A DNA stretch of 64,000 bases, taken from positions 256,001 to 320,000 of IMG/VR virus record IMGVR_UViG_3300024331_000007; one strand, written 5' to 3'. Positions 1-64,000 of the stretch are shown piece after piece. The notes beneath the pieces are model-generated. The model did no database searches and was not told the origin of the DNA. It saw only the letters and a list, made by a program, of their open reading frames with translations. Source of the stretch: a virus. Lineage: Duplodnaviria; Caudoviricetes. Positions within the stretch are counted from its first letter, which is position 1. Each line of letters starts with the position of its first letter. The position numbers and the translations under genes are program-made.

Positions 1-202
1 CCTCTTCGTCGGACATTTTTCTAATGTTGCGTGAAGCTTTCTGAGCACCATCGTTAAATCTTGAGGTTTGAGTCAGAACAGCCAGCCCCAATGTTTCTCT
101 GACTGATGAAACTTTTCCAGTCTCCATAAATGGTTCACGAAGATTGTGCCGCCAATATACCATATCACCACTGGCTAGCTCTACCCCATCAACATCTTTC
201 AT
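1..202 (-). CDS. KOW/SH3-like small protein, family A (3' end runs off the window)
   Basis: Manual translation MKDVDGVELASGDMVYW...RNIRKMSDEE; ATG at 202 overlaps the upstream stop (ATGA); paralogous to 420-653 and 650-874. Confidence 0.8.
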   Translation of the reverse strand, partial: MKDVDGVELASGDMVYWRHNLREPFMETGKVSSVRETLGLAVLTQTSRFNDGAQKASRNIRKMSDEE

Positions 203-423
203 GAGTGTTCCAACTTCCACAGCATTGCTTTCTCGTCAGATAATTTTACAAGTTTGTTAGGTGGAATATAAAACGTATAAGAGAGTATATCATCGTCCAA
301 AATACTAATGTTTGGGAACTCTACTTGCGCCATTTTGGTTTTTCTATTCATAGCCTGAACAACACCAATCATACTTTTCTTTTGACGATGTTTACATCTA
401 ACAATATCACCCTTATTAATCAT
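199..423 (-). CDS. KOW/SH3-like small protein, family A, with LWKLE tail
   Basis: MINKGDIVRC...KLSDEKAMLWKLEHS; start 423 chosen from ATGA overlap. Confidence 0.8.
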   Translation of the reverse strand: MINKGDIVRCKHRQKKSMIGVVQAMNRKTKMAQVEFPNISILDDDILSYTFYIPPNKLVKLSDEKAMLWKLEHS

Positions 424-653
424 GCGTTTTCCAACTTCCACAGCATCATAATTTCAGGAGATGCTTTTTTTAAATTTGTGAGGTATTTGGTCATCACTTT
501 GTCTGCTCTTACATCAGTAACGTCAATCCATTCTCCACTTGAGTATGATGATGTTACTGTTCCTAATCTGTTGTATGAGAAATTTTCTTCATCACTCATC
601 TTCCACAAGACCAAATCCCCGTAATCAAGTTTATTATTGTCAACGTCTTTCAT
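420..653 (-). CDS. KOW/SH3-like small protein, family A, with LWKLE tail
   Basis: MKDVDNNKLDYGDLVLW...EIMMLWKLENA; start 653 from ATGA overlap. Confidence 0.8.
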   Translation of the reverse strand: MKDVDNNKLDYGDLVLWKMSDEENFSYNRLGTVTSSYSSGEWIDVTDVRADKVMTKYLTNLKKASPEIMMLWKLENA

Positions 654-874
654 ACGTTTTCTAGCTGCCACAGCATTGCCTCTTCGTCGGACATTTTTCG
701 TACATTGATAGGAAGCTTTTCCACTAACATACGATTAGTTGTTCGAATGGTTAAATAAGGAGTTTCCTGCGGCGATCCTACAATTCCGATACTGCTAAAG
801 GAATTATATTCTCCGTTAATTCTGTACCAAACTATGTCTCCCACTTCCAGTATTTTTCCGTCGGTATCTTTCAC
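650..874 (-). CDS. KOW/SH3-like small protein, family A
   Basis: MKDTDGKILEVGDIVWY...KMSDEEAMLWQLENV; GTG start overlapping the upstream stop. Confidence 0.8.
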   Translation of the reverse strand: MKDTDGKILEVGDIVWYRINGEYNSFSSIGIVGSPQETPYLTIRTTNRMLVEKLPINVRKMSDEEAMLWQLENV

Positions 875-1101
875 GCGCTCTCCAATTTTGTTACCATATT
901 ATGAAGGATAGTTCTGGCAGCACGATACCAGCATTGTTCTTCACTGGTAAAACTATATTCAATTGCCTTTTCGCTGGTTGTATTCGGATCAACGTTTTCG
1001 GGAAAAATCATATACCACTCGCCCATTGATTCGGATCGGGTATGGCATTTGCAGTTTGGATAAACTGCTTGGACTATTGCTTTGTGTTCTTCAATATTCA
1101 T
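871..1101 (-). CDS. YP-AW-KLE family small protein (family B)
   Basis: IVQAVYPNC...QCWYRAARTILHNMVTKLESA. Confidence 0.85.
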   Translation of the reverse strand: MNIEEHKAIVQAVYPNCKCHTRSESMGEWYMIFPENVDPNTTSEKAIEYSFTSEEQCWYRAARTILHNMVTKLESA

Positions 1102-1427
1102 TATGACGCTTTCTTACTTCTTCGAAAAATAATCGGTGATCGCGGTTTGTCTTGTGTATTACCTTCAAGCTGATACATGATTTCTTCGTCAATGTGTTGG
1201 CGAATTTCCTTCCAAGTTTTTCGCCAGTCATCGTGACCATCCGTGCGATAGACAATCCCTAAAAGATTGCCTTTAATTTCGTCAGTGGCGTTTGAAACAT
1301 CATACACAGCCATGTTCCTTTCCCACCATCGTTTTATTTCTATTTTTGTGTACATGTTGCGAATGTATCGTTCATTCTCATCCATGTCTCCATCACCAAA
1401 CCAACCACCATCTTCAAAAATTGCCAT
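1101..1427 (-). CDS. Diverged, extended family B-like protein
   Basis: YIRNMY...LLG...WKEIRQHIDEEIMYQLEG; coupled to neighbours. Confidence 0.7.
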   Translation of the reverse strand: MAIFEDGGWFGDGDMDENERYIRNMYTKIEIKRWWERNMAVYDVSNATDEIKGNLLGIVYRTDGHDDWRKTWKEIRQHIDEEIMYQLEGNTQDKPRSPIIFRRSKKAS

Positions 1428-1630
1428 TAGCTCTCCAATTCTTCCAGCATATCTTTACGCAATGTTCTGGCGGCACTTCTCCATGCAACAGTATTCGAAT
1501 ATCCACTATAGCCCAAAACCTTTAGTCCGATTGGATCAGCGTATATCACGTATTTGACTCTTTCAACTTTGTTGTCTTCGTCACAGAATGCTTTTTTATA
1601 CACACTCCTGACGAATGATTTATTTGTCAT
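1427..1630 (-). CDS. Family B small protein
   Basis: MTNKSFVRSVY...AWRSAARTLRKDMLEELES. Confidence 0.85.
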   Translation of the reverse strand: MTNKSFVRSVYKKAFCDEDNKVERVKYVIYADPIGLKVLGYSGYSNTVAWRSAARTLRKDMLEELES

Positions 1631-1845
1631 GATTTTAAATGTGCCAGCATCTTGCGTCCCATATCAACAACGGCATCTTTCCATGCAAGATGTGGAGTTG
1701 GCCCCCACCCCATTATATTCCTGATTCCCTTTCTGCTTGTTTGAACATATACAACGTACTTATCAAACAGAATGTTATCATTCTTGCCTTTCAACTCACA
1801 TACTGCTGAGGGATAGACATTCAAATATTTGTCTTTATATGTCAT
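1627..1845 (-). CDS. Family B small protein
   Basis: YLNVYPSA...GWGPTPHLAWKDAVVDMGRKMLAHLKS. Confidence 0.85.
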   Translation of the reverse strand: MTYKDKYLNVYPSAVCELKGKNDNILFDKYVVYVQTSRKGIRNIMGWGPTPHLAWKDAVVDMGRKMLAHLKS

Positions 1846-2051
1846 TCTTTTTCCAGAATCGATACCATTTTCTTTCCAATTGCTTCAGCGGCCATGTCCC
1901 ATGCTTTTTCTTCGCTCTCCATATCGTACCCGATCATGTTTGGCGCTAATCCACCAAAATCATAGATCAAATAATACGAACCAGACGGAGATGGAATTTC
2001 TCGGCATTCCGCCTGTGGGCAAGCACCCATCACTACTTTTTTGTTTTTCAT
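1842..2051 (-). CDS. Family B small protein
   Basis: VVMGACPQA...EEKAWDMAAEAIGKKMVSILEKE. Confidence 0.85.
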   Translation of the reverse strand: MKNKKVVMGACPQAECREIPSPSGSYYLIYDFGGLAPNMIGYDMESEEKAWDMAAEAIGKKMVSILEKE

Positions 2052-2269
2052 TTTTCAAACCTTTCCAACATTGAATTTTTGATTTTATCCGCAGCGTACT
2101 TCCAAACTCTTTTCGGTGGTCCCGGTATCAACTGATTAGATATAACTGAATCGCCGTTCCTTATGTAATACAATTGGTTTAATTTCGCATGGTATCCAGA
2201 AGCCCCAAAGGTTGTTATTGCAAGTCTAGCCTTTGGATATATGCTCAGCACCAATTCCTTATTAGTCAC
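2048..2269 (-). CDS. Family B small protein
   Basis: MTNKELVLSIYPKA...VWKYAADKIKNSMLERFEK. Confidence 0.85.
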   Translation of the reverse strand: MTNKELVLSIYPKARLAITTFGASGYHAKLNQLYYIRNGDSVISNQLIPGPPKRVWKYAADKIKNSMLERFEK

Positions 2270-2486
2270 TGTTACCCTCTAACTTTCTGAGCATTGTCAG
2301 TTGAATAGTTTCCCATGATGTTTTCCAAGCATCTCTGCTGGATGTTCCATAACCCAATAGTTGATGCATCCGTGTTCCGTTTTTGCCCATCCACGTATAA
2401 TACACTCTCCACTGCCGTTTATCACCAACTACTTGTTTGCATGTGGAATTTGGATGAACTCGCAGTACATAATCTCTTGCTGTCAT
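2262..2486 (-). CDS. Family B small protein
   Basis: VLRVHPNS...GYGTSSRDAWKTSWETIQLTMLRKLEG. Confidence 0.85.
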   Translation of the reverse strand: MTARDYVLRVHPNSTCKQVVGDKRQWRVYYTWMGKNGTRMHQLLGYGTSSRDAWKTSWETIQLTMLRKLEGNSD

Positions 2487-2698
2487 GCAGCCTCTAACTG
2501 TGAAAGCATTTTTTGCCTGAATGTTTCAGCAACCTGTTTCCATGCATCTTCTTCGCTCATATAACTGTGACCAACAATGTATTCGCGATTGTGACCATCC
2601 ATTGCATAAATCACATACATGGATTCGGCGTCTGTATACTCTTGGAGCATACATATCGCAGTGGGTAATACGGATTGAACAAACTTTTTCTCACTCAT
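2483..2698 (-). CDS. Family B small protein
   Basis: MSEKKFVQSVLPTA...SEEDAWKQVAETFRQKMLSQLEAA. Confidence 0.85.
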   Translation of the reverse strand: MSEKKFVQSVLPTAICMLQEYTDAESMYVIYAMDGHNREYIVGHSYMSEEDAWKQVAETFRQKMLSQLEAA

Positions 2699-2916
2699 CT
2701 GGTTAACTCTCTTAACATCAATTCCTGAATAACTTTTGCTGCGCTATACCAAGCCTCTTCCTCTGTTCTTCCCATTCCAATCAAATCAGTTCGTGCGCCT
2801 TCTATTGTTCGACCCAATTCGTATATTCCAAATCCTCTTCCACCAACATACACTCGACCAAAGATTGCGTCGGCAAATGGAAACGTTGCATGAACAACAG
2901 CCATATCATCTACCAT
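2695..2916 (-). CDS. Family B small protein
   Basis: MVDDMAVVHATFPFA...GMGRTEEEAWYSAAKVIQELMLRELTR; start moved to 2916. Confidence 0.8.
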   Translation of the reverse strand: MVDDMAVVHATFPFADAIFGRVYVGGRGFGIYELGRTIEGARTDLIGMGRTEEEAWYSAAKVIQELMLRELTR

Positions 2917-3164
2917 TCTAGTTTCTTCATCATTTTTCTTGTAATAACATTCCATGCATTTTCCCATGCTTTCGGTTGAGATTTTGTGCTGTATCCGATC
3001 CACACTTTCCCAAATTCATCTCCATAAATTTGGTAATGGACTGTATTGTCATCGAATGTCAATTTCATGCATCCAGCGTCGGGATATACCGCAACAACAT
3101 TCTGTTGACTATCAGTATTTAATCCAGCCATTTTTTCAATAGTTGCTGGGGTTCTGTGATTCAC
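2910..3164 (-). CDS. Family B small protein
   Basis: VVAVYPDA...PKAWENAWNVITRKMMKKLEW. Confidence 0.85.
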   Translation of the reverse strand: MNHRTPATIEKMAGLNTDSQQNVVAVYPDAGCMKLTFDDNTVHYQIYGDEFGKVWIGYSTKSQPKAWENAWNVITRKMMKKLEW

Positions 3165-3385
3165 GATTCTAACGTCTCCATCATTCTCTTTGTAATCTCA
3201 TTTGCAGCATCCTGCCATGCTTCCTTCGGAGTGCTTCCTGTTCCTAAAAGGCGCTTGTATGATGATTTTGTTCCTTTGGGTTGGCGTCGAATGAATACAC
3301 CAAAATAAATACGACCACTGGTGCTCTCGCCCTGATATAGGTAAGCTTCGGGATAAATTGATAGCACATGTGGTTTGGCTTTCAT
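3161..3385 (-). CDS. Family B small protein
   Basis: MKAKPHVLSIYPEA...GTGSTPKEAWQDAANEITKRMMETLES; start 3385. Confidence 0.85.
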   Translation of the reverse strand: MKAKPHVLSIYPEAYLYQGESTSGRIYFGVFIRRQPKGTKSSYKRLLGTGSTPKEAWQDAANEITKRMMETLES

Positions 3386-3573
3386 TGTTCCAGTTTCTGC
3401 ACCATTCTTTTGCAAATTCTATTTGCAGCCTGTTCCCATACAGCTTCTTCAGATTCATAGCTAATCGCCAGATACTCCGTTCCGATCCAAACCCCAAAGA
3501 ATCCTTCAAGGCTTTGATCTGTCACAAGTCTTACGTTTGGGTATGCTGCTTTTACTATGTCTTTATTCATCAA
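3382..3573 (-). CDS. Family B small protein
   Basis: IVKAAYPNV...SEEAVWEQAANRICKRMVQKLEQ. Confidence 0.85.
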   Translation of the reverse strand: MMNKDIVKAAYPNVRLVTDQSLEGFFGVWIGTEYLAISYESEEAVWEQAANRICKRMVQKLEQ

Positions 3574-3782
3574 TTCTCCAACTTTCTCATCATCATGCGA
3601 TTTATATCAATCGCTGCATCCTTCCACGCTTCACTTCTTGATGAATGCCATTCGTTTGATATCGGCCTGCCAGTTGAAAGATCAAAAATTGCAAAGAATG
3701 TTTTAGGCGAAAGAACAGTTGTTTCACTGGTAACACATTTTGCTTCTGGATAAACTGTTAATACCAATTTTCTGTTTTTCAC
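3570..3782 (-). CDS. Family B small protein
   Basis: VLTVYPEA...SEAWKDAAIDINRMMMRKLEN. Confidence 0.85.
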   Translation of the reverse strand: MKNRKLVLTVYPEAKCVTSETTVLSPKTFFAIFDLSTGRPISNEWHSSRSEAWKDAAIDINRMMMRKLEN

Positions 3783-3994
3783 GATGCAAGTGTCCTGAGT
3801 ATTTCGTAGTTCAAATTATCCGCTGCTGCTTGCCACGCCATTTCTTTTGTGGTTGACTTTCGCATATTACGCCAGCACATTGAAAGGTTTGTCCCATCAC
3901 TTGTGCGAACAAACCACTGTTTACTGACACGAACGCTCTGAATGCATTTAGCATCTGGGTACAATGACAACACGAATTTTTGTTCTGGTATCAT
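3779..3994 (-). CDS. Family B small protein
   Basis: MIPEQKFVLSLYPDA...EMAWQAAADNLNYEILRTLAS; start 3994. Confidence 0.85.
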   Translation of the reverse strand: MIPEQKFVLSLYPDAKCIQSVRVSKQWFVRTSDGTNLSMCWRNMRKSTTKEMAWQAAADNLNYEILRTLAS

Positions 3995-4206
3995 CCTTCT
4001 AATTTCTTCAAAAATTGTTTTTGAACCATATCGTAGCTCTTTTGCCATGCTAGGCTTTCCTGTTTGTCGTCCGAATCAAGGTAGTATCTGTCGCCATGCT
4101 CATAATAACAAATGATTACAAATGAATCAGTTACTGATGGTTTTAAAAACCATACAGCCTGTGCCGTTGGATACATCTTCAATAAAGAACGTTTTGCGTT
4201 TTTCAT
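3991..4206 (-). CDS. Family B small protein
   Basis: LLKMYPTA...SLAWQKSYDMVQKQFLKKLEG. Confidence 0.85.
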   Translation of the reverse strand: MKNAKRSLLKMYPTAQAVWFLKPSVTDSFVIICYYEHGDRYYLDSDDKQESLAWQKSYDMVQKQFLKKLEG

Positions 4207-4412
4207 GCTTCCAGCTTTTCCAATGCCAGTCTTCCAAGTTCATTTCGAGCAAATTCCCACGCTGTGTTAGGTTTCAATGATGGACCGCCCATCATTGTAG
4301 GGAATCGAGTAGGCAGAGCCACATAGTAAAAGAATCTTTGACCACCAAAAGACTTTACTTTTCTGAGTTTGGCTTCTGGAAAACTCTGTAGAACTATTTG
4401 TCTTGCTGTCAT
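4203..4412 (-). CDS. Family B small protein
   Basis: VLQSFPEA...TAWEFARNELGRLALEKLEA. Confidence 0.85.
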   Translation of the reverse strand: MTARQIVLQSFPEAKLRKVKSFGGQRFFYYVALPTRFPTMMGGPSLKPNTAWEFARNELGRLALEKLEA

Positions 4413-4651
4413 TACGACTCCAGTTTCTTAACCATCTTTTTTCCAATCCCCGCAGCCGCATCTTTCCATGCTCCAGCACGAGATGTCTGATGATAACCAA
4501 GAATTTGCATGTTCTTGTTCTCATCAATGTAAGATATCATAAATCCTTTGCCATTATTGAATATCGGACGACAATGAGCATTCTTGTATGAGGCGCGGGC
4601 TACGTTTCGTTCAGCTACCGCCTGTACTTCGTTTTTCGTCGTTGTCATCAA
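4412..4651 (-). CDS. Family B small protein
   Basis: VARASYKNA...GAWKDAAAGIGKKMVKKLES. Confidence 0.85.
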   Translation of the reverse strand: MMTTTKNEVQAVAERNVARASYKNAHCRPIFNNGKGFMISYIDENKNMQILGYHQTSRAGAWKDAAAGIGKKMVKKLES

Positions 4652-4869
4652 TTCTCCAACTTTAATAAGAAGTCATTCTTTATTTCTTCTGCTGCTGTCA
4701 TCCACGCATCAGGTTCATTTATGAAACTGCTTCCGACCGTGTCAAGAATATCAGTGGTTCTGCTATTCTGAAACACCGTAAACGAACCCCACAGATACTT
4801 ACATACTGCATTTGGATAAACACCAAGAACTACATTTCTAGCCTCGATAAAATCGTTGTAATAGCTCAT
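4648..4869 (-). CDS. Family B small protein
   Basis: VLGVYPNA...EPDAWMTAAEEIKNDFLLKLEN. Confidence 0.85.
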   Translation of the reverse strand: MSYYNDFIEARNVVLGVYPNAVCKYLWGSFTVFQNSRTTDILDTVGSSFINEPDAWMTAAEEIKNDFLLKLEN

Positions 4870-5099
4870 GATTCCAACTTCTTCAATAATTTTTGGCCCA
4901 TAACCTGTTTAGCCCAATACACAGAATTTCTCCAAGCCAATATTTCATTTTTTTGACTTGCTCCCAGATTGTCAATTTGAGTTCCATAATCAAAATATAT
5001 GATATACCACCGCGTTGTTTTCCCGCGATATGTATTATTAACTGCTACACATCTGGCACTTGGAAAATGTAGTTTGACAAATTTTTCGGCCCTAGTCAT
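4866..5099 (-). CDS. Family B small protein
   Basis: FVKLHFPSA...EILAWRNS...KLLKKLES. Confidence 0.85.
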   Translation of the reverse strand: MTRAEKFVKLHFPSARCVAVNNTYRGKTTRWYIIYFDYGTQIDNLGASQKNEILAWRNSVYWAKQVMGQKLLKKLES

Positions 5100-5102
5100 G
5101 CA

Positions 5103-5300
5103 TCAAAAACCTTTCAGGATTGAGCGAAAGATGGATCGAAGCACTGCACCGTTTGACGGGAGTTTATGGAAATTGTGAAAATTGTGAAAGTCATTTGGAT
5201 CAAATTCAACAAAATGCTCGTATGTAGTTTTCCCATGTACTTGTCTGAGAATCCTCTTTCCGTCCATTGTTATTTTCTGCATGGTTTCAACAGTTGTCAT
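5103..5300 (-). CDS. Small protein with C-terminal amphipathic helix
   Basis: Ends AVLRSIFRSILKGF; coupled by ATGA. Confidence 0.7.
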   Translation of the reverse strand: MTTVETMQKITMDGKRILRQVHGKTTYEHFVEFDPNDFHNFHNFHKLPSNGAVLRSIFRSILKGF

Positions 5301-5488
5301 CTGATTCCAAACCCTTTCAGTATCGAACGACCAATTGCCAGTAAAACTTTTCCAGAAGATGGTATTACTTCAAAACATGTTATCGTAGCCTTATGTTTGC
5401 CTTTTTGAACTGTGTAAAACTGAGACACCTTATAGGTGTCTGCCATTGCCAATGGAAAAAGTTCTTTGACTCTTTGTTCGTTCGTCAT
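5297..5488 (-). CDS. Family B-like N-terminus with swapped amphipathic C-terminus
   Basis: MTNEQRVKELFPLA...KVLLAIGRSILKGFGIR; start 5488 from ATGA overlap. Confidence 0.7.
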   Translation of the reverse strand: MTNEQRVKELFPLAMADTYKVSQFYTVQKGKHKATITCFEVIPSSGKVLLAIGRSILKGFGIR

Positions 5489-5592
5489 TTTGAAATCAAA
5501 CCCTTCCAAATCACATTCAAAAGAACAGTCAACACTTTCTTGCGCGATGCTACAGGTGGGACGTATGGATTATACACTCCACCGTCCCACAT
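5485..5592 (-). CDS. 35-aa peptide with amphipathic C-terminal helix
   Basis: MWDGGVYNPYVPPVASRKKVLTVLLNVIWKGLISK; start just after the 5598 stop; tail resembles the two downstream genes. Confidence 0.5.
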   Translation of the reverse strand: MWDGGVYNPYVPPVASRKKVLTVLLNVIWKGLISK

Positions 5593-5597
5593 TTCTC

Positions 5598-6803
5598 TCA
5601 CTTCACACCCCGAAGCAAGATGCTGTCTCCGTTGATTGCTTCGCGAAGCGGAGTAGCAACGGCCTTGATTCCATTGAACCACTTGACGGCACCCGGCTTG
5701 CCATAGTTGGAAAATTCCTTCAACTGTTCGGCTGGCTTACGCAGAGTTTTTTGCACACTCTTTGTAGGATCGATGTTCGTCAAACGAGTGCTTTTGACTT
5801 CAAAAGACATTCCATTCAACGCAACATAGTGTCCTAATTTCCGAAGGCGAGTATTGTAAACCCACAATTCAGAGCATTTCAAAACTTGCGTTGCGTCAAT
5901 GCTCGTCAACTTCAATTCCTTGTACTCACGAAGAAACTTGAGTTTCGAAACAATCTTCGAGGGTGGTTTTGGTTTGCGCTGGCGAGTCTTATGCATGCTC
6001 TGCTTTTGATGACTGAACACGCTAATCTCGCTGATTGCTGTTTCCCACCATTCGATGGCCGCTTTCATCTTGCGCTTTCCTACGTGTTCATAGGACTCAG
6101 CAATTTGTGCATCTTTTCCAGCAAGTGCAGTTTTGTACTCGCTCAAATACTTCTGACAATAGTCAATCAAATCCTTTGAGCGATTCGCGGGAATTGTTGT
6201 TTCAGGGTCTTTCAGAATAGAGGAAACGGAAGGCGCTTTCTTCGCGGTTGAATAATCCGCTCCCACGAATTGATCGAATGCGTAATCCACTTCACCGCAA
6301 ACTTTACGAATCCGCGCTCTGAGATGATCCTGAATGTTTGGTTTTGATGTACTTCCTGCTTCCTTCTCTTCAATCTGCTTTTGATTAGTAAGACATTCCT
6401 TGATGAACTTCACGATGAAACGGCGTTCACGAAAACGCAGGAACAGTCCGACATGTGCCATACGCAAAACCTTGGCGACGGTAACAGAAAAAGTCAGTGT
6501 GGAATTTTTGATGGCAATAAGAAGTTCAGGAAAATGACCGCTCAAACCCAATGCGGAAAGTCCAAGTGCAATCAGTTCCTTATCTTCCTGAGTCTGTGCG
6601 TACCAGTTCAAGGCTGCGCTTAATTGTTTGTCATACTCAGTGCGAGTCCATGCCTTTTGAACATCGATAGAAGGCCACGTTGGTTCTGTTTCTCCAATGT
6701 ATTTCGCTCCCTCGCGTTTGAAATGCAAGGTACGAATGGGCTTCAAAGCCGCTGGCTGAAAAGAGCGTACAGGTCTGGAAGGCGTTTTTGCGCTGTTCTT
6801 CAT
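5598..6803 (-). CDS. Conserved T4-superfamily hypothetical protein
   Basis: 401 aa; C-terminal block ELWVYNTRLRKLGHY...SVQKTLRKPAEQLKEF recalled as conserved in large T4-like phages. Confidence 0.8.
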   Translation of the reverse strand: MKNSAKTPSRPVRSFQPAALKPIRTLHFKREGAKYIGETEPTWPSIDVQKAWTRTEYDKQLSAALNWYAQTQEDKELIALGLSALGLSGHFPELLIAIKNSTLTFSVTVAKVLRMAHVGLFLRFRERRFIVKFIKECLTNQKQIEEKEAGSTSKPNIQDHLRARIRKVCGEVDYAFDQFVGADYSTAKKAPSVSSILKDPETTIPANRSKDLIDYCQKYLSEYKTALAGKDAQIAESYEHVGKRKMKAAIEWWETAISEISVFSHQKQSMHKTRQRKPKPPSKIVSKLKFLREYKELKLTSIDATQVLKCSELWVYNTRLRKLGHYVALNGMSFEVKSTRLTNIDPTKSVQKTLRKPAEQLKEFSNYGKPGAVKWFNGIKAVATPLREAINGDSILLRGVK

Positions 6804-6809
6804 GTGCCT

Positions 6810-6838
6810 ATGATACCGAAGTTTAGAGCAAAAGTCAA
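6810..6838 (-). promoter_or_regulatory. Sigma70-type promoter for the leftward operon (predicted leaderless)
   Basis: TTGACT (6838-6833), 17 bp, TATCAT (6815-6810), then 6 nt to ATG 6803; no SD. Confidence 0.7.
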
Positions 6839-6899
6839 CGCAATCCGTAAAACCAGTGAAATCATATGCTTATTTGGCAAAATAAAATAAACTTTTTGG

Positions 6900-6928
6900 T
6901 TGCAATTCTGACCAAACTTTGCTATTCT
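6900..6928 (+). promoter_or_regulatory. Early promoter cassette 1
   Basis: TTGCAA, 17 bp, extended -10 TGcTATTCT, followed by conserved atatRRGTAGTCGAGARGGAG leader. Confidence 0.8.
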
Positions 6929-6954
6929 ATATAAGTAGTCGAGAGGGAGAAACG

Positions 6955-7272
6955 ATGAGACGGAGAGTACACACAATTGAAACCCTTCGGATGCAAGGCA
7001 AACTAAACAAAGACTTTGCAAAAACCACTCCCGACCATGCCACGGACGGAACGAAAGCCTATGATGTGATTGGCATTTCAGGTGATCATTGGCAGGTTCA
7101 CAAGCACGGATGCAGCGCAACGTTCTCCAAGCCGGGTCAAGTTTTGACTGCTGATCTTGTTTGGTCCGCAAAGACAACCGATATACCCGCGCAAGTTATT
7201 GATTCTGAACTTCTTGACATGGGTTTTGACTACACTTGCGTAGTTTTCCACAATTGCACAAAGAAATATTAA
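6955..7272 (+). CDS. Hypothetical early protein
   Basis: SD GAGGGAG before ATG 6955; MRRRVHTIETL... Confidence 0.75.
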   Translation: MRRRVHTIETLRMQGKLNKDFAKTTPDHATDGTKAYDVIGISGDHWQVHKHGCSATFSKPGQVLTADLVWSAKTTDIPAQVIDSELLDMGFDYTCVVFHNCTKKY

Positions 7273-7281
7273 ACTTTTTGG

Positions 7282-7310
7282 TTGACTTTGCCGCCAAAGT
7301 TTGATATTCT
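7282..7310 (+). promoter_or_regulatory. Early promoter cassette 2
   Basis: TTGACT, 17 bp, TGaTATTCT; same leader as cassette 1. Confidence 0.85.
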
Positions 7311-7335
7311 ATATGGGTAGTCGAGAAGGAGCCAC

Positions 7336-7563
7336 ATGAGCTACAAAGCAGCGATTAAGGTCGGTCTCGGAAACGAACGTAGCTACAACTCTCTGCGCTT
7401 TGCAACTCCCGAAGAAGCAACGGCCTATGCGAAGAATTTGTTCTCTCGCTGGATGCTCATGACTGGTTTTGAAGTCGAACCCTCTGAGGATGCCGTGAAC
7501 TATGTGTGGGAAAACAATGTACTTACGGCAATTGCCGTTACAAACCCACCGATCAGTGTATAA
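7336..7563 (+). CDS. Conserved phage hypothetical protein
   Basis: AAGGAG SD; NSLRFATPEEATAYA...RW...SEDAVNY. Confidence 0.8.
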   Translation: MSYKAAIKVGLGNERSYNSLRFATPEEATAYAKNLFSRWMLMTGFEVEPSEDAVNYVWENNVLTAIAVTNPPISV

Positions 7564-7591
7564 CCAATCTCAATATTCGGGAGAACAAACG

Positions 7592-7855
7592 ATGCGCCCA
7601 CTCAAGTTTGAAGGTGTTGCTGAAGTTGGAGACAAGATTCGCGCCTATGATTTTGAACCTATGGAGGGGCGTCCTGACCGCTATATCGAGGGCGTCGTTC
7701 GTGAAGTTGTTCAATGGGTTCGCGCTGGTGGATACAAAGCATATGACATTGTTCTGACATATGACAGCATGGGCGGAAGGCCAATAGGCACAGCAATTTA
7801 CGTTCCAATGGAAATTGGAATGGACTTCGACATTCGAGTTCAGAAAATCAGTTAA
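7592..7855 (+). CDS. Conserved phage hypothetical protein (SH3-like)
   Basis: GGGAG SD; MRPLKFEGVAEVGDKIRAYDF...YIEGVV. Confidence 0.8.
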   Translation: MRPLKFEGVAEVGDKIRAYDFEPMEGRPDRYIEGVVREVVQWVRAGGYKAYDIVLTYDSMGGRPIGTAIYVPMEIGMDFDIRVQKIS

Positions 7856-7903
7856 CCCCTTTGTTTCTGCACGAAAAAATGTCAGTATTTTCGCATAATT
7901 TGC

Positions 7904-7932
7904 TTGCATTCATGACCAAACTTTGATATTCT
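7904..7932 (+). promoter_or_regulatory. Early promoter cassette 3
   Basis: TTGCAT, 17 bp, TGaTATTCT; same leader. Confidence 0.8.
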
Positions 7933-7958
7933 ATATGAGTAGTCGAGAGGGAGACACA

Positions 7959-8279
7959 ATGATTGCAAACGCGAAAGTTTCTCAGAGGCTTGAAGGTTTC
8001 GTAGCAAAAGTACAGGCCGAAACACTTGCGTATTACGCCAAAAAGTTCCCTACGCTCATTCCTTCGATCATCGAAGTTGAAGAGGGCAGCAAGTTCTATC
8101 GCATCGTAAAAGCAGAGCGTGGTACACGTAGCGTTCACTCGTTTGTGTCCAAGGCGAACGGCGACATTTTCAAGGCTGCTGGTTGGAAGGCACCCGCGAA
8201 GCATGTTCGTGGCAACATCTTTGCCGCTGATTACGGCTGGTCTTCAATGAATGTGTATGGCGCGAAATATCTCCGCTAA
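7959..8279 (+). CDS. Conserved phage hypothetical protein
   Basis: GSKFYRIV...SVHSFVSKANGDIFKAAGWKAPAKHVRGNI, a widespread phage motif (recalled). Confidence 0.85.
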   Translation: MIANAKVSQRLEGFVAKVQAETLAYYAKKFPTLIPSIIEVEEGSKFYRIVKAERGTRSVHSFVSKANGDIFKAAGWKAPAKHVRGNIFAADYGWSSMNVYGAKYLR

Positions 8280-8319
8280 ACAATTTGTGTATGTCAACCG
8301 ATAGCAAAGGATTGAAGCA

Positions 8320-8598
8320 ATGACTGATCTATTTTCGGCAACGATCAAGCAATACATCTACGGAACATCAGGAACTGAACTTCCGCCGCCTGTTGAAAAA
8401 GTAAAGTCAACGACATTTTTATCTTTGCCAACTGAGACGAAAGAAGAATTCGAGCGCAAAGTCCAAGAATACGGCATGGCACTGCGCATCAAAGCTGCCA
8501 ATGTTACTCCACGGCCATATAGTCAACGAGATGGAATTGATTGGTCTATATCATGTATTGAACCTCGACCTTATGATTTTGATAGCAACGCGGAGTAA
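8320..8598 (+). CDS. Hypothetical protein
   Basis: 92-aa ORF filling the operon. Confidence 0.65.
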   Translation: MTDLFSATIKQYIYGTSGTELPPPVEKVKSTTFLSLPTETKEEFERKVQEYGMALRIKAANVTPRPYSQRDGIDWSISCIEPRPYDFDSNAE

Positions 8599-8604
8599 TC
8601 GTTT

Positions 8605-8844
8605 ATGTCTCAGCATAGCTCCGCTAAACAATTTGTGCAATCCCTTTACCCATCTGCGATATGCAAGTGGGTAAAGGTGCTTCCGAATGAGTTTGTGATT
8701 ACCGTTTCGTTTGCTGAATGGAACGGCTTTGAAAGTCGCCAATATAAAACAGTTGAATTGGAATGGGCAACAACTGCGATTGGCGCATGGTGCGCAATGC
8801 GCGAACTAATCAATGCGAAGATTATGGAGAAACTAAACTCGTGA
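8605..8844 (+). CDS. Family B small protein
   Basis: KQFVQSLYPSA...GAWCAMRELINAKIMEKLNS. Confidence 0.85.
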   Translation: MSQHSSAKQFVQSLYPSAICKWVKVLPNEFVITVSFAEWNGFESRQYKTVELEWATTAIGAWCAMRELINAKIMEKLNS

Positions 8845-9164
8845 TCGACAAAAAGATTCGCCCACTGCCGAAAAGACTTTCGAAGTTTCAAAGGATTGTT
8901 CTGGCGTCGTATCCAAACGCCCGAATCGGAAGTGCCGATGCTGTCAAGGAAACAATGAAACCTTATTGGGATCGCAAGTCTGGATTTGAGATGTTTGACA
9001 GCTTTGGTAAAACTTCGAAGTGGGCAATTTATACAGAGCCAGAAAGTGATCGAATTACAATCTTAGTTAACGTGATTGGCGTGAGTTCTAGCTCACAATC
9101 GAAGGCATGGGAAGATGCTTGCAACGTAATGGGCGCATTCATGTTGATGAAATTGGAGAAATAA
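8841..9164 (+). CDS. Family B protein with internal insertion
   Basis: GTG start 8841; IVLASYPNA...KAWEDACNVMGAFMLMKLEK. Confidence 0.8.
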   Translation: MIDKKIRPLPKRLSKFQRIVLASYPNARIGSADAVKETMKPYWDRKSGFEMFDSFGKTSKWAIYTEPESDRITILVNVIGVSSSSQSKAWEDACNVMGAFMLMKLEK

Positions 9165-9592
9165 TGGAAAAGTCCGTAATCTCGTCAGAACAAATGGATA
9201 ACTTGTGCTTTGCCAGCTATCAACTATTGCAGGCGATGAGTAATGTTTATGGTTCCGATCCTGCCTATGAAATGTTCCTCAAACTTGAGGAAGTACTAGG
9301 ACCTGAGGTTAAGGGCAATCTATTTTTGAAGATGTTAGACAGCCAATACACAGGTGCTGGCCCTATGCATTTCAAATTTCCAAATGGTCAGTGTGGAAAC
9401 GCCATTCTCATGATTCGAGGCGTCCGTGAATTTTCAGTTGACAAATATGGAAACAAATGGAGTCTGAAGGACGCCAAAGATGTTATCGACACGTCGAGGT
9501 TTGGTGGTATCGGAACAATTCATTTCATAACAGTTGGCGAGCGTAACGAATTTATCAAGCTGTTGAAGTCTAATAACGGCGTGACCATATGA
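9164..9592 (+). CDS. Protein with ribosomal L7/L12 C-terminal-domain-like motif
   Basis: ILMIRGVREFS...WSLKDAKDVID resembles the bL12 CTD IKxVRxxTGLGLKEAKxLVE; start 9164 with GGAG SD. Confidence 0.65.
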   Translation: MEKSVISSEQMDNLCFASYQLLQAMSNVYGSDPAYEMFLKLEEVLGPEVKGNLFLKMLDSQYTGAGPMHFKFPNGQCGNAILMIRGVREFSVDKYGNKWSLKDAKDVIDTSRFGGIGTIHFITVGERNEFIKLLKSNNGVTI

Positions 9593-9822
9593 GTCCGAAC
9601 GAAACAATTGTGAAGGCAGTCTATCCGAATGCAGAAATTCGGGAAGTAGCATCTGGAGTTTATCGAGTCTTTACGCAGCCAAGCGGATTTTCTAAAGATG
9701 GAGATTTGACTTTTAGCATTGGGCATTCTCTCGGCGCTTCATGTTTCACAGATACAGAAGACAAATGGAAGAATGCGGCAGATTCGATCAATTTCAAAAT
9801 GATGAGGGAACTTGAATTATGA
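9589..9822 (+). CDS. Family B small protein
   Basis: IVKAVYPNA...DKWKNAADSINFKMMRELEL. Confidence 0.85.
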   Translation: MSPNETIVKAVYPNAEIREVASGVYRVFTQPSGFSKDGDLTFSIGHSLGASCFTDTEDKWKNAADSINFKMMRELEL

Positions 9823-10031
9823 CACCAAAGCAAACAATTCAGCAAGTTTATCCACACGTAAATTGCCACAAAATAACATGGGCAATTGGATCGAACCTTC
9901 CCAGATTTCAAGTTTATGTAAATGGAATCTCAACTTCATTTGGAGTAACTCGTTACGCAGCATGGAAGGAAGCATTGGTTTGGTATAATAACGCCATTCA
10001 AAAACGGCTGCTGAGAAAGCTGGAATCATGA
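9819..10031 (+). CDS. Family B small protein
   Basis: IQQVYPHV...AAWKEAL...RLLRKLES. Confidence 0.85.
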   Translation: MTPKQTIQQVYPHVNCHKITWAIGSNLPRFQVYVNGISTSFGVTRYAAWKEALVWYNNAIQKRLLRKLES

Positions 10032-10273
10032 AAGAATATCTTCGTAATCACAATAATGTAACGATGTTTCTGAGTACGTGGGTTTCGTTTCCAATTTGTA
10101 TTCTTTTGGTTCATAACATGACCATTCCAGTAATGCCGTGGCATCTTTGTTTCAAGCTCGTTTTTCCAATGCTGGGATTTTGCTCAGTTGTATTTTTTCT
10201 GTTGGGTTGGATGACTGACGGAATGAATAGGCAGACCTTAAAGGAAGAATTTTTGCGGAAACTGGAATCGTAA
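10028..10273 (+). CDS. Two-TM membrane protein with family B tail
   Basis: Two hydrophobic segments, then KEEFLRKLES. Confidence 0.75.
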   Translation: MKEYLRNHNNVTMFLSTWVSFPICILLVHNMTIPVMPWHLCFKLVFPMLGFCSVVFFLLGWMTDGMNRQTLKEEFLRKLES

Positions 10274-10482
10274 TGTACAAAACAGAAAAATTCGTGAAGT
10301 CTGTTTTTCCAACTTCCAAAGCGTGTCCTTTATATGGAGGGACCTCGTTCATGATCGACGGATTTCCAGAAGGTTCAGGAATGAAACGATGGGACACATG
10401 GCATGAAACTGAACGAAAATCATGGAATGATGCAGCTAGACAGATACACAGAAATATGTTGAAGAAACTGGAGAATGCGTGA
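10273..10482 (+). CDS. Family B small protein
   Basis: KFVKSVFPTS...KSWNDAARQIHRNMLKKLENA. Confidence 0.85.
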   Translation: MYKTEKFVKSVFPTSKACPLYGGTSFMIDGFPEGSGMKRWDTWHETERKSWNDAARQIHRNMLKKLENA

Positions 10483-10688
10483 GCAAGGCTCAAAAATTCG
10501 TGAAGTCTCTTTATCCCGATGCGTACCTGCTAGAAACGCTATCACCTGTTGGCAATCATCGGTATCAGGTAGTGTACGATATTACTGGAACCTTTATGCC
10601 AACATGGTATTGGGCTAAAAAGAATGATGCATGGAAACAGGCTGAGTTAAGAATAAATCAGAGACTCATGGAGAAGCTAGAATCGTGA
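10479..10688 (+). CDS. Family B small protein
   Basis: KFVKSLYPDA...DAWKQAELRINQRLMEKLES. Confidence 0.85.
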   Translation: MSKAQKFVKSLYPDAYLLETLSPVGNHRYQVVYDITGTFMPTWYWAKKNDAWKQAELRINQRLMEKLES

Positions 10689-10894
10689 GAGCAAGGGATC
10701 AAGTTTTGGCGAGGTATCCAGATGCTGTGGTGTTCAAATCATCCGCCACCTGTATGTGGGAACTGTACTCAAAATTGAGAGCCAAACATTGCTTCAACGG
10801 ATTTATTGTTTGGGGATGTATGACTAAAGGATCGGCGTGGCAAGAAGGACTAGACTATCTTGACCGCGAACTTTTGAAGAAGTTGGAATCATGA
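10685..10894 (+). CDS. Family B small protein
   Basis: VLARYPDA...SAWQEGLDYLDRELLKKLES. Confidence 0.85.
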   Translation: MRARDQVLARYPDAVVFKSSATCMWELYSKLRAKHCFNGFIVWGCMTKGSAWQEGLDYLDRELLKKLES

Positions 10895-11130
10895 CAGATA
10901 AAGAATTTGTTCAAACCACATATCCCGATGCTGTAATGAGAACTAAAGATTTCTTTGGTCTTAACAAATTAGGCACTGACGAAAACATCTACGCAATTTT
11001 TCGCGGGGATCGAAAGAAAGCCAAACGAAACCATGCAATAACAATGTTCTGGACTAAGACGGAAGACGATGCATGGAAGCAAGCAGCCGCTTACCTACGA
11101 CAACAATTTTTGAAGAAGTTGGAATCATGA
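10891..11130 (+). CDS. Family B small protein
   Basis: MTDKEFVQTTYPDA...EDDAWKQAAAYLRQQFLKKLES. Confidence 0.85.
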   Translation: MTDKEFVQTTYPDAVMRTKDFFGLNKLGTDENIYAIFRGDRKKAKRNHAITMFWTKTEDDAWKQAAAYLRQQFLKKLES

Positions 11131-11327
11131 CTGATAAGCAGTTTGTACTCTCAATCCACGACGACGCATTTGCATCTGAGAGCAATATTTCGGGCTTCAT
11201 AGTAATCTATGACGATAACCTGCAATTCCACCAACTCAGTCAATACTGGATCATTGAAGAGGATGCGTGGAAGGATGCAGCAGATCGACTGAGGGAAAGA
11301 TTTCTGGAAAAATTGGAAAGCCAATGA
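11127..11327 (+). CDS. Family B small protein
   Basis: MTDKQFVLSIHDDA...EEDAWKDAADRLRERFLEKLESQ; start 11127. Confidence 0.85.
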   Translation: MTDKQFVLSIHDDAFASESNISGFIVIYDDNLQFHQLSQYWIIEEDAWKDAADRLRERFLEKLESQ

Positions 11328-11536
11328 CAGATAAGCAATTTGTAAAATCAGTTTGTCCGACTGCCCATCTGCGTAATACGCAGAAAAGTAAAACTGTTTT
11401 TTGGTATATTGACACTCGCCTAAAAGGTGCTTACTGGCCTAAAAAAATCTCAGGAGAGTTTATTATCAAGGGCGATGCGTGGAAACATGCAGCAGAAAGA
11501 CTTCGTATGGACATGTTAAGGAAACTTGAATCATGA
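11324..11536 (+). CDS. Family B small protein
   Basis: MTDKQFVKSVCPTA...DAWKHAAERLRMDMLRKLES; start 11324. Confidence 0.85.
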   Translation: MTDKQFVKSVCPTAHLRNTQKSKTVFWYIDTRLKGAYWPKKISGEFIIKGDAWKHAAERLRMDMLRKLES

Positions 11537-11775
11537 CGGAGGAAGCTGAACTCGCAAAACAGTTTGTGCTATCCATTTATGCTGGAGCTAAATTTGTGCG
11601 AAGAGAGGAGATGCCCAACATAGATGCATTCGCACCAACACCCGACGATTGCCAAATTATGGATGCGGATAGGCGTCATTCTTTAGCTATGAAATGGTCC
11701 TACAATGAAAATGATGCTTGGATTGACGCCCGAAATTTTATCAACTTCAAAATGATGCAGAGGTTGGAATCATGA
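11533..11775 (+). CDS. Family B small protein
   Basis: KQFVLSIYAGA...ENDAWIDARNFINFKMMQRLES. Confidence 0.85.
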   Translation: MTEEAELAKQFVLSIYAGAKFVRREEMPNIDAFAPTPDDCQIMDADRRHSLAMKWSYNENDAWIDARNFINFKMMQRLES

Positions 11776-11998
11776 ATCCGTTCGAAGCAGTTGATTACGT
11801 CCGAGGAATATATCCGTTTGCTTATTGCAAGGAAACCTTTTCCTATGGGAAAAGGGGTTTCGTTATTATGGACGCGGAACGCGGCTCAGGTCATGACGAA
11901 GAATTTTTAACTGGATGGAGCTATACCACAAGAGAACAGGCGTGGGTGAAGCTGTGAGATACATTCATCTCAACATGCTTAGGAAGTTTGAATCATGA
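11772..11998 (+). pseudogene. Frameshifted family B member (1-nt deletion near 11946, or sequencing error)
   Basis: ORF stops at 11957 after EQAWVKL; adding one base gives EQAWVEAVRYIHLNMLRKFES, ending at the ATGA junction 11995-11998. Confidence 0.75.
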
Positions 11999-12216
11999 CT
12001 GACAAGGAGTTTGTTATATCAGCTTATCCCAATGCCGAATGCGATGACAGTCGGCTATTATTTGACCGTAATGGCGTTTTCATGTATGCAATTTATTTGG
12101 CGGGTAGCAAACCTCGTTCAAGTATTTCGGCAATGTGGGCGGAATCCGAAGAACAGGCATGGAAGGAGGCAGCGGACATTATCAGATATGATCTTCTGAG
12201 GAAGTTTGAGTCATGA
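11995..12216 (+). CDS. Family B small protein
   Basis: MTDKEFVISAYPNA...SEEQAWKEAADIIRYDLLRKFES. Confidence 0.85.
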   Translation: MTDKEFVISAYPNAECDDSRLLFDRNGVFMYAIYLAGSKPRSSISAMWAESEEQAWKEAADIIRYDLLRKFES

Positions 12217-12413
12217 ACGAAGACATGGAATTTGTAAAACGATTGTATCCAACCGCAGTGTATGATTCTCATGCATTTTGGGTTTGTGCGGACACAATTG
12301 AGGCTGGTAAGAAACGCACATATATTTTAGGTATCGGTGGAAATGCAAAGAATGGTTGGACCCATGCAGCGCAACACCTTCGTAATAGGGTGTTGCGCCA
12401 ATTTGAAAGTTAA
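12213..12413 (+). CDS. Family B small protein
   Basis: FVKRLYPTA...GIGGNAKNGWTHAAQHLRNRVLRQFES. Confidence 0.85.
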   Translation: MNEDMEFVKRLYPTAVYDSHAFWVCADTIEAGKKRTYILGIGGNAKNGWTHAAQHLRNRVLRQFES

Positions 12414-13897
12414 CCAATCTTGAAACAGATTTTCCCACCGGGTCTTGACGATGCACTGTAGTTTTTTCGGCTGAAAAATTTAACTGTTCCTGTGAATACA
12501 GGTGGCCAAATTACTTGGAAGTTTGAGAACGATGCTCCATTACCAGTTTTCTTAACGCTCGTCTTAACTTGAAGCATATTGCTGCGGCTCAAAATCTCTC
12601 TGAAAAAGTCAGTCACAAATTTTGAGTTCTTATTCAAATGATCAGTGACTGAGTGAGCCACGATGGTTAGCAAATGATAACCAACTGTATAATTCGGACT
12701 GTTCACATTTGGATTTGTGACTGGATTTTTCAGCAATGCCTTTAGCTCTTTCGACAAATGCTTCTTATCCATATGAGGATCGGCGATTGCTCTTTTGATT
12801 TCATCACGCATTGCTGGAGTTATTATCTTATAAAGCACACCAAGGACCAGCGGCCCTTCTTCAGCAGATTTATCCTTCACAACTTTCATAACACTGAACA
12901 GGCTTTTGTACTTTCCGCTTTCCACTAAATCTTCGTATCGTTCTGGATTTCGTTCTATGGCAGAAGTTAAGCTTGTGATGCTTGCTGCTGCTCCGCCCTT
13001 TCCATCCTTGCTGCTGATACCAATCTTATCATTCTTCAGAATTAGATAACTATCAATCAAGGCTTCCCTGTCGCTCATTGGATATCCAATTAATTTGATC
13101 TTCCTCCAACTTGAACCCATTGGTTTCAGCAATTGATCCTCGACTTCTCTGTAATCTCCAGAAACAAAATGTCCTGTGAGTAGCGCGATAGGTGCGGCAA
13201 TTTCTCCAAGGCTAACTTCATATGATGTTGCATATTGGGCAGCATTGGCAACAGGTGTATCAAAACCAGCATATACGTTCTTTACTAGCTGAATAGATTG
13301 CTGACGAACGTCCTGTGGTATTTCTGTATGAGTTGGAAGATTCGTCTGAATTGTTTCCATAATCTCATCAACGGTCATGTATCTGCCGTCACCCACAACG
13401 ACGCTTGGGGTGAGATTCAGGTCAGTTTTTTGTTGTACGTTGTCGTTAATTGAATAACCAGTGTCTCTGGCAAAATCGCTGTTGCTCCAAAAGAATGGAA
13501 CAGCACCAGCACTTTTTGTATTGAATAATTTTACAAATGCAACTGTCTCGCCTCTGCCATTCTTCCATAGAGTAACAAGGGCTGCTCGACCATTCGTATT
13601 AACCAAATTCCAATTTGCATTTGAGATTCTTGCTTTCTTTTGATATTGCGCAAGAACATCCATAACTTTCATGTAACCAGTTTTCAGTAGCTTTTTCTGC
13701 TCTGCTGGCGGAAGTTTACGGGCCTGTTTTGGCAGGGCTTCAATCGTGTCGTTTTCATAAAATGCGGCATCTTCGGGGAAAATAGCATTGCCGATGGCAG
13801 TTATCTTATGCCCGTCTTTGTCGGTGAATACAGCCGACTCCTGTGAGCGGACATATATTCCACGACTTCCAGCTTCTAGTAGTTGATGATATTTCAT
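12410..13897 (-). CDS. Putative capsid-targeted protein with possible PD-(D/E)xK-like nuclease motif
   Basis: N-terminus MKYHQLLE resembles the T4 capsid-targeting sequence; LGE...LIDSY...IGISSK; late promoter 5 nt upstream. CDS is certain, function is inferred. Confidence 0.6.
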   Translation of the reverse strand: MKYHQLLEAGSRGIYVRSQESAVFTDKDGHKITAIGNAIFPEDAAFYENDTIEALPKQARKLPPAEQKKLLKTGYMKVMDVLAQYQKKARISNANWNLVNTNGRAALVTLWKNGRGETVAFVKLFNTKSAGAVPFFWSNSDFARDTGYSINDNVQQKTDLNLTPSVVVGDGRYMTVDEIMETIQTNLPTHTEIPQDVRQQSIQLVKNVYAGFDTPVANAAQYATSYEVSLGEIAAPIALLTGHFVSGDYREVEDQLLKPMGSSWRKIKLIGYPMSDREALIDSYLILKNDKIGISSKDGKGGAAASITSLTSAIERNPERYEDLVESGKYKSLFSVMKVVKDKSAEEGPLVLGVLYKIITPAMRDEIKRAIADPHMDKKHLSKELKALLKNPVTNPNVNSPNYTVGYHLLTIVAHSVTDHLNKNSKFVTDFFREILSRSNMLQVKTSVKKTGNGASFSNFQVIWPPVFTGTVKFFSRKNYSASSRPGGKICFKIG

Positions 13898-13902
13898 ACC
13901 CG

Positions 13903-13969
13903 TATTTATTCCTTTTCGTTAACTTCCCAATTCCTATTTATTACACCCTATTGCCCATTATCATAAATA
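13903..13969. promoter_or_regulatory. Divergent gp55-type late promoters (TAAATA)
   Basis: TAAATA on minus at 13908-13903 and 13940-13935, and on plus at 13964-13969. Confidence 0.7.
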
Positions 13970-13984
13970 GAAAAGAGGGTTACG

Positions 13985-14950
13985 ATGAGGATTTCAGAAA
14001 TTATCAATGAAGGTGGTCATGTTTTTGCCGAAAAAACCACTGCAATCAAGCGAGAGGATATCGCGCCGACTTTAGCAGCCTACTTTAAGGAGCTAAAGCA
14101 ATTATTTCCTAAGAAGGCGTCCATTTTTTCCACGGAATACTTCATCCCACTCGGTTCTGTTGGTAAAAAGCCAGTATCAGGCGATATAGATTTGGGTATT
14201 GATGCAAGTACAATTCTTGATAAGACCATGAGCGATACATCTGTTGCAGCATGGAATATTGATCCGAAGCAACTCCAAAAAGAGTTTGAAATTTTACAAA
14301 AGAGAGCTAGATCGTCGTCTCCAGAACAACTCCGAATGAAAGCTTTCCTTAAACTTCTAACCAAATTTCTGAATGCACGATCAAATAACATTGAGTCCAG
14401 TGAAAAGAAAGTAACAACGGGAAACATGTTTACGCTATTCCCACAAGTTACTGCATCTGGCAAAGGAAACGATAAGGGAGTTCAAATCGATTGGATGATT
14501 GGTAATTTAAATTGGCTGAAGTTTTCCTATTATTCTTCTGAATATCCCGAAGGTTCCAATGTAAAGGGGCTGCATCGCACTCAACTGTTGCTCTCTGCTT
14601 TTCAGACGGCTAATCTAGCATTTGATCACGTATCTGGTGTTAAGGACAAGGAGACTGGGAAGATTTTGGCAACCGATCCAGATACAGCATTAAAGGCTCT
14701 TGGAAAACGGTTGGGTTTTGCTATTCCAATTGAGGATGTTGAGAATTTCTATAAGCTGAACGATCTACTTGCAAAAAACATGACACCTCAACAGTATCGT
14801 GAAACTCTTGATAGATACTACAGAACATTGGATTCAACTCGCGCTGATATTCCAGATAATCTTCAAAAGGATTGGCTGACACGAAAGGACGCGCTCAACC
14901 TAACAGGGGCGTTTCTTCCTGATACTTCAAATCTACAGAGATACTTATGA
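13985..14950 (+). CDS. Pol-beta superfamily nucleotidyltransferase, putatively capsid-targeted
   Basis: LGSVGKKPVSGDIDL (hGS..DhD) and third Asp in GVQIDW; N-terminus MRISEIINE. Confidence 0.75.
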   Translation: MRISEIINEGGHVFAEKTTAIKREDIAPTLAAYFKELKQLFPKKASIFSTEYFIPLGSVGKKPVSGDIDLGIDASTILDKTMSDTSVAAWNIDPKQLQKEFEILQKRARSSSPEQLRMKAFLKLLTKFLNARSNNIESSEKKVTTGNMFTLFPQVTASGKGNDKGVQIDWMIGNLNWLKFSYYSSEYPEGSNVKGLHRTQLLLSAFQTANLAFDHVSGVKDKETGKILATDPDTALKALGKRLGFAIPIEDVENFYKLNDLLAKNMTPQQYRETLDRYYRTLDSTRADIPDNLQKDWLTRKDALNLTGAFLPDTSNLQRYL

Positions 14951-15870
14951 TTATAGAATCAGGCGTAACAGGTGCGGAACGAATTAGAAATAGAGCCGAC
15001 TTTGCTCAGTTTGTGAAGTCGTATACACAGGTAATTTCCAAATTTCCCGGTTTTGTGAGCCTGCGCCCTTCTGGAAGCTATAATTCTGACATGAACAAAA
15101 AAGATTTTGGTGACATTGATCTTATTGTTCATATTGAATCTGATAAGCCCAAGCCTGTTGTGAAGAAAGAACTGCAACGATTCTTTGATGCTATGCCCCA
15201 GACTGTTATTGTTCCGTTTACCTCTCCAAAGCATATTGGAAAGAGAACATACAATGCAGGAGAACTTGTCTCTGTTCGTTATCACGATAGCAAGCTGGGT
15301 TACAGTGTTCAAATCGATAATATTGTTGCTCTTACGGCTCTTGAGTCCGATTTTAAGGAACGATTCCTAAATTTTCGGGCAGAAGAACAGGGTATATTGA
15401 TGGGTTTGGTTAAAATTGCGGCCATTGAAACCGATCCAGCTATATTGTTTAAGAAATTAGGCATCAGAAATCCGGGTCCATTAGGACCAAGACAAGAATA
15501 CGAATTTAATCTCAGTGGAACAGATTTGCAACTCCGCAAAGTAACATACGAACCAAACTCGTACAAAGAAATAAAACGAGAAATACTCTGGCGTACAACT
15601 GACTTCAATGCTGTGGCCAAGTTGCTGTATCAGTACGATATTACCGCGAACTTTGATAGTTTAATTGCTCAGGCAAAAGCCAAAGCGAAGAATCCTCGCA
15701 GTAAGTTTAGACTACCGGGTGTTTTTAATTCAATGATTACTGTAAAGAGCGGCGAGGTTGGAACCCAAAAGGGACAAGGAAAAATCGACGCTCAAAACAA
15801 ACTCGCAGATACTTTTGAATCGCATTTCGGTCTTATCTATCGCGCAATTGTTCTCTGTGAAAAATTCTAG
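14947..15870 (+). CDS. Second Pol-beta superfamily nucleotidyltransferase
   Basis: SGSYNSDMNKKDFGDIDL and SVQIDN; ATGA-coupled to the first NTase. Confidence 0.75.
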   Translation: MIIESGVTGAERIRNRADFAQFVKSYTQVISKFPGFVSLRPSGSYNSDMNKKDFGDIDLIVHIESDKPKPVVKKELQRFFDAMPQTVIVPFTSPKHIGKRTYNAGELVSVRYHDSKLGYSVQIDNIVALTALESDFKERFLNFRAEEQGILMGLVKIAAIETDPAILFKKLGIRNPGPLGPRQEYEFNLSGTDLQLRKVTYEPNSYKEIKREILWRTTDFNAVAKLLYQYDITANFDSLIAQAKAKAKNPRSKFRLPGVFNSMITVKSGEVGTQKGQGKIDAQNKLADTFESHFGLIYRAIVLCEKF

Positions 15871-15899
15871 TTGCGCTGCATCAACATAACTGATACTCT
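15871..15899 (+). promoter_or_regulatory. Possible sigma70-type promoter
   Basis: TTGCGC, 17 bp, TGaTACTCT, 8 nt before ATG 15908. Confidence 0.45.
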
Positions 15900-15907
15900 T
15901 ATAGAGT

Positions 15908-16759
15908 ATGAATACTAAACTATATCAGATTTGTTATCTTCCAGAACATTTTTCCGCAGTGGGCGCACGGTTTGACTTTTGGGACAACACAGTCAATGTG
16001 AAACCTGAATTGCGCGAGTATCCAATTTTCGAACGAGCTTATACTTCTAAACTAACCAAAGGTCTTGATTATTGGGGTTTGGTCAGTCCTAAATTTGAAA
16101 AGAAAGCTAATATCACTGGAGGCCAATTTTTGGATTGGGTTGAAACGGTCCAAAAGACCCATCCATGTGATGTATATTTTGTCAATCCAGTTCCCATCGT
16201 GGAGTCAATCTTCCCCGGTACAATCCAGCATGGTGAAAATTGTCATCCCGGTCTTCTGGGCTTATTGCAGCGAAATATTTCAGAAGCCGCAGGAATTGAT
16301 TTAGCATCAATGTACATGGATTGCAACACGTTCTCAATGTGCAACTACTTTATAGGTAATCGTAAATTTTGGGACTCATACATAAACTTCGTCCAAAAAT
16401 TCCTTGATTCTGTTTCAAAAAATCCAGAAGATGACGAATTAATGTATAGAAAGAGTGCCAACTACGGACCCAATAAAACATTACCCTATTATACATTTGC
16501 TGTTGAGCGCCTGTTCAGCATCTTCCTTAATCTGGAACGTAGAAAACAAGGTGGAATAACAGCTACGCACTACACATATTCGCGCGAAGCCCTACTCACG
16601 AAAACAGGTTTGCCTGAGTCTATCATATCAACCCTTATTGCTCTTACAGACATAAAGCAGATGGCAGTTTCGGCTGGATACCCCGGAATGATGCAACATT
16701 GGGCATTTTTTAGAAACCAGCTATGTCAACAGAATCAATATCTGTTTTTGATGGAATAA
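15908..16759 (+). CDS. Glycosyltransferase-like hypothetical protein
   Basis: KLYQICY...REY...YWGLVSPKF...DVYFVNP...CNYFIG...ERLF; recalled from phage glycosylation loci. Confidence 0.5.
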   Translation: MNTKLYQICYLPEHFSAVGARFDFWDNTVNVKPELREYPIFERAYTSKLTKGLDYWGLVSPKFEKKANITGGQFLDWVETVQKTHPCDVYFVNPVPIVESIFPGTIQHGENCHPGLLGLLQRNISEAAGIDLASMYMDCNTFSMCNYFIGNRKFWDSYINFVQKFLDSVSKNPEDDELMYRKSANYGPNKTLPYYTFAVERLFSIFLNLERRKQGGITATHYTYSREALLTKTGLPESIISTLIALTDIKQMAVSAGYPGMMQHWAFFRNQLCQQNQYLFLME

Positions 16760-16767
16760 ATATTGGT

Positions 16768-17463
16768 GTGAACTACGAAAAGATATATCGTCAACTTATA
16801 GATAATCGAAAAAGAGTAAAACCGTCTGGATACAAAGAAAAGCATCATATCCTTCCAAAATGTATGGGAGGAAAAAACAGTAACAGCAATTTGGTGTTTT
16901 TGACTGCAAGAGAACATTATGTCTGTCATAAACTACTTACTAAATTTGTTGATGACAAGTTTAAAGCAAAAATGATATACGCTTGGCATATGATGACGGT
17001 TGATCGAGGGAACAGAAAAGTAAAAATAACTAGTAACGACTACGCAATATTACGAGAACAGCATACATTAGTGGTATCAAACAGAAAAATTTCAAAACAA
17101 ACTAGGAAGAAGATGTCGGCGTGGCAATTAGGAAAAGTTCCTTGGAATAAAGGAAAGACTGGTATTTATTCAGCAGAAACCATTAAGAAAATGTCCGCAA
17201 AAAGAACTGGAACTGTCTCCTCAAAACATACAAAAAAGAAAATTTCTTTAGCTATATCCGGTAGTAATAATCCTATGTTTGGTAAATCTCATACGATAGA
17301 ATCTAAGAAAAAGATGACTGAGGCTAAAATTGGAGCAAATCATCCAAAATTTGGTAAAAAATTCCAATGGGTATTTAATCCTACGACCAATTCTATGAAA
17401 TCTATTATTCACGAAGACTTAGAAAAATATTTACTCAATGGCTTTAGAAAAGGAAGAAAATAA
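16768..17463 (+). CDS. HNH homing endonuclease with NUMOD3 repeats
   Basis: EKHHILPKCMGG...LTAREHYVCHKLL; PWNKG and NPMFGKSHT repeats; GTG start 5 nt after TAAATA (16757-16762). Confidence 0.85.
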   Translation: MNYEKIYRQLIDNRKRVKPSGYKEKHHILPKCMGGKNSNSNLVFLTAREHYVCHKLLTKFVDDKFKAKMIYAWHMMTVDRGNRKVKITSNDYAILREQHTLVVSNRKISKQTRKKMSAWQLGKVPWNKGKTGIYSAETIKKMSAKRTGTVSSKHTKKKISLAISGSNNPMFGKSHTIESKKKMTEAKIGANHPKFGKKFQWVFNPTTNSMKSIIHEDLEKYLLNGFRKGRK

Positions 17464-18194
17464 TGAAAACATTGTGGCTGATTTCGAGCGCCATCCATAC
17501 GCGCCACGGAATCTTTTCTGCCGAACAGCGCCTTGAACAGACTATAGCCACACTTGAGTCAATCAAGGCTGTAGACCCATCGGCTCGTATTCTTATTGTG
17601 GAAAGTAGCGCAGAAGCATCCATAACAGATGAAGAGTCTGACAAACTGAAGCCATACATCGAAGGTCTATTGAACTTTAATCCAGATGTTCAGGTTCAGG
17701 ATATCTACAAGATGGCTGACAAAAACTGGGATGTGGCTAAGAACCTTACAGAATTGGTAGTTTTTGGTAAGGCGTTGGACTTTCTCATTCGTCAGCAACC
17801 AGACCTGTTGGAAGGTATTGATCGCGTATTCAAAATAAGCGGTCGATACCGTCTTAACGAGAACTTCGACATTTCCAAGCATATCGATCCTAAACAAAAT
17901 GAAAATTACATTTTCGCTGCTAGACGCCCGAGCCAATTCCCAGCAATTGTTACGGATGGTTTGTCCCAGCAAGTAATGAGCAGACTTTGGTCATGGCCCC
18001 CACAGAAAACAGCCCTCATTTTCTTCAGATATAATTTGATGATAGAAGACTTCATTGGAACAATGGCCCAAAAGAAGTACCGCGATATTGAGCATCTTCT
18101 ATTCAAATACTTCGGCGGTCCTTATATGGTCGAACTGCCTGTAATTGGCGTTGAAGGTGAAATCGGTCCAAACGGTGCGGCAGTTAAGGACTAA
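17463..18194 (+). CDS. Glycosyltransferase(GT-A)-like conserved phage protein
   Basis: LISSAI...RLEQTIATLESI...ILIVESS...FKISGRYRL...DIEH. Confidence 0.5.
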   Translation: MKTLWLISSAIHTRHGIFSAEQRLEQTIATLESIKAVDPSARILIVESSAEASITDEESDKLKPYIEGLLNFNPDVQVQDIYKMADKNWDVAKNLTELVVFGKALDFLIRQQPDLLEGIDRVFKISGRYRLNENFDISKHIDPKQNENYIFAARRPSQFPAIVTDGLSQQVMSRLWSWPPQKTALIFFRYNLMIEDFIGTMAQKKYRDIEHLLFKYFGGPYMVELPVIGVEGEIGPNGAAVKD

Positions 18195-18209
18195 TCAAAG
18201 GAAAACATT

Positions 18210-18539
18210 ATGAATCATACCAGCGAAGAAATGATGGCGATAGCGAAGCCAAATTGTTTGATCTGTGTGCCACTAATCAAACCGTGGATAGGCATTGTTA
18301 TAAAGTATGCCGAAGATGACTATGACGAAGCTATCTTCTACCCAAACCCAGATCAGGTAAGAATTTCATCTGGAACAAGAATTGTTAGCAGGTTGTTATC
18401 TGAAGCTGACTCAGATGAAATTAAGAGCGATTGCCAAAAGGCCGGTTCAAACAAAGTTCTATCAGTTGATACTGACTGTTCAACCATAGCCATTTTATCT
18501 TGGGACGAATGGGTTGATTATATGAAAAAGCCAGCTTAA
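18210..18539 (+). CDS. Hypothetical protein
   Basis: 109-aa ORF with AAGGA SD. Confidence 0.7.
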   Translation: MNHTSEEMMAIAKPNCLICVPLIKPWIGIVIKYAEDDYDEAIFYPNPDQVRISSGTRIVSRLLSEADSDEIKSDCQKAGSNKVLSVDTDCSTIAILSWDEWVDYMKKPA

Positions 18540-18551
18540 CCGCTGGCTTTT
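18526..18551. terminator. Bidirectional intrinsic terminator
   Basis: AAAAGCCAGC-ttaacc-GCTGGCTTTT between convergent genes. Confidence 0.8.
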
Positions 18552-19234
18552 CTGCCTTTCACATATCCTTGTTGTTCATAATCTGACACGTCTTCGGGAC
18601 GCACAAACTTGCATTTCATAGTTTCTGGATGATAAAGCCAAATGTTTCCGCGCTTTTTAGCCCCGATTCGTTTGCGCGATTCTTCCGTATGAGTTTTGCC
18701 TAGCCAAATTTGATTCCCTTTCTTGAATTTAGACATTTTCTGCCTGAACTCTTCAGATCGTGTAGGATATTTCTTACCTGTTCGAACCAACGACATTTTT
18801 CGTTTACACTCGTCTGACAAAGTTCTACCCTTGAGAGCATTCGAAAGATTTTCCCTGTGCTCTTTTGAGAAGTTCCCACCAAAATTTGGATTGTTCTCGC
18901 CCTTCCATTGTTCTGAACGCCATTTCTTTGTTTCATCTGATTGAAGATGACCTTTTGAACCATCTCCACCATCCGTATGATTTAGCAGGATTCCAGTTCC
19001 TTTGTCGCGGCGTCCATACAGATGAATCAGAAGCATTTCGGCTTGAAAAGCGTCAGCCTCAGTCATGCTTTCGGATATGAATGCGATGTTTTTGGTGTCT
19101 TTAGGGACATGAACTCCTACGTGATGAGAGAATGCTCGTTTTCCAAGCCCTTTTCCGATATAATAGGGTGTTCCCGCGTTGCCGTGAACGGAGTCTCGCT
19201 GGCGTAGGTAGGAATAGACGTAATAAATATTCAT
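18536..19234 (-). CDS. GIY-YIG-like homing endonuclease with NUMOD3 repeats
   Basis: YYVYSYLRQRDS...TPYYIGKG...LLNHTDGGDG; start 19234 after structured leader. Confidence 0.85.
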   Translation of the reverse strand: MNIYYVYSYLRQRDSVHGNAGTPYYIGKGLGKRAFSHHVGVHVPKDTKNIAFISESMTEADAFQAEMLLIHLYGRRDKGTGILLNHTDGGDGSKGHLQSDETKKWRSEQWKGENNPNFGGNFSKEHRENLSNALKGRTLSDECKRKMSLVRTGKKYPTRSEEFRQKMSKFKKGNQIWLGKTHTEESRKRIGAKKRGNIWLYHPETMKCKFVRPEDVSDYEQQGYVKGRKASG

Positions 19235-19299
19235 GTGCTGTTGCTCCACGAAGCGATAGGGCAGTTGGGTCTTCACACTGCGAACTGCGATAGTATTTA
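19235..19299 (-). promoter_or_regulatory. Late promoter plus structured 5' leader of a homing endonuclease (copy 1)
   Basis: ATAAATAC, stem GCAGTT/AACTGC, SD GGAG inside hairpin; homologous to 42490-42556. Confidence 0.65.
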
Positions 19300-19332
19300 T
19301 CTGTGTTGGCTAAATACCAGCAGAGGATACCA

Positions 19333-19896
19333 ATGGCTAAAGATTCCAACCGAATTGATATACAAGCAATTCTTGACAACATCAAAACAGTATCCATGAG
19401 TCCGTCTGCTATGGAGAGCGTTTGTGAGTTTGAACGAGTAATTGACGAAAATGGCCTTTATGCTTTCCATCACTGGAAGGACGGCGAACTCGTTTCCGGT
19501 CCAAACATTACTGCATATCGCGTCACTTGCACATTTTGCTGGCCGCTTGAGAAGATGCCCGATCCTGCTGGTGCGCAACGTCTTCTTTCATATGGTGTAA
19601 AGGTCTATTACAAGAAGGCTTGGTTAGTTTATCCAATCAAGATTAAATCTGAAGACGATTTCAGACCATCCATCAAAAAACCAAGACTCGCCAGAATCAA
19701 GGTTTGGCTTGTCACAATCAATATGCCAAAGTATCTGATTAAGGAAATCAAGCAGAGCAGCAAAGAAATTATCGATCAGGAAATGGATATGGGTGACATT
19801 AACGATAGTTACGAGCAGAACATTAGCCCAGATGAAAATCCGTTAAGCGGAAATGAACCAACTGAATCTGCGCCTATTGCTCCTCAAGGATTCTAA
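19333..19896 (+). CDS. Conserved late hypothetical protein of large T4-like phages
   Basis: EFERVIDENGLYAF..W..GELV.GP...VTCTF.WP..KMPDP.GA.RL; TAAATA at 19311-19316. Confidence 0.75.
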   Translation: MAKDSNRIDIQAILDNIKTVSMSPSAMESVCEFERVIDENGLYAFHHWKDGELVSGPNITAYRVTCTFCWPLEKMPDPAGAQRLLSYGVKVYYKKAWLVYPIKIKSEDDFRPSIKKPRLARIKVWLVTINMPKYLIKEIKQSSKEIIDQEMDMGDINDSYEQNISPDENPLSGNEPTESAPIAPQGF

Positions 19897-19897
19897 C

Positions 19898-20455
19898 ATG
19901 TCAAAGGTATACGAAAGTTTTGAGGCTGGTGATCTGAAGTTGGTCCTTGAACCAAAAATTCAGATTGACGAATTTAGCTCCAAAATCGGCAAAGACGATG
20001 AAATTTGTGTTTTGAGTTTCATAGTGAATGATCGTCAGGCAGCTATTGACCTTGTTGACTTCTTCGAAAAAGGTTACGATTTCATTTTGGATGCTGACAT
20101 TTCCGCCAGCGAAATCAAGCCGGGTAGTTATCTTGTGTTCGTGGAATTACTCCGACGCATGAGAATTATCCCACAAATTTTCAAAATGATTTCTGATCTG
20201 GAAGCTGCAAGTGGACTAAGTCGTAAAGAGTGGAAATTTCGCTATGTAACTGGAAAGGAATATTATACACTGAATAAAGAGGAACTTAAGAAGCATGTTC
20301 CGCTATCACCAAAATCTTACAGAGAACGAGTTGTAACTCCCATCAAAGAGATGCAGAAGTTATCTGGTATCCCAGTTAATGAATCGTTTTCGAAAGACGA
20401 TGCGATTATTCAGGTTCTACAACACGCAGCAGGTATTGATACCCGCACAAAATAA
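19898..20455 (+). CDS. Conserved late hypothetical protein
   Basis: AGDL...IDEFSSKIGKDDEICVLSF...DLVDFFEKGYDFILDAD; start 19898. Confidence 0.75.
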   Translation: MSKVYESFEAGDLKLVLEPKIQIDEFSSKIGKDDEICVLSFIVNDRQAAIDLVDFFEKGYDFILDADISASEIKPGSYLVFVELLRRMRIIPQIFKMISDLEAASGLSRKEWKFRYVTGKEYYTLNKEELKKHVPLSPKSYRERVVTPIKEMQKLSGIPVNESFSKDDAIIQVLQHAAGIDTRTK

Positions 20456-20467
20456 AAGGAGTTACAT

Positions 20468-20899
20468 ATGTCCTTCAAGACTCTGAATCTTAAGACAGAT
20501 TACGAGAAGATTACCCATTTGTTTTCAACTTTCTTTAAGAAAGAACCACAATGGGCAGTTGTCGCCGAAACCGATTTGGCGTTTGCCGCACCAGTTATCA
20601 ACACAATTATATCGATGACGAAGGAAGCACAATCCGATCCTTCTGTGGCATTGGTTTTATCATCCATAAAGAAAGATTTAGTTCTGGCTACCAAATTCAT
20701 TCAAGCCTATGATAATAGCGTGAATCTAATCGATGTTCTTAACTCGCTAGTAGTAAATCTTCAAGGTTTTTTAACTCTTCCAACAATCCAAGGCCACGTA
20801 CAATTTTCTGATATTTCTGCATATGTGAACGGAGTGCTAGGCGAGATTCAAATGATTCAGGGTTCAATGCCCACAACACCTATAACACCAACAGTCTAA
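20468..20899 (+). CDS. Hypothetical protein
   Basis: 143-aa ORF, AAGGAG SD. Confidence 0.75.
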   Translation: MSFKTLNLKTDYEKITHLFSTFFKKEPQWAVVAETDLAFAAPVINTIISMTKEAQSDPSVALVLSSIKKDLVLATKFIQAYDNSVNLIDVLNSLVVNLQGFLTLPTIQGHVQFSDISAYVNGVLGEIQMIQGSMPTTPITPTV

Positions 20900-20916
20900 T
20901 TCATCGTTCACTATTC

Positions 20917-20945
20917 AAAAGCAGGGAGTAAAATCCCTGCTTTTT
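20917..20945 (+). terminator. Intrinsic terminator
   Basis: AAAAGCAGGGA-gtaaaa-TCCCTGCTTTTT. Confidence 0.85.
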
Positions 20946-20973
20946 CTGCGCCTAAATATAGGTGAGGGAAGAT

Positions 20974-23304
20974 ATGTCCGAAAACAAAAGAATAGGAAGC
21001 CGACCAGCGCCTTACATGAAAACCGAAAACAACGGGATGTTCTCAAGTCCCGGTCCTTTTATCGGTATCATAAAAAACAACATCGACCCTACCTGCGCTG
21101 GAAGACTTCAAGTATATATTCCACAGTACGGTGGCCCTGATGAAAATGATCCGGGTAACTGGCTAACTGTGTCTTATTCAAGCCCCTTCCGTGGGCAGAC
21201 GCGCCAACGCGCCAATTTGAATTGGTATGTTGATGGACATTTTGATTACACCACAACTGATGGACCAATTCAAGAAAACAGTTTTCAAAGTTATGGTTTC
21301 TGGTTTGTTCCGCCTGATTTAAATGGTCGTGTACTTTGTTTCTTTGCCAACAGCGATCCTTCGCAAGGGTATTGGACTGGCTGTATTCAAGATTCTATGG
21401 ACTCGCACATGGTTCCTGCCATCGGCGCTGTTCCTGCCGCAAATACAAATAATCCCGGTGGAGGTGGATACATATGGCAACCATCTGGCGCAAATGCCAT
21501 TCCATCTCATGCAATGTTGCAAAACTTTATTCAAATTTCTGGAGATGGACAAACAGAAATTCCGTTCCGATTACCAGTCAGCGAACCTGTAATTACAAAT
21601 CAGGCAAACTCAAGTCCATCTACGCCTTTACATGTTTTAATGGTTCCTCAGGTTTATCAAACCCTCCAATTGGGAATGCAGGGACTTGCGTTTGATTTTG
21701 TCAGAGGATCAACAAGCGCATCGAGTGTTAGAGAAAATCCAAGTCAAGTATTTGGTATCAGCACACCGGGCCGATTAACCAGTTTTGCTAATGCTGCGCT
21801 GAGTCAAACTCTCATAAATCAACTATCATCTTTTATAAACTCAGGTCAAGCCTCTGGAAGTGCCGAGGGACAAAGTTTAGCGAAGGCTCTTGGATGTTTG
21901 TATCGTACTGGCGGTCATCAATTTGTAATGGATGATGGTTCCGTTGAGGGTCAGGATCAGGGTATTCGTATTCGTACAACTGGCGGAAACGAAATCTTAA
22001 TGGATGATACAAACGGACAAATCTATATTATCAACGGTCCCGGTACGGCATGGATTGAATTGTCACCATCGGGTTACATCGATGTCTTTTCTTCTAAAGG
22101 TTATTCTGTTCGTAGTCAGGGCGACATTAATTTTCACAGCGATCAGAACATTAACTTTAATGCAATTGGTAAAGTACAAATGCATGCGGATAGTGATATC
22201 TCAGTTGATAGCGGAGGAAAGTTTACTACTCGTAGTACAAATGGTGCGACCATATATGACAAAGCAAGCGCACAGATTGGGACTGGAGGAGCACTCACCG
22301 TTTCTGCTAAGAAGGCTGAATTTAATACAGGCGCTGAGTTCAACGTACAAGCCGCATCAGTGCAGCTACCGGGTAAAGCTGGAACGGTTAAAGACCCCGG
22401 CTCTCTGCAATTAAACAAGCAGATCGAAGTTGCTAAACAATCCGGGTCACAGGCTTGGTGGCAGAAAGGAACATTCAAGTCTATTACCTCTCGCGCACCT
22501 GCACATGAACCTTGGCCCGGTCACGAAATTAATGGTATTAAAACAACATCAGTTCCACAAGGAAATGCTTTGGGGACTCCAATTCAACGTCCACAATCTG
22601 GATCAACAAGTTCTGGCGTTCGCGGAACTAACCTCGGCCAATCTGTGAATGAATCTGATATTGCCACTCAACCATTAACTGGACCTTTATGCGGACTAAC
22701 TGTTACTCAGACCCAAGCATTTCTTGCCGCACTAGGTAAGATTGAATCTGGCTGGCCTCAAAATAGACCGGGGATTGGCGGTACTACAACGTGGCAGATT
22801 AGCAATGGCGGAAAAGGCTACTACGCCGTCAACCAACTTGGATTCACTGGAAAATACCAATTTGGTGGTGCTGCGCTGGAGACATTCAAATTTTTGAAGC
22901 CGGGAAGTTCAGCAAACAATACAACAGCCAACGCAATTAACAATCCAGCAAATTGGACTGGTTTCATGGGATGCAATAATGCTGTTGATTTTATGAACAA
23001 TGGATCAGCCCAAGAAGCACTCATCATGTTAATGATGAAAGCCAACTGCAAACTATTAACTAAGTGGGGAATCCTAACTCCTAATAGCTCAGCGGAAGAT
23101 GTTGCTGGATATTTGGGAGTTTGTCAGTTAGTAGGCGCGGGTGGATGTTTGACATATTATCGTCAACAAAATCCCGGCAGTCAATTATACGGCGCTCCAA
23201 CTGGATCATTTTCAACATCTGATGCCAATGGAAGTTCAGCGGGAAGATATTTCGCAATTTCCAGCAATGCAATTCTATTGAGTAATAGCTCGTCTCAGGC
23301 ATAA
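20974..23304 (+). CDS. gp5: Baseplate hub/spike gp5-like protein with C-terminal lysozyme-like domain
   Basis: N-terminal OB fold (GIIKNNIDPTCAGRLQVYIP...FWFVPPDLNGRVLCFFA); beta-helix (GHQFVMDD...IRIRT.GG); C-terminal LGKIESG...GKYQF; TAAATA at 20953. Confidence 0.8.
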   Translation: MSENKRIGSRPAPYMKTENNGMFSSPGPFIGIIKNNIDPTCAGRLQVYIPQYGGPDENDPGNWLTVSYSSPFRGQTRQRANLNWYVDGHFDYTTTDGPIQENSFQSYGFWFVPPDLNGRVLCFFANSDPSQGYWTGCIQDSMDSHMVPAIGAVPAANTNNPGGGGYIWQPSGANAIPSHAMLQNFIQISGDGQTEIPFRLPVSEPVITNQANSSPSTPLHVLMVPQVYQTLQLGMQGLAFDFVRGSTSASSVRENPSQVFGISTPGRLTSFANAALSQTLINQLSSFINSGQASGSAEGQSLAKALGCLYRTGGHQFVMDDGSVEGQDQGIRIRTTGGNEILMDDTNGQIYIINGPGTAWIELSPSGYIDVFSSKGYSVRSQGDINFHSDQNINFNAIGKVQMHADSDISVDSGGKFTTRSTNGATIYDKASAQIGTGGALTVSAKKAEFNTGAEFNVQAASVQLPGKAGTVKDPGSLQLNKQIEVAKQSGSQAWWQKGTFKSITSRAPAHEPWPGHEINGIKTTSVPQGNALGTPIQRPQSGSTSSGVRGTNLGQSVNESDIATQPLTGPLCGLTVTQTQAFLAALGKIESGWPQNRPGIGGTTTWQISNGGKGYYAVNQLGFTGKYQFGGAALETFKFLKPGSSANNTTANAINNPANWTGFMGCNNAVDFMNNGSAQEALIMLMMKANCKLLTKWGILTPNSSAEDVAGYLGVCQLVGAGGCLTYYRQQNPGSQLYGAPTGSFSTSDANGSSAGRYFAISSNAILLSNSSSQA

Positions 23305-23531
23305 TCAAACGATGTCAGATAGCTTTGTTCTACTGATGCTGGAAATTCTTTTTGATTGATCCACGTTTCGGCAACCGTCTTTTCTGAGTCAGCATGACCA
23401 ACCCATTCGATTGTGAACGGCATTTGGTAGAATGTATGATACTCGTCACGAGTGAATATTCCGTAGAATGTTCCATACGGGGAGTCCCAACTCAAAACAT
23501 AGAAAGGTTCCAACGATCCCATATCACTCAT
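23295..23531 (-). CDS. Hypothetical protein
   Basis: 78-aa ORF ending the gp46 operon, ATGA overlap. Confidence 0.6.
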   Translation of the reverse strand: MSDMGSLEPFYVLSWDSPYGTFYGIFTRDEYHTFYQMPFTIEWVGHADSEKTVAETWINQKEFPASVEQSYLTSFDYA

Positions 23532-23863
23532 AGATGATAATACCTTTCTCCTTGATTTTGTTTAGTTTGAGTATTTGTATACTCATTTTTACTCAGAACT
23601 TTATGCATCCATACCCGATGAAAGCCAAACTCTTTTAACTTTGCTGCGTCTTTCCCACACATCTTATATGTGTCTGGTACACCAAATATCTCCAAGCTGT
23701 AATCATAATAGTCATAAGAAAAGTCTTCCCAAGCGAATGGCTTAAGAAGACTATCCAATAAATCACACAACTCAGCATCAATCTTTATCTGTAGAATCTG
23801 TAAATGAAATAAGTCTTCTGCTCTACTTTGTGGTTTAATCGAAGTCGAAGGTTGTAAATCCAT
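23528..23863 (-). CDS. Hypothetical protein
   Basis: MDLQPSTS...KEFGFHRVWMH; AAGGTGG SD before 23863. Confidence 0.6.
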   Translation of the reverse strand: MDLQPSTSIKPQSRAEDLFHLQILQIKIDAELCDLLDSLLKPFAWEDFSYDYYDYSLEIFGVPDTYKMCGKDAAKLKEFGFHRVWMHKVLSKNEYTNTQTKQNQGERYYHL

Positions 23864-25619
23864 TTTCTTTGACCACCTTGCAAATGCTTGTGCATTTGCT
23901 GATGAGTTCGTCTTTATGGCTGATGAGCCAAACATCTTTGTGATGTTCGCGACTCATATCTCTCAACAACTTCACGGCGCTATCTGTTCCGTTGCTATCA
24001 ATACCAGCATCAATCGACTCATCGATCATAAGAATACTTATCTTCTGGAACAAACTTTCCCACACATCACGGAACGAAAAACTGAGACCAAGACTGAGTC
24101 GCGCCATCTCTCCACGAGACAGGTTACCGGGACTCAATTCTCTGCCGAGTTCTGTAATACCAACCGATAAGTCATTTTGGAATACAACCTCGTGAGGTAA
24201 ACCTAGAGCCGTCAGATAATAATTCAACCTCGCATTCAAATAGTTGAGGTTTTGCTCAATGATCTTTTTACGAATAAAGCTGTCCTTGTTAGTTAATAAC
24301 TTCTGCAAAAATTCCTGATGATCAATAAATCTTGCATATGCATTCAGTTGGGTTTTATCTACATCCTCCAATGCGGAGTTCTTCATGCTATCAATCTGTG
24401 AACCATATGGATCAACTTCATTTTGTTTTTGCTGATATTCCTGAGTTAGAAGCATCAACTTATTGCGATGGGCGTGGGCCTCATCAAGGGTGTCATAGTT
24501 TCGAGTTTCGGGCTTATTGGTAACAGGAATCTTTTCAATCTCCGCTGCCAATGCATCCAAACTTTCATTGATAATAGCCAGTTCTTGTTTGCTTGCTTCA
24601 AGCTTAGCTGATGCTTCAATTACTAATTCACCATGCACGTCTGTTGCAAGTTTCTGCTTGCATGTTTGACAACACTGTTCTTTAAGACTATTCAAGTCTT
24701 CTTCGATCTGCGCCAGAATCTTTTGCTCTTTGCTTTGAGCCAATTGCATCTGGGCCTGTTGCTGTTGAAGGTTACTTCTATCACGCTCAGAGTCGTTGTA
24801 TACTTCCCAACTGGCATGCAACAATAGTTCGTTGTCAATGTCAATCTTTGATAGCTTCTGAATCTGCTTATCCAACTTAGCCAGATTTGCTTCCTTTTGC
24901 GTTTGCCACGCTTTCTGTTTCAGAATGAGACTATCAATCTGCTTCTGTATACGTTTATTAGCATCCTCCACCGCTTTTATTCTCGCCTCTTCCTTAGTCA
25001 TTGTTTCGCGAGCAATCTTGATTTCTTCCTTCAACTGCTCAGCCTTTTCGCTGAGCAATGTGATACCAAGAAGCTGTTCGATGATTGTTCTTTGATCGGC
25101 AATCTTCTGGAACAGGAACGGTTGTGTGTAAGTATTAATGGCAACGATCTGACAGAACATGTCATGACTCATGCCAATGACTTTTTCAATTTCCTTCTGT
25201 GTTTCGCGACTATCTCCCTGAGAAGAATCTTCAACTTCATGTTGAGACTTTGGGAGGTCCTTTAGTTTGTTTATACCATCTTCGTAAAATTCAAGTATTC
25301 GGGGCTTCAACCCGCGCACAATACGATAGTTCTTACCATCAGATTCAAAATCCAATGTGACCACCATATTCTTTCCATTTGATGTATTGACAAGATGTTC
25401 TTTTTTGATTTCGGAAATCGGCCAACTAAACAATGCATATGAGATTGCGTTAACCAACGCAGTTTTACCAGTTCCATTTCTTGAACCAGAGTCCTCTCCT
25501 CCCAAATCTAAGTTTTCGCCTAAAATCAAAACTAGTTCATTGCGATTAAGATTTATAGCCTGAGTTGAATTTCCGACTGAAAGAAAATTACGAATTGCTA
25601 CATTCTTTAATTTAATCAT
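23835..25619 (-). CDS. gp46: Recombination endonuclease ATPase subunit (SbcC/Rad50-like)
   Basis: NFLSVGN, Walker A GSRNGTGKT, coiled coil with CxxC hook (CCQTCKQ), LSRGE signature, IDE Walker B, ISHK. Confidence 0.95.
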   Translation of the reverse strand: MIKLKNVAIRNFLSVGNSTQAINLNRNELVLILGENLDLGGEDSGSRNGTGKTALVNAISYALFSWPISEIKKEHLVNTSNGKNMVVTLDFESDGKNYRIVRGLKPRILEFYEDGINKLKDLPKSQHEVEDSSQGDSRETQKEIEKVIGMSHDMFCQIVAINTYTQPFLFQKIADQRTIIEQLLGITLLSEKAEQLKEEIKIARETMTKEEARIKAVEDANKRIQKQIDSLILKQKAWQTQKEANLAKLDKQIQKLSKIDIDNELLLHASWEVYNDSERDRSNLQQQQAQMQLAQSKEQKILAQIEEDLNSLKEQCCQTCKQKLATDVHGELVIEASAKLEASKQELAIINESLDALAAEIEKIPVTNKPETRNYDTLDEAHAHRNKLMLLTQEYQQKQNEVDPYGSQIDSMKNSALEDVDKTQLNAYARFIDHQEFLQKLLTNKDSFIRKKIIEQNLNYLNARLNYYLTALGLPHEVVFQNDLSVGITELGRELSPGNLSRGEMARLSLGLSFSFRDVWESLFQKISILMIDESIDAGIDSNGTDSAVKLLRDMSREHHKDVWLISHKDELISKCTSICKVVKENGFTTFDFD

Positions 25620-25649
25620 TCGCCTACCTGAATCACTTCGATTTATTCA

Positions 25650-26042
25650 TTATACAGCATCAAAGAAATCGTTCATAGTAATTTCTTTGGGGATAGATAG
25701 AATCCCTCGCCATTCATCAGGGATAATAACATTAGAAGGAACGTTGGAAAACATTGGAGCAATTTGTTCGTCCTTGTATCCTGCATTCATACAACCAATT
25801 CGAACCAAATCAAACATGTCTTCTGGATGATCTATTGCATACTGAATAAATGTTTGGACACTACCATTTATTTCATCTAATGATCGTGTAATGTATGGAG
25901 TCTTTTTGGTGGCTATACCATAGCTGTTACCCTGTCTTCCTTCGCCTTGTCCATAAATTGCTCCATGATGTTTCAAAGCAATAAGAGCAGACCCTTTTCC
26001 GTGCCTGCCCTCAAGATTAGAACCAAAAACGTAAACCCTCAT
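25650..26042 (-). CDS. A1S_2505-family phage non-structural protein
   Basis: VYVFGSNLEGRHGKGSA...GAIYGQGEG.QGNSYGIATK...IGCMNAGY...IAPMF. Confidence 0.75.
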   Translation of the reverse strand: MRVYVFGSNLEGRHGKGSALIALKHHGAIYGQGEGRQGNSYGIATKKTPYITRSLDEINGSVQTFIQYAIDHPEDMFDLVRIGCMNAGYKDEQIAPMFSNVPSNVIIPDEWRGILSIPKEITMNDFFDAV

Positions 26043-27061
26043 TACAAGCCCTTGTAAATCTCCAGAAGAAGATTGGAATCATAGAACTCACTGGAAATAT
26101 TTAGTAACTGCCCTTGTACGATTGTATCAACGGATTGAAATTGAATATTACCTCCCGGTGCTAAATCGTCGCTGTGTAAATCTTTCTTCATTGTTACCAA
26201 ACTGAGTTCGCGAAGTTCGTATTCCTCAATTAAATTCTCTTTGAGATATGTCGCTTCTTCATATGAAACATCTGTATCTAAAAACAGCTTTATATATCCC
26301 TGACGAGGGAGAATTGAAGGATCGGAAACTAGATCGCTTATTTTCATAGTGCGATATTTTGGTGCTTTGGGCCACGGAATATATGTTGGTTCCTCACCCC
26401 ACGGCAGAATCATCATGCCACGATTGTCATCGCCTGCATCACCGAAGTTGTGCGGGAATGCATTACCAATGTATGATATATTACCTCGATGCTGACGCAT
26501 GTGGAAGTGACCCGTAAACACATGATGGTATTCCGAAAATTGATCGGCTCGCAACTCTCCGACTTCTGGCATTTCTACCATAGCATTCATCAAAAATTTT
26601 GGAAGCTCGAAGTGACCAAACATGTATGTGCCTTTCTTCTTAAAAAGCTGTTTATGCTCATTGCCAATTAACCACGGCACAAACACAACATCATCAATTG
26701 TTTCGATATCATTGATGATTTTAATGTTTGGAATATGTTCAGCCCATGCAATGCTGCTGATTGATCTTTGGTCACGATAGAAAAGGTCATGGTTACCGGG
26801 AAGCATGATAATACGATCAAATGCATCGCTCAGGATACGCAAACCCCGCAGGCCATAATTCATTGTAACCAGATTTGTGTTGTTTCGATTGTGAAAATAA
26901 TCTCCGAGAAACAGACAAATGTCACATCCGTTTTTTTGTGCCTCGCCCACAAACCAGTCCATATAATCAAGACAATCTTGATTGTGAAGTTGGCTGTTCG
27001 TTTTAAGACCCATGTGAATATCTGTAAAAACTGCCGCTTTCTTGAATAGTTGTGTCATCAT
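26042..27061 (-). CDS. gp47: Recombination endonuclease nuclease subunit (SbcD/Mre11-like)
   Basis: Metallophosphoesterase motifs DIH, GDYFH, GNHD, GHFE, GHFH. Confidence 0.95.
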   Translation of the reverse strand: MMTQLFKKAAVFTDIHMGLKTNSQLHNQDCLDYMDWFVGEAQKNGCDICLFLGDYFHNRNNTNLVTMNYGLRGLRILSDAFDRIIMLPGNHDLFYRDQRSISSIAWAEHIPNIKIINDIETIDDVVFVPWLIGNEHKQLFKKKGTYMFGHFELPKFLMNAMVEMPEVGELRADQFSEYHHVFTGHFHMRQHRGNISYIGNAFPHNFGDAGDDNRGMMILPWGEEPTYIPWPKAPKYRTMKISDLVSDPSILPRQGYIKLFLDTDVSYEEATYLKENLIEEYELRELSLVTMKKDLHSDDLAPGGNIQFQSVDTIVQGQLLNISSEFYDSNLLLEIYKGL

Positions 27062-27300
27062 TCCTCAAATTTTTCTAATGTCTTTTCTAAAATACGTTGC
27101 CATACATCTTCCCATACATCATCTTCATTTGAATGCCAACCAGATGCCGAAAAATATGTTCGCCAGTTGATATTTGGGTCATCATATGGCTCTTTCATAA
27201 GGCAATAATCTGTTATGTCTCCCTCCGCATCGTAATGCACATGGATAAAACAATTGGGGTATATTGCCAAAATCTTGTTTTTAGTTTCTTCTACATCCAT
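27058..27300 (-). CDS. Family B small protein
   Basis: MDVEETKNKILAIYPNC...EDDVWEDVWQRILEKTLEKFEE; start 27300. Confidence 0.8.
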   Translation of the reverse strand: MDVEETKNKILAIYPNCFIHVHYDAEGDITDYCLMKEPYDDPNINWRTYFSASGWHSNEDDVWEDVWQRILEKTLEKFEE

Positions 27301-27301
27301 A

Positions 27302-27526
27302 CTAGTTCTCAAACTTATCCAGCATTGATTCTTGAATCCAAAACCATGCTTGTTTCCAAGCCATCCTTTCTGTTTTATGCCAGCCACTGTACTGCATCGA
27401 TCCATATCCCAAAGTTGATACAAGTTTTTGGTTAGTTTTGGTTTCAAATATACAATATTCTCCCGTCCAACGCCAGCATTGTGCGGTTGGGTAAATTTCC
27501 AAAACCTTATTTTTGTTGCTTCGCAT
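27302..27526 (-). CDS. Family B small protein
   Basis: KVLEIYPTA...ERMAWKQAWFWIQESMLDKFEN. Confidence 0.85.
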   Translation of the reverse strand: MRSNKNKVLEIYPTAQCWRWTGEYCIFETKTNQKLVSTLGYGSMQYSGWHKTERMAWKQAWFWIQESMLDKFEN

Positions 27527-27768
27527 TAGCCCCCAAATTTGGCCAAGGTTTCTATTTGAATGCGTTCATATGCATCACGCCATGCCAGTTCACTCGAATC
27601 CTGCCATCGACTGTAGAATTGGGGCCAAGTTGCAAATACTTCATTTCTCATTACTTGTTCCATCATCTGTGGTGGAATGTCCATCACACAATAAGAATAA
27701 TTCATCATGAAGCAATGCGCGTTAGGGTAAACCCGCTGCACATAATCTTTATAAAAATCAAGATTCAT
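27526..27768 (-). CDS. Family B small protein
   Basis: YVQRVYPNA...SELAWRDAYERIQIETLAKFGG; start 27768 preferred. Confidence 0.8.
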   Translation of the reverse strand: MNLDFYKDYVQRVYPNAHCFMMNYSYCVMDIPPQMMEQVMRNEVFATWPQFYSRWQDSSELAWRDAYERIQIETLAKFGG

Positions 27769-28663
27769 ACCCACCATCGTAGCTGGCAGATGAATCACGA
27801 TTAGTTCGACTATAGCTTGGATTCATATTGTTTTGGATTAGCAAATCGTCTCGAATTGCCTGATTCTTTTTCTCTATGTTTAATATACGCAGGAAGCTAT
27901 TATGAGAAATTTGGGTGAGGAAGGCAAATGGATTTTGGCTCTTACTCTCGTCAAATTGCAAAGCAACCTGACACAATTGTAGCACAGCTTGGCCCTGCAT
28001 TTCCTCACGATAAGAGTAATTTCGCCAGTTACCCTTCAGTGCGTACTTTTCGGTTAGCTTCATAAGCATGCGAGCTAACTTTTCAGTCATCTCTCCGTGT
28101 GTTTTTGAAAATTCACCCGTATCAAATGCGCCAATCCAATGACTTTTTCCAACGATGAATGCCTGTCCCTTCTTAGTCAATCGATAATGAAAGAATGGAG
28201 GGAAATTAACTCGAACATGGTCGGCTTTTACTGTTGTGAGTGATTCCTTAGCCAAAACAGCAACCATTTCGGTTACTTCTGAATCTTCAATATCCTCTTC
28301 GGGGTTTAATTCATCAAAAAACTTGTTCAGGCTTTCACTACGGGCTGCTGGTGCTTTAGCGGTCTTGGTTGTTTTCGCTATTTTTGGTGGAAGTAACGGT
28401 ATATGTTGCCATGTCATGATTCTGAACACCAAATCTTGTTCAGAAATGGTTTCTGGATCGAGTTTAATTCCTTCTTCCTTAAAAATTCTAGTTGCACGAG
28501 TAACTTTGGCCTGAGATATAGAGGACGCATTGATTTCATCAACTGATGGCAGGATGATGTCGTACTGGTGGTCTTTCTCAGCATTCAAAAACGAACAATA
28601 TGTATTTTTTGAAAGATGGATTTCCTTTAGTAAGTCTTTATTGTTTAGATAATTCTGTTTAAT
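27758..28663 (-). CDS. gp55: Late-transcription sigma factor (gp55-like), inferred ATT start
   Basis: NWRNYSYREEMQGQA...FDESKSQNPFAFLTQISHNSFLRILNIEKKNQ; frame open upstream to KQNYLNNKDLLKEIH with GGAGG 6 nt before ATT at 28663. Confidence 0.85.
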   Translation of the reverse strand: MKQNYLNNKDLLKEIHLSKNTYCSFLNAEKDHQYDIILPSVDEINASSISQAKVTRATRIFKEEGIKLDPETISEQDLVFRIMTWQHIPLLPPKIAKTTKTAKAPAARSESLNKFFDELNPEEDIEDSEVTEMVAVLAKESLTTVKADHVRVNFPPFFHYRLTKKGQAFIVGKSHWIGAFDTGEFSKTHGEMTEKLARMLMKLTEKYALKGNWRNYSYREEMQGQAVLQLCQVALQFDESKSQNPFAFLTQISHNSFLRILNIEKKNQAIRDDLLIQNNMNPSYSRTNRDSSASYDGGYES

Positions 28664-28716
28664 GACGCGCCTCCGAAATGCTCGGTTTATGGATGATAAA
28701 TATTAACAACAGGTAT

Positions 28717-28745
28717 AGTGTAACTCATCTATTACTAGGGGTCAA
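28717..28745 (-). promoter_or_regulatory. Sigma70-type promoter for the gp55-gp47-gp46 operon
   Basis: TTGACC (28745-28740), 17 bp, TACACT (28722-28717). Confidence 0.65.
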
Positions 28746-28751
28746 GAAAAA

Positions 28752-29687
28752 TTGTCATCAATTCCTACATTACCGTCTTTTGCAACGCTCGCTCCAGCAC
28801 CACCAATGAGTGACTTTTCGGCGCTTGACCCTACTTCTAGCCGCCTTAGTTCTCTTAATTTCCCTGCTCCAACATCCTCAACACCGATTGTAACATTGGC
28901 AGGCGCACCCATGAATGACAAGCGAGTTAGAATTGCTATGTTACCCGGTAGCCCAGCAATTTTCTACAAGGATCAAGGAAATCCTCTGCTATATAACTAC
29001 TTAGGCGCGACTAACGGAGTTCTATTTCCGTTTCAACCAAAGGTTGATATATCATTCTCAGCCAATTATCAAGCTCAGAAGGTTACACAGAGCAATTTTG
29101 TTTTCTACAGTTACGAAAACAGTGAATTGAAACCATTTGATCTAACATGTAACTTCCCAGTTCGTAATCCATTTGAAGGTCAGTATGTTATTGCCGCAAT
29201 AACCTTCCTTCGTAGCCTTACAATGATGTTTACGGGTAACGACAATAATTTTGGCAACAACGGATTAGACCTAGCTGGTTCTCCTCCTTTGGTAGTTAGC
29301 CTACAAGGAATGGGTTTTGGTGGGTTGGACTACGTACCTATTGTGGTATCTAATGTTACTACAAGCTATAGTGATGATGTTGACTACGTGACCATCACAT
29401 TGCCGGGTGTGGCTAATTTGGCTAATGAAACCATCAAGCTACCATCAATGCTTTCGATTTCTGTTAGCTGCATTCCAATGTTCAGTCGAGCATTCGCTTC
29501 ACAATTCAGCGCACTAGACTTCTCTACAGGCGCTCGACGTTTGCTTGGCCCTGCGGGTGCTGGTTCAGCCCGTTCTGGTGCAGATGTTTCGGTTAGTGCT
29601 GGTGATTTACCAACGCTCAATACTACATCAGCGGATTTATCTAATTTTCAAATTCAAGAAGAAAGTATTCAATCACTGGGTATATAA
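28752..29687 (+). CDS. Baseplate tail-tube cap/initiator (gp48/gp54-like)
   Basis: VLFPFQPKV...QSNF.FYSYENSE...FLRSLTMMFTG...GSPPLVVSL...VPIVV...DDVDY; TTG start; TAAATA at 28697. Confidence 0.7.
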   Translation: MSSIPTLPSFATLAPAPPMSDFSALDPTSSRLSSLNFPAPTSSTPIVTLAGAPMNDKRVRIAMLPGSPAIFYKDQGNPLLYNYLGATNGVLFPFQPKVDISFSANYQAQKVTQSNFVFYSYENSELKPFDLTCNFPVRNPFEGQYVIAAITFLRSLTMMFTGNDNNFGNNGLDLAGSPPLVVSLQGMGFGGLDYVPIVVSNVTTSYSDDVDYVTITLPGVANLANETIKLPSMLSISVSCIPMFSRAFASQFSALDFSTGARRLLGPAGAGSARSGADVSVSAGDLPTLNTTSADLSNFQIQEESIQSLGI

Positions 29688-30005
29688 ATGGCACAAAATA
29701 GTCCAACATATAGCAGCAAAAGCGTATATTATACCACACCGCTGGATTCGCAAGGCAGACTCAGTCTGTGGACTCCGCGACCTGTACCATCATCTATAAG
29801 CGACAAGGTGGTAACAATATCGGCTGTCTATAATCAACGTCCAGACCTATTAGCGCATGACTTGTACGGTGATGCTCGTCTCTGGTGGGTTTTTGCGCAG
29901 CGAAATCCAAACAGCCTAGCCGCTGATCCTCTTGGTAATTTTGTTACTGGTATTCAAATCTACATACCAGATGCAAATGCCTTAAAAACATCACTGGGAA
30001 TATAA
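29688..30005 (+). CDS. gp53: LysM-type baseplate wedge protein
   Basis: YNQRPDLLAHDLYGDARLWWVFAQRN...G.QIYIP. Confidence 0.8.
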   Translation: MAQNSPTYSSKSVYYTTPLDSQGRLSLWTPRPVPSSISDKVVTISAVYNQRPDLLAHDLYGDARLWWVFAQRNPNSLAADPLGNFVTGIQIYIPDANALKTSLGI

Positions 30006-30015
30006 CGGAGCATAG

Positions 30016-32541
30016 ATGTCAACCCCTCTCACTCCAGCGCAACGGTTGGCCGCGCTGCAAAAAGAACTTGGATTTGCTGCTGGTTCAGATTTTCCTAATT
30101 TGAATCCTTCGCCGACTCCTGCTCCAACCACAACGATAGCTGATGACAAAACATCATCTGCTACTCCATCAGCTACGCAAATTAATACAAATGAACCTTC
30201 TCTTATTTTTACACCTGCCACAAATGTATTAAGAAACTATGCATCGTACAGTCCTATTTTATCGTTGTTAGTAACCAATTCTCAAAATTACAACAAGCTA
30301 GTCACTAATCAGAAATTCTATCCACAGGATTGGGATACAATCTGTAAATCAGGCGGAGTTGGTCCTAAGAAAGCGCAAGGGTTTAGCGGTACTACAAATG
30401 AATATTTTAGCCGCGACTTGTATATTGATTCCGCTACGGTATCAACCATTGTCGGAATGAGTCAGGAAAATCGAGGCAGTAATGCCACAGAAATTGAATT
30501 AGTGATTATCGAACCATTTGGTATGGATTTCGTGGAGCAGCTTTATGACTATTGCCACATTGCGTTAGGTGAAAGTAATTATTGTCAGCTTCCATACATG
30601 TTGAAGATTGAGTTCAAGGGCTTTCGAGACGATGGAACCAATGAAACTGTTCCATTTGCCACAAAATATATTCCAATTCATCTCATAACAATGGACATTA
30701 AAGTCAATAATCTCGGAGCTACTTATAAGGTATCTGCTGTTGCGTTCAACGAATTGGGTGTTACTGAGCAATATGGCAGAGTTCCAGCATTAATGCAGTC
30801 AACGCCATTACAATTGGGGACTGAGCTTGCGTTGGCCCAACAAAAGGGACTCGATTCCCAAACACAACGCCAAATAGCTAATGGTGTTGTATCTACTTCT
30901 CTCGCTCAAACTGTATCTAATCAGGCCAACGCCGCTGTAGCGGCTGGGACTTCAGGAATTGCTCCTATTGGTAGTGGGGGGGTCCTGCATGAGATTACTA
31001 CTGCGTTTGCTGGTGTTCTTAACAACGTACAACAGACTCTTGCAAAAAACGGCACTATTTCTATTCCAGATAACTACACGATTACGTATTCAGATGTTCC
31101 AGATAAAAGCGGAAGCATCGATATCGGTCAATATCTATTCTTGGATACTGCAACACTGTCTAGTGAAAATGTTCCAACTGTCGCCCGAGATACTCCAATG
31201 GGCGCTCCTGCCGTTACAGAAGCCAAACCAATAGATGTTTCTGTTGCAGGCAGAAACATGCTCAAATATGCAGTTGATCCTGCCACTGGACAAACAGGCG
31301 GAGGAGCAGTTACATATACTAACGCTCATCTAATTACCTTTAATTCTGGAAGTAGTATTGTTGATTGCTTAAACACCCTTATCATCAACAGCAACTATAT
31401 TGTGTCCCAAATTAATCGATACAATGGTTTCGTGGATAACATCAACAAGACTGCTCAATCTCTGAATTTACAGGCGGGTTCTCCTCTTCCCCCTGATCTT
31501 CAATCTCAGCTTGATTTGTTAAACAATACTCCACTTAATTGGTTTGTTATTGTTCCAACTATTCAGATACTCGGATACGATTCCAAAAGAGGAACTTATG
31601 CCAGAAGCATTAACTACAATATCAAGCCATATAAGATTTATAATACTCGAAGCATAAGTGCTCCAAACGGTAATCCAATCGTAGAGAATCGCGTGGTAAA
31701 AGAATACGACTATATCTTTACTGGAAACAATACTGAAATTCTGAACTTTGACCTTAACTTTAACACTGCATTTCTAACCTACGCACAGTTCAACCACGAT
31801 ACAAAGGTGCAAGGAACTGGTGCAGGGATGCCAGCGTATGCTCAGCAGGCACTGCCAAATAATAGTTTAGAAACGGTATCATCGCCAATCAGTGACGGAC
31901 AACAGAAAAAACCAGTCAGCGCCAGCACAAAGAATGCTCAGGGAATCGGAGCTATCACACCTGAACGAAATCAAGCAGCAGATATTGCAGCTACAATATA
32001 TGGTGTGGCTGAACAAATTCAACTGGATTTAAGTATCTATGGCGACCCTGATTACATTCGTCAAGATGGAATTTTCATCAATCCTCCTATTGGAGACGCT
32101 TACATCAATCCTTCAGCCAATTCTGTCATTCAGGGAATTTTGTTTAACTCTGGCGAAGTATATGCCAATGTCAATTTCAAGATTCCCCAAGATGTTAATT
32201 TAAATTCTGGTCTACTTGATCTTGCCTTTCAAGGGGATGCTGTAAACTATCGCCGAAATGTGTTCAGTGGGCAATACAGAGTAATTACTGTAACTAACAA
32301 ATTTGACAAAGCACTGTTTACTCAGCAACTTAACCTAATTAGATTTGATGACAGCCATAACTATACTGTCAATTCAAGTCAGGCTCAAACGCAGAATGCC
32401 CAAAAAACATCCCAAGTAGTTCCAGTAACAACTCAGGTTCCTGAGCTAAAAACGCCAACACCTCCGTCTCCGCCCCCAGTTAAGTTGTCGTTTGACACGG
32501 TTGTTGCTGGTCAAACTATCCAAATGGGCGGAACCTTATAA
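30016..32541 (+). CDS. Baseplate hub protein (gp27-like)
   Basis: IIEPFGMDF...PYMLKIEFKGF; KEYDYIFTGNNTEILNFD; IYGDPDYI...GQYRVITVTNKF...FTQQL. Confidence 0.65.
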   Translation: MSTPLTPAQRLAALQKELGFAAGSDFPNLNPSPTPAPTTTIADDKTSSATPSATQINTNEPSLIFTPATNVLRNYASYSPILSLLVTNSQNYNKLVTNQKFYPQDWDTICKSGGVGPKKAQGFSGTTNEYFSRDLYIDSATVSTIVGMSQENRGSNATEIELVIIEPFGMDFVEQLYDYCHIALGESNYCQLPYMLKIEFKGFRDDGTNETVPFATKYIPIHLITMDIKVNNLGATYKVSAVAFNELGVTEQYGRVPALMQSTPLQLGTELALAQQKGLDSQTQRQIANGVVSTSLAQTVSNQANAAVAAGTSGIAPIGSGGVLHEITTAFAGVLNNVQQTLAKNGTISIPDNYTITYSDVPDKSGSIDIGQYLFLDTATLSSENVPTVARDTPMGAPAVTEAKPIDVSVAGRNMLKYAVDPATGQTGGGAVTYTNAHLITFNSGSSIVDCLNTLIINSNYIVSQINRYNGFVDNINKTAQSLNLQAGSPLPPDLQSQLDLLNNTPLNWFVIVPTIQILGYDSKRGTYARSINYNIKPYKIYNTRSISAPNGNPIVENRVVKEYDYIFTGNNTEILNFDLNFNTAFLTYAQFNHDTKVQGTGAGMPAYAQQALPNNSLETVSSPISDGQQKKPVSASTKNAQGIGAITPERNQAADIAATIYGVAEQIQLDLSIYGDPDYIRQDGIFINPPIGDAYINPSANSVIQGILFNSGEVYANVNFKIPQDVNLNSGLLDLAFQGDAVNYRRNVFSGQYRVITVTNKFDKALFTQQLNLIRFDDSHNYTVNSSQAQTQNAQKTSQVVPVTTQVPELKTPTPPSPPPVKLSFDTVVAGQTIQMGGTL

Positions 32542-32576
32542 AGTTTGGCTAAATATGGCAGATACTCGGAGAAACT

Positions 32577-33038
32577 ATGCGACTACACGAACTTTTTGAG
32601 GCCCCATTTACGCAACCGGGAACAACATTTATTATTAATGACCCCAATGATCCCCAAAAGCAGCCAGCAATTAATACTGGTCGAAGCATAGGTACGGCTC
32701 CTGCTCCTCCAACAACTATTACTTCACCAACTGCACCGAATCAAATTCCCCAATCAGCATCTCCCACGGTGAATACTGCTCAGACTGGATCAAATACAGC
32801 AAATACCGCAGCACTAGCAGCAGCCAGTCAGCAATTGACCAAGGGTGCTCCTATCAACCTTCCAATGGGTCCAGCAAAGCAACCAACCCAGATGAAGGTT
32901 ACAAATGTAGGTAATAACAGTTTAGGAACTAATCAAAAAATGGTAACTGTTGCCGACCCAAAAAATCCAAATGCCCCACAACAGACTTACAAATTTGATG
33001 ACTTAGCTAATATGATTACAAACAAAGGTAATGTGTAA
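32577..33038 (+). CDS. Putative internal head protein, P/T/Q/N-rich
   Basis: MRLHELFE capsid-targeting-like N-terminus; TAAATA at 32550-32555. Confidence 0.55.
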   Translation: MRLHELFEAPFTQPGTTFIINDPNDPQKQPAINTGRSIGTAPAPPTTITSPTAPNQIPQSASPTVNTAQTGSNTANTAALAAASQQLTKGAPINLPMGPAKQPTQMKVTNVGNNSLGTNQKMVTVADPKNPNAPQQTYKFDDLANMITNKGNV

Positions 33039-33730
33039 TGATGTATCAGAAAATAATTTTAGACCTAGCAAGTAACAAATATATCAATACATATGTTGCT
33101 GTATGTGTTCGCGCCCAATTGCGAGCCAGAACAAAAAAGGAAGCAAATCAACTAATAGGATATGTGGAAGAACATCATATTTTGCCAAAATGTTTTGGTT
33201 TGGGGGGAGAAAAAGATAAGACAAATTTTTCGTATCTTACAGCCAGAGAACATTTTATTTGCCACAAACTACTAGTTTTTGGGTTGAAAAAGACAAAATA
33301 TTATTGGAAATGTCTAAAAGCCGTTTCAGCATTTTCTCAGAGTAACAAGTTACAAAATAGAGTTTTATCATCCAGAAGTTATGAATTTGCTCGTAAATGT
33401 AATTCAGAAGCTATGAAAACGAGAATAATATCTGCTGAAACTCTGCTGGCGATGTCACTATGTCAAAAAGGAAAAATTTCTTCTAAACGCGACACTCATC
33501 TATCAGAAGGACAGAAAAATAAAATATCAAAGACAAAAACAGGAAAACCGTCCAAACGTAAAGGATTTGTTATGTCAGAACCCCAAAAACTAAAAATATC
33601 TTTATCTAAACAAGGTAAGCCGCTAAAAAAATGGTCGCGGGAACGCAAAGAAAAGGCTTCACAACGAATGAAAGAAGCATATCAAAATGGTACGGTTCTT
33701 TTTGGTAAATTCAAAATCCAAGGAGAATAA
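33038..33730 (+). CDS. HNH homing endonuclease with NUMOD3-like repeats
   Basis: EEHHILPKCFGLGG...LTAREHFICHKLL. Confidence 0.85.
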   Translation: MMYQKIILDLASNKYINTYVAVCVRAQLRARTKKEANQLIGYVEEHHILPKCFGLGGEKDKTNFSYLTAREHFICHKLLVFGLKKTKYYWKCLKAVSAFSQSNKLQNRVLSSRSYEFARKCNSEAMKTRIISAETLLAMSLCQKGKISSKRDTHLSEGQKNKISKTKTGKPSKRKGFVMSEPQKLKISLSKQGKPLKKWSRERKEKASQRMKEAYQNGTVLFGKFKIQGE

Positions 33731-33731
33731 A

Positions 33732-34103
33732 ATGGCTATCTATCGCGGTTTTAGTACCGTTAGCAGTTCATCACAGAAGAAATTCGTCCTCACCGATAAC
33801 GACCTAATCAAGCAGGATTTGCTGAATGCGTTCAAGGTGAAGCGTGGCTCTCGTGTCATGCAACCGAATTACGGATGTATTGTTTGGGAGAAGGTGTTTG
33901 AAAATATATCTCCGTCAGATGTTGATGACATTGTTTCCAACTTTACAAATATCATTAAAAATGATCCTCGCGTAAGTTTAGTTAGCATCGATGTGGCCCC
34001 TTCCGTTAATAATCTAACAGTCACGTTGGTTCTCCGATATACTTCAACGAATCAGTTGGAACAAATGGTTATCATTTTCACGGAAGATTCAGTTAGCTTC
34101 TAA
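33732..34103 (+). CDS. gp25: Baseplate wedge subunit
   Basis: YRGFST...LTDNDLIKQDLLN...GSRVMQPNYG...DPRV; AAGGAG SD. Confidence 0.9.
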   Translation: MAIYRGFSTVSSSSQKKFVLTDNDLIKQDLLNAFKVKRGSRVMQPNYGCIVWEKVFENISPSDVDDIVSNFTNIIKNDPRVSLVSIDVAPSVNNLTVTLVLRYTSTNQLEQMVIIFTEDSVSF

Positions 34104-34134
34104 AACCATCGTTTGAAGACACATAAATACTACT

Positions 34135-34743
34135 ATGGCAACTACCGCAAAATTGTTCTATGTTTATCAATATCTTAGACAGAGAGATTCTAAAAATGGA
34201 ACTGCTGGTTCGCCATATTATATTGGCAAAGGCAATGGAAAAAGAATCAAAGGAAAACATTATGTTTCAGTTCCTAAAAATGAAAATAGCATTCAAATTT
34301 TAGCCAATAACTTGTGTGAATCGGATGCGTTTCAGTTGGAGATGTTTCTAATATTTCTTCATGGACGAGTTGATAAGAAAACGGGTATTTTACATAATTA
34401 TACTGATGGTGGCGAGGGAGCCGTTGGAGCTATCCGTAATGAAGCAACAAAAAAGAAAATGTCATTTGCTCATCAAAAGAGATCAGAAGTAACCAAATTA
34501 CGATCTTCCATTAGTCATAAAGGTCAACGAGCGTGGAATAAAGGAAGAAAAATAGGTTCGCCTACAAAAGAGTCAAGAGAGAAAATGTCATTGGCGGCGA
34601 TAAATCGTAAGGCATCTCCAGAAACAAAATTGGCCATGTCTATAACTAGACTTGGAAGAGAAAAAACACAGGATCATAAAAATAAAATAGGTTTATCTAA
34701 CAAAGGCAAAACACCTTGGAACAAAGGATTGAAAGTGGTGTAA
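34135..34743 (+). CDS. GIY-YIG-like homing endonuclease with NUMOD3 repeats
   Basis: FYVYQYLRQRDS...SPYYIGKG...NYTDGGEG...AWNKG, PWNKG; TAAATA 5 nt upstream. Confidence 0.85.
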   Translation: MATTAKLFYVYQYLRQRDSKNGTAGSPYYIGKGNGKRIKGKHYVSVPKNENSIQILANNLCESDAFQLEMFLIFLHGRVDKKTGILHNYTDGGEGAVGAIRNEATKKKMSFAHQKRSEVTKLRSSISHKGQRAWNKGRKIGSPTKESREKMSLAAINRKASPETKLAMSITRLGREKTQDHKNKIGLSNKGKTPWNKGLKVV

Positions 34744-34751
34744 ATACATAT

Positions 34752-37700
34752 ATGGCAACTACTGCACTTCAAGCAACAACAAACTTTGGTGTACAAAATT
34801 GGCAAGCCATATATGAGGCTTTCAATAATCCAGATTTAGCGTCTTACGATTTCGAAACTCTCCGTCAATCGATGCTAAACTACCTTCAGAAGTATAATCC
34901 TGAAAATTACAATGATTACATAAATTCTTCAGAATACGTTGCCCTCGTAGATTTGATTGCCTATATGGGTCAGGCAATGTCTTTTCGATTTGACCTGAAC
35001 GCTCGTGAAAGTTTCCTCTCCACCGCCCAAACACGCAATGCTATCAACGCATTGGCAAACCTCGTAAACTATACGCCATCTCGAAACCTTTGCGCCAATG
35101 GATACTTAAAGATTTTGAATATCAGCATCAACGAAGATGTGTACGATACCCTCGGAAATAATTTGAATGGGATCGGTATTAATTGGAATGATGCAACAAA
35201 CCGCAACTGGCAAGATCAGTGGAATACAATTATCAATGCTGTTCTAACTAGTTCACAAACAGTCGGAAGTCCCGGTAATTCACAGGTAATCAACGGAATT
35301 GATTATTCTGAGTACGGTTTGGCTTGCGCTACAGGTCAGTTTCCTCCATATCCATTTACTGCCACAGTTGATAACTCAAATATGAACTTTGAGGCTGTCA
35401 ATCCAACAAGCGTTGGCAAAACATTCATCTACGAAGTTGATCCAAACGATTCCACCTCCACTTTCAATTTGCTTTTTGAAAATGACGGTCTTGGTTTCAA
35501 CAGCATCAATACTGGATACTTCTTATATTTCAAGCAGGGCGTTCTCGGTTCTCAGTCGTTCTCGCTCGTTAATGCATTACCAAATGCTATTGTTAGTCTA
35601 TCCGCCACAGGTGTCAACAATACCGACGTTTGGTTGTATCAAGTTAACAGTGACGGAACACTAACTCAGTGGACTCAGGTTCAAGCAATCTACGGCGAAA
35701 ATACCTCGTTCAATAACTTACCTGCGTCTGATCAAACAATTTTTTCAATTGCGAATGGTAACAACGATTCCATCTCGCTTGTCTTCGGGGATGGTGTCTT
35801 CGGCGCTATCCCACAAGGCAACTTCATTTGTTTCATGCGTAGTTCAAATGGATTGTCTTATCGAATTAATCCAAGCGAAATGAGCAATATTACTCTTGCC
35901 ATTCCTTACAACAGCAAAACAAATCGTTCACAGATTCTGACTGTTCGTGCCAGCCTTCAGTACACAGTTGGTAACAGTGCGGGAACTGAAACGCTTGCAA
36001 ACATAAAACTAAAGGCACCTCAAAGCTATTATTCACAAAATCGTATGGTGAATGGTCAGGACTATAACAGTTTTCCATTCACACAGTACAGCAACATTCT
36101 CCAGATCAAAGCTGTAAATCGTACAAGCAGCGGTGTGAGTCGTTATCTTGATGTTATCGACCCCACTGGAAAATTCAGCAGTACAAATATTTTCTGCAAT
36201 GATGGTTACATGTATCTTGATTCTAGCATCGTTACCAATAATTTCAGCTATACAAATCTGAACACTCTTGCCAGTATCATTGAGACACAAATTACAGCTA
36301 TGATTTCTGCCAGCAGCACTCTAAGCTTCATTTATAACAATTATCCTCAATTCCAGCCATCTTCGGGAATACCACAGTGGAACATGGTTCTTACTGATAA
36401 TACCAGCAGTAGTGGATGGCTTGGTAATGTCGCCGTTGGCCAGAATAACTCCCTCATGACCATCAACGATGCCGCCTTCAGTAGCGTCACAACTGCAAAT
36501 GCATCTGTTCTTGTTCCCGGCGCATTAATTGTGTTTACGGCTCCGAGTGGATTTGTATTCGATCAAAATAACAATCTGATTGTTGGGAACACAAGTCTTC
36601 CCGGTTTGAATCAGAAAACAACTATCTACGCCACTATCTCAGGAACACCTGTAAATGCAGGTATCGGTAACAGTGTTGAAGGGAATGGTGTTAATGTTGA
36701 TGGAACTGGTGCCATCCAACTAAACCAAAAGGTTCCGTCAGGGGCGATCCTAACATCTATCTATCCATTCTATTCTCCTGTATTGCCATCCAGCATTCTA
36801 CAGAACCTTATTACCTACATTTCTTCAGGGAAAGCGGTTGCTTTGTATTTTAATCCATATCTCGTTGGAACTGGCATCGCTAATTGCTGGTCATTGGTAA
36901 CTAGCCCAACCTTCCCATTGAATTTCAATCCCGCAACGTATGGCTCATCGTTTGTTCCACCAAGTAATGTCACAGCCACCCCAACAAACAGTTGGTTGCT
37001 GGCGTTTGTCCCGAGCATTACAAATAATTTTGTTGTGTATCAACAAAGCAACTCATACTTTTTTGGCAGTCAGAAGCAGACTTCATTCTACTTTGATTCT
37101 AACTCAAAGGTATTCGATCCAGTTAATGCTACTACACTCAGCGATCAAATTACAGTACTGAAGACGAATCCAGCGCCTGTCACAACCACAAATCTCGGTC
37201 TTACAAATGACGTTCCTGTTGACATTTTTGCAACAGTGAATGAAATAAATGGAACTTTGGACAGCAGTCGCGTGGGCATCCAATACGCCGACCTTGCTTC
37301 TAATGGAGTACCATCCGATCCTTCTTTCTTTACTGAGGTTGTGGGAGCTAACCCTGTTGCGAACAACAGTTATGTGTTTTTTGTCACTGACAATTCACAG
37401 AGCACCACAACACTAATTCCATCTGGTCCCGATGCTGTTGTAATTGTCAGTACCCCAAGCATTATTAACAACAACCTATACACATATGCGAACGGTACTA
37501 TTATTTTCTGTATATCGAACCAGACATTCTATCAAATTAGCCGTATAGGAAGTCTCGCCTCTAAGAAGACTCTGAACAATCCCGGTGATACGCTTACCTA
37601 TAGTTTCTTTGTTGGCCGTCAAGATTTGAAATTCCAGTATCAACACAATGCAGCCGATACTCGCCGCATTGATCCAAGTCCAGCAAACCTCATTGACATT

Positions 37701-38240
37701 TACGTGCTGGAGCAGAGCTACGCAACAGCCTATCAGCAATGGATTACTGATACTACTGGTCAGGTTCAGGAGCCAACTCCTCCAACAACCGAAACATTAA
37801 GCAACGACTTCTCCAACTTGAATAACTTCAAGATGGTCAGCGACGAACTTATCTTTAACAGCGCACAGTTTGTTCCATTGTTTGGTTCTAAGGCAACCCC
37901 TGAACTTCAAGCGACCATTGTCGTCGTTGCCAACACAAACTCGCCAATCAGTTCTGGTGAAATTGCAAGCCAAGTCATTACTGCGATCAACAATTATTTT
38001 GCCATTGGTAATTTCAGTTTTGGTCAAACTTTTTATTGGTCACAACTCAGCAACTTCATTCTTAGCCAGCTTGGAAACATCATAAATGCCATCAACCTTG
38101 TTCCTACTGCTGGAAATCTAAATTATGGTGCATTGGAACAGATTACCTGTAATCCATTCGAAATCTTCATTAGCAGCGCGACAGTTCAGAATGTTTCGGT
38201 TGTTTCGGCACTAAATAATCTTAACCTACGCATTAGTTAA
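34752..38240 (+). CDS. gp6: Baseplate wedge subunit
   Basis: ASYDFETLRQSM..YL...NDY..SSE..L.DLIAY...RESFL.TAQ.R; ETL..IK..AP..Y.SQNRMV...DY; start 34752, 5 nt after TAAATA. Confidence 0.9.
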   Translation: MATTALQATTNFGVQNWQAIYEAFNNPDLASYDFETLRQSMLNYLQKYNPENYNDYINSSEYVALVDLIAYMGQAMSFRFDLNARESFLSTAQTRNAINALANLVNYTPSRNLCANGYLKILNISINEDVYDTLGNNLNGIGINWNDATNRNWQDQWNTIINAVLTSSQTVGSPGNSQVINGIDYSEYGLACATGQFPPYPFTATVDNSNMNFEAVNPTSVGKTFIYEVDPNDSTSTFNLLFENDGLGFNSINTGYFLYFKQGVLGSQSFSLVNALPNAIVSLSATGVNNTDVWLYQVNSDGTLTQWTQVQAIYGENTSFNNLPASDQTIFSIANGNNDSISLVFGDGVFGAIPQGNFICFMRSSNGLSYRINPSEMSNITLAIPYNSKTNRSQILTVRASLQYTVGNSAGTETLANIKLKAPQSYYSQNRMVNGQDYNSFPFTQYSNILQIKAVNRTSSGVSRYLDVIDPTGKFSSTNIFCNDGYMYLDSSIVTNNFSYTNLNTLASIIETQITAMISASSTLSFIYNNYPQFQPSSGIPQWNMVLTDNTSSSGWLGNVAVGQNNSLMTINDAAFSSVTTANASVLVPGALIVFTAPSGFVFDQNNNLIVGNTSLPGLNQKTTIYATISGTPVNAGIGNSVEGNGVNVDGTGAIQLNQKVPSGAILTSIYPFYSPVLPSSILQNLITYISSGKAVALYFNPYLVGTGIANCWSLVTSPTFPLNFNPATYGSSFVPPSNVTATPTNSWLLAFVPSITNNFVVYQQSNSYFFGSQKQTSFYFDSNSKVFDPVNATTLSDQITVLKTNPAPVTTTNLGLTNDVPVDIFATVNEINGTLDSSRVGIQYADLASNGVPSDPSFFTEVVGANPVANNSYVFFVTDNSQSTTTLIPSGPDAVVIVSTPSIINNNLYTYANGTIIFCISNQTFYQISRIGSLASKKTLNNPGDTLTYSFFVGRQDLKFQYQHNAADTRRIDPSPANLIDIYVLEQSYATAYQQWITDTTGQVQEPTPPTTETLSNDFSNLNNFKMVSDELIFNSAQFVPLFGSKATPELQATIVVVANTNSPISSGEIASQVITAINNYFAIGNFSFGQTFYWSQLSNFILSQLGNIINAINLVPTAGNLNYGALEQITCNPFEIFISSATVQNVSVVSALNNLNLRIS

Positions 38241-38249
38241 AGAGGTATC

Positions 38250-41200
38250 ATGAAGAAAATTTTATCAGCAATTTTATTGGTTGTAGCATCTGTTGTTGGC
38301 GTAGCAAACGCCCAACAGCCACAAACCTCAACGGCCCCCCTTAGCTCTACCAACGTCAAGTATAATAATGGCGTCGGTAACGGATATTGGCCGACCAAGG
38401 GTACTGGACTTGTGCTTAATGTAGCTGCTGGTACGAGCTATTGCTCTGGTGCAATTTCTACTTATGCTGGTGGAACGCTCACGTTAACAGATAATTCAAC
38501 TAATTATGTATTTCTTAGCTCAAGTTGTGTTTTGGGTTTTAATACAACTGGTTTTGTAGCTGGTAATGTTCCTATCGCTGTTGTAACTACAGTAAGTGGA
38601 GCTATTACGACAATCCAAGATGACAGAACTATGTTTGCGTCAATTCCAACCTCTGGCGCAGGAAATTTACCTAATTTTGTTCCTGTAACTATCAATCTCG
38701 GCGATTCTCTTGCATTGGTTGAACAACAAAATGTAGATATGACCTCTAATACATCCTGCGATGGTGTGACTTGTTTTGATACTACCACCAATCCTTCGTA
38801 TTACTATGTAGGTCAATGGTACAACCACTATGGGCAAATTGCAACTGTATGTACCACTGGTAACACCACAGGAGGTTCAAACCCTTGCTTGGTATTCAGC
38901 CCATCCTGTATGGAATTTTCTTTCGTGCAGGTAACAGCAATTGTTGGTAATCAGATTTTTTACAAGGAATCAGACACGGTTACTCCCACACTAGCTGGAT
39001 GCACAGGTGTTGTATCAGGATCAGGCGGAGCCAACCAAGATGCCACATACATGTGGCCAATGCAGTTGTCTAACTATCCTATCATAACTAATGGCGGCAC
39101 AGCTACGCCCGTAACAAAAAATAGAGCATGGCCCGGTGAAAATATTGATACAGGCGCTTCTAACATCACCGCAAAAGTCAGCGATTATGCTCCAAATACT
39201 ACACATGTTCCTGCACAGGTCATTTTGGATTGGCAAAGCGTGTGTTCTAACAGCGAAGCAGACTATAAATCCGCAACCCAGACCATCTGGACTGGTTTAC
39301 ATTCGATGGGGTTCAAGGTTGTACAATTAACCTTGTTTTATGGTGTTCCAACCATTTGTGGAATCAGCGTAGGAGATAACAGTCAATTCGTAATCGACAT
39401 CAATAATTGGTTCAGACAGCACCAATGCGGCTACCACGCTAGCTATCTTGGCACCACAGCTTGCGCTGATTCAGTAATTGATATCGCGTCTTATGGTGTA
39501 AGCAACACTGCGTTGTTTCAACAAGGACCTCCGTTCTCCCCACATATGACCAATGCAGGAGGTATTTTAACAGCCTCGGTGATAGCTAACGGGTTAATGT
39601 TGGGTAACCTAAATTCAAACGGTGTACCTAACTTTGGACAAAACAACTATTATGGCTATCAAATTGCGCCGGGATTCCAATTTGGTTCACAGCAATTTAC
39701 TGCTAACACTCCCGCTGGTGAAATTGAAGTAGGATTTGGCAGATATTTCAACCTAGCATTCAGTGGAAGTCACTTCACTTATCTATCGCGCTCTGGACCA
39801 TGTTTTGTTCACAACACTGATAGTGGTGGAGATACAGATTATTTTGCCAGCCCTGATAACTGTATTACTGGAGATAACCGTTATACCCATACACTTGACA
39901 TCGGAAGTGGTGGTGTTGAACCATTTGCGCTTAATCAAAATGACGATACAGGTAACATAGCTTTTGGTCAGGTATATCCGCATCAATTTACCGGGGGCAA
40001 TCCTGCTTATGTCAAAAACGGTCAGATATTCTACCGTTCCGATTTGAACCAGTGGTGTCAGTATACTAGCAGCAGTACTACAGTTTGTGGATGGGGTTCC
40101 AGTAGTGGTGGTGCGTTAAATGGCACGGTTACATACACTAGCTCACAAACAGCAAGTATCGGTGACAACGGAAAACTTGTCATAATGAATTGCTCCAGTG
40201 CATGCTCGTATGCTCTACCTGCGAGTCAGCCATCTACAACATGGGTAGTTTGGGTTCAGAGTGTAGGTAGCACTGTAGCCACTATTACTCTTGCTGGTGG
40301 TGACACATATAATGGAACAGCGGGTGTACCTGTACTTAACTCTTTCAGGCCAATACAAATATTTGCCAACACCACTACGGCGACTGACTACAGAGGTGAT
40401 GCACCTATTACTGCTACAACTCCGATTGTGATTACACCATCAGCCAATGGATTCAACGTGGCTTGTCCTTCTTGCTCTACTGGCGGCGGAACAACAATCA
40501 ACTTGCCAAGCAATAGTTCAGTGGGATCGCTCACTGTTACTGGCGAAGTTCCGTTGCTGTTGAGCGATACTTCAGGAAGCGGAACATCACAAACAGCCAC
40601 AAGTTCTCCAACATTTACTCCTGCTAATGGAGTTTGCTGGACTTATCAGACCACAACAGCTAATACTAGCACTGCCTTGACGGTCAGTATCAATGGTCTG
40701 AGTAAGAGTGTTGCTGTCTCTGGTACAAGCGGCTGGACTACTACACTAACAACTGGACAAGTTCCCGCTAACGAACCATTAAAGATGTGTTATGACGGCA
40801 CTAACTACAATGTGTTCGCTACTGGCATTCTTCCAGCAAGCGGCGGAGGTGGAGCTTGTATGACTCCGATCACTGTCACTACTACAGGGTCTGCTGCCAA
40901 CATGAATTTTCCAACCATACCGGGTACTTGTCAGAAGCTGATATTTGACTGTCAGGTGTCATCTAATGACGGCTCTGGTGGTCACAACGTATTCATGACA
41001 GTCAATGGAGATGCCGCTGGTGGTAACGCTCACTATGATTGGGTAGTACTTGATGGAGGTTACTCGCAGAGCCCCGTAGTCGCGTCGGCGCAGAATGATC
41101 AAGATTCATGGCTGGTGGGCTTCACCATCAGGCGAGACGGTGGGTTCCCGATCTTTACCGTGGAGATTCCACAGTATACCTTCGGATTTGCTAGCTACTT

Positions 41201-41372
41201 TGCTAGATACGTTGAACCATGCTACACTACCAGCCCCGCTTGTCATGGACGACTACATGTAGATTCTGTTGGTGGAGAATACCGAGGTGGCGGAGCAGTT
41301 ACCTCGGCCAACATCTTCGTAAGTGGTGACACATTCTTCGACGGCTCGAAGTGCACAGTGCACGGTGAATAA
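38250..41372 (+). CDS. Signal-peptide-bearing, Cys/Thr-rich protein with SGNH/GDSL hydrolase-like domain
   Basis: MKKILSAILLVVASVVGVANA signal peptide; NLGDSL motif; SPHMTNAG...ASVIA C-terminal His block. Confidence 0.55.
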   Translation: MKKILSAILLVVASVVGVANAQQPQTSTAPLSSTNVKYNNGVGNGYWPTKGTGLVLNVAAGTSYCSGAISTYAGGTLTLTDNSTNYVFLSSSCVLGFNTTGFVAGNVPIAVVTTVSGAITTIQDDRTMFASIPTSGAGNLPNFVPVTINLGDSLALVEQQNVDMTSNTSCDGVTCFDTTTNPSYYYVGQWYNHYGQIATVCTTGNTTGGSNPCLVFSPSCMEFSFVQVTAIVGNQIFYKESDTVTPTLAGCTGVVSGSGGANQDATYMWPMQLSNYPIITNGGTATPVTKNRAWPGENIDTGASNITAKVSDYAPNTTHVPAQVILDWQSVCSNSEADYKSATQTIWTGLHSMGFKVVQLTLFYGVPTICGISVGDNSQFVIDINNWFRQHQCGYHASYLGTTACADSVIDIASYGVSNTALFQQGPPFSPHMTNAGGILTASVIANGLMLGNLNSNGVPNFGQNNYYGYQIAPGFQFGSQQFTANTPAGEIEVGFGRYFNLAFSGSHFTYLSRSGPCFVHNTDSGGDTDYFASPDNCITGDNRYTHTLDIGSGGVEPFALNQNDDTGNIAFGQVYPHQFTGGNPAYVKNGQIFYRSDLNQWCQYTSSSTTVCGWGSSSGGALNGTVTYTSSQTASIGDNGKLVIMNCSSACSYALPASQPSTTWVVWVQSVGSTVATITLAGGDTYNGTAGVPVLNSFRPIQIFANTTTATDYRGDAPITATTPIVITPSANGFNVACPSCSTGGGTTINLPSNSSVGSLTVTGEVPLLLSDTSGSGTSQTATSSPTFTPANGVCWTYQTTTANTSTALTVSINGLSKSVAVSGTSGWTTTLTTGQVPANEPLKMCYDGTNYNVFATGILPASGGGGACMTPITVTTTGSAANMNFPTIPGTCQKLIFDCQVSSNDGSGGHNVFMTVNGDAAGGNAHYDWVVLDGGYSQSPVVASAQNDQDSWLVGFTIRRDGGFPIFTVEIPQYTFGFASYFARYVEPCYTTSPACHGRLHVDSVGGEYRGGGAVTSANIFVSGDTFFDGSKCTVHGE

Positions 41373-41377
41373 TCAGT

Positions 41378-41815
41378 ATGCCTAATAACACATACCAAAC
41401 CGTTTGGAATCCCACGCTCAATGCCTTACCACAGGATGAGCGTGGGTACTACAAACTATCACATATTGCTGCTCCCAATCGTCAATCGGTTGGTCAGCCA
41501 TATTTTCGTGTGTTAAATCAGGTTGCAAATACTCACAGCCCATCAACAGGTCATCCTTGGTCTACAGCCAACATCTCCAACATTCAGTTTTCTGGTCAGG
41601 AAACCCCAATTGGAAACATTGATGGATCAAACAAGAACTACAATCTGAAACATGGCAAGGTCGATCCTGCTACATTCTTTGCCACAGTCAATGACAAGAT
41701 TTTGGTTTCAAATGTTGACTACACCCTCACAGGAGCCACCTTCCAAACCCTGTCCCTGACGAACGCTCCTGCAAAAAGTTCGTGGTTCTATGTCTATTAC
41801 GCTTATGGGGTTTGA
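41378..41815 (+). CDS. Putative structural/tail-associated protein
   Basis: C-terminal module ETPIGNIDGSNKNYNL...DYTLTG resembles repeats in the 2644-aa protein. Confidence 0.6.
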   Translation: MPNNTYQTVWNPTLNALPQDERGYYKLSHIAAPNRQSVGQPYFRVLNQVANTHSPSTGHPWSTANISNIQFSGQETPIGNIDGSNKNYNLKHGKVDPATFFATVNDKILVSNVDYTLTGATFQTLSLTNAPAKSSWFYVYYAYGV

Positions 41816-42489
41816 GATTTTTCCACATCTTTCCTTTTCTTAGTTTCTGAGATTTTTCTTTTAGTTTCATCGGAATGTTTCTTTCCGAAAAAATGATTTT
41901 TAGTTCCTGTGTTGGCCTTGGATATTTTGGCCTTTGTTTCTTCAGTCGCTTTCCGTCCCTTAGATTTTTCTCCGTGTAGTCTCCGCGATTCTTCATCTAA
42001 CCACCGCATATTTTGTCCTTTGGACATATTATGTCGTGTCTCGTCTGAAATAATTTTCCCCTTCTTAACAATCGACATTTTGATTTTTGTTTCTTCGGAA
42101 ATTATCTTTCCAACACTATTTGTATTACCCGTCAACTGCAATGCTATTTTGGTCTTTGTTTCTTCCGAACATTTTCTTCCTACGCAACCTTCTCCACCAT
42201 CCGTTCTATTTTGTAAGCATCCAGTGTTAAGATCAATTCGTCCGTTCAAATGAATTTTTAGCATCTCGGCTTGAAATGCATCGGCTTCATTCATTAGAGA
42301 AGAAACCAAAATATTATTTTTATCGATTGGTGGTTTGGTTCTATGATTTTTAGAATTTACCCTATCTAGTTTGCCCTTTCCGACATAATAAGGAGTTCCA
42401 ACAACTCCATGTTTTGATGTATTAGAGCGCAAATATTCGTATACACAAAATTGCTTATCTTGTGATAATTTTGCCTCATAAATATTCAT
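41803..42489 (-). CDS. GIY-YIG-like homing endonuclease with NUMOD3 repeats
   Basis: VYEYLRS...TPYYVGKG...NRTDGGEG...NHFFGKKHSDETK; opposite strand to the structural operon. Confidence 0.85.
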   Translation of the reverse strand: MNIYEAKLSQDKQFCVYEYLRSNTSKHGVVGTPYYVGKGKLDRVNSKNHRTKPPIDKNNILVSSLMNEADAFQAEMLKIHLNGRIDLNTGCLQNRTDGGEGCVGRKCSEETKTKIALQLTGNTNSVGKIISEETKIKMSIVKKGKIISDETRHNMSKGQNMRWLDEESRRLHGEKSKGRKATEETKAKISKANTGTKNHFFGKKHSDETKRKISETKKRKDVEKSQTP

Positions 42490-42556
42490 AGCTGAAGTCT
42501 CCTTGGGACTTTAGGGCGATTGGGTGCTTCAACACCGCGAATCGCATCTGTATTTA
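42490..42556 (-). promoter_or_regulatory. Late promoter plus structured 5' leader of a homing endonuclease (copy 2)
   Basis: ATAAATAC, stem GCGATT/AATCGC with inner GGTG/CACC, AAGTC/GACTT hairpin over the AAGGAG SD. Confidence 0.65.
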
Positions 42557-42613
42557 TCTCCAAACCACACATTTTACTAGCATAAATATAGTAGGAGCAC
42601 AATTAACCCTCAT

Positions 42614-45600
42614 ATGGCCTTATCAAACACAGTAAATTTTCTACCACCATATCTTCAGACTGTAGCCAACCGTCGCTTCTTCGGGGCAACATTAGATTTG
42701 CTCGTAAATCATCCTCAAATTACACGATTCAATGGCTTTATAGGTAGAAATGTATTCAATGGTGCTGTGTTACCCGGAAACTATCTATTAGAATCCACGC
42801 CTATTCGAAGTGCTTATCAATTAGAAGCCGCGTTCATCACTCGTGACAACAATAACAACATCGTTGAAGTCTCAAACTTCTTAGACCTGCTAAATTCTTG
42901 CGCAAATAAGGACGCCGTCACAAATGCATGGAATCGTTTGCTCACCAACAATATCTATAGCTGGCGCGGGTTTAACAACCTTGACAAAATCATCAACTAC
43001 CAGAACTACTGCTGGATTGCCACAAGCGGAAACGATTGGTACTGGAAGAACAGCATTCTTATTCAGCCAGCAAACACGGTCGCCACTGACATTCTAGGAC
43101 AGGTTTCATATACCGATCCAACAGGGGTAGAACTGCTAGACGGAATGATAATTTCATTCCCAATAACCCAACCTGCTCCATATAATGACGGCGCTGCCTA
43201 CATCGTAGAAGGTATTGGCCAAGAGATTGCTCTTGTTCCAGTAACAAATATTCTGACACCAACATTCGTACAGGATCAGAACAATCCACCTGACTATCTA
43301 ACAATTGAGCGAGACGCTGCTGACTTGAACTTATGGTCAAGAACAAACCTCTGGGTCCACAAAGACACAGTAGATAGCATCATTCAGATTCAAAGCGCCC
43401 GTATTCCAAATTTCGATGTTCCAACCAAGTTTACTCTTGCTAATCGTCCAATCATAGAGTTTGAATCTCTTGTGCTGTTCAATTCTGGCCTTGTTGGATT
43501 ACCAGCAGCGACATATTTTGACAACTCCACCACCGATGCGTTCTACATCGTTCAGGGTCAGACAAATTTTGCAGTTGATGGATTCCAGTTGAATACTGGC
43601 GATTCAGTTATCTTTAATGCTGATCATAACCCAGACATTCGCGACAATGTATACGATGTAAATTTTGTTGATACGACTAGAATAAACCAGATTCGTCGTC
43701 TATATCCAGTTCAGGCACTTTCCACAACAAATATCACATTGGCTGGTTTACAAACTATTGACGGCTATGTCACTCTTCAGGGTGATCGTATTCTCGTACT
43801 TGGTCAAATCGATCAATCCCAGAACGGAATCTATCTTGCTTCTACTATTGGTTGGACTCGCGCCAGCGATTTCACTGGAACTGAGCAGGTTGGAGTTCTA
43901 GTTCTATATGGAACTGAATTTAAGAACACATACTACATTTATACACCAGCAACCATTATTAACAATGCGATGGTCGGTACTCTTTCACCAACAGGTAACG
44001 CTCAGGTGTACACGATGCCATTTACGCCTGATCCAAATTCTCTAATGATTTGGGATAATTTCCCATTGATTCCAGAAGTGGGTTATAGCGTTTCTGGCGA
44101 CACAGTTACATTCGCAACAGCACCGGGCATTGGGGATACTCTCACCTATCAAGGATGGTCGCAAGGAACTGCCCCTGTTACAACACCAGTTTCAGGTTTT
44201 CTAGTTGGCATTCAAGATGGAATCAACAGAGTTTTCACAGTTCCAACACCACCAGATGATAGTACCCTTCTTATTTGGGATAACTTTCCTTTGGTTGAAG
44301 GCGTTGGGTATACTATCGAAGGTCTAACCGTTACGTTTGACGTTGCTCCATCAACTACTGATATTCTATTTTATCAAGCATGGTCTAAGTGGACCCTTAG
44401 CGCAACAATTCCAGTTATTCAGCTTGTGCTTCGTAACACAGCACAACTACAAAACTGTGTCCTTATTACCAGTGGTCAAACCTTCTCCGACAAAATGGTT
44501 GTATGGGACGGATCGTTTTGGGTGGTTGCATCTGAAAATAAATCAGCAATCAATCAGGCACCTCTATTCGATGTATTTGATCTATCTGGAAACAGTTTTG
44601 GAAATGTATCCGTCTATCCAGACACTAGTTTTGCTGGAAGCGAACTATTTTCATATGAGATTGGATCAGGTCCAAATGACATTGTTCTTGGATTCCCTTT
44701 GACATTCGGACCTGTTGGAAATCTTAATGATGTCATCTTTAATAACAACTATGTCACTGACACTTTCTCTTACACAGAAGTAACAACACCACAATTCATT
44801 TCGGATGGTCGAGCACACCTCGTTGATCCACTATCTGATGTTGAAAATATTTTTGATGCTTGGCAATATGTTCCATGTAATTTAGAGTTGTATCAAAATA
44901 TTCTCGTAACTGGTCTTTCAACCATTACATTTGCGGGTAATCTGCTTGTTAAGTCAACCCCAAATACTCAGCAGACGCAGGTATTCGTGGATGGAACTCC
45001 GCTTGCGCCATCTAATTATACTGTAACCCAAGCCAACGGAAATATCACTGTTACATTAGCCACGGCAATTGAAAGTACTAACGAAGTTGTAATTAAAATT
45101 TTGAGTACAACTCCAATACCGGGTGCATGGTATGATGTCCCCCCAGCCTTCGATCATAACCCATTGGGGGTCATGCTTACAACATTCAATATGGGTGAAC
45201 TGCGTCTTCATGCTCAGACTGAACAAAATAATGCCAACGACACATCAGGAATCGTTGATTTGTTCCGTAACGAATATGCTGGAGTACCGGGAAGCATCCT
45301 ATTTCAAGAAGCAGTAAGCATACTTCCAACATTAATGTTGTGCAACAAGACATTCGACCTTGATCAATCGCTTCGAACAGCGGGAGAAGATTACAACTTA
45401 TTCAAGCAGCGATTTCTGAACATTTCAACCCAGATTCCAAACGTCAATAATTTGACTGTTAAACAAGCGGTTGATCAAGTTCTTCAGAAAATTGCAGCAT
45501 CATTTATTACAGGTCAGCCGTGGGCAACAAGTGACATGTGCTATTGGGGAGGTACGCCACAAACAATCAGCGTAACCAATCCACATCTTACAACATTCAA

Positions 45601-48600
45601 TTTGGTGCAAACCTACGACTTCACGCAACCAAATACAAAAGAACTACATGTCTATCTGAACAACAATCAGCTTATTATTGGGCGCGATTACACCGTGGCT
45701 GGAAACGTTCTGAGCGTTCTTGCACCATTGAACTTTGGAGATGCTCTTGTAATTTATGAAATTGCAAACACGACAGGTAGCTACATCCCAGCTACTCCAA
45801 CTAAACTAGGATTGGCGCAGGCATATGTTCCGCAGATTTACATGGATTTTACCTATCAAACTCCGCGTCTTGTTTTGCAGGGTCACGATGGTAGCATAAC
45901 AACTTGCTATGGAGACTATCGAGATACATTCTTGCTAGACTACGAACTACGGGTATACAACAATCTAAAGGTTGACAATCAACTTTTATTTGATACTATT
46001 CAATCTCATGTTCCAAACGGTGGAAGATGGAGAAGCGAACAGGCATCCACTAATGCCCTTATTGCTCCATACACACCATCTGAATTGTTGACTATTCAAC
46101 AACGCATGTTCTATGAATGGGCGGCAGAATACAATGTCAGCTACGTCAATAGTTTCTATGATGCTGATGATATGTTCACATGGAACTGGAGCAGCAGTCT
46201 TGACAAACTAAGTGATCACGAGCCGCTATTAGGTTACTGGAGAGGTATATATCGCTGGTTCTATGACACAGAGTACGTTAACACAAAGCCGTGGGAAGCT
46301 CTGGGTCTATCGATCAAGCCTACATGGTGGGATTCTACATACGGCGTTGCTCCATACACAGGAGCTAACTTAGTTCTATGGGAAGATATTGCTCAGGGCA
46401 TCATTCGTGACCCTTCTGGTTTGCGTTTCAGCACATATGGGCCAAAAACATTCGGAGCTAACTCTGTTACCTCTGTAATTCCAGTTGACCCTTCGGGAAA
46501 CTTGCTTGATCCAAACGACAGTGTTGTAGGAGTTCTTAATACGAGTGCCGCTCAAAATGATTTTATTTTTGGTGACGGAGCGCCAGCAGAAGAAGCATGG
46601 AGACGTAGCAGCATATATCCATTTGCTCAGTTGCGAACACAGATTCTACAGAACCCTCTTTTCATGTGTGGAGTTCTATGGAACACAAATAACTATCTTC
46701 CAACAGTCGGACTGAATCAGTTTAGATTTGATGGTAACTTCCTCGGAAGTATCAGCCAAGTCACGCTCAACAGCGTTGATGACAATGGTTCTGCGCTTGT
46801 AAATAGCATTCTGAACTACAGCATTGAATACATGCGCCGAAATGGTCAAGACCCGGCACTACTTCGCACAGCCATCAATAACACAGGTGTACAATTAATG
46901 TATCCGTTGGGTGGATTTTCCGATGCAACCGATTTGATTGCATTTGGATCACCAAACAATCCTACTGACGTAGGTGCAGCAGAGCTAATTCCAGTTCAGG
47001 ATTATACTCTCTTCTTGAATGAGAGCACTCCAACCGGGACTCTAAACTACAGCGGTGTTGTTGTTAATATAACTACCTCGGGCAGTTTTCAAATTTCAGG
47101 TTACAACAAAGTAAATCCATTCTTCACAATATATCCAGCCAATGCAATTGGACCATATGTGCAAATTGGGGTTTCTCCAAATTTCTATCGCTATCCTACT
47201 GCTTTCAGCACAACTCCGCAAGTTGTACCGTACAACACTATATTTTCAGATATTCAAAGCCTAATCAACTTCTTAGCTGGTTATGAAAAGTTTTTGACCA
47301 TAAATGGAATTACATTCACCACAAATACATCGCAAACCCAAGTTGATTGGCAAGCTGCCGCAATTCAGTTCATCAAATGGAGCCTGACAAATTGGGGGAC
47401 CTCCATTCCGCTATCACTGGTATTGAATCCTAGCTCGTCTATTGTTCAGTACAACGCATCCTCTGGTACTCTGGCTAGTTTGACTGATCCCCTATCAAGT
47501 CTTGTACTTGATGTTAACGGCTCTGTTATCACTCAACAGTTCTTAGACGTATTTCGTGATGTTAACTCGGTAACAATTACTCACCAAGGCGGAGGAATCT
47601 TTGCTTGTATCGCCGCTGATATTGTTAGCTTTGAACATCGCGTTGTTTTTGATAACATTACGGCATTTGACGATACTATCTATGATCCTGTTTCTGGAAT
47701 CCGCCAAACTCGTTTGACATTTTCAGGACAGAAAAGCGCAAACTGGAATGGAACGTTGGACAGTCCCGGCTTCCTAATCTGTACTAAATCAGTTCAACAT
47801 TGGAATCCAAACCAAGATTATCTATTTGGTACATTGGTTCAATTCAAGAACAACAATTATGTTGCAACTCAGGATGTAATTGGTGCCGCAACTTTCCAGT
47901 ATGCACAGTTCCAGCTAATTTCAACAGTATTCACGAATAGTATTTTGCCTAATCTATCGTTGAAGGCTCAGGACTATCTACAATCATATAACGTAAACTA
48001 TCGTCCGTTCCTAACTGACCTTGTAAACCTACGCAATAACACAATTGGTTATATTGAACGCGATTGGTTAGCTATTCTTGACATCGACTTAGGGGCGCAA
48101 ACTGCATTTTACAAGGGATGGATCAAAGAAAAGGGAACTCTTAACTCACTTAACAGCTACGGAAGAGGGTCAACACCACAACTGAATACCGTTGTTGCTA
48201 TTAATGAAGAATATGCCATGAAGGTTGGCATATATGGGAGTGACTTGCGCACAGGATATGGTGATGTTAGCTTACCACCAGCAATCAATACTCAGAATCC
48301 TCTTGTAATCGCCTTTGTTTCGTCACCGAACATCAAGGATGCTAACAGTATTCAGGTTACACCAAACAGTTTGTACGAAAAATCTGCAAATTGGACAAAT
48401 GACTTTATTCAGTATTACGGAAATCTTGAATTGGAAACTAGCAGCCTCATAAGTGGTGGTCCTGTAATCCCACAAGAACTAATTAACGCTGCTTCCGCAT
48501 CGATACCCGGCTTCATCAAGACAGATGAACCTGCATTATTCTTTCCAACTGTACCTGATATGATTTTTGGCGTTCAGGAAAGCGTATTAAAGATTGCTGA

Positions 48601-50548
48601 GAATGGTGGTAGTTTCTGGATTGAAAATAACCAGTTAGCGCCCGGTCCTAACCAATGGGATGTTCTCACATTTAGTCCTGTGAGCACAGCTATATCGTCA
48701 ATCACACAGGTAAATTCAAATGCCATCTCCTTTATTCTATCAACTGATATTGGAGCAAAGGCAAATAGTGCAATCGTCATCGACTATACAGATGTTGGTT
48801 CGAATATTTCCATTCGAGGAACATTCCTTGTCAATGATTACTTCATTGCTCCGTTTAGAACAGCAAATACCTCTGGTTATGCAAACCTAATTGTGGCCAC
48901 AACTGCTGGTCAGTTTGGAAATGTGTTCATTACCTATCCAAACCCTGTTCCAACAAGCGACATTTATGTTTCCCGCAGTCTACGTTCCAATAGCATTGCA
49001 GAAGCACCTATTGTTCCTGCCGATTCAACACAATATGTCACAAACGACAAAACAGGCGAGGCCGCTTACAATCTCACTGTACCATATCAGACGGAAATCA
49101 CGTACGCTGACGTATCGGGAAGCATTGCCATCAATTCGATTGCATACGACAGCCCAAATCAGATCATTTGGTGTGGCAAGCCAGCATCGATACCTACAGG
49201 TGTTGTGGAAATGCGCGTTGTTGGGGCTGAACAAGAACCTAGCGGCGAAGTTCTTCCAACCATCAATACTGAAGTTTATGTAATTCAACCTAAGAATCCA
49301 AGTTCTATAAATCTCGGAAACGCGGTTGTTGCCGCAAACAATTTTGCCGCCGTATCAGCAGATGCAAACTCCTTACCGGGACAAATCTACATCTGCGCCA
49401 ACAATCCTCGTCACGCGCCATCCGTGTTGCAGATTCTAAATGCGAATACCGCCGCTCCATATGTTATTACTGACATGGCAATAAGCAGTGATGCAAACTG
49501 GCTCTATGCAGTACAACAACCAACTGGTAACATTGCTCAAATCGCCGTGTTCGCATTGGAATCCAATCCAAATATTGGCCAGCCTTGGTTCCCTGTGTAT
49601 CCAATCGTTTCAACTACTGCCAACACGTCTATTACTGTTGGAGAAATTGTTCCAGATGCATTCTCTGTTACAGTTGAAATTACAGACAATAATGATCTAT
49701 CCAGCCGAGTTTTGATACCGAACTATGAATACACAGTGGCTGGTAATATCATTACTGTAAATGTTGCCGCTGCTGGAACAACTTACATAGGTGATGTTCA
49801 CCATACTACGACTGTAACTGGTCTATCTGAATACTACAAATATCAGGGAACAATAATTACTTCGGCGTATGGCCTTGATTCGTTCAATGCTGCAAGTAAT
49901 TTTGGTGCGTCGATTGCATGTGATGCACTTGGAACAACAATTGCTATTGGTGCACCAGCTAATGGCGGGAATGTTGTGGTGTTTTCTCGTATTACTGAGA
50001 ATCAATATCTACAAACAACAACCAGCATCGTTACGCCTGTCAATCCATTCAGCACTATTACACAGGTAAAGGTAAATGGATTAATCGTATCTCCATCGCT
50101 ATCATTTAGTCCAGCATTACCCGCAGGTACATTGGTTCAGATTGAAGGTTTTTGTTTCAATGTTGAACAGGTAATATCCGCACCAAACCCAACTGACTTA
50201 GGATTTGGCACTAGTGTTGCTATTCAGAATAACCAACTTGTAGTTGGTAGTGTTAACACCGCTGTAGGGAACCAATACAGCAAGGGATCGGCTTATCTTT
50301 ACGCTCTTGACACGTCCGTTACCAGCACAAAGATCATTCCAATTTCGGATTTGACTCTTTCAACCTCGCCATTCATGATAAACAGTTGGGTTATCACTCC
50401 ACTGGATAATACTCTTTCAGGTCTTGTTACCGCCATCAACGCTGGAAGCGGATATACAGGCGTACGTGCTTCTGTTCAAGGAATGAACCTCGTCTTAAAT
50501 ATCAATCCAGCCCTTCACACGTCAGGAGTAGGGTTTTTAGGCGCATAA
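42614..50548 (+). CDS. Very large virion structural protein (baseplate wedge/fibre-associated)
   Basis: 2644 aa; FLP..LQT..N.RF..ATLD.L..P...R.NGFIGR...R.AYQLE N-terminus recalled from jumbo T4-like baseplate proteins; TAAATA at 42583. Confidence 0.7.
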   Translation: MALSNTVNFLPPYLQTVANRRFFGATLDLLVNHPQITRFNGFIGRNVFNGAVLPGNYLLESTPIRSAYQLEAAFITRDNNNNIVEVSNFLDLLNSCANKDAVTNAWNRLLTNNIYSWRGFNNLDKIINYQNYCWIATSGNDWYWKNSILIQPANTVATDILGQVSYTDPTGVELLDGMIISFPITQPAPYNDGAAYIVEGIGQEIALVPVTNILTPTFVQDQNNPPDYLTIERDAADLNLWSRTNLWVHKDTVDSIIQIQSARIPNFDVPTKFTLANRPIIEFESLVLFNSGLVGLPAATYFDNSTTDAFYIVQGQTNFAVDGFQLNTGDSVIFNADHNPDIRDNVYDVNFVDTTRINQIRRLYPVQALSTTNITLAGLQTIDGYVTLQGDRILVLGQIDQSQNGIYLASTIGWTRASDFTGTEQVGVLVLYGTEFKNTYYIYTPATIINNAMVGTLSPTGNAQVYTMPFTPDPNSLMIWDNFPLIPEVGYSVSGDTVTFATAPGIGDTLTYQGWSQGTAPVTTPVSGFLVGIQDGINRVFTVPTPPDDSTLLIWDNFPLVEGVGYTIEGLTVTFDVAPSTTDILFYQAWSKWTLSATIPVIQLVLRNTAQLQNCVLITSGQTFSDKMVVWDGSFWVVASENKSAINQAPLFDVFDLSGNSFGNVSVYPDTSFAGSELFSYEIGSGPNDIVLGFPLTFGPVGNLNDVIFNNNYVTDTFSYTEVTTPQFISDGRAHLVDPLSDVENIFDAWQYVPCNLELYQNILVTGLSTITFAGNLLVKSTPNTQQTQVFVDGTPLAPSNYTVTQANGNITVTLATAIESTNEVVIKILSTTPIPGAWYDVPPAFDHNPLGVMLTTFNMGELRLHAQTEQNNANDTSGIVDLFRNEYAGVPGSILFQEAVSILPTLMLCNKTFDLDQSLRTAGEDYNLFKQRFLNISTQIPNVNNLTVKQAVDQVLQKIAASFITGQPWATSDMCYWGGTPQTISVTNPHLTTFNLVQTYDFTQPNTKELHVYLNNNQLIIGRDYTVAGNVLSVLAPLNFGDALVIYEIANTTGSYIPATPTKLGLAQAYVPQIYMDFTYQTPRLVLQGHDGSITTCYGDYRDTFLLDYELRVYNNLKVDNQLLFDTIQSHVPNGGRWRSEQASTNALIAPYTPSELLTIQQRMFYEWAAEYNVSYVNSFYDADDMFTWNWSSSLDKLSDHEPLLGYWRGIYRWFYDTEYVNTKPWEALGLSIKPTWWDSTYGVAPYTGANLVLWEDIAQGIIRDPSGLRFSTYGPKTFGANSVTSVIPVDPSGNLLDPNDSVVGVLNTSAAQNDFIFGDGAPAEEAWRRSSIYPFAQLRTQILQNPLFMCGVLWNTNNYLPTVGLNQFRFDGNFLGSISQVTLNSVDDNGSALVNSILNYSIEYMRRNGQDPALLRTAINNTGVQLMYPLGGFSDATDLIAFGSPNNPTDVGAAELIPVQDYTLFLNESTPTGTLNYSGVVVNITTSGSFQISGYNKVNPFFTIYPANAIGPYVQIGVSPNFYRYPTAFSTTPQVVPYNTIFSDIQSLINFLAGYEKFLTINGITFTTNTSQTQVDWQAAAIQFIKWSLTNWGTSIPLSLVLNPSSSIVQYNASSGTLASLTDPLSSLVLDVNGSVITQQFLDVFRDVNSVTITHQGGGIFACIAADIVSFEHRVVFDNITAFDDTIYDPVSGIRQTRLTFSGQKSANWNGTLDSPGFLICTKSVQHWNPNQDYLFGTLVQFKNNNYVATQDVIGAATFQYAQFQLISTVFTNSILPNLSLKAQDYLQSYNVNYRPFLTDLVNLRNNTIGYIERDWLAILDIDLGAQTAFYKGWIKEKGTLNSLNSYGRGSTPQLNTVVAINEEYAMKVGIYGSDLRTGYGDVSLPPAINTQNPLVIAFVSSPNIKDANSIQVTPNSLYEKSANWTNDFIQYYGNLELETSSLISGGPVIPQELINAASASIPGFIKTDEPALFFPTVPDMIFGVQESVLKIAENGGSFWIENNQLAPGPNQWDVLTFSPVSTAISSITQVNSNAISFILSTDIGAKANSAIVIDYTDVGSNISIRGTFLVNDYFIAPFRTANTSGYANLIVATTAGQFGNVFITYPNPVPTSDIYVSRSLRSNSIAEAPIVPADSTQYVTNDKTGEAAYNLTVPYQTEITYADVSGSIAINSIAYDSPNQIIWCGKPASIPTGVVEMRVVGAEQEPSGEVLPTINTEVYVIQPKNPSSINLGNAVVAANNFAAVSADANSLPGQIYICANNPRHAPSVLQILNANTAAPYVITDMAISSDANWLYAVQQPTGNIAQIAVFALESNPNIGQPWFPVYPIVSTTANTSITVGEIVPDAFSVTVEITDNNDLSSRVLIPNYEYTVAGNIITVNVAAAGTTYIGDVHHTTTVTGLSEYYKYQGTIITSAYGLDSFNAASNFGASIACDALGTTIAIGAPANGGNVVVFSRITENQYLQTTTSIVTPVNPFSTITQVKVNGLIVSPSLSFSPALPAGTLVQIEGFCFNVEQVISAPNPTDLGFGTSVAIQNNQLVVGSVNTAVGNQYSKGSAYLYALDTSVTSTKIIPISDLTLSTSPFMINSWVITPLDNTLSGLVTAINAGSGYTGVRASVQGMNLVLNINPALHTSGVGFLGA

Positions 50549-50569
50549 ATATTAGAAAGGGAAGGAAAA

Positions 50570-53500
50570 ATGTTTGGTAATAGCCTAAACAGCAAATTTG
50601 TGCTTGTGGATTCTGTATCTGCTACGGACCCCGCTGCCTCAAAATTCGGCCAAAATATTGAATGGCTCGGCACTGACTTGTTTGCTGTCACCAGCAATCT
50701 TACAAACCCTTGGGTTGGTGATGATCTTAGTTTTTCTGATGGAGCCTATTTTGACGGCGGTCATACCCAGTTCGGACAGTTATTTACAACATTCAGCCAA
50801 AAAGTTGATATTTTCCAAGTTCTCGATACAAATAGAACATGGATTAACTCAACGGACGATATCTTAAATCCTGTTCCTGTTGCCACAATTCCTATTACTG
50901 GTGACTCGACTACAGATGTTGTCTATTCTGGTGCAATCGACAATTTATTTGTGTCTGATGCTGGGAATCCTGCCGAAGCTATAAAGATTTTCAATAATCC
51001 TTCCCTTGCACATGGGTGGGCTGTATTTACTGCTCAAGAACAGCGCCTAGATTCAGGAAGCATCAGTCGAGCATGGATTTATGATTCAATCACCAGAATC
51101 AAATTAGCAGACCTTGAGGTTGTTGATCTATATGCTGGCATATTACCGGGAACAATTGCCGCTCAACTCGATTTTGTCTGTGATATTGATCCAGCTATCT
51201 ACAATATCTCTCAATGGATACCGGGAACTTCTTATAAAATTGGTGATCGTGTAATCTATAACGGTCTAACCTATCAAGCCTTGTTTGCTGGCAAGAGCGG
51301 AAGCATGTTTAACACTGCTCTATGGACATTAATTCCCGCTAATACAAATACAAACGCAGAAGGTATCGTTCGGTGGGGTTCAGAACAGGTTGGTAGAACG
51401 TGGTTTAAAACTGCAAAACTAAAGGTCATAAATGCACAGTTGGGCACTCTAACTGAACGAGCACAAAATTGGAATCAATGGTTTCCAAATGTTGCAATTG
51501 AAGTTTATGAATGGGTTAACAGTTCAGTTCCACCATCTCAATATATCAGCAACACAGACAACGGATTTATCCTTGATCCGAATTGTGCGTTTACATTCAA
51601 TCCAGCAACAGCACAATACGGATTCTGGGTTTTTGGTAAGGACACCCTTGGTCCAATTCATAATCAAACAGCAGCACAATTGATCGGTGACATTATAGAT
51701 ATTCCGGGTTCTGGAATACCGATGATCACCGCTATCGATACTAATGCAGTTGCTGTTTGGAATATCAATCAGTTCGTATCTGCCAATACCGTTGTACTTC
51801 ATATTGATTATGTCAACGAGTCTGCCAATAACCAGCTTCATAACGAATTTGCTCTCATCAGCAACGATGGATCAAAGTCATGGTACAAGACCGACATCTA
51901 TCCTAAGTTTGTGGATAGCCTATCGGGCGTGTCTGAAAATAATCAGCTTGTTCCAACCTACACGCTGCCAATTCAGCAACAGGCTGGCATTCTAAACAAT
52001 CCAGTTCAATCGCTGTTTGTTAACCGCGTAACTGCACTTGACATTTATTTCTCAGTCATCAATAAGGAAATTGCTAATCTTGCAATTGCTACATCTGCTG
52101 TAATTTCAGCATTGAGCGCAGAAGACCCTCTACCTACTTCAGGTTTTAATCAGGAAGTTCCAAATCGCGATGTCCTGAATGAACTCGACCCTTCATTGTT
52201 TCCGTCGAATTACCGTATTCTTGTGGACGAAGACGACACTCTCACTCCAGTTCAATGGAGCATTGTTGCAAACGTTGATAATAACTGGCAGATTGTTGAA
52301 CATCAACTTTATAATCTTGTAAATAATTGGGAGTATGCAGACTGGTTCGCGAAAAATTACACCAATGCTACACCAACCTTTATTTTGGAAAATCCCGGCC
52401 AACTATCCCAGATATCATATGTAGCTGGCGACATTATTCAGATCAACAATAACGGAAACGGTAACAAAGTAATCTACCTTGCCGTTATTAATGACATTGA
52501 TCCAGCGGTCACTGAGCTTGATCCTATCTTCATTCAAAACGGAACTATTCAATTCCTACCAAATCTTTATGACTTCTTAGATAGTGGAATTGGTTTTGAC
52601 AATCAGGGATTCGATAGTCAAGGATTCGACAACGATCCTTACATTGCTATTCGTTTAATTACACAAATACTCAACGATACTGTATTTGTTGGAAGCAACA
52701 CTCTTACAGCAGCGGCAGATGATGGGTTCTTTGCAATCCTCAACTACATCTTCTTTGAAAATGAAAATCTCGATTGGTTGTTTAAAACTAGCTTTGTTAC
52801 GGTTGATTACAACAATCGCAATTTGGATGTTCAAGGAACATTCCAGCCTGATAACCAATCTTCAATTGAAGATTTCGTCAGCGAGACATTGCCATTCCAT
52901 ACTCGTGTCCGTGAATTTAGAGACACTTATTCCAGCAACGATTACGCAAATGTTGGAGCAGTTGATTTCGACCTTCCATCTCAATACGATTCAAATTTTG
53001 CTAATATTGTTTTAAACCTTACAGCAAATCCAAAACTGAATATCGATCTTCCCCTTAGTGCATTCAGAAGAAATGTGGGCGTTGCGCTGGATAGTCGTTC
53101 TGTTTATGTAACCAGCAATGGTATTCCTGCTGCACCAACCATGCCTTCATTCATTCAGGATTGGAATTTTGGCATCGTTAAGAAACCAATAACTGAGCCT
53201 ATCAAATATAGTACCGTTCCAAATACACTTGGACCTATCGGTGTTGCTATTGATGGTGTTCCATTCTTTGGACCAAATAGCGGAATTACTGAAACTCTAT
53301 ACCAGTATGGAAATATAAGTGCTCCTTTTGCAAATATTGCCAACTCTGCAACATACACTATCAATAGTGTATTCGCAGCAGAAAATCAGGGCGGCGATCC
53401 CGGTCTCGGTTATACAAACCTAAAAGGTCAATACATATATCAGGCAAATCCTTATGCTATGGCAAATGCCGCTGTTGGTCTACATAGTCCAATTGTCGGC

Positions 53501-55639
53501 TATGCATGGGACGGAAATCCTATTTATGGTCCGTTTGGTTATGCAAATGCAGATGGAACTGGCGGAATCATTCTCAATACCAGTAGCTATCAGCTATCGA
53601 CAACTCCGCGCCTAGATAAAACAGGACAGCCGTTTATCAATGGGTTACAAATGGCGCAGTATGCAGCGCCAAACGGAAACTACATTGAAGATTTTATCTA
53701 TATTCCTAATTCTGGAACACTCGATGAATGTAACGGAAGATTTGTTGTTACCCCGGAATATCCAAACGGCGTTTATGCTTACTTTGCATCAGCTAGTTTT
53801 GAGAATGTAATCTTTATCGATACTGAACTTAACGATGACATCATTACAGAAAATGTAATTAATCTCATTACTGAAAATTCAGCTAATGTTGCATCTCCGC
53901 AACTTCCAGCTTATCCATATGTTATAGGACTAGCATATAATTCTCGACCATTTGGAGTACAATATACTTACATCAACGGCGTTAATACCCCAGTTTACAT
54001 CAATGGAAATGTCACTGTTCCTTTAACTCCATATATTGATACTGTAAATCTAATTCGCACTCCAGACGGCTCAGTTGCTTCTGATCCATTGACTCTATTG
54101 GAACCCGTATACTCTGCGTGGAGTAATAATCACTCATACTCAATAGGCAGTATGATTGTTGAACGTCCCGGTTCTGGATATTTGGAATTGTCATCGGACA
54201 TTATCGTTACACCGACAAACAATGTGGTCGCATCTGTCTCCAGCTTACAATTAGTTTCTGCAAACATTGTAGCTACAGGTAACAATTACTCCATCGGCGA
54301 AAATATCTCTGTAATTGGAGGAATATTTAATAACGTCGCGACTATTCAAGTAACGAATGTAAATGTTGCTGCAAACAATTCCATTGTTAGCTTCATGCTC
54401 AACCCTGTTACCGATGAGGGATACACAATTATTCCTTCTAACATCGCAAACGTAGCAACATCCTCCATTAATGGTAACGGATCAGGTGCTACCTTTAATG
54501 TTGCGTTCGGTCTTGAATCAATTTTTGTTTCAGAAACTGGTAATAACTTTACATCTACACCGTCTGTAACGGTAATCGATTCTAACGCAACCATTCCAGC
54601 AACTGTTTATCCTGTATTGGAAAACAACACAATCCGCAAAATCAATACCACAATGGTATTTGATCGAGTCGAGGCACCTGAGTATCCGGGTGTATTTGTA
54701 AATGCTGGAAACTTCGTTACATCATATCCAGTTCCAACCGGAACGATATTTAATTCCAACGATTCTACTGCTGGTCAAATTTCGTTGAACATCTCATGGC
54801 GTCCTGAGCTAATAAGCGACACCTCTCTAAGTACTGAATACTCCAGATTTGGTAATACTGCTGGTGTTTTCAACAACGAAATTGGTCAGTACATTACGGC
54901 AAACGCAAGCAGCCCTGATCTTGACAAGATTAGCATTAATGCAAATAGCTTCACAGTAGAGTTTTTCATGAACTTCAGCAACTTAGATAATCCAATCGGA
55001 GTCATGGTTGATACTCGCGCAAATGTAGCCAGCGCGAATGGTTTGGTTGTATTCCGTAGTGGTAGCAACCTGTGTGTGGGTTCAAATACAAATGTTGCCA
55101 TTATTTCGACTGGTATTCTTCCATTCACCACAAATGAATGGGAATACATTACCGTACAAGGTAACGGCGGAAACATTTATGCTTATATGAATGGTCAATT
55201 GGTTGGAACTGCAAACATTGCATTCGACTACACTGATCACAATTTGACTTTGGGGGCTGATGTTGCTGGTGGAAATGTCAGCACTGGATATATGGACGAA
55301 ATTCGTTTGACAACCCAACACAATCGCTATGTACCGGGCATCATAAATATTACTGTTCCTACTGCCGCATTCCCACGATCAATCACTGTTGATCCATTCT
55401 TGCTTCCGCAGCATACACCAATTCTATGGGGATTTGAAAACTTTGTTAATGAAAGCGGAACAGACATTACGTTTATATCTGTTAACGCACAAACACTCAT
55501 CAGTGATTTGTCGTGGAATCAAAAGAAGCTGCAACTTGTAAATTACGGAAATGATCTTGTCATTGACGGGTCCACTATCAATGAACTCGAAAATCCTCAG
55601 ACAAGCCAAATTTTAGAAGTACGATTGAATCAAGGATAA
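50570..55639 (+). CDS. Large virion structural protein with YHYH-type and ConA/LamG domains
   Basis: GPIGVAIDGVPFF...HSPIVGYAWDGNPIYGPFGY...GTLDECNGRF..TPEYPNG.YAYF; FTVEFF...EWEYI...GYMDEIRLT. Confidence 0.7.
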   Translation: MFGNSLNSKFVLVDSVSATDPAASKFGQNIEWLGTDLFAVTSNLTNPWVGDDLSFSDGAYFDGGHTQFGQLFTTFSQKVDIFQVLDTNRTWINSTDDILNPVPVATIPITGDSTTDVVYSGAIDNLFVSDAGNPAEAIKIFNNPSLAHGWAVFTAQEQRLDSGSISRAWIYDSITRIKLADLEVVDLYAGILPGTIAAQLDFVCDIDPAIYNISQWIPGTSYKIGDRVIYNGLTYQALFAGKSGSMFNTALWTLIPANTNTNAEGIVRWGSEQVGRTWFKTAKLKVINAQLGTLTERAQNWNQWFPNVAIEVYEWVNSSVPPSQYISNTDNGFILDPNCAFTFNPATAQYGFWVFGKDTLGPIHNQTAAQLIGDIIDIPGSGIPMITAIDTNAVAVWNINQFVSANTVVLHIDYVNESANNQLHNEFALISNDGSKSWYKTDIYPKFVDSLSGVSENNQLVPTYTLPIQQQAGILNNPVQSLFVNRVTALDIYFSVINKEIANLAIATSAVISALSAEDPLPTSGFNQEVPNRDVLNELDPSLFPSNYRILVDEDDTLTPVQWSIVANVDNNWQIVEHQLYNLVNNWEYADWFAKNYTNATPTFILENPGQLSQISYVAGDIIQINNNGNGNKVIYLAVINDIDPAVTELDPIFIQNGTIQFLPNLYDFLDSGIGFDNQGFDSQGFDNDPYIAIRLITQILNDTVFVGSNTLTAAADDGFFAILNYIFFENENLDWLFKTSFVTVDYNNRNLDVQGTFQPDNQSSIEDFVSETLPFHTRVREFRDTYSSNDYANVGAVDFDLPSQYDSNFANIVLNLTANPKLNIDLPLSAFRRNVGVALDSRSVYVTSNGIPAAPTMPSFIQDWNFGIVKKPITEPIKYSTVPNTLGPIGVAIDGVPFFGPNSGITETLYQYGNISAPFANIANSATYTINSVFAAENQGGDPGLGYTNLKGQYIYQANPYAMANAAVGLHSPIVGYAWDGNPIYGPFGYANADGTGGIILNTSSYQLSTTPRLDKTGQPFINGLQMAQYAAPNGNYIEDFIYIPNSGTLDECNGRFVVTPEYPNGVYAYFASASFENVIFIDTELNDDIITENVINLITENSANVASPQLPAYPYVIGLAYNSRPFGVQYTYINGVNTPVYINGNVTVPLTPYIDTVNLIRTPDGSVASDPLTLLEPVYSAWSNNHSYSIGSMIVERPGSGYLELSSDIIVTPTNNVVASVSSLQLVSANIVATGNNYSIGENISVIGGIFNNVATIQVTNVNVAANNSIVSFMLNPVTDEGYTIIPSNIANVATSSINGNGSGATFNVAFGLESIFVSETGNNFTSTPSVTVIDSNATIPATVYPVLENNTIRKINTTMVFDRVEAPEYPGVFVNAGNFVTSYPVPTGTIFNSNDSTAGQISLNISWRPELISDTSLSTEYSRFGNTAGVFNNEIGQYITANASSPDLDKISINANSFTVEFFMNFSNLDNPIGVMVDTRANVASANGLVVFRSGSNLCVGSNTNVAIISTGILPFTTNEWEYITVQGNGGNIYAYMNGQLVGTANIAFDYTDHNLTLGADVAGGNVSTGYMDEIRLTTQHNRYVPGIINITVPTAAFPRSITVDPFLLPQHTPILWGFENFVNESGTDITFISVNAQTLISDLSWNQKKLQLVNYGNDLVIDGSTINELENPQTSQILEVRLNQG

Positions 55640-55640
55640 G

Positions 55641-57206
55641 ATGAGTCAAATAAGCTACATTAGAGCCGCTGGTGATCCCGACTATAACTTCGCGTATAGC
55701 GATTTCACTGTGGAATTTTTTGTTGAAACTAGTGATAATGATGGAGTCCAAACTCTGTTCGAAATCGCCAACAACGAATCGGCTGCTGCAAATTTATATA
55801 CTCAGACTCGATTCTTTACAGCAATCGAAAACGGAAATTTGAATGCGTATGCCATTCAAACGGTAACCCCTTTTATAGTTGGTGCTGGTGTTACTGTTTT
55901 CACCAGTCCAACTCCCGTGGGTCCAAACGATAGAGTATTCTATGATGGTCAGTTTTTGACCACTGGCGAATACACAATTTCTGGTTCAACGATAACCTTA
56001 TTAATTCTACCCAACAATCTTAATAATGTTTTGGTTGAAATTGGCCAAGTTCTATTTCAAGTTCAAGGTCAGTCAGTTACAACTGGCAACGTTCATTTTG
56101 TAAGTGCTGAACGTTTTCAAAATCAATTCTACTTATTCCTTGATGGTGAAGCGCAAAGTACTCCAGTTCCAGCATTCAATGCTATTCCAACACAGGTTAT
56201 CTCAAACACCGTTGGAACAGGAAACCTCGCCAGATATGATAGCCCAGCCTTATTGACTATTGGCGCAAACAAAAATGGTAAAGATGCTCTATTCGGAAAA
56301 TTTGGCGACTTTAAGATTACTAATGGAGTTTCTCGTCATGTTCAACAGAGTCAAATTCAACAAACGATAAGCAGTTTATTTACGGATGCCAATCTTGGCA
56401 TGCAGCCATCATCTATTGAAATTGACGGTGGTGGATTCGTTGACAGCATTAGTAGCTACACCCCCGAAGAACTTGTACCGGGGCAAATTTTTGACACCTT
56501 GTACATGCAGGTTTATCAGAGCAGTACATCCAATGCAAATGCAAATGTACTCAGCTTTGCCATGTTTAAACCAACAATTCTTATCGGACCAACTGGTTCA
56601 TATTCTTTTACAATGCCAACAAGCGGAAAAGTAACTGTTCCGTGGACATCTATCGACGCAGCCGCAGCGAGCGTTCTGGTTAACGGAAATGCAATTCCAT
56701 CGACTTCATGGGCTATATTTAACGGAAAACTAACGATCATTGCTGGACCGGGCGATGCAGTGGATATTATTTCCACTGGACCAACGAATTACTACGATGT
56801 TTGCTCAAATTCTGTGTCTACTATTGTTGGAAATGTATACGCCAATAGCAATTCTATCATTGTTTCTTCCACAACCCCTTTTATTACACCAAACGCGAAT
56901 AGTAGAGGTCAGGTGTTCATAAATCAGGAATGCATTACCTATTTGTTTATTGATCGAGTAAACAATATTCTATCTGGTTTAATGCGGGGAACATCAGGAA
57001 CTGGTGTCCCAAACATACATTTGGCCAACTCAAGGATTATATCGGCCTCAAGTAATTGGGATATTGAGACTCTTGCTAATGTTGATCCAAGAACATCAAT
57101 TTGGTATTCAGTTCCATTAGCAAATACTAGCTTACAGAACACAAATACAGCCATTTCAACAGTATTGGTAAATTCAGGCGGGTTACCGCCAGTTACACCA
57201 TTCTAA
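55641..57206 (+). CDS. Virion structural protein with ConA/LamG-like domain
   Basis: DFTVEFF...HFVSAER...YLFLDG...GDFKITNGVSR; IDGGGFVD..S.Y.PEELVPGQIFDTL. Confidence 0.7.
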   Translation: MSQISYIRAAGDPDYNFAYSDFTVEFFVETSDNDGVQTLFEIANNESAAANLYTQTRFFTAIENGNLNAYAIQTVTPFIVGAGVTVFTSPTPVGPNDRVFYDGQFLTTGEYTISGSTITLLILPNNLNNVLVEIGQVLFQVQGQSVTTGNVHFVSAERFQNQFYLFLDGEAQSTPVPAFNAIPTQVISNTVGTGNLARYDSPALLTIGANKNGKDALFGKFGDFKITNGVSRHVQQSQIQQTISSLFTDANLGMQPSSIEIDGGGFVDSISSYTPEELVPGQIFDTLYMQVYQSSTSNANANVLSFAMFKPTILIGPTGSYSFTMPTSGKVTVPWTSIDAAAASVLVNGNAIPSTSWAIFNGKLTIIAGPGDAVDIISTGPTNYYDVCSNSVSTIVGNVYANSNSIIVSSTTPFITPNANSRGQVFINQECITYLFIDRVNNILSGLMRGTSGTGVPNIHLANSRIISASSNWDIETLANVDPRTSIWYSVPLANTSLQNTNTAISTVLVNSGGLPPVTPF

Positions 57207-57219
57207 GCAGGATAAATAT

Positions 57220-57351
57220 ATGAAGCGACCAGATGAAGTGCCAGCGATTAGTGTTCAAGAACACCTAAAAATCACAGTTAGCGATAAAAGTCTTACTGGA
57301 AATTTGGAAACTGTCACCACAAAGACCGTCATCTGCCAGCGAGTTAAATGA
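57220..57351 (+). CDS. 43-aa protein resembling the N-terminus of the 58004 protein (not in ORF track)
   Basis: MKRPDEVPAISVQEHLKITVSD...; AGGA SD and TAAATA at 57213. Confidence 0.55.
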   Translation: MKRPDEVPAISVQEHLKITVSDKSLTGNLETVTTKTVICQRVK

Positions 57352-57357
57352 GGATCA

Positions 57358-58014
57358 ATGCCAAATATTTACAAAACGGTAAACATTATAAATGCTACTT
57401 TTGGTATTAAACCGTTTATGTACATAGGTAGTGATCAGCACGATAACCATAATTATTTTGGGTCAAGCAAAAAATTGAAAAATGATGTGAGGATATTTGG
57501 GTCACAATTCTTTGAAAAACAGATACTACAACATTTTGATAATATCTCAAATTTAGAGTTACGAAAAATCGAGGAGCAATACCTGAAAAGTAATAACGTA
57601 AAAAATGATCCCGCTTTCTATAATAAGATAGACACCTTATTACCGGGTCAAGGTTGTGGGGTTAAGGGTATGAAGCATCGAAGGAAATATCAACGCTCTC
57701 AAAAATGGATAGATTCAAGAACTGGAAAATCATATAATATTTCAGAAGAAACGCGAAAAAGATGGTCAGCTAAAAGAACAGGTGTTTCCACATCCGATAG
57801 ACAAAAAACGGTTTCTCGTGAATACTCGGGTTCAAAACACGCTTCTTCTAAATGCTGGGAACTAACTGATTCGTTAGGAAATAAATATATAGCAAACGAA
57901 GGACTACGAAAATGGTGTCGAGATAGAAATATAAACTATCTATCACTATACCAACATCACAATGAATTTCGCAACTGGTCTTTTAGGAAATTGGGAGCAT
58001 CAAATGAAAGATAA
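57358..58014 (+). CDS. GIY-YIG (Seg-like) homing endonuclease
   Basis: IYKTVN...MYIGS...NYFGSS...F.KQIL...E..YL...FYNK. Confidence 0.8.
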   Translation: MPNIYKTVNIINATFGIKPFMYIGSDQHDNHNYFGSSKKLKNDVRIFGSQFFEKQILQHFDNISNLELRKIEEQYLKSNNVKNDPAFYNKIDTLLPGQGCGVKGMKHRRKYQRSQKWIDSRTGKSYNISEETRKRWSAKRTGVSTSDRQKTVSREYSGSKHASSKCWELTDSLGNKYIANEGLRKWCRDRNINYLSLYQHHNEFRNWSFRKLGASNER

Positions 58015-58606
58015 CGCATTATTTCAAATAGAAGGTTTTGTAAAAATTACCGATACACTCACTAATGAACTTCTATTTGAAGGATTCAATTCGGTTCATT
58101 TTGAAAATCTTTCAGTTGCTATTGCTCAAAGTCTGGGCGCTGGTCCTCTCGAACCTTCTTGTCCCGGTTTCATATATACTATGAATTTTGGTAATGGCGG
58201 AACAACCGTCAATTCCAGCGGTATTGTAACCTACAATCCACCCAACACTGTTGGAGCTACCGCACAACTTTATAACCAAACGTACAGCAAGGTTGTTAAC
58301 AACCAATTTGCAGCAGATATCGATACTGTCAACAACAACATCACCTATAGTCATATTCCCGGTAAAGCCTACACCGATATTATCGTAGTATGTCGTTTGG
58401 ATTATGGTGAACCAGCCGATCAGTTGCCGTTCGACAATTCAAATGACATCAACAGCACATACGCCTTTGACGAATTAGGTTTGTTCACGTTTAATGGTCA
58501 GCTTCTCACTCACGTTATATTTTCACCAGTTATCAAGTCGTTGAACCGACTCATTGACATTGCCTACACTGTGAGAATTTCAACCCTTAGCTCACTAAGC
58601 GTGTAA
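58004..58606 (+). CDS. Conserved baseplate/tail-associated protein
   Basis: QIEGFVKITD...NSVHFENLSVAIAQSL...NFGNGGT...LDYGEP...FDELGL...LLTHVIFSPV.KSLNR; start 58004. Confidence 0.75.
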   Translation: MKDNALFQIEGFVKITDTLTNELLFEGFNSVHFENLSVAIAQSLGAGPLEPSCPGFIYTMNFGNGGTTVNSSGIVTYNPPNTVGATAQLYNQTYSKVVNNQFAADIDTVNNNITYSHIPGKAYTDIIVVCRLDYGEPADQLPFDNSNDINSTYAFDELGLFTFNGQLLTHVIFSPVIKSLNRLIDIAYTVRISTLSSLSV

Positions 58607-58619
58607 CAGAGGAATCAGA

Positions 58620-60320
58620 ATGAGTTACCAGATCGTCCTAACTAACGGAAATATTCTTACAACTGTACCAGATACCCAACTTGTGTCTACCTACGGTGGT
58701 TTAGACCTTATCGGTAAGAACTATGCTGGCTTCGGAACAGCATTCAATAACAATCTTGTACATATGGTGGAGCATTTTGCTGACAGCACACCTCCAACCA
58801 ATCCGTTCATTGGTCAGATTTGGTATGATACTGTTTCTAACGCCATCAACTTCTGGAATGGAACTCAGTTTAAACCTATCAGTGTTATTACAAGCAGCCC
58901 AACCGCCCCTCTTGATCCACAGGAAGGCGATGAATGGTACGACAGTGTAAACCAACAACTTAACATCTGGAATGGTTTTGAATGGGTTCTTATTGGACCG
59001 CCAAATCAAGGTGGTGCTAAGGAAGGATTCGTAGTTGCCAGCATTCAGTCTAACACAGGCAATATTTTCTATCTTCAACTTTATGCAAACAACAATCTTC
59101 TTGGAATCGTTTCAGGTGTAAACCTCACCAATCCTGACATTGTTGGTTTTGGTAACCTTCGCGTGGGTTGGAACTTTGTAACCAATCCTGAATCTGCTCC
59201 TGCAATTCTTGAATCTGGCATCTACAATGTTTCAGAAATAACTCTTGGAAACGACGATCAGCTTGGATTTCTAACAGACGGAAACGACAATGCAATCGTT
59301 CAAGTTAATAGCGGAAATGTAATGATTGCCACAAATGGAAATGCAGCATCAAACGTTGCAGCATTTACTGAATGGTCAAATGGAAATATTGAGGGCATCG
59401 TATATTTCAATAAGATTGTCGCTGGAAGTTACGGAAATCTTCCAGCGGGAGCAGCAACCCCCGGTTTAAATAGTCAAGTAATTTATAACAATGGTGGAAA
59501 TTTAGCTGGCTCAGACGCTCTTACTATTCTAGCTGGAAATATTACCGCTCGTGTCGATCATCTTAACGTATCTGCTGATGCCACTGTCATTGGTAACGTT
59601 CAATCATCTGGATTGACGGTAAATGGCAATTCACACACCTCTGGTAATAATTCATCACACATTGTATATGCGGACATATACCAAAATCTTCCACCGTTCA
59701 CTGTACCCGGTTCTACTGGCGAGGTTTTATACAACAACAGCGGAGCGGTTGGAGGTACATCAGCATTAGTTATTGAAGGATCAATAGTTGGCGTTAATCA
59801 GCTTACTGTTAACACCACTGCACAGATCAACGGAACATTGAATGGCAATATAATTAATTGTGCATCTGCTAACGTTTCTGGCCAAACACACACAGGAACT
59901 CTGGCGGTAGATGGAGCGGCATCATTTAACACGGGCGGTAATCAATTCAATCTTCCAACAACACGCGGAAGTGCTGGTAATCCACTTATAAGTAATGGCG
60001 ATGGAACAACCCAATTCTCATCCACTGCCAATCTTGCCCTTGTTTCAAGCGGCACATCAGGTGGCAATTTTTGGGATCGCAATGCAACTGGAAGATATAC
60101 CATGTGGGGTACAATTAGCACTGATATTGGTTCTGGGCCTGTTACTGTCACATTTCCAGTTCCATTCACTAACCTGTTATCAATTTCAATAAACGTAACG
60201 ACGCTATCACCTACAGATCGTATTACATTTGTGGTTGATGGATCAGTTACTGTGAATCAATTTACCGTTTCAAATAACGGTTCAAGCGGCTTTGCCATGT
60301 GGCAAGCAGTAGGTTACTAA
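58620..60320 (+). CDS. Baseplate/short tail fibre-like structural protein
   Basis: LDLIGKNYAGFG..FNNNLVHMVEHF...P.NP..GQIWYD; C-terminal TMWG...VTFPVPFT fibre-tip module. Confidence 0.75.
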   Translation: MSYQIVLTNGNILTTVPDTQLVSTYGGLDLIGKNYAGFGTAFNNNLVHMVEHFADSTPPTNPFIGQIWYDTVSNAINFWNGTQFKPISVITSSPTAPLDPQEGDEWYDSVNQQLNIWNGFEWVLIGPPNQGGAKEGFVVASIQSNTGNIFYLQLYANNNLLGIVSGVNLTNPDIVGFGNLRVGWNFVTNPESAPAILESGIYNVSEITLGNDDQLGFLTDGNDNAIVQVNSGNVMIATNGNAASNVAAFTEWSNGNIEGIVYFNKIVAGSYGNLPAGAATPGLNSQVIYNNGGNLAGSDALTILAGNITARVDHLNVSADATVIGNVQSSGLTVNGNSHTSGNNSSHIVYADIYQNLPPFTVPGSTGEVLYNNSGAVGGTSALVIEGSIVGVNQLTVNTTAQINGTLNGNIINCASANVSGQTHTGTLAVDGAASFNTGGNQFNLPTTRGSAGNPLISNGDGTTQFSSTANLALVSSGTSGGNFWDRNATGRYTMWGTISTDIGSGPVTVTFPVPFTNLLSISINVTTLSPTDRITFVVDGSVTVNQFTVSNNGSSGFAMWQAVGY

Positions 60321-60327
60321 ATTTTTC

Positions 60328-60357
60328 TTGACATGGTTGTCAAACATCTTGTAACAT
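60328..60357 (+). promoter_or_regulatory. Sigma70-type promoter with palindromic -35 (possible operator)
   Basis: TTGACA-tggt-TGTCAA perfect inverted repeat 60328-60343; TAACAT 18 bp after the -35. Confidence 0.5.
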
Positions 60358-60375
60358 ATACATGAGGTATAAACT

Positions 60376-60975
60376 ATGAAATTATTGCAATTTCCACTCG
60401 TCGCTGCATTATGTGGATTAATGGTTATCACTCCTATGACTGGATGCTCAGTTTCACAGGCAAAGATCAATACCGTAGTTCAGGATATTGCCACTTACGG
60501 ACCAATTATTTCAACAGATGCACAAACACTCGCCGCTCTTGCAACTTCTCTTGATCCAGCCGATGCTGCTCTTATTGCATCATCAGTTGCAACTCTTCAG
60601 AAGGACAGTGCATTCCTAACTACTCTCAGCAACCAGTATTTGGCTCATCCTTCACCAAGTTTGCTTAACCAAATCGCTGCTCTTGTGAGTGACATCGCAA
60701 CAACTGATTCTGCCGCCTTGATTCAGGTAGCACAAATCAAGAACCCACAAAGCATCGCAACCGCTCAGGCTGTTCTTGCTGCCGTAGCAACCGCAGTTAC
60801 CATTCTCAGTGCATATCTTTCATCTGTTAATGTTACTGTAACTCCAGCAGCAAACACAGCAATCAAAACAATGAAACCTGTTGTACTAAAAACAACTCTG
60901 GTAAGTGAATTAAACAAGGCAAAATCTCAAGGTATCATTCCTGAAAATACTACTTTACAATCACTTGGATTCTAA
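60376..60975 (+). CDS. Predicted lipoprotein
   Basis: MKLLQF + hydrophobic core + lipobox MTGC; Ala/Leu/Thr-rich helical body; GAGGT SD. Confidence 0.75.
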   Translation: MKLLQFPLVAALCGLMVITPMTGCSVSQAKINTVVQDIATYGPIISTDAQTLAALATSLDPADAALIASSVATLQKDSAFLTTLSNQYLAHPSPSLLNQIAALVSDIATTDSAALIQVAQIKNPQSIATAQAVLAAVATAVTILSAYLSSVNVTVTPAANTAIKTMKPVVLKTTLVSELNKAKSQGIIPENTTLQSLGF

Positions 60976-61008
60976 CTTATACTTACAATCACAACTATAA
61001 TTGTATTC

Positions 61009-61029
61009 GGGGCCGAGCCTATCGGCCCC
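61009..61029 (+). terminator. GC-rich hairpin after the lipoprotein gene
   Basis: GGGGCCGA-gccta-TCGGCCCC; no clean U tract. Confidence 0.45.
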
Positions 61030-61738
61030 ACAATTTCGCTGATTGGGGTTTTATGATTTGCGGTCAGATTTACAAAATTACAAATAAAATCAATGGCAAA
61101 ATCTATATCGGTCAAACGATTAGCAAAAATCCATTAACGAGATGGAAAGACCATCTTTCTGTAGCCAACCATCCTCTATATAAAGCAATGGTTTTAGAAG
61201 GTACTCATAATTTTTGTTTTTCGGTAATGGAAACTGGTATCAGTTCATCCTTAACTCTGAACGCCCTAGAAAAAAATTACATCTGCAACAATAAATCATT
61301 TGATCCAAAATTTGGTTACAATACATCAAAGGGAACCGTTGGCGTAACCGATAGACAGATAAATGGTCAGATATATTGTATCCTAAATTTAAGGAACAAC
61401 AAGATATATATCGGGCAAACATCATATCCAAACTACAGAAGATGGAATGAACATCGTAAATATGCAAGTCACCCTTTGTATAGGGCAATGATACAAGAAG
61501 GCATAGACAATTTTTCTTTCGCCATCATTCACAATAACATTCGAACCAGAACATTATTGAATAAATTGGAGACTCAGCTTATATTTTCGAGTCAATCATT
61601 TTTAAAAAATGTTGGCTATAATCAAGATTTTGGTAAATCAAGTTATCTGGTTAAAACATATCACAGACAAGGTTTCAAAGCACAATAATGATTGTATATT
61701 TACAAATTCGTCAAAAATTTGCACAATCTCGCTGATTG
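61029..61738 (+). repeat. 17-nt direct repeat flanking the double GIY-YIG gene
   Basis: CACAATTTCGCTGATTG (61029-61045) and CACAATCTCGCTGATTG (61722-61738), one mismatch. Confidence 0.7.
61053..61688 (+). CDS. Homing-endonuclease-like protein with two tandem GIY-YIG domains
   Basis: GQIYKITNKINGKIYIGQT...R W..H and GQIYCILNLRNNKIYIGQT...RW..H. Confidence 0.8.
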   Translation: MICGQIYKITNKINGKIYIGQTISKNPLTRWKDHLSVANHPLYKAMVLEGTHNFCFSVMETGISSSLTLNALEKNYICNNKSFDPKFGYNTSKGTVGVTDRQINGQIYCILNLRNNKIYIGQTSYPNYRRWNEHRKYASHPLYRAMIQEGIDNFSFAIIHNNIRTRTLLNKLETQLIFSSQSFLKNVGYNQDFGKSSYLVKTYHRQGFKAQ

Positions 61739-61776
61739 AGAACAATTAGGTAATTAAACCTACCGAGGGACTTATC

Positions 61777-61917
61777 ATGAGTGAAGGTAAACTAATAGAA
61801 ACGAGAGGTATAACAACCAATCCTCACATAGTTATCATCGTATCCGAAGACTACCTTGATAATTGCGTTGGCACGAATCAAAAAATGTCAAACAGGTTGA
61901 GCACTCAGCCGTCATAG
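61777..61917 (+). CDS. Possible 46-aa peptide
   Basis: GAGGGA SD 6 nt before ATG; no recognisable motif. Confidence 0.3.
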   Translation: MSEGKLIETRGITTNPHIVIIVSEDYLDNCVGTNQKMSNRLSTQPS

Positions 61918-61989
61918 TACAACACAACCGCTATGATTTCATTGAATCCCCACGAACCCAAAAAGTGGTAGTGGATCAGGAGGGAATGG

Positions 61990-62500
61990 AAGGTTTGGAA
62001 CTTCGAAGATAATCATACGCATTATCTTTTTACCCAACTTTGACGCCTGCGGCGTTTCTGTCTTTAAAAACAGACCAAAATACTCCCTAGAAAGGAAAAA
62101 ACAAGAAAATGCGACGACGAGAAATTGTGGGTTGAGCAAAGCGAAACACACAATTTTGAGGAGACGCGGGTCGCAACGAGACGCGAAGCGGATCGGCGGG
62201 ACCACTCACAAAGTCCCTTCTGCAATGCACTAATCAATTACAATTAAAAGCTATTATCCTTAAAATCAAGGACGGCCCGAGGTGTGTGAACCAAGCGAAA
62301 ATTGCTCCTTTGGAGCAAGACCGGGTTGTGCTTCGCACAACGCCAACCGCTTCGCGGCTGGCCTTACGTGTAAAGAGGTCTTTCGTTCGTCTGCGCTCGC
62401 TCGCGCTCCTTCGTCGCGGCTCCTCGCTTGACTCACTCAATACCATGTCGCTTCGCTCTTTTTCTTTTGAGGAACCAGAGGTTTGTTGTTTTGTTCTTTA
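61990..62500. other. Hairpin-rich, GC-elevated non-coding region (candidate replication/priming site or ncRNA)
   Basis: Stems at 62006-62028, 62123-62155, 62198-62217, 62302-62318, 62325-62341, 62347-62357; GAAGCGG on both strands. Confidence 0.5.
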
Positions 62501-62541
62501 GAAGGTGTTCCGCTTTTCTGACTAAATACGCCAGAGGTATT

Positions 62542-62994
62542 ATGTCAGAAACAGGTCATTGGGTTTTTCCGAAAGAATTTGATCCAGAGCAATTCATAGG
62601 TTTTGTATATCGGATAACTCATATTCCGACAGGCAGATCATATTTGGGGAAGAAATTTTTTCACTCGACTATTCGCAAGATAGTCAAAAACCGAAAAAAC
62701 AGAAAGAAGGTAATAAAAGAATCGAATTGGAAAAAATATACTGGCAGCAGCAATTGGCTAAACTCAGAAATTGCACTGTATGGAAAAGACCAATTCGCCT
62801 TTGAAATTTTAAGTCTCCACGAATCTCGTGGAACCTTAGCATATGCTGAAGTTGAGATTTTGGTTACGAAAAATGTATTGAGGGCTAAACTTTTGGATGG
62901 GTCTAAAGCCTACTACAATGGATTAATTCCTCCCATCAAGTTCACACCGGGAGATGAAACTGAGATAGAAAAGCAGTACAAAATTCAAACATGA
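62542..62994 (+). CDS. GIY-YIG endonuclease, EndoII/DenA-like
   Basis: FIGFVYRIT...YLGKKFF...KESNWKKYTGSS...FEILSL...AYAE...YYNG; TAAATA at 62523 and GAGGT SD; start 62542. Confidence 0.75.
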   Translation: MSETGHWVFPKEFDPEQFIGFVYRITHIPTGRSYLGKKFFHSTIRKIVKNRKNRKKVIKESNWKKYTGSSNWLNSEIALYGKDQFAFEILSLHESRGTLAYAEVEILVTKNVLRAKLLDGSKAYYNGLIPPIKFTPGDETEIEKQYKIQT

Positions 62995-63016
62995 TGTAAA
63001 TTATGGAGGTGCCACA

Positions 63017-63619
63017 TTGTCCGACCAAAATATTTCCAGCGACCAGTTGCACCAAAATTACATTAAACTTGCTAAGATTTTACATCCTGATCTTAATCCT
63101 GATGATCCAGATGCTGACAAAAAGTTCCAAGATTTGCAGGAACAATACGAAAAAGCACAAAAACTTCTCGGAAATAAAGCCCAGTATCAAGCATCTGTGT
63201 CCATTCCTCTTTCGGAAGCGATTTCAGGTACTGAGAGATTCTTTGTTTCTGATGATGGAAAACGATTTTTGCTGACAATTCCTGCTGGTGTAAAAAACAA
63301 GCAGACAATTTTATATAGAGGCATTCAAGTCAATTCGGATAATGATGCTGTTTTACATATTCGTGTTCATATCGATGCCCCAACCAAATTTAAAATTATT
63401 GGTGATCATCTCATACTTAATGAGCACATCCCTTTCTGGAAATTAATTTTTGGTGGAAGGCATGAGATTACTGGACCAGATGGCAAAATAATTCCAGTGA
63501 CAATTCCTCGTAAAACAAAGAATGGAAAGATGTTTAAGGTTCAGAATGCTGGTCTTTGGAATCGAGCCGATAAGAAGAGGGACCCTCTTTATATTCAATT
63601 TTTTGGTTCTGCTATTTGA
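63017..63619 (+). CDS. dnaJ: DnaJ/CbpA-like co-chaperone
   Basis: J domain YIKLAKILHPDLNP...KFQDL; C-terminal domain ISLSEA..G...IPAG...G..MFKVQNAGL; TTG start with GGAGG. Confidence 0.85.
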   Translation: MSDQNISSDQLHQNYIKLAKILHPDLNPDDPDADKKFQDLQEQYEKAQKLLGNKAQYQASVSIPLSEAISGTERFFVSDDGKRFLLTIPAGVKNKQTILYRGIQVNSDNDAVLHIRVHIDAPTKFKIIGDHLILNEHIPFWKLIFGGRHEITGPDGKIIPVTIPRKTKNGKMFKVQNAGLWNRADKKRDPLYIQFFGSAI

Positions 63620-63644
63620 CACCGTATTCATATTCTGCTATTCT
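63616..63644 (+). promoter_or_regulatory. Sigma70-type promoter for the clp gene
   Basis: TTGACA, 17 bp, TGcTATTCT; same -10 as the early cassettes. Confidence 0.8.
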
Positions 63645-63664
63645 CATTTTGAGGGTCACACATA

Positions 63665-64000
63665 ATGTCTAATTTCAAGACCAGTTCCAGAATCATTGAG
63701 CACGTAGTTGAAATGAGTCTAGCTGTTGCATTCAGTTTTGAGCACACAACCGTAACAACTGAACATGTACTTCTCGGAATCATGCAAAATTCAATTTTGC
63801 GGCGATTTATGGCTGCGAGTAATGTTCAGGTCAATGAACTACTTACCGATGTAATTGATTATGTTGATCAAAATTCTCATCTCCTGAAAAATCCAACTCA
63901 ACAACTCGGCGGAGAGGGATATCTCACAGGACAACTCACGTCTGAACTGATTGTTCTGTTTAAAAATCTTGAGAATTACGCAAAGTCTGAGAATCGAGAA
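63665..64000 (+). CDS. ClpA/ClpB-like AAA+ ATPase, N-terminal Clp repeat domain (partial)
   Basis: Manual translation MSNFKTSSRIIEHVVEMSLAVAFSFEHTTVTTEHVLLGIM...; H-x2-V-T-x-E-H-x-L-L is the Clp N-domain motif; GAGGG SD. Confidence 0.75.
   Translation, partial: MSNFKTSSRIIEHVVEMSLAVAFSFEHTTVTTEHVLLGIMQNSILRRFMAASNVQVNELLTDVIDYVDQNSHLLKNPTQQLGGEGYLTGQLTSELIVLFKNLENYAKSENRE

Follow-up and report, generated by a model that had tools for sequence, protein, structure and literature searches.

A short C-terminal helix shared by mini-gene families of unrelated fold in an uncultured soil jumbo phage

Poxvirus ankyrin/PRANC F-box-like proteins and the MGF360/505 proteins of ASFV are encoded by tandem multigene families with a constant terminal module. 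The mini-gene arrays described here, from an uncultured soil jumbo phage, likewise comprise numerous paralogs, placed in terminal or early regions, with variable bodies and one constant end, and their copy number likewise appears to be altered by unequal recombination. However, the phage units are 60-110 aa long, translationally coupled and without sequence relation to those families, and their constant part spans only ~7-11 residues, sits on unrelated folds and has no known ligase or protease partner. At the level of the peptide, the closest parallels are the ssrA tag and the C-terminal ClpX-binding peptide of SspB, both of which serve AAA+ protease systems as tethering or degron peptides. 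The phage tail is likewise short, portable, C-terminal and independent of the scaffold, but it is predicted to lie within a folded helix and not to be a flexible extension.

The window, that is, the whole stretch of DNA analysed, covers 64,000 nucleotides of a 359,890-bp virus record. Its relevant features are the following, where A and B denote the two main families of tail-bearing genes.

2-874, minus strand: four family-A genes (650-874, 420-653, 199-423 and 2-220, the last continuing past the window start), SH3/KOW-like barrel plus a helix ending ..S.EEAMLWKLEN.
871-5099, minus strand: 18 genes of family B (~63-84 aa) forming the minus-arm array, nearly all joined by ATGA, GTGA or TAATG stop-start overlaps
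1101-1427, minus strand: tail-less, unrelated 108-aa gene inside the minus-arm B array
4866-4886, minus strand: 21-nt junction core on the opposite arm, where the end of 4866-5099 (..LLKKLES) lies over the start of 4648-4869
5103-5509, minus strand: two small tail-less paralogs (..SILKGF) opening the minus arm
5598-6803, minus strand: conserved 401-aa protein (phrog_11903) between the divergent arrays, in the same layout in the related contigs L011 and L016
8605-12413, plus strand: plus-arm family-B array, interrupted by 9161-9592 and the membrane gene 10028-10273
9161-9592, plus strand: tail-less 143-aa gene interrupting the plus-arm array
10028-10273, plus strand: 81-aa membrane protein with the tail EFLRKLES and with hydrophobic 19-mers spanning residues 11-29 and 40-58, conserved and duplicated in the relative L009
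10872-10895, plus strand: first copy of the 24-nt junction, comprising the end of 10685-10894 (..LLKKLES), its stop and the start of 10891-11130
11108-11131, plus strand: second copy of the 24-nt junction, comprising the end of 10891-11130 (..FLKKLES), its stop and the start of 11127-11327
11772-11998, plus strand: shortened family-B gene, which has lost 1 nt compared with L010 and so stops at 11957 after ..AWVKL; beyond this stop, another frame still carries the ATGA junction and MLRKFES as the tail (about 11958-11998)
12213-12413, plus strand: array-terminal B gene with a convergent next gene and no coupling, tail RVLRQFES on the non-SD codons TTT GAA AGT TAA
27058-27300, minus strand: dispersed B gene ending TLEKFEE, which overlaps the Mre11-like gene 26042-27061 at the start of the latter
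63017-63619, plus strand: DnaJ-like gene
63665 to beyond the window end (63017-64000 region), plus strand: start of a 769-aa ClpA-type double-AAA+ gene

An IF1 homolog also sits within the array.

One C-terminal helix (ML.KLE) ends well over 100 mini-genes with at least four unrelated folds. Its bearers comprise ~80 family-B proteins (~70 aa), ~30 family-A proteins, six small membrane proteins and four alpha/beta proteins, and the consensus across families is [hydrophobic]-L-x-x-L-E followed by 0-3 residues. The earlier note had described the tail as common to family B, the KOW-like family A and the two-TM protein 10028-10273, and the C-termini that it quoted were confirmed; family B ends in MLRKLES and family A in AMLWKLEHS, MMLWKLENA or AMLWQLENV. 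Its claim that these scaffolds are unrelated was also borne out, as hhalign of the A and B profiles aligned the 9 tail columns only (P 9e-4) and the AlphaFold folds of the two families differ. A strict form of the motif, [MLFIV][MLFIV]xx[LF]E ending 0-3 residues before the C-terminus, was found in 68 of 637 non-overlapping ORFs genome-wide, against 1.7 predicted from its internal rate. The tail phenomenon is larger than first described. Family B has 1,210 representative clusters in metagenomes, and 119 of 139 single-domain metagenomic relatives carry the tail.

Family B is a previously undescribed family of ~70-aa proteins with a predicted dsRBD-like fold. None of its 116 members matched Pfam or PHROGs, no sequence relatives were found in the PDB, and the PF00035 (dsrm) profile matched nothing genome-wide at E<=1. 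The AF2 model (pLDDT about 92) has a helix-strands-helix arrangement (H3-10, E14-21, E24-31, short bridges and H49-69), and the tail falls in the last helix. Nearly all top VIA and Foldseek matches of the model were dsRBDs, with Z of only 5-6.3 and Foldseek E of 0.07-1. It aligned with the alpha-beta-beta-beta-alpha fold of dsRBDs over 55-66 residues (rmsd 2.2-3.2). Compared to E. coli RNase III, the last helix of B is ~7 residues longer, and the alignment stops at model residue 63. dsRBDs contact dsRNA through a basic KKxAK motif with which alpha2 begins. This motif is absent in B, where acidic residues plus A-W occupy its place; the consensus there is (S/T)-x-E-(E/D)-A-W-K-x-A-A, with W as the sole invariant residue. 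The likeness is especially to the non-RNA-binding, protein-binding type of dsRBD.

In family A, the AF2 model (pLDDT about 92) showed a five-stranded small beta-barrel of the KOW/SH3 type followed by helix 63-72, which holds the tail. Its structural matches were Spt5 KOW, eL21, PWWP and myosin SH3-like domains (TM 0.5-0.67). The family-A members in the window had no Pfam match, and one member elsewhere (L001:3241-3414) scored 26.8 bits against PF00467 (KOW), for which the curated cut-off is 22.3. The six membrane proteins have one or two TM segments, and their tail follows a polar linker, with no globular domain to pack on.

Several observations point to selection on the tail as protein. Only 31-32% of pairs shared an identical codon for the tail Leu, so synonymous sites vary, and in a dispersed copy at genome position 27590, LKKLES is written with 5 of 6 codons different. 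Conservation is not confined to the bases that form a Shine-Dalgarno (SD) sequence. Furthermore, the tail was retained in uncoupled and terminal genes despite non-SD codons, as in the array-terminal gene 12213-12413 (RVLRQFES). Orthologs also retain the tail, at 66% identity, close to that of the remainder of the protein. The tail would make up the final two to three turns of an amphipathic C-terminal helix, h-L-x-(K)-L-E, maintained by protein-level selection in several unrelated small, probably early, gene families and passed on within each family by tandem duplication. Its hydrophobic face (h, L, L) may pack against the domain of the same protein and, in B, against the equally conserved N-terminal helix. 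With the tail packed in this way, a dedicated tag reader would be unnecessary.

A second constraint comes from translation. The start of the next gene overlaps 83 of the 105 tail genes (71 by xTGA and 12 by TAATG), and, as in described ATGA-overlap coupling, the SD lies inside the upstream gene at a working distance. The tail Leu codon ended in G in 79% of cases versus 45% internally (p 7e-9), and the tail Glu was GAG in 57% versus 28% (p 1e-7). The bias of the L-E codons to (C/T)TG-GAG, which yields GGAG, occurred only at 5 nt before an overlapping start: GGAG was present in 27 of 39 tails at this spacing, as opposed to 8 of 39 at 2 nt and 5 of 22 in uncoupled genes, with ~13% expected. In coupled arrays, the L-E codons are probably recruited as the GGAG of the downstream gene where the spacing fits. 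However, the L-E amino acids were retained in all three groups, and the 88 other coupled genes of this genome had varied C-termini, with GGAG in only 11 of them, indicating that coupling shapes the codons and not the tail itself. The proposal of a coupling constraint in the earlier note thus holds for the spacing-dependent codon choice, which is all that ATGA-overlap coupling explains, but fails for the peptide. We accordingly give very little credence to a tail that exists for translation, as an SD by-product or as a nascent-peptide signal by which termination and re-initiation are tuned at ATGA overlaps. The frequent overlaps, the strong GGAG bias, the nearly fixed distance from motif to stop and the IF1 homolog within the array would fit such a role. 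However, L-E is kept equally where the codon bias is gone, M-L-x-K lies too far upstream to serve as an SD, none of the 88 other coupled genes has such a C-terminus, and B copies ending in ..KLAS are still coupled.

Conservation beyond the SD bases, persisting without coupling, would also be expected of a shared docking or degron tag, whose exposed helix face is recognised by one reader, be it a phage ClpA-type unfoldase with ClpP, the phage DnaJ or some machine of the host. In that case, the diversified bodies would serve as an adaptor library or a co-regulated early proteome. The earlier note would have dropped its docking or degron proposal had conservation been confined to SD-forming nucleotides, and on this count the proposal survives. 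The phage indeed encodes ClpP, DnaJ, a tmRNA and a ClpA-like protein (769 aa, with Clp_N, two AAA+ domains and D2-small), and the motif occurs on at least four folds, including the short cytoplasmic tails of membrane proteins. In addition, paralogs diverge strongly in their centres, but orthologs preserve each centre, which would suit specific binders. We nevertheless regard a tag as rather unlikely. The residues shared across families are hydrophobics plus one Glu, with no specific polar signature, and that Glu is replaced by A, G, Q, N or K in many B copies. The motif lies 0 to 6 residues from the C-terminus, which makes a reader of the free carboxylate unlikely, and the A and B models both build the tail confidently into a helix that is integral to the protein. 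Nothing was found that ties the tail to the Clp or DnaJ genes, no partner was found, and the phage tmRNA tag, AVNNSGRNAEIATYTVALNRVAVPVA, showed no resemblance to ML.KLE(S/NA). It is more doubtful still that the helix is a universal handle through which one machine, most plausibly the phage ClpA-like/ClpP, reads >100 mini-proteins whose dsRBD-like and SH3-like bodies form a library of target binders.

An oligomerisation handle appears distinctly improbable. Here, tail-to-tail pairing would assemble soluble A and B proteins into homo- or hetero-oligomers, or would let the membrane proteins with tails anchor them at the membrane. A short amphipathic helix on soluble and membrane proteins alike would suit such pairing, and several of the dsRBD structures closest to the B model are protein-binding or dimeric ones (the ADAR1 dsRBD3 dimer, Staufen dsRBD5 and PACT D3). 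However, this similarity is at the fold level only, and seven to ten residues are short for a stable coiled coil.

The earlier note had also reported a repeated DNA junction at the tail. Exact copies of the 24-mer occur only at 10872 and 11108, and the 21-mer is exact at 4866-4886 (minus), 10874-10894 (plus) and 11110-11130 (plus), with no match in 100 shuffles. The repeats are therefore real, but they are not a separate element: they correspond to the homologous end and start (..KKLES stop / MTDK..) of adjoining paralogs. The same would apply to all the exact 21-36-nt repeats. L009 shows an exact 36-nt match between non-orthologous junctions of two genomes. Neighbouring genes share tail codons more than distant copies do (0.47 vs 0.36).

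Gene order was compared in three related contigs, and whole-gene differences with breakpoints at junctions were found; at 65-77% identity, most breakpoints could be placed only to within a few codons. L009 has one whole gene extra and one gene replaced, with both replacement breakpoints within a few codons of junctions. L016 differs by at least six whole-gene indels, four of which retain the 4-nt overlap, and in L011 a foreign ORF lies inside a B gene and is fused to the B head. The suggestion that junctions let genes move as cassettes thus stood with respect to whole-gene indels and replacement, but not in its integron-like form. Integron cassettes (attC plus IntI) are likewise gained, lost and replaced as whole genes at boundaries that share sequence. 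In the phage, however, genes overlap instead of being separated by sites, and no conservation beyond coding needs was seen. PF00589 (tyrosine recombinase) was not matched anywhere in the 359,890-bp record, with 14 of 14 controls detected, and ten 70-nt junctions folded no better than shuffles (z -1.76 to +1.09), with no attC-like hairpin or other common structure. A site-specific recombination site served by an unrecognised recombinase could account for the breakpoints and for identical junctions at non-orthologous positions; nevertheless, given these results, the variable third codon positions and the insertion inside a B gene, we consider it barely credible.

The whole-gene changes instead point to homology-driven unequal recombination. 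The conserved tail-plus-head block appears to be the sole nucleotide homology between otherwise saturated paralogs and so would guide unequal homologous recombination or short-patch conversion, by which whole genes are gained, lost or exchanged. Mre11/Rad50-like genes are present in the genome. The same junction recombination may have grafted the tail onto the SH3-like, membrane and alpha/beta scaffolds. A selected structural helix, overlaid by an SD and combined with junction-guided recombination and tail grafting, is the best explanation that we can offer, and we judge its chances to be about even. Against it, the tails of the membrane proteins have no domain to pack on, and a binding motif fits them better than a structural cap. 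The same six residues on four folds exceed what a generic amphipathic helix would yield, and the grafting is inferred and not observed. Furthermore, selection would leave whole-gene indels wherever crossovers fall.

Roughly one fifth of the genes of this jumbo phage belong to mini-gene families absent from database descriptions, and the tail helix across folds offers a concrete handle on the roles of these proteins and could be used as bait to search for a shared partner. Should the tail turn out to be a tag, it would represent a new phage way of organising the early proteome. Were the helix also a handle for one machine, the bodies would bind, for example, host defence proteins and deliver them for unfolding or degradation, which would make them the phage equivalent of the ankyrin/F-box libraries of poxviruses. 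If it is a structural and recombinational module only, it would explain how arrays expand and exchange genes with no dedicated recombinase. The tail also provides a clean natural example of a single sequence stretch under three constraints, as protein, ribosome-binding site and recombination homology.

Very small genes form two divergent arrays at 199-12,413 of the window, which covers bases 256,001-320,000 of a 359,890-bp virus record (~90% complete). An ATGA, GTGA or TAATG overlap joins the end of almost every array gene to the start of the next, and beyond the upstream edge of the window the minus-strand array extends as far as genome position ~245,600. One feature is flanked by both arrays:

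5598-6803, 401-aa gene (phrog_11903), conserved, function unknown

The divergent region between the arrays also encodes a DUF7717 protein (7923-8279), and this layout recurs in the related contigs L011 and L016 and in an 11.6-kb ENA contig. An IF1 (InfA) homolog (71 aa, PF01176, E 8e-18) lies inside the mini-gene array some 500 nt upstream of the window (L006:11288-11503, genome 255288-255503), a phage translation-initiation factor amid translationally coupled arrays; it is 97% identical in L016, compared to 30-75% for its array neighbours. The window also contains scattered genes of the homing-endonuclease type (NUMOD3; SegE-like GIY-YIG), at 18536-19276 and 62428-62994. Cultured phages gave no match to the record at the DNA or protein level (megablast, tblastn), a related-locus search with a single protein as the query returned no relative, and a literature search on such mini-gene arrays or tails found nothing.

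The earlier note had proposed that one C-terminal helix, ML.KLE (the tail), ends proteins of unrelated scaffolds. Its observation was confirmed and generalised. Profile-profile comparison of family B (~70-aa arrayed mini-proteins) with family A (SH3/KOW-like mini-proteins) aligned nine columns only, ~~ML~KLEs versus EaML~kLEn (P 9e-4), and the predicted folds of the two families are different. Of 637 non-overlapping ORFs, 68 terminate in the strict motif, compared to 1.7 expected from its internal frequency. The tail sequences quoted in the note were correct, including that of the two-TM membrane protein encoded at 10028-10273 (81 aa, two hydrophobic 19-mers, end EFLRKLES); altogether, (F/M)L.KLE. 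ends six proteins with one or two TM segments, and the members of a family of four, located at 125.6-126.4 kb and 138.3 kb, end in E(Y/F)VL..LEW. At the protein level, the tail is a helix common to unrelated folds, and we know of no precedent in phages for such a cross-fold tail.

Family A has about 30 copies in several genome arrays. Its model showed a five-strand SH3/KOW-like barrel followed by a helix at residues 63-72 (pLDDT 92.2), and one member passed the KOW profile. An alignment of 28 copies showed L..LE to be invariant or almost so, and the tail is kept in all four relatives detected beyond this genome.

Family B starts with the consensus MT.K.FV...YP.A.C and ends with AW..A...I...ML.KLES, the W being the sole invariant residue. 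A profile built from the 32 copies in the window matched 81 places in the genome and 1,210 representative clusters in public metagenomes (E ≤ 0.001), the top two matches of the search (P0001 and P0002) being discarded as unrelated repeat proteins. BLASTP clustering of tail-less bodies proved too insensitive for delimiting families. None of 116 members matched Pfam or PHROGs, and family B is an undescribed family. The AlphaFold model (pLDDT 92.6) consists of a helix (3-10), two strands (14-21 and 24-31) and a second helix (49-69), and its nearest structures, which scored modestly (VIA Z 5-6.3, Foldseek E 0.07-1), were almost all dsRBDs. Matches to BFVD and Atlas folds were weak throughout and uninformative (e.g. 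Lar-like proteins and RaiA). Because no match to the dsrm profile was obtained and acidic residues replace the basic RNA-binding signature, we call the family dsRBD-like rather than dsRBD. The idea that E. coli RNase III has a similar ..LKKLELE end, by which the tail would be the canonical dsRBD end, was not supported by structural alignment: the alignment of RNase III (7r97_B) stops at model residue 63, and thus the B tail reaches beyond it.

Between orthologs, the identity of family B is 64% in the head, 57% in the centre, 71% in the helix and 66% in the tail. The centres are divergent among paralogs and maintained within each of them, a sequence pattern that would be expected of proteins with individual targets. 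Some metagenomic relatives (P0013, P0020, P0106 and P0127) carry three to four tandem B domains per polypeptide, and one of them also has TM segments at the C-terminus. In such distant multi-domain relatives, the internal domains retain AW..A but lack KLES, indicating that the tail belongs to the stand-alone, arrayed form.

The tail codons have a second role in coupled genes, in line with translational coupling, one of the three explanations offered in the note. Among the internal codons of the small genes, 45% of Leu codons end in G and 28% of Glu codons are GAG, versus 79% (p 7e-9) and 57% (p 1e-7), respectively, in the tails of coupled genes. GGAG, the Shine-Dalgarno (SD) motif, was present in 27/39 genes in which the Glu codon ends 5 nt ahead of the overlapping start, against 8/39 at 2-nt spacing and 5/22 uncoupled genes (expected about 13%). 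L-E itself, however, is present alike at both spacings and in uncoupled genes. C-termini vary among the other 88 coupled genes, with GGAG in only 11 of them, and a B subfamily ending in ..KLAS retains coupling. The tail peptide is also kept with non-SD codons in the array-terminal gene (12213-12413), which the note had singled out, and in the dispersed copy at genome position 27590. The SD is therefore a spacing-dependent codon overlay on a peptide conserved for other reasons; coupling accounts for the codon bias and not for the peptide.

The repeated DNA described in the note was reproduced exactly, the 21-mer at three places (none in 100 shuffles) and the 24-mer at 10872 and 11108. Both span the stop and start of adjacent paralogs, ..(L/F)LKKLES, stop, MTDK.., and are paralogous junctions. 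Identical 21-mers occur in three of the four LKKLES genes and in three YKLENA genes, despite saturated bodies. Compared with the related contig L010, a nearby B gene (11772-11998) has lost 1 nt and is thereby cut short; the 39 nt past the break are almost identical to L010, with an MLRKFES tail and ATGA junction in another frame. Recent pseudogenization, an assembly error or a frameshift site could explain this.

Changes in the arrays involve whole genes and fall at junctions, so that the cassette-shuffling reading of the note stood in this part. L009, 72-77% identical to 10011-11540, carries two membrane genes, a complete additional B gene and, at one place, a non-orthologous replacement in which identity is lost within about 7 nt past the start and regained in the last codons of the tail. 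Between the two genomes, junctions that are not orthologous match exactly over 36 nt. Synteny with the minus arm is seen in L016 (401-aa protein 84% identical), which shows at least six whole-gene indels, four of which preserve the 4-nt overlap. Tail-codon sharing was 0.47 for neighbouring genes versus 0.36 for distant ones. Against a dedicated recombination site, synonymous positions vary (the tail Leu codon is common to only 31-32% of pairs), no conserved fold was found at junctions in an RNA structure check, and no tyrosine recombinase was found in the genome, in agreement with the note, which saw no integrase here. The pair of genes at 23835-27061 is Rad50/SbcC-like (SMC_N, 594 aa) and Mre11/SbcD-like (Metallophos, 339 aa); the start of the Mre11-like gene is coupled to the dispersed B gene at 27058-27300. 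The whole-gene changes, the 36-nt match, neighbour codon sharing, the identical 21-mers and the Mre11/Rad50-like genes point to homology-guided unequal recombination with short-patch conversion, which would act at the sole conserved block, tail plus head.

Not every breakpoint coincides with a junction: in L011, a B gene is interrupted by a secreted-type ORF that is joined to the B head. At L011:8434-9022 of this 19.5-kb viral contig, the head MTDKQLVLSVYPDAEVV continues in frame into a signal-peptide, Cys-rich ORF, and the B helix and tail survive downstream in another frame, the foreign gene having been inserted within the B gene. Near-identical pieces of the record were present in four soil metagenome runs, one possibly the source run, as short contigs in which no structural variants were seen; contig breaks and uncovered stretches were not counted as evidence. 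Two apparent joints belonged to another 68-kb contig that has only junction-like segments in common.

The main rival for the peptide itself, that the tail is a docking tag or degron, seems to us rather unlikely. Genes for a 769-aa ClpA-type protein, ClpP, DnaJ and a permuted tmRNA are indeed present in the phage. In the membrane proteins, moreover, the tail follows a polar linker and there is nothing against which it could pack, which is the strongest reason to think that it binds something. However, the residues common across families are the hydrophobic ones plus a replaceable Glu, the distance of the tail to the C-terminus varies, and the tmRNA tag given by ARAGORN, AVNNSGRNAEIATYTVALNRVAVPVA, is unlike the tail, so a likeness between the two was rejected. 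This tmRNA lies at L017:2104-2480 (genome about 146.1-146.5 kb; Rfam RF04321, 87 bits). A possible protein-quality-control set (window 63017-64000, L012:1665-3974 and L018:1986-2549) comprises the DnaJ-like protein (J domain and DnaJ_C), the ClpA-type double-AAA+ protein and a 187-aa ClpP, whose gene adjoins a superoxide dismutase and a dCMP-deaminase-like gene, a metabolic neighbourhood rather than capsid genes. We give an even chance to a composite explanation, in which the tail would have spread to the other scaffolds by grafting and would serve a structural role.

Follow-up and report, generated by a model that had tools for sequence, protein, structure and literature searches.

A short C-terminal tail shared by unrelated small proteins of a 360-kb phage is conserved mainly as peptide, with codons tuned to the ribosome site of the next gene

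The window analyzed in this study is a stretch of 64,000 nucleotides from a 360-kb phage genome (359,890 bp) in which small genes are packed into overlapping arrays. Three family A genes on the minus strand (199-423, 420-653, and 650-874) encode a predicted SH3-like barrel followed by a C-terminal helix, S-D-E-E-A-M-L-W-K/Q-L-E-N/H-x, and every stop codon overlaps the next start as ATGA or GTGA. The left-arm array (871 to 5099, minus strand) holds about 21 family B genes of 63 to 108 aa, of which nearly all end in Φ-L/M/V-x-K-L-E-x; stop and start overlap in nearly all of them, and 1101-1427 alone is tail-less. The right-arm array (8605 to 12413, plus strand) combines family B genes with a membrane protein that has two hydrophobic segments (10028 to 10273, plus strand) and one unrelated 157-aa gene (9119-9592). 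Compared with its full-length relative P0120, one family B gene of this array (11772 to 11998, plus strand) carries a 1-nt frame shift after ...REQAW, and its MLRKFES tail and ATGA junction can still be read, unbroken, in the other frame. The array closes with a family B gene (12213 to 12413, plus strand) that converges with 12410-13897. Two family B genes lie outside the main arrays (27058 to 27526, minus strand), of which 27302-27526 ends in MLDKFEN. Also encoded are a DnaJ-like protein (63017-63619, plus strand) and, from 63665 to the end of the window at 64000 (plus strand), the first part of a ClpA-like double AAA+ ATPase that has 769 aa in the genome; both are only candidate readers of the tail.

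The tail is a short helical element, ΦL..LE plus 1 to 3 residues, with which about one in eight genes of the genome ends. Using gene calls from a purpose-made crude caller, we found the strict pattern [MLFIV][LMIV]..[LF]E.{0,3}$ at the C-terminus of 89 of 676 called ORFs, compared to an expectation of 1.3 derived from windows internal to these proteins, and in 80 of the 355 ORFs shorter than 110 aa across the whole genome. Of the 42 small array genes in the window, 30 carry the strict tail and 7 more match loosely. The tail almost always sits 1 to 3 residues from the free C-terminus and belongs to a wider module of 12 to 13 residues, [ST]-K/D-x-E-x-Φ-L-x-x-L-E-x. A shared terminal helix had been reported in the original prediction, and the translations confirm MLRKLES in family B (for example, 11324-11536), AMLWKLEHS (199-423) and MMLWKLENA (420-653) in family A, and EFLRKLES in the two-TM protein at 10028-10273, the hydrophobic segments of which span residues 11-35 and 39-64.

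The further claim that the tail is portable across unrelated scaffolds is borne out as a sequence fact. Its bearers comprise family B (dsRBD-like, ~73 copies), family A (SH3-like, ~35 copies), the "EWS" family, and six membrane proteins. With the tails trimmed, hhalign detected no similarity among B, A, EWS, and the membrane proteins (P 0.27 to 0.95); with the tails kept, the alignment was confined to the last 8 to 28 columns. In net charge, the tails are acidic in family A and range from neutral to basic in family B. As a counterpoint to a structural reading, the module occurs on at least five scaffolds without detectable homology, including the six membrane proteins, in which it comes after the last hydrophobic segment and no soluble domain is available for packing. 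The membrane protein at 10028-10273 gave no B-like reading in its other reading frames, and its ortholog in a related phage shares 52% identity overall and all of the final 7 residues; EFLRKLES, on the C-terminal side, would be cytoplasmic. Family B extends to 1302 clusters in a 1.84-billion-protein library, and the strict tail is kept in 106 of the best 134 small hits. Multi-domain relatives of family B are without the L-E-S part, suggesting that the fold has no strict need of L-E-S.

The AF2 model of family B (pLDDT 88) has an α-β-β-β-α order with a helix at 58-78 and a pLDDT of 96 in the last block, and that of family A (pLDDT 92) consists of five strands and a C-terminal helix at 63-72; in both models the tail lies in a confident helix. 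In an alignment of 305 family B sequences, α1 positions 3, 6, 10, and 11 covary with α2 positions 57, 60, 61, and 64, and the first tail residue, M64, covaries with α1 position 10. The polar residues K67, E69, and S70 are conserved equally to core positions (2.5 to 3.7 bits), which is unusual for a surface with a purely structural role. Family B paralogues have constant helices and a hypervariable middle. Among solved structures, dsRBDs were the best match to family B (Z 5.4, rmsd 3.8 Å over 68 residues; Foldseek E 0.6 to 4), where the Z score may mean a common arrangement only, and the Atlas look-alikes include members of the dsrm, Phage_ABA_S, and NinX families. Eight family B members gave no Pfam hit, dsrm included, at E up to 1, and a PHROG search gave no hit below 0.05. 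Family A matched KOW, PWWP, Tudor, and PhnA-like barrels with Foldseek probabilities of 0.9 to 1.0 (E around 0.01 to 0.08), consistent with a five-stranded small barrel of the SH3-like/KOW type; no Pfam family reached the cut-off, and the KOW sequence motif was not found.

The tail is under purifying selection in which the protein level dominates. Across 34 ortholog pairs from the related metagenomic phage loci L001 and L002, pN was 0.119 in the tail compared to 0.273 in the body, pS was 0.60 compared to 0.68, and dN/dS was 0.11 compared to 0.19. Third codon positions in the tail vary freely, with 5 to 6 different Leu codons at two tail positions. The tail is also retained in about a dozen genes without a downstream start. 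The Ser after L-E is still there in uncoupled genes as AGT, AGC, or TCT, followed by a TAA or TAG stop, and it is only the ATGA overlap that forces the final Ser codon to TCA. Two genes had been singled out as array-terminal; of these, 12213-12413 keeps the tail (VLRQFES) and ends in TTT GAA AGT TAA, with no ATGA overlap, no GG, and no downstream gene, and its ortholog (L002:4736-4930) has the C-terminus ILRQFEQ. The other, 27058-27300, ends in TLEKFEE and is ATGA-coupled to a 339-aa gene (26042-27061). Conservation is therefore at the protein level and goes beyond the nucleotides that form a Shine-Dalgarno (SD) element, which was the precondition for considering the tail as a tag.

Tail codons are at the same time tuned for SD pairing. 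The next start lies at -1 relative to the stop in 56 of the 89 tail genes (ATGA, GTGA, or TTGA) and at +2 in another 10 (TAATG), together 66 of 89. GAG usage reaches 56% in coupled tails (42/75), with the bodies of these genes at 27% (p 1e-7), and terminal, uncoupled tails are at background (3/14; p 0.02 against coupled tails). G-ending Leu codons make up 77% in coupled tails compared to 42% in bodies (p 5e-9). Upstream of the next start, tails pair with the anti-SD at a mean duplex energy of -4.76 kcal/mol, compared to -2.31 for resampled synonymous codons (p 3e-11), with ordinary genes of at least 100 aa at -4.36 and random positions at -1.69 kcal/mol; the SD-like pairing inside the upstream ORF is thus comparable to that of ordinary ribosome sites. 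AGG and AAG codons of the tails fall 7 to 8 nt upstream of the next start, whereas ES-type tails place GGA 2 to 3 nt from the ATG compared to the usual spacing of 5 to 9 nt in this genome. In other families, coupled genes are enriched 1.6- to 2.1-fold for K/E/R at positions -2 to -5, and "LE" occurs near the C-terminus of 6.0% of coupled compared to 2.1% of uncoupled genes. The suggestion that the tail reflects translational coupling thus stands in part: coupling is real and accounts for the codon choice and for a 2- to 3-fold K/E/R and "LE" bias of coupled C-termini, but it leaves the peptide unaccounted for.

The DNA repeat described at these junctions was also recovered. Two exact copies of a 24-mer lie at 10872-10895 and 11108-11131 (plus strand), where the 24-mer encodes the tail F/L-L-K-K-L-E-S, the stop, and the ATGAC of the next gene. 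The 21-nt core of this 24-mer is exact at a third place, 4866 to 4886 (minus strand), where L-K-K-L-E-S and the stop are encoded together with the overlapping ATG of the gene that follows; as a 24-mer, this third copy (4865-4888) has 2 mismatches. Shuffles give an expectation of 0 for the core, and by a hand estimate the chance of the same 21-mer in 3 of 7 LKKLE genes is about 1e-3 given identical LKKLES peptides and position-specific codon frequencies. Random-DNA odds are far exceeded, yet the three genes share an overall identity of just 26 to 28%, which points to a strongly constrained spot and not to a recent whole-gene duplication. The two right-arm copies are 88% identical over 42 nt given that both next genes start with M-T-D-K. 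At tail positions with identical amino acids, codon identity was 0.378 between scaffolds (0.393 expected) and 0.524 between same-family neighbors (0.423 expected), and an excess was looked for in distant paralogues and not found. There is no DNA-level sharing of the tail between scaffolds. The exact repeats are probably a by-product of many paralogues that have in common a C-terminus and an M-T-D-K N-terminus, both conserved, together with the forced ATGA, to which slight local homogenization of neighboring genes would add; local micro-conversion perhaps contributes.

We incline, with somewhat more belief than doubt, to the explanation that the tail is a structural C-terminal helix end, kept mainly at the protein level, whose codons also encode the SD element of the next gene. 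The tail would form the end of a short amphipathic α-helix with a Ser/Thr N-cap, an acidic first turn, Φ-L, x, K, L-E, and a Ser/Asn/Gly C-cap. In family B it would be the last two turns of α2 in a dsRBD-like domain, packed beside α1, and in family A a 10-residue helix behind the SH3-like barrel. Judging from the models, the role of the tail is probably structural and its residues are probably buried. In the long arrays, where stops and starts overlap as ATGA, the same last 4 to 6 codons also hold the SD element, with AAG, TTG/CTG, and GAG as the synonymous choices that supply it; with both the peptide and the SD codons selected, the junction is dual-coded. The likeness among unrelated scaffolds may have arisen by convergence, or by sharing that is very old, with the same double constraint acting on all of them. 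Convergence would need a further shared pressure, since coupling gives other genes only a 2- to 3-fold "LE" enrichment.

It is possible, though on the unlikely side, that the tail is instead a portable peptide tag, meaning a docking, localization, or degron helix read by one partner (phage ClpS/ClpA/ClpP, DnaJ, or a host hub). The protein-level selection and the persistence of the tail without coupling agree with this proposal, as do its occurrence on unrelated scaffolds, six membrane proteins included, the high conservation of the polar K, E, and S, and its almost constant place beside a free C-terminus; the phage also has a ClpA-like ATPase, a DnaJ-like protein, a ClpP-like protease, and ClpS. 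However, the family A and B tails are modeled with high confidence inside the domain, the first tail residue covaries with α1, and the acidic tails of family A next to the neutral or basic ones of family B make a single charge-matched pocket not obvious. Clp degrons of the ssrA type have a non-polar extreme C-terminus (..LAA-COOH type), whereas the tails have polar ends (E-S, E-N-A, E-K, or E-Q), and ClpS reads N-termini, not C-termini. The tag proposal of the original prediction thus has the protein-level conservation that it requires, but no reader or partner was found, and the tail bears no resemblance to a known Clp degron. Because the phage encodes ClpS, ClpA, ClpP, and DnaJ homologues, the tails may conceivably share a role in docking or as a degron. 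We think it rather improbable that the tail is a portable docking helix that connects over 100 small, diversified early proteins to a single hub, the proteins having five or more unrelated folds and including membrane proteins. If this were true, the hub would be the phage ClpS-ClpA-ClpP/DnaJ machinery or a host machine, and the tail-bearing proteins would be a library of substrate-delivery adaptors or would be marked for timed removal.

It is very improbable that the repeated DNA is a cassette-shuffling site and conserved for that reason. Exact junction repeats of 19 to 24 nt do occur several times, the arrays of related phages differ by whole genes, neighboring paralogues share codons beyond expectation, and one clean indel, at 2048-2269 of the window and missing from L001, extends from one tail to another. 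However, another indel falls inside a gene, off the junction, and selection for intact genes would leave whole-gene indels anyway. The exact 21-mer is not retained in orthologs (L001 IFLEKLES, P0008 QFLEKFES), and the between-scaffold codon identity and the tail pS given above show no conservation of the junction as DNA beyond coding need. A PF00589 search of the whole 359,890-bp genome gave no match, and hence no IntI-type tyrosine recombinase or integrase, with the control positive in 14 of 14 genomes. A repeat search returned only coding-sequence repeats between paralogues and no attC-like inverted repeat, for which genes overlapping by 4 nt leave no intergenic space. With third positions varying freely as well, the cassette proposal is not supported, and gain or loss in unit lengths from tail to tail is a plausible by-product. 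Least credible of all, and already largely refuted, is the view that coupling alone produced the tail, its conserved residues being a mere readout of the SD and stop/start overlap nucleotides: SD-directed codon bias is strong and confined to coupled tails, and coupled genes of other families do show the K/E/R and "LE" enrichment, but these peptides have almost no SD once their synonymous codons are randomized (-2.31 compared to -1.69 kcal/mol at random positions), M-L lies 15 to 20 nt upstream of the start and beyond SD range, the GGA of ES-type tails is only 3 nt from the ATG, synonymous divergence is close to the body level, the tail persists in uncoupled genes, and 77 other ATGA-coupled genes have many unrelated C-termini.

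Several known systems resemble this arrangement in part. In the dsRBD fold (α1-β1-β2-β3-α2), α2 ends in a hydrophobic A-L-x-x-L, which we take as a lead only; the family B model may have the dsRBD topology, but family B has (E/D)-A-W-K where the start of α2 bears the basic RNA-binding motif. Integron cassettes likewise form arrays of small promoterless co-directional genes whose content varies between relatives, and they differ in having an integrase and attC, whereas here genes overlap by 4 nt and the junction is kept as peptide and not as DNA. Portable C-terminal docking tails include the SspB XB peptide on the ClpX N-domain, those of T4 gp43, gp55, and gp33 on the gp45 clamp, and the ssrA tag. 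They share with our tail a short extreme C-terminal motif carried by proteins that are otherwise unrelated, and the machinery to match (ClpA, ClpP, and ClpS) is encoded in this genome; there is no sequence resemblance, no receptor was found, and the models place the family A and B tail within the fold and not in a flexible extension. Poxvirus ankyrin/PRANC proteins are multigene families whose bodies vary while the C-terminal module stays constant, and such families of large viruses match family B in their tens of paralogues, variable middle, and constant C-terminal element; here that element is 7 to 13 residues and no domain, with no ligase or hub partner known. Lastly, stop-start overlaps (ATGA/TAATG) with the SD inside the upstream ORF are found in the trp and gal operons and in many phage gene arrays, and the tail genes are like these in their overlap (66/89), in the SD within the last codons, and in a bias present only with a downstream gene. 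They differ in that other coupled genes of this genome show no such peptide, whereas the tail peptide is highly conserved, common to unrelated families, and kept without coupling.

The short helical C-terminal tail shared by many small proteins of this phage, Φ-L-x-x-L-E plus one to three residues (Φ, hydrophobic; MLRKLES, for example), is on balance probably a structural helix whose DNA is dual coded. Its strict form (Φ-[LMIV]-x-x-[LF]-E, then zero to three residues) ends 89 of 676 ORFs genome-wide in our own crude gene calls, compared to 1.3 expected when internal stretches of these proteins are taken as the baseline; the observed count rests on stop positions and is independent of start choice. 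Most of these ORFs (80 of 89) encode fewer than 110 aa. All the elements described in the original prediction are present at the positions given there, and the pattern is far larger than it had supposed. The 24-mer at the junction (tail, stop, and overlapping next start) has exact copies at 10872-10895 and 11108-11131, the 21-mer within it has a third exact copy on the minus strand at 4866-4886, and EFLRKLES closes the 10028-10273 protein, in which two segments are hydrophobic.

The window spans positions 256,001-320,000 of one 359,890-bp virus contig with a G+C content of 41%. No close cultured relative was found among 50,697 phage records by megablast of the region or tblastn with one member of family B (small proteins with a possibly dsRBD-like fold), and PA5oct-like Pseudomonas jumbo phages were the sole matches of an 841-aa protein (32% over 18% of its length). 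Among syntenic relatives from metagenomes, L001 and L002 have 66-80% nucleotide identity, and L011 and L012 (49-kb and 353-kb contigs) are further removed. The region is made up of two divergent arms of tightly packed small genes, at 199-6803 (left, minus strand) and about 6990-12413 (right, plus strand). In every relative the arrays are flanked by a 401-aa protein (here 5598-6803, minus strand, at the head of the left arm; 84% identity to its L001 counterpart) and a 495-aa protein (12410-13897, minus strand, at the end of the right arm; 44% identity to its counterpart), neither with a Pfam match. Between the arms, a 64-nt element occurs in three copies that are 70-88% identical (6895-6958, 7277-7340, and 7899-7962, plus strand), each directly upstream of a plus-strand gene start. 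Every copy combines a short inverted repeat (TTTGGT...ACCAAA) with a TTGAC-like plus TATTCTATAT stretch and with a GAGAGGGAGA ribosome site that terminates in ATG; these features suggest a promoter or leader module used more than once. An IF1/eIF-1A-like gene (PF01176, 71 aa) lies within the small-gene array ~500 nt left of the window (L007:10288-10503, genome 255288-255503) and every relative has it at the matching position (L001:6792-7007, L011:11596-11811, and L012:11301-11516); its identity between this phage and L001 is 97%, and that of its neighbors is 35-80%. Homing endonuclease genes were also observed, of the SegE GIY-YIG type at 62428-62994 (plus strand; PF19835, E 2e-36) and of the NUMOD3 type in L002 (8221-9015 and 9751-10464), in the syntenic region right of the array.

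Small proteins were clustered with the tail trimmed off and then compared profile to profile. The genome encodes 73 members of family B, about 35 of the SH3-like superfamily A (sub-clusters fam1, 3, 7, 12, and 18, linked at up to 97% probability, plus singletons), and five of the EWS family, which end Y-V-L-F/Y-M-L-E-W-S. The tail is also present on six membrane proteins (genome 68259, 129431, 129706, 130008, and 130265; window 10028) and several singletons, and M-L-x-K-L closes three DUF4116-like repeat proteins. Tail-trimmed profiles of B, A, EWS, and the membrane proteins showed no similarity (P 0.27-0.95). With tails included, alignment was limited to the last 8-28 columns (B versus membrane proteins, P 0.0012; fam3 versus EWS, P 1.5e-5). 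Lack of profile similarity is no proof of independent descent. The soluble scaffolds are nonetheless clearly distinct from the membrane ones, and an origin of the membrane proteins by frame-shifting of family B genes was rejected because their other frames hold no B-like reading. The two-segment membrane protein of the window keeps FLRKLES relative to its ortholog despite 52% overall identity. Outside family B, the common piece extends to ~13 residues, [ST]-K/D-x-E-x-Φ-L-x-x-L-E-x(1-2), which reads as a capped, idealized helix. The DUF4116-like proteins, with N-P-[ST]-x-E-x-Q-x-x-A repeats, terminate the family A array (L003:4510-4959, which is genome 70510-70959; genome 137576-138070 and 138535-138816; L011:10927-11100) and end in the tail-like A-L-M-L-A-K-L-I-N, M-L-V-K-L-V-Q-Y-A, or M-L-A-K-L-A-E.

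No Pfam family matched the tail-bearing proteins above threshold, nor did any PHROG, where family B matches were marginal (E 0.06-0.09), and a word-indexed search found no family A relatives outside this lineage. A profile search of 1.84 billion representatives found 1302 metagenomic clusters of family B at E <= 0.001, and the strict tail is kept in 106 of the best 134 small family B matches. Multi-domain relatives retain the A-W..A-A..I helix and do not have the L-E-S end. Three top matches of the representative search (P0028, P0029, and P0035) were rejected as relatives, being low-complexity repeat proteins. One family B gene (11772-11998, plus strand; full-length relative P0120) has a single-base frame shift just after ...REQAW; beyond it the reading continues in a different frame (..EAVRYIHLNMLRKFES), and the overlap with the next start is preserved. 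A young pseudogene, an error in sequencing, or recoding could each account for this. A family B-related gene at 1101-1427 (minus strand, 108 aa) is without the tail and ends RRSKKAS.

Selection acts on the peptide. Across 34 ortholog pairs, pN was 0.119 in the tail, compared to 0.219 in the helix before it and 0.273 in the body, and pS was 0.60 in the tail versus 0.68 in the body; the tail thus accepts less than half the non-synonymous change of the body, with synonymous change almost unrestricted. Each tail leucine uses five to six codons, and Glu uses both. About 12 genes with no start near their stop retain the tail, among them the array-terminal gene at 12213-12413 (TTT GAA AGT TAA), and the array-terminal genes of three related loci carry it as well (FEQ in L002; LES, AGC TAA, in L011; FES, TCT TAG, in L012). 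In five sequences, the Ser after L-E is encoded by TCA in 53 of 57 cases where the stop lies within ATGA and by AGT, AGC, TCT, or TCA where the gene is uncoupled.

Structural models are consistent with a folded role for the tail. AlphaFold2 with paralogue alignments predicted family B as α1 (3-10), a β-sheet, and α2 (58-78), with a pLDDT of 88 overall and 96 in the last block, and family A as a barrel of five strands followed by a C-terminal helix at 63-72 (pLDDT 92). The family A fold resembles barrels of the KOW, PWWP, Tudor, and PhnA-like kinds. For family B the resemblance to dsRBDs is weak (Z 5.4), and structural look-alikes in the Atlas comprise uncharacterized phage proteins together with the Phage_ABA_S, NinX, and dsrm families. 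An alignment of 305 family B sequences ranks tail columns M64, L65, K67, L68, E69, and S70 with its most conserved ones, and in it α1 (3, 6, 10, and 11) covaries with α2 (57, 60, 61, and 64), so that the first tail residue contacts α1; the other tail residues are presumably buried. Covariation of E69 or K67 with the conserved N-terminal K4, D3, and E5, as expected of a salt bridge, gave no signal because these columns are too invariant.

The second coding layer is the ribosome site of the next gene; that gene starts at -1 for 56 tail genes and at +2 for 10. Coupled tails use GAG for 56% of Glu, compared to 27% in the bodies of the same genes (p 1e-7) and 3 of 14 in terminal genes, and G-ending Leu codons for 77% versus 42% (p 5e-9). 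The anti-Shine-Dalgarno (SD) duplex energy upstream of the next start averaged -4.76 kcal/mol, with ordinary genes at -4.36. The same tail peptides re-encoded with genome codon usage gave -2.31 kcal/mol (p 3e-11), near the -1.69 of random DNA; therefore, the codons and not the peptide create the ribosome site, and the tail peptide is not a by-product of it. Programmed frameshifting at the junction is not favored, as no slippery sequence is present.

The original prediction had also proposed a peptide docking tag or degron. Given that the tail is retained without coupling, with low pN and free codons, conservation is not limited to SD nucleotides, the outcome that the original prediction had named as refuting this idea, and a shared docking or degron role survives as a possible, though rather unlikely, second reading. 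The structural reading alone does not fully explain a tail common to scaffolds without profile similarity, including membrane proteins, or the strong conservation of the polar K, E, and S. The tail is unlike known Clp signals. The phage encodes a DnaJ-like protein (63017-63619), a 769-aa ClpA-like double AAA+ ATPase (63665-64000 and beyond the window), a ClpS adaptor (genome 156588-156827, L016), and a ClpP-like protease (genome 179995-180411, L010), which would on paper form a complete N-degron proteolysis set. A single complex prediction with the ClpA-like N-domain (1-150), the DnaJ-like protein, and the free C-terminal 31 residues of membrane protein L003:2259-2438 gave no answer (score 0.00) and so carries no weight on binding in either direction. 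The genome has no tail-specific protease (Peptidase_S41).

That the junction is a recombination site through which genes are shuffled as cassettes is improbable. Whole genes do differ between arrays of relatives, and one indel relative to L001 is cleanly tail-to-tail, the sole clean case in a whole-arm alignment that is unreliable at 66% identity; a second lies within a gene and not at a junction (1101-1427 has ~226 nt absent from L001). Codon identity at amino-acid-identical tail positions was 0.378 between scaffolds (expected 0.393) and 0.385 between distant members of one scaffold (expected 0.403), and was raised solely between neighbors <600 nt apart (0.524 versus 0.423 expected). The three genes with the exact 21-mer share just 26-28% identity and have relatives with different tails; thus, the identity is local and recent and does not mark a conserved site. 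Other exact repeats, of 21 nt at 1-21 and 679-699 (R-K-M-S-D-E-E of family A) and of 19 nt at 3567-3585 and 4645-4663 (K-L-E-N, stop, and ATGA of family B), make the reported 24-mer one of several junction repeats. With no cross-scaffold codon excess, no integrase in the genome, and no room for attC, the cassette hypothesis finds no support. Whole units may well be gained and lost through short homology between tails, but as a consequence of conservation and not its cause. Translational coupling alone is the least probable reading: the SD tuning of codons is real, as is a general coupling bias in other families (K, E, and R enriched 1.6-2.1-fold at positions -2 to -5 of coupled genes; 'LE' near the end in 6.0% of coupled versus 2.1% of uncoupled genes), but the ribosome site does not explain the peptide, and 77 other ATGA-coupled genes have many unrelated end sequences.

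In summary, ~13% of the genes of this phage have a common C-terminal element, and orphan small genes are a large share of every jumbo-phage genome. If a common partner reads the tail, it would open one common route to what a hundred orphan proteins do. If the dual-coded helix is purely structural, it calls for caution, given that neither a motif common to protein ends nor repeated DNA at the junctions of phage gene arrays need imply a tag or recombination site. With respect to known systems, no published description of the motif was found in the literature searched. F-L-R-K has some likeness to the FtsZ C-terminal peptide and F-L-K-K-L to the MinD membrane-targeting helix, a likeness not favored because family A tails are net acidic, and L-x-E recalls T4-type prohead-protease sites, for which the P3 residue is unsuitable. 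The junction is a clean case of natural dual coding, in which ~20 nt are selected both as peptide and as the next gene's ribosome site, and the two layers are statistically separable.

Follow-up and report, generated by a model that had tools for sequence, protein, structure and literature searches.

An apparently undescribed family of ~70-residue proteins with a predicted dsRBD-like fold is present in 82 copies in the genome of a soil jumbo myophage

Small early host-takeover or hyperplastic-region genes occur in blocks in T4-like phages and SPO1, mostly as unrelated ORFans. [quoted passage not shown] 2017, PMC5646251), and this finding is cited in a jumbo-phage review (PMC13282480). Genomic accordions and multigene families, namely, poxvirus K3L and the giant-virus ankyrin, BTB and F-box families, are thought to be adaptive to host defences (PMC13359090). 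The locus analyzed here lies in the 359,890-bp genome of a soil jumbo myophage distantly related to the RaK2-like group, to which 121Q belongs, and was studied in a window of 64,000 nucleotides (positions 256,001 to 320,000 of record IMGVR_UViG_3300024331_000007). It shares with the T4-like and SPO1 blocks the long, tight runs of small ORFs with host-type promoters between conserved core modules, with the G and 121Q arrays the presence of more than 30 tandem paralogues (here 55 and 14) in a jumbo phage and the putative genome expansion, and with the accordions the lineage-specific expansion of one family at one locus, from 0 to 69 copies. It differs from the first in that it has 82 copies of one fold and 34 of another, from the second, as far as the published description sets them apart, in that its copies are ~25-35% identical, and from the third in that the copies are ancient and collinear between phages and appear to be individually under purifying selection.

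Two divergent polycistronic arms hold 69 copies of the family and flank a conserved 401-aa gene, referred to as the hinge gene. The features of the window are as follows.

2..874, minus strand: four second-family genes within the minus arm, with a beta-rich body and a ...EEAMLWKLEN tail
871..5099, minus strand: minus arm as far as it lies in the window, with 18 family ORFs of 62-78 aa (HMM E 1e-12 to 4e-21)
1101-1427, minus strand: non-family ORF coupled on both sides in the minus arm
5598..6803, minus strand: hinge gene of 401 aa, heading the minus arm (phrog_11903, E 1e-49)
6810..6838, minus strand: sigma70-like promoter TTGACT-17-TATCAT, candidate promoter of the minus-arm operon
6895..6958, plus strand: promoter/leader element of 64 nt, copy 1 (repeat search)
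7277..7340, plus strand: promoter/leader element, copy 2 (repeat search)
7899..7962, plus strand: promoter/leader element, copy 3 (repeat search)
8605..12413, plus strand: plus arm, 14 family genes (HMM E 4e-10 to 6e-21)
9164-9592, plus strand: non-family ORF of 142 aa interrupting the plus arm
10028-10273, plus strand: non-family ORF of 81 aa interrupting the plus arm, hydrophobic, tail-only similarity (E 1.9)
11772..11997, plus strand: frameshifted full-length member, 1-nt shift after ...REQAW (three-frame translation)
27058..27768, minus strand: three coupled family members outside both arms (HMM E 7e-15 to 1e-19)

In the whole genome, the iterated HMM found 82 members, occupying 18.6 kb or 5.2% of the sequence, all of them stand-alone proteins: 55 in the minus arm, 14 in the plus arm, the three at 27058-27768 and 10 scattered ones. 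The original prediction of about 33 members therefore understated the family. The full minus arm extends over genome positions 245,614-261,099, ~11 kb beyond the left edge of the window (upstream). Within the window, the two arms contain 32 members, one of them frameshifted; the predicted 18 at 871-5099 and 14 at 8605-12413 were recovered, but a supposed diverged member at 1101-1427 was rejected, as its tail alone matched (HMM E 0.31). Membership of the ORF at 10028-10273 was not supported either, the tail being the common part. Reversed and shuffled ORF sets gave 0 matches at E ≤ 1e-3, with a best E of 0.4-0.6. The frameshifted member is open as ORF 11772-11957, and its last 17 codons, GEAVRYIHLNMLRKFES, lie in another frame up to 11997, where the TCATGA overlap with the following gene is retained; metagenomes contain an orthologue of 75 aa, P0059, that is intact.

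The coupling of the genes in divergent operons, read originally from the ATGA/GTGA overlaps, was borne out, with sigma70-type promoters ahead of both arms. Over the two arms, 38 of 68 junctions overlap by 4 nt (ATGA/GTGA) and four by 1 nt; in the plus arm the ATGA/GTGA overlap is found in 10 of 13. The leucine codon of the tail has G as its third base in 30 of 43 cases, compared to a genome-wide 39% (P = 1e-4), and GAG is used in excess. The KLES tail at the end of helix alpha2 would thus double as the GGAR Shine-Dalgarno sequence and ATGA overlap of the next gene, an arrangement in which, whatever the function, both folding and the translational coupling signal of the neighbouring gene shape a protein terminus.

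Promoter-like elements between the arms point outwards, as expected from the promoter cluster proposed originally. The -10 hexamer of the promoter at 6810..6838 ends 6 nt before the ATG of the hinge gene, and the mRNA may be leaderless. The same type of promoter was found upstream of the hinge gene in all seven lineages compared, with the 6-nt spacing in four of them (G000, L013, L022, and L050). Since it also precedes the hinge gene in relatives devoid of arrays, the early timing of the arms is only presumed. The promoter/leader element (TTGnnn, 17 nt, TGnTATTCT, the leader ATATnnGTAGTCGAGAGGGAG, and ATG) occurs in ~10 copies in a genome-wide scan. Its third copy precedes a DUF7717 gene (7959-8279), a gene at 8320-8598 and the plus arm, and is predicted to drive all of them.

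Column conservation confirmed the proposed skeleton, K4, V7 (74/82), Y/F11, P12 (76/82), and A14 at the N terminus and A51, W52 (79/79), A55, I59, M63, L64, K66, L67, E68, and S69 at the C terminus, except for a G-x-(G/S) motif, which is weakly conserved (G in 23/81). The family signature is YPxA...AWxxAA, and only W52 and the initiator methionine are invariant. The conserved columns fall in the helices (7, 10, 11, 14, 51, 52, 55, 56, 59, 63, 64, and 67) and strands (16, 27, and 29), and every remaining column has an entropy above 3 bits. In each helix the conserved residues lie on a single face, and in the strands at every other position, a hydrophobic-core pattern on the model. The idea of one conserved scaffold with a hypervariable middle was thus supported. 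The variation had been placed in the beta-loops; essentially all exposed residues differ among paralogues, helix exteriors included, as do the lengths of both beta loops. The variable region, 23-61 residues long, is enriched in Trp (2.4-fold), Tyr (2.0-fold), and Cys (1.7-fold), partly as expected of beta strands. The isoelectric points are bimodal, ranging from 4.8 to 9.9.

The AlphaFold2 model of a family protein reached a pLDDT of 96.5 and a pTM of 0.81 (H3-10, E15-20, E26-33, E39-45, and H49-70), and a separate model of this protein in the ESM Atlas has a pTM of 0.73. As had been guessed, the modelled fold is dsRBD-like, with helix alpha1, three beta strands and helix alpha2. It shares with the dsRBD (PF00035, dsrm) the alpha1-beta1-beta2-beta3-alpha2 order, the length of ~70 aa and the position of both helices on one face of the sheet. 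Nearly all of the best ~40 VIA-align rows were dsRBDs, the nearest solved structures coming from RNase III, Dicer, ADAR1, and Staufen (Z 5-7, rmsd 2.3-4 over 56-66 residues); with Z below 8, the matches indicate the same arrangement and do not imply common ancestry. The same list includes Staufen dsRBD5 and the PACT D3 dimer, dsRBDs that bind protein and not RNA. The family differs from the dsRBD in the lack of a sequence match, of the basic alpha2 N terminus and of the dsRNA-contact loop motifs, and in its stand-alone proteins, 82 copies and own signature.

No family match was obtained in Pfam, PHROGs, NCBIfam, PADLOC, and PDB sequences, in line with the earlier failure to recognise a named family. 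PADLOC profiles did not match any of 26 members, and a search of PDB sequences with the A2 family profile gave no dsRBD at E ≤ 10. In the five nearest cultured jumbo phages, the family profile detected no member in RaK2, Atu_ph07, XaC1, and Phosso and one marginal partial match in SCTP-2 (E 0.002); the RaK2 paralogue family (10 copies, ~95 aa) is unrelated (hhalign probability 0.3%). Judged by these searches, the family appears not to have been described before. Its metagenome homologues form ~1,135 clusters at 50% identity, all of them unnamed and, where the context was seen, all in phages, and the family deserves a profile-database entry whatever its function.

The hinge gene is kept in all relatives and has 659 homologues; the AlphaFold2 model of its protein (pLDDT 86) gave no fold match. 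In distant relatives, where the arrays are absent, it belongs to the T4-like neck/tail module, with gp15-like genes on one side and gp13-like/sheath genes on the other. Related contigs carry 0, 3, 30, at least 47, and 69 family copies at the same locus, and differences in copy number are confined to phages with hinge genes 34-60% identical to that of the present phage.

Age and selection were read from orthologues. Thirty-three members have collinear reciprocal-best orthologues in the related phage L013 (40-90% identity), compared to 33% (median) and at most ~46% over the full length for the nearest paralogue in the genome, and no near-identical recent copies of the accordion type were found. 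Variable columns are 50% identical in orthologues and 9% in paralogues, and in the tree the nearest tip belongs to another phage for 58 of 77 members. The array is thus old, its paralogues predate the split of the related phages, and each persists there as an orthologous lineage of its own. With omega at 0.19-0.34 for variable and 0.08-0.11 for scaffold sites, the members appear to be individually under purifying selection, but dS is saturated (1.1-2.4); omega below 1 with saturated dS does not speak positively for an arms race. The antibody-like library of the original prediction, taken to mean fast diversification, agrees poorly with old paralogues, collinear orthologues and such omega values; a stable toolkit of specialised mini-binders is the better fit. 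Whatever the function, the array is a dated case of long-term stability with its orthologues preserved, as opposed to recent accordion amplifications.

The reading preferred here, tentatively and just short of an even call, is a hard-wired toolkit of stoichiometric mini-binders made together and probably early, suggested by the fold, size, composition and variation pattern. Each copy would be one such binder, with its specificity in the exposed Trp/Tyr-rich sheet face and loops, and would not be a canonical dsRNA binder. The whole set would be made by the host RNA polymerase, probably soon after infection, and aimed at many different host proteins, possibly also at the phage's own, in host takeover or counter-defence. 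The variation covers all exposed positions without a single patch, as might also be expected if foldability were all that the members have in common. If the members are specific binders, the clade would offer about a thousand natural, confidently folding variants of a ~70-aa scaffold, the targets would map weak points or defences of poorly known soil bacteria, and the array would clearly exemplify genome gigantism through the growth of a single family. A stronger version, which should be regarded as unlikely, is a germline-encoded repertoire of more than 80 mini-binders on the dsRBD-like scaffold, co-expressed with the 34-copy second scaffold, in which each member neutralises a different host defence or housekeeping target and the repertoire size, 0 to 69 copies at the locus, tracks the defence diversity of the hosts; if true, it would be the viral counterpart to a fixed library of binders, and the common ML-x-KLE tail could in addition be a docking or handling signal.

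A role directed at the phage itself is rated as distinctly unlikely. The proteins would be virion-associated or injected, or would serve as neck/tail assembly or regulatory accessories co-expressed with the hinge gene, since the minus arm lies directly downstream of, and in the same direction as, this neck/tail-module gene of distant relatives, and a two-domain homologue sits within a Mu/P2-like tail module. However, virions can be built without the family, as the same structural genes occur in relatives with 0-3 copies of it, and 82 different small subunits are without precedent in tail or neck structures. The C-terminal tail is also common to the second family, which has 34 copies genome-wide (iterated HMM) and is unrelated, without overlap with the ~70-residue family. 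This tail could be a docking signal common to both families, but its conservation is partly explained by the ribosome-binding-site and overlap constraints.

Largely neutral or selfish expansion, to which a small chance is given, would have the junctions (...KLES stop / MTxKEFV) promoting unequal recombination, and multiplying, drifting cassettes of little individual function filling an enlarged capsid, as proposed for jumbo capsids and tandem duplication by Hua et al. 2017 (PMC5646251). It would account for copy numbers of 0 to 69 across lineages and for decaying copies, the frameshift at 11772-11997 and fragments at genome positions 230913, 247343, and 253046. Against it stand the collinear orthologues with an omega of 0.2-0.3 even at variable sites, the excess of orthologue identity at these sites over the 9% background, and the age of the paralogues, which are not recent amplicons. 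Synonymous codons differ among junctions, so homogenisation at the DNA level is not at work.

Binding of structured RNA, dsRNA or DNA, for instance of host or phage transcripts, with paralogues differing in preference, is improbable. The nearest solved folds are dsRBDs and about half of the members are basic (pI > 9), but the other half are acidic (pI ~5), and no match to Pfam dsrm was found among 69 members at E ≤ 1. In place of the KKxAK-type basic start of alpha2, the family has a mostly acidic (T/S)-E-E-x-A-W (96 D/E compared to 41 K/R in columns 48-50), the conserved GPxH-like loop is absent, and the beta1-beta2 loop is constant in neither length nor sequence (entropy > 3.5 bits). Oligomeric mini-proteins sequestering host immune nucleotides, like anti-CBASS Acb-type sponges, are very improbable, for the best Foldseek PDB row, SPO1 Acb4 with 3'3'-cGAMP (E 0.057, TM 0.46), is not significant and is absent from the best 50 VIA-align rows, the members have no conserved surface residues for a common ligand pocket, and 82 copies are hard to reconcile with the handful of known signals.

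The HicA toxin and the N-terminal domain of the HicB antitoxin are likewise small dsRBD-like alpha/beta domains, but the family genes form homogeneous arrays without toxin/antitoxin pairing, none of 69 members matched the Pfam HicA and HicB profiles at E ≤ 1, and no conserved His or other catalytic candidate was found among the family columns. The HicB-type helix entry, G-x-T-x-E-E-A...A-I...L-E, resembles the (T/S)-E-E-x-A-W-x-x-A-A-x-x-I of the family.

Long runs of 60- to 90-codon ORFs with ...KLES ends were present in the ORF list, and the conserved skeleton described in the original prediction was visible in an alignment of 31 of them. An HMM iterated over every stop-to-stop ORF of the genome (cutoff E ≤ 1e-3) converged at 82 members, with E-values mostly between 1e-12 and 1e-21; the best E-value in reversed and shuffled ORF sets was 0.4, with no match beyond it. 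The array was thus borne out, including the 18 members in 871-5099(-) and 14 in 8605-12413(+), but the total is bigger than the approximately 33 paralogues first counted. All copies together take up 18.6 kb (5.2% of the genome), with ten members scattered elsewhere in the genome, and across both arms the 68 junctions include 38 with a 4-nt overlap (ATGA/GTGA) and 4 with a 1-nt overlap. The following features extend the family:

Genome 245,614-261,099, minus strand, full minus arm with 55 members, of which approximately 11 kb lies past the window's left edge
11772-11997, plus strand, full-length gene frameshifted by 1 nt at GCGTGGGTGAAGC (first-frame part 11772-11957)
27058-27768, three further members detected by the HMM
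Genome 230913, 247343, and 253046, broken family fragments

In the frameshifted copy, the final 17 codons lie in another frame and retain the TCATGA overlap with the following gene; an intact metagenomic orthologue (P0059) exists elsewhere. The frameshift could be a recent pseudogene or an assembly error, programmed frameshifting being less likely. Two ORFs matched by the tail alone and are therefore not supported as members, namely, 1101-1427 (E = 0.31), previously taken for a diverged member, and the 81-aa ORF 10028-10273(+) (E = 1.9). The latter, located within the plus arm, is strongly hydrophobic, ends with ...EEFLRKLES, and probably spans the membrane.

The source record is linear, viral, and 359,890 bp long, with an estimated completeness of approximately 90%. 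The phage is a jumbo myovirus, and its baseplate-wedge protein shares only 30 to 37% identity with its counterparts in Atu_ph07, XaC1, SCTP-2, Phosso, and the RaK2/K64-1 group. Its DNA was present in four soil-metagenome DNA runs, with no RNA run among those listed. No DNA-level match to deposited phages was found by megablast with window positions 5500-13900, and tblastn with one family member gave a chance-level match at best. By profile, no member was detected in Atu_ph07, XaC1, Phosso, or RaK2, whereas SCTP-2 gave a single match, marginal and partial. The paralogue family found in RaK2 was rejected as a distant homologue (hhalign probability 0.3%) and is unrelated to the family of approximately 70 residues. 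When 1.84 billion cluster representatives were searched with the profile, 1,135 proteins passed E ≤ 1e-3, of which 64 also passed E ≤ 1e-10. Two top matches were low-complexity artefacts; the remainder of the top 150 are nearly all 63 to 93 aa long and share the same skeleton. A few homologues contain the domain two or three times in tandem, and one of these bears a membrane anchor at its C terminus. The ten homologues looked up were all metagenome-only and labeled at most "hypothetical protein," and every context inspected was phage-like. On a 90-kb metagenome contig (L020:8001-9482), a 493-aa homologue carries three tandem domains with a multi-helix membrane region at the C terminus; the domain thus also occurs displayed on a membrane anchor.

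As originally suspected, the family has no name: searches of Pfam (8, then 69 members, E ≤ 1), PHROGs, NCBIfam, and PADLOC gave nothing consistent, the profile found no solved relative among PDB sequences (chance rows only, e.g., streptavidin), and no description was found in the literature searched. This phage protein family is genuine, very large, and hitherto undescribed; its fold class is known and its genomic organization striking.

The 401-aa hinge gene 5598-6803(-), which heads the minus arm, was used as a locus marker. It has more than 650 homologues; its protein alone retrieved no related loci, and an alignment of three hinge sequences retrieved only two IMG/VR and three metagenome loci. 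The AF2 model of the hinge protein (pLDDT 86, pTM 0.41) had no Foldseek match in PDB or the Swiss-Prot models. Family copies per locus ranged from 0 to 55 + 14.

Family members at hinge loci of the source genome and related contigs
Source genome: 55 + 14 members
L013: hinge identity 84%; at least 41 members in the same order (contig ends)
L022, L042, L043, L045: hinge identity 58-60%; 15 + 15 members, same two-arm layout
L049: hinge identity 56%; at least 41 + 6 members
L050: hinge identity 54%; 3 members
L051, L052: hinge identity 34-38%; no members

The arms of L022, L042, L043, and L045 are bounded by genes of approximately 500 and 400 aa. In L051 and L052, the hinge homologue lies between T4 gp15-like and gp13-like/sheath genes, and this position and the copy numbers across loci indicate that the arrays are a lineage-specific expansion around a neck/tail-module gene. 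The neck-module neighborhood also suggests a phage-directed or virion-associated role, an unlikely alternative to host-directed binding. Between the arms, the 106-aa protein 7959-8279(+) matches Pfam DUF7717 (E = 2.3e-15) and is conserved in the corresponding position of L022 and L049; the genes 6955-7272, 7338-7563, and 8320-8598 beside it matched no family. At the convergent end of the plus arm, the 495-aa gene 12410-13897(-) has no Pfam or PHROG match, and L022, L049, and L050 each have a counterpart of 502 to 508 aa in the equivalent position.

The median identity to the nearest in-genome paralogue is 33%, and the 33 reciprocal-best pairs with L013 are perfectly collinear at 40 to 90% identity. 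In a joint tree, the nearest tip belongs to another phage for 58 of 77 members, so most duplications are older than the split of these phages. Scaffold and variable columns are 85% and 50% identical between orthologues, and 60% and 9% between paralogues. The corresponding dN values are 0.09 and 0.45 (0.11 in the neighboring hinge gene), with omega of 0.08-0.11 and 0.19-0.34; dS of 1.1-2.4 is saturated, so dN/dS is not decisive for positive selection, and no positive evidence of diversifying selection was obtained at this distance. The variable core is thus inherited and constrained within each lineage, while its rate of evolution is approximately four times that of its surroundings. The frameshifted copy and the three fragments show some birth-and-death turnover. 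The antibody-like library originally proposed was right on scaffold and variability and wrong on tempo, since the set is old and keeps its orthologues. The recent amplification that defines accordion-type expansions, discussed for large viruses (PMC13359090), is not seen in this family. [quoted passage not shown] 2017 (PMC5646251) proposed that tandem duplication serves to fill jumbo capsids. A near-neutral expansion of cassettes is rated slightly below the virion-associated role.

Column entropy over the 82 copies revealed two conserved stretches, N-terminal M-T-x-K-x-x-V-x-x-(I/V)-Y-P-x-A and C-terminal (T/S)-E-x-x-A-W-x-x-A-(A/W)-x-x-I-x-x-x-M-L-x-K-L-E-S, separated by a middle part of 23 to 61 residues with few semi-conserved hydrophobic columns only (16, 27, 29, 30, 40, and 41). 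AlphaFold2 with a 69-copy alignment (pLDDT 96.5, pTM 0.81) placed a helix at 3-10, strands at 15-20, 26-33, and 39-45, and a helix at 49-70; an independent model of the same protein in the ESM Atlas had a pTM of 0.73, and the feature search there scored 0.80-0.83, below the meaningful level. Conserved residues are spaced i, i+3/4, and i+7 in helices and at every other position in strands, from which periodicity we infer that they form the hydrophobic core. The remaining positions all vary, outer helix faces included. Subtypes differ at column 56: most copies in the upstream part of the minus arm carry Trp there, and those in the plus arm and in the stretch of minus arm inside the window carry Ala. 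A homodimer prediction with two copies scored 0.00, neither for nor against self-association.

Foldseek gave no significant match in PDB, AFDB clusters, or BFVD; the best PDB row was SPO1 Acb4 (E = 0.057, TM 0.46, not significant), followed by dsRBDs. In an exhaustive VIA-align comparison, dsRBDs filled nearly all of the first 40 rows at Z 5-7, where calibration treats Z under 8 as no demonstration of ancestry; the uniformity of these rows supports the originally envisaged dsRBD-like arrangement of the modeled helix, three strands, and helix. Membership of the dsRBDs was rejected on sequence and on RNA-contact motifs; HicA/HicB membership was likewise rejected. Unlike in dsRBDs, alpha2 begins with mainly acidic residues and the beta1-beta2 loop is without conservation; the pI of members is bimodal, between 4.8 and 9.9. 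Nucleic-acid binding is placed just behind the near-neutral expansion, and a nucleotide sponge is highly improbable. Our preferred reading, still tentative, is that the copies make up a hard-wired toolkit of stand-alone mini-binders that share one dsRBD-like scaffold. The loops and the exposed sheet face, rich in aromatic residues, would confer specificity. Coupled operons would express the copies jointly, and their many different targets would most likely be proteins of the host.

Outward promoter elements were found on both strands, in agreement with the prediction that the arms face away from a promoter cluster. The 64-nt element was located by repeat and genome scans.

6895-6958, 7277-7340, and 7899-7962, plus strand, three copies of a 64-nt promoter/leader element
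6810-6838, minus strand, sigma70-like promoter TTGACT-17-TATCAT, with the -10 hexamer ending 6 nt before the hinge ATG

The 64-nt element consists of TTGnnn, 17 nt, TGnTATTCT, a conserved leader (invariant GTAGTCGAGAGG), and a GAGG Shine-Dalgarno sequence; its -35 box is enclosed by an inverted repeat, TTTGGT...ACCAAA. With approximately 10 copies genome-wide, including genome 140650, 200507, and 201096, it could be a regulated early-promoter class. The 6-nt spacing, also found in L013, L022, and L050, suggests a leaderless hinge mRNA; the distant homologues in L051 and L052 have a normal leader with GGAG. The promoters facing the arms are host sigma70-type. A promoter of this type also lies upstream of the hinge homologue in each of the seven lineages compared, array-less ones included, which leaves the predicted early expression of the arms plausible at most. 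The T4-type late promoter TATAAATA has 21 copies genome-wide, none informative on the arms.

The K-L-E-S tail forms the end of helix alpha2, with M63, L64, and L67 showing a core-like periodicity. Its codons, ...(T/C)TG GAR TCA TGA, give GGAR 6 to 9 nt before the next ATG as well as the ATGA overlap. In 30 of 43 tails the Leu codon ends in G, compared with 39% across the genome (p = 1e-4); GAG is likewise used in excess. The LE tail was not significantly associated with a coupled downstream start (40/59 versus 11/23, p = 0.13). Because the tail is kept in those 11 of 23 members without a coupled start and synonymous codons vary, peptide and RNA constraints both act on it. In multi-domain homologues, no tail occurs between domains. 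An ML-x-KLE-type tail is common to this family and a second, unrelated small-protein family of 34 copies genome-wide, whose "GD.V" body is beta-rich and whose C-terminal helix reads ...EEAML(Y/W)KLEN(A). Four of its copies lie inside the minus arm at 2-874(-), others at genome 67-70.5 kb and elsewhere, and one member in relatives has a precomputed Pfam eIF-1a match.
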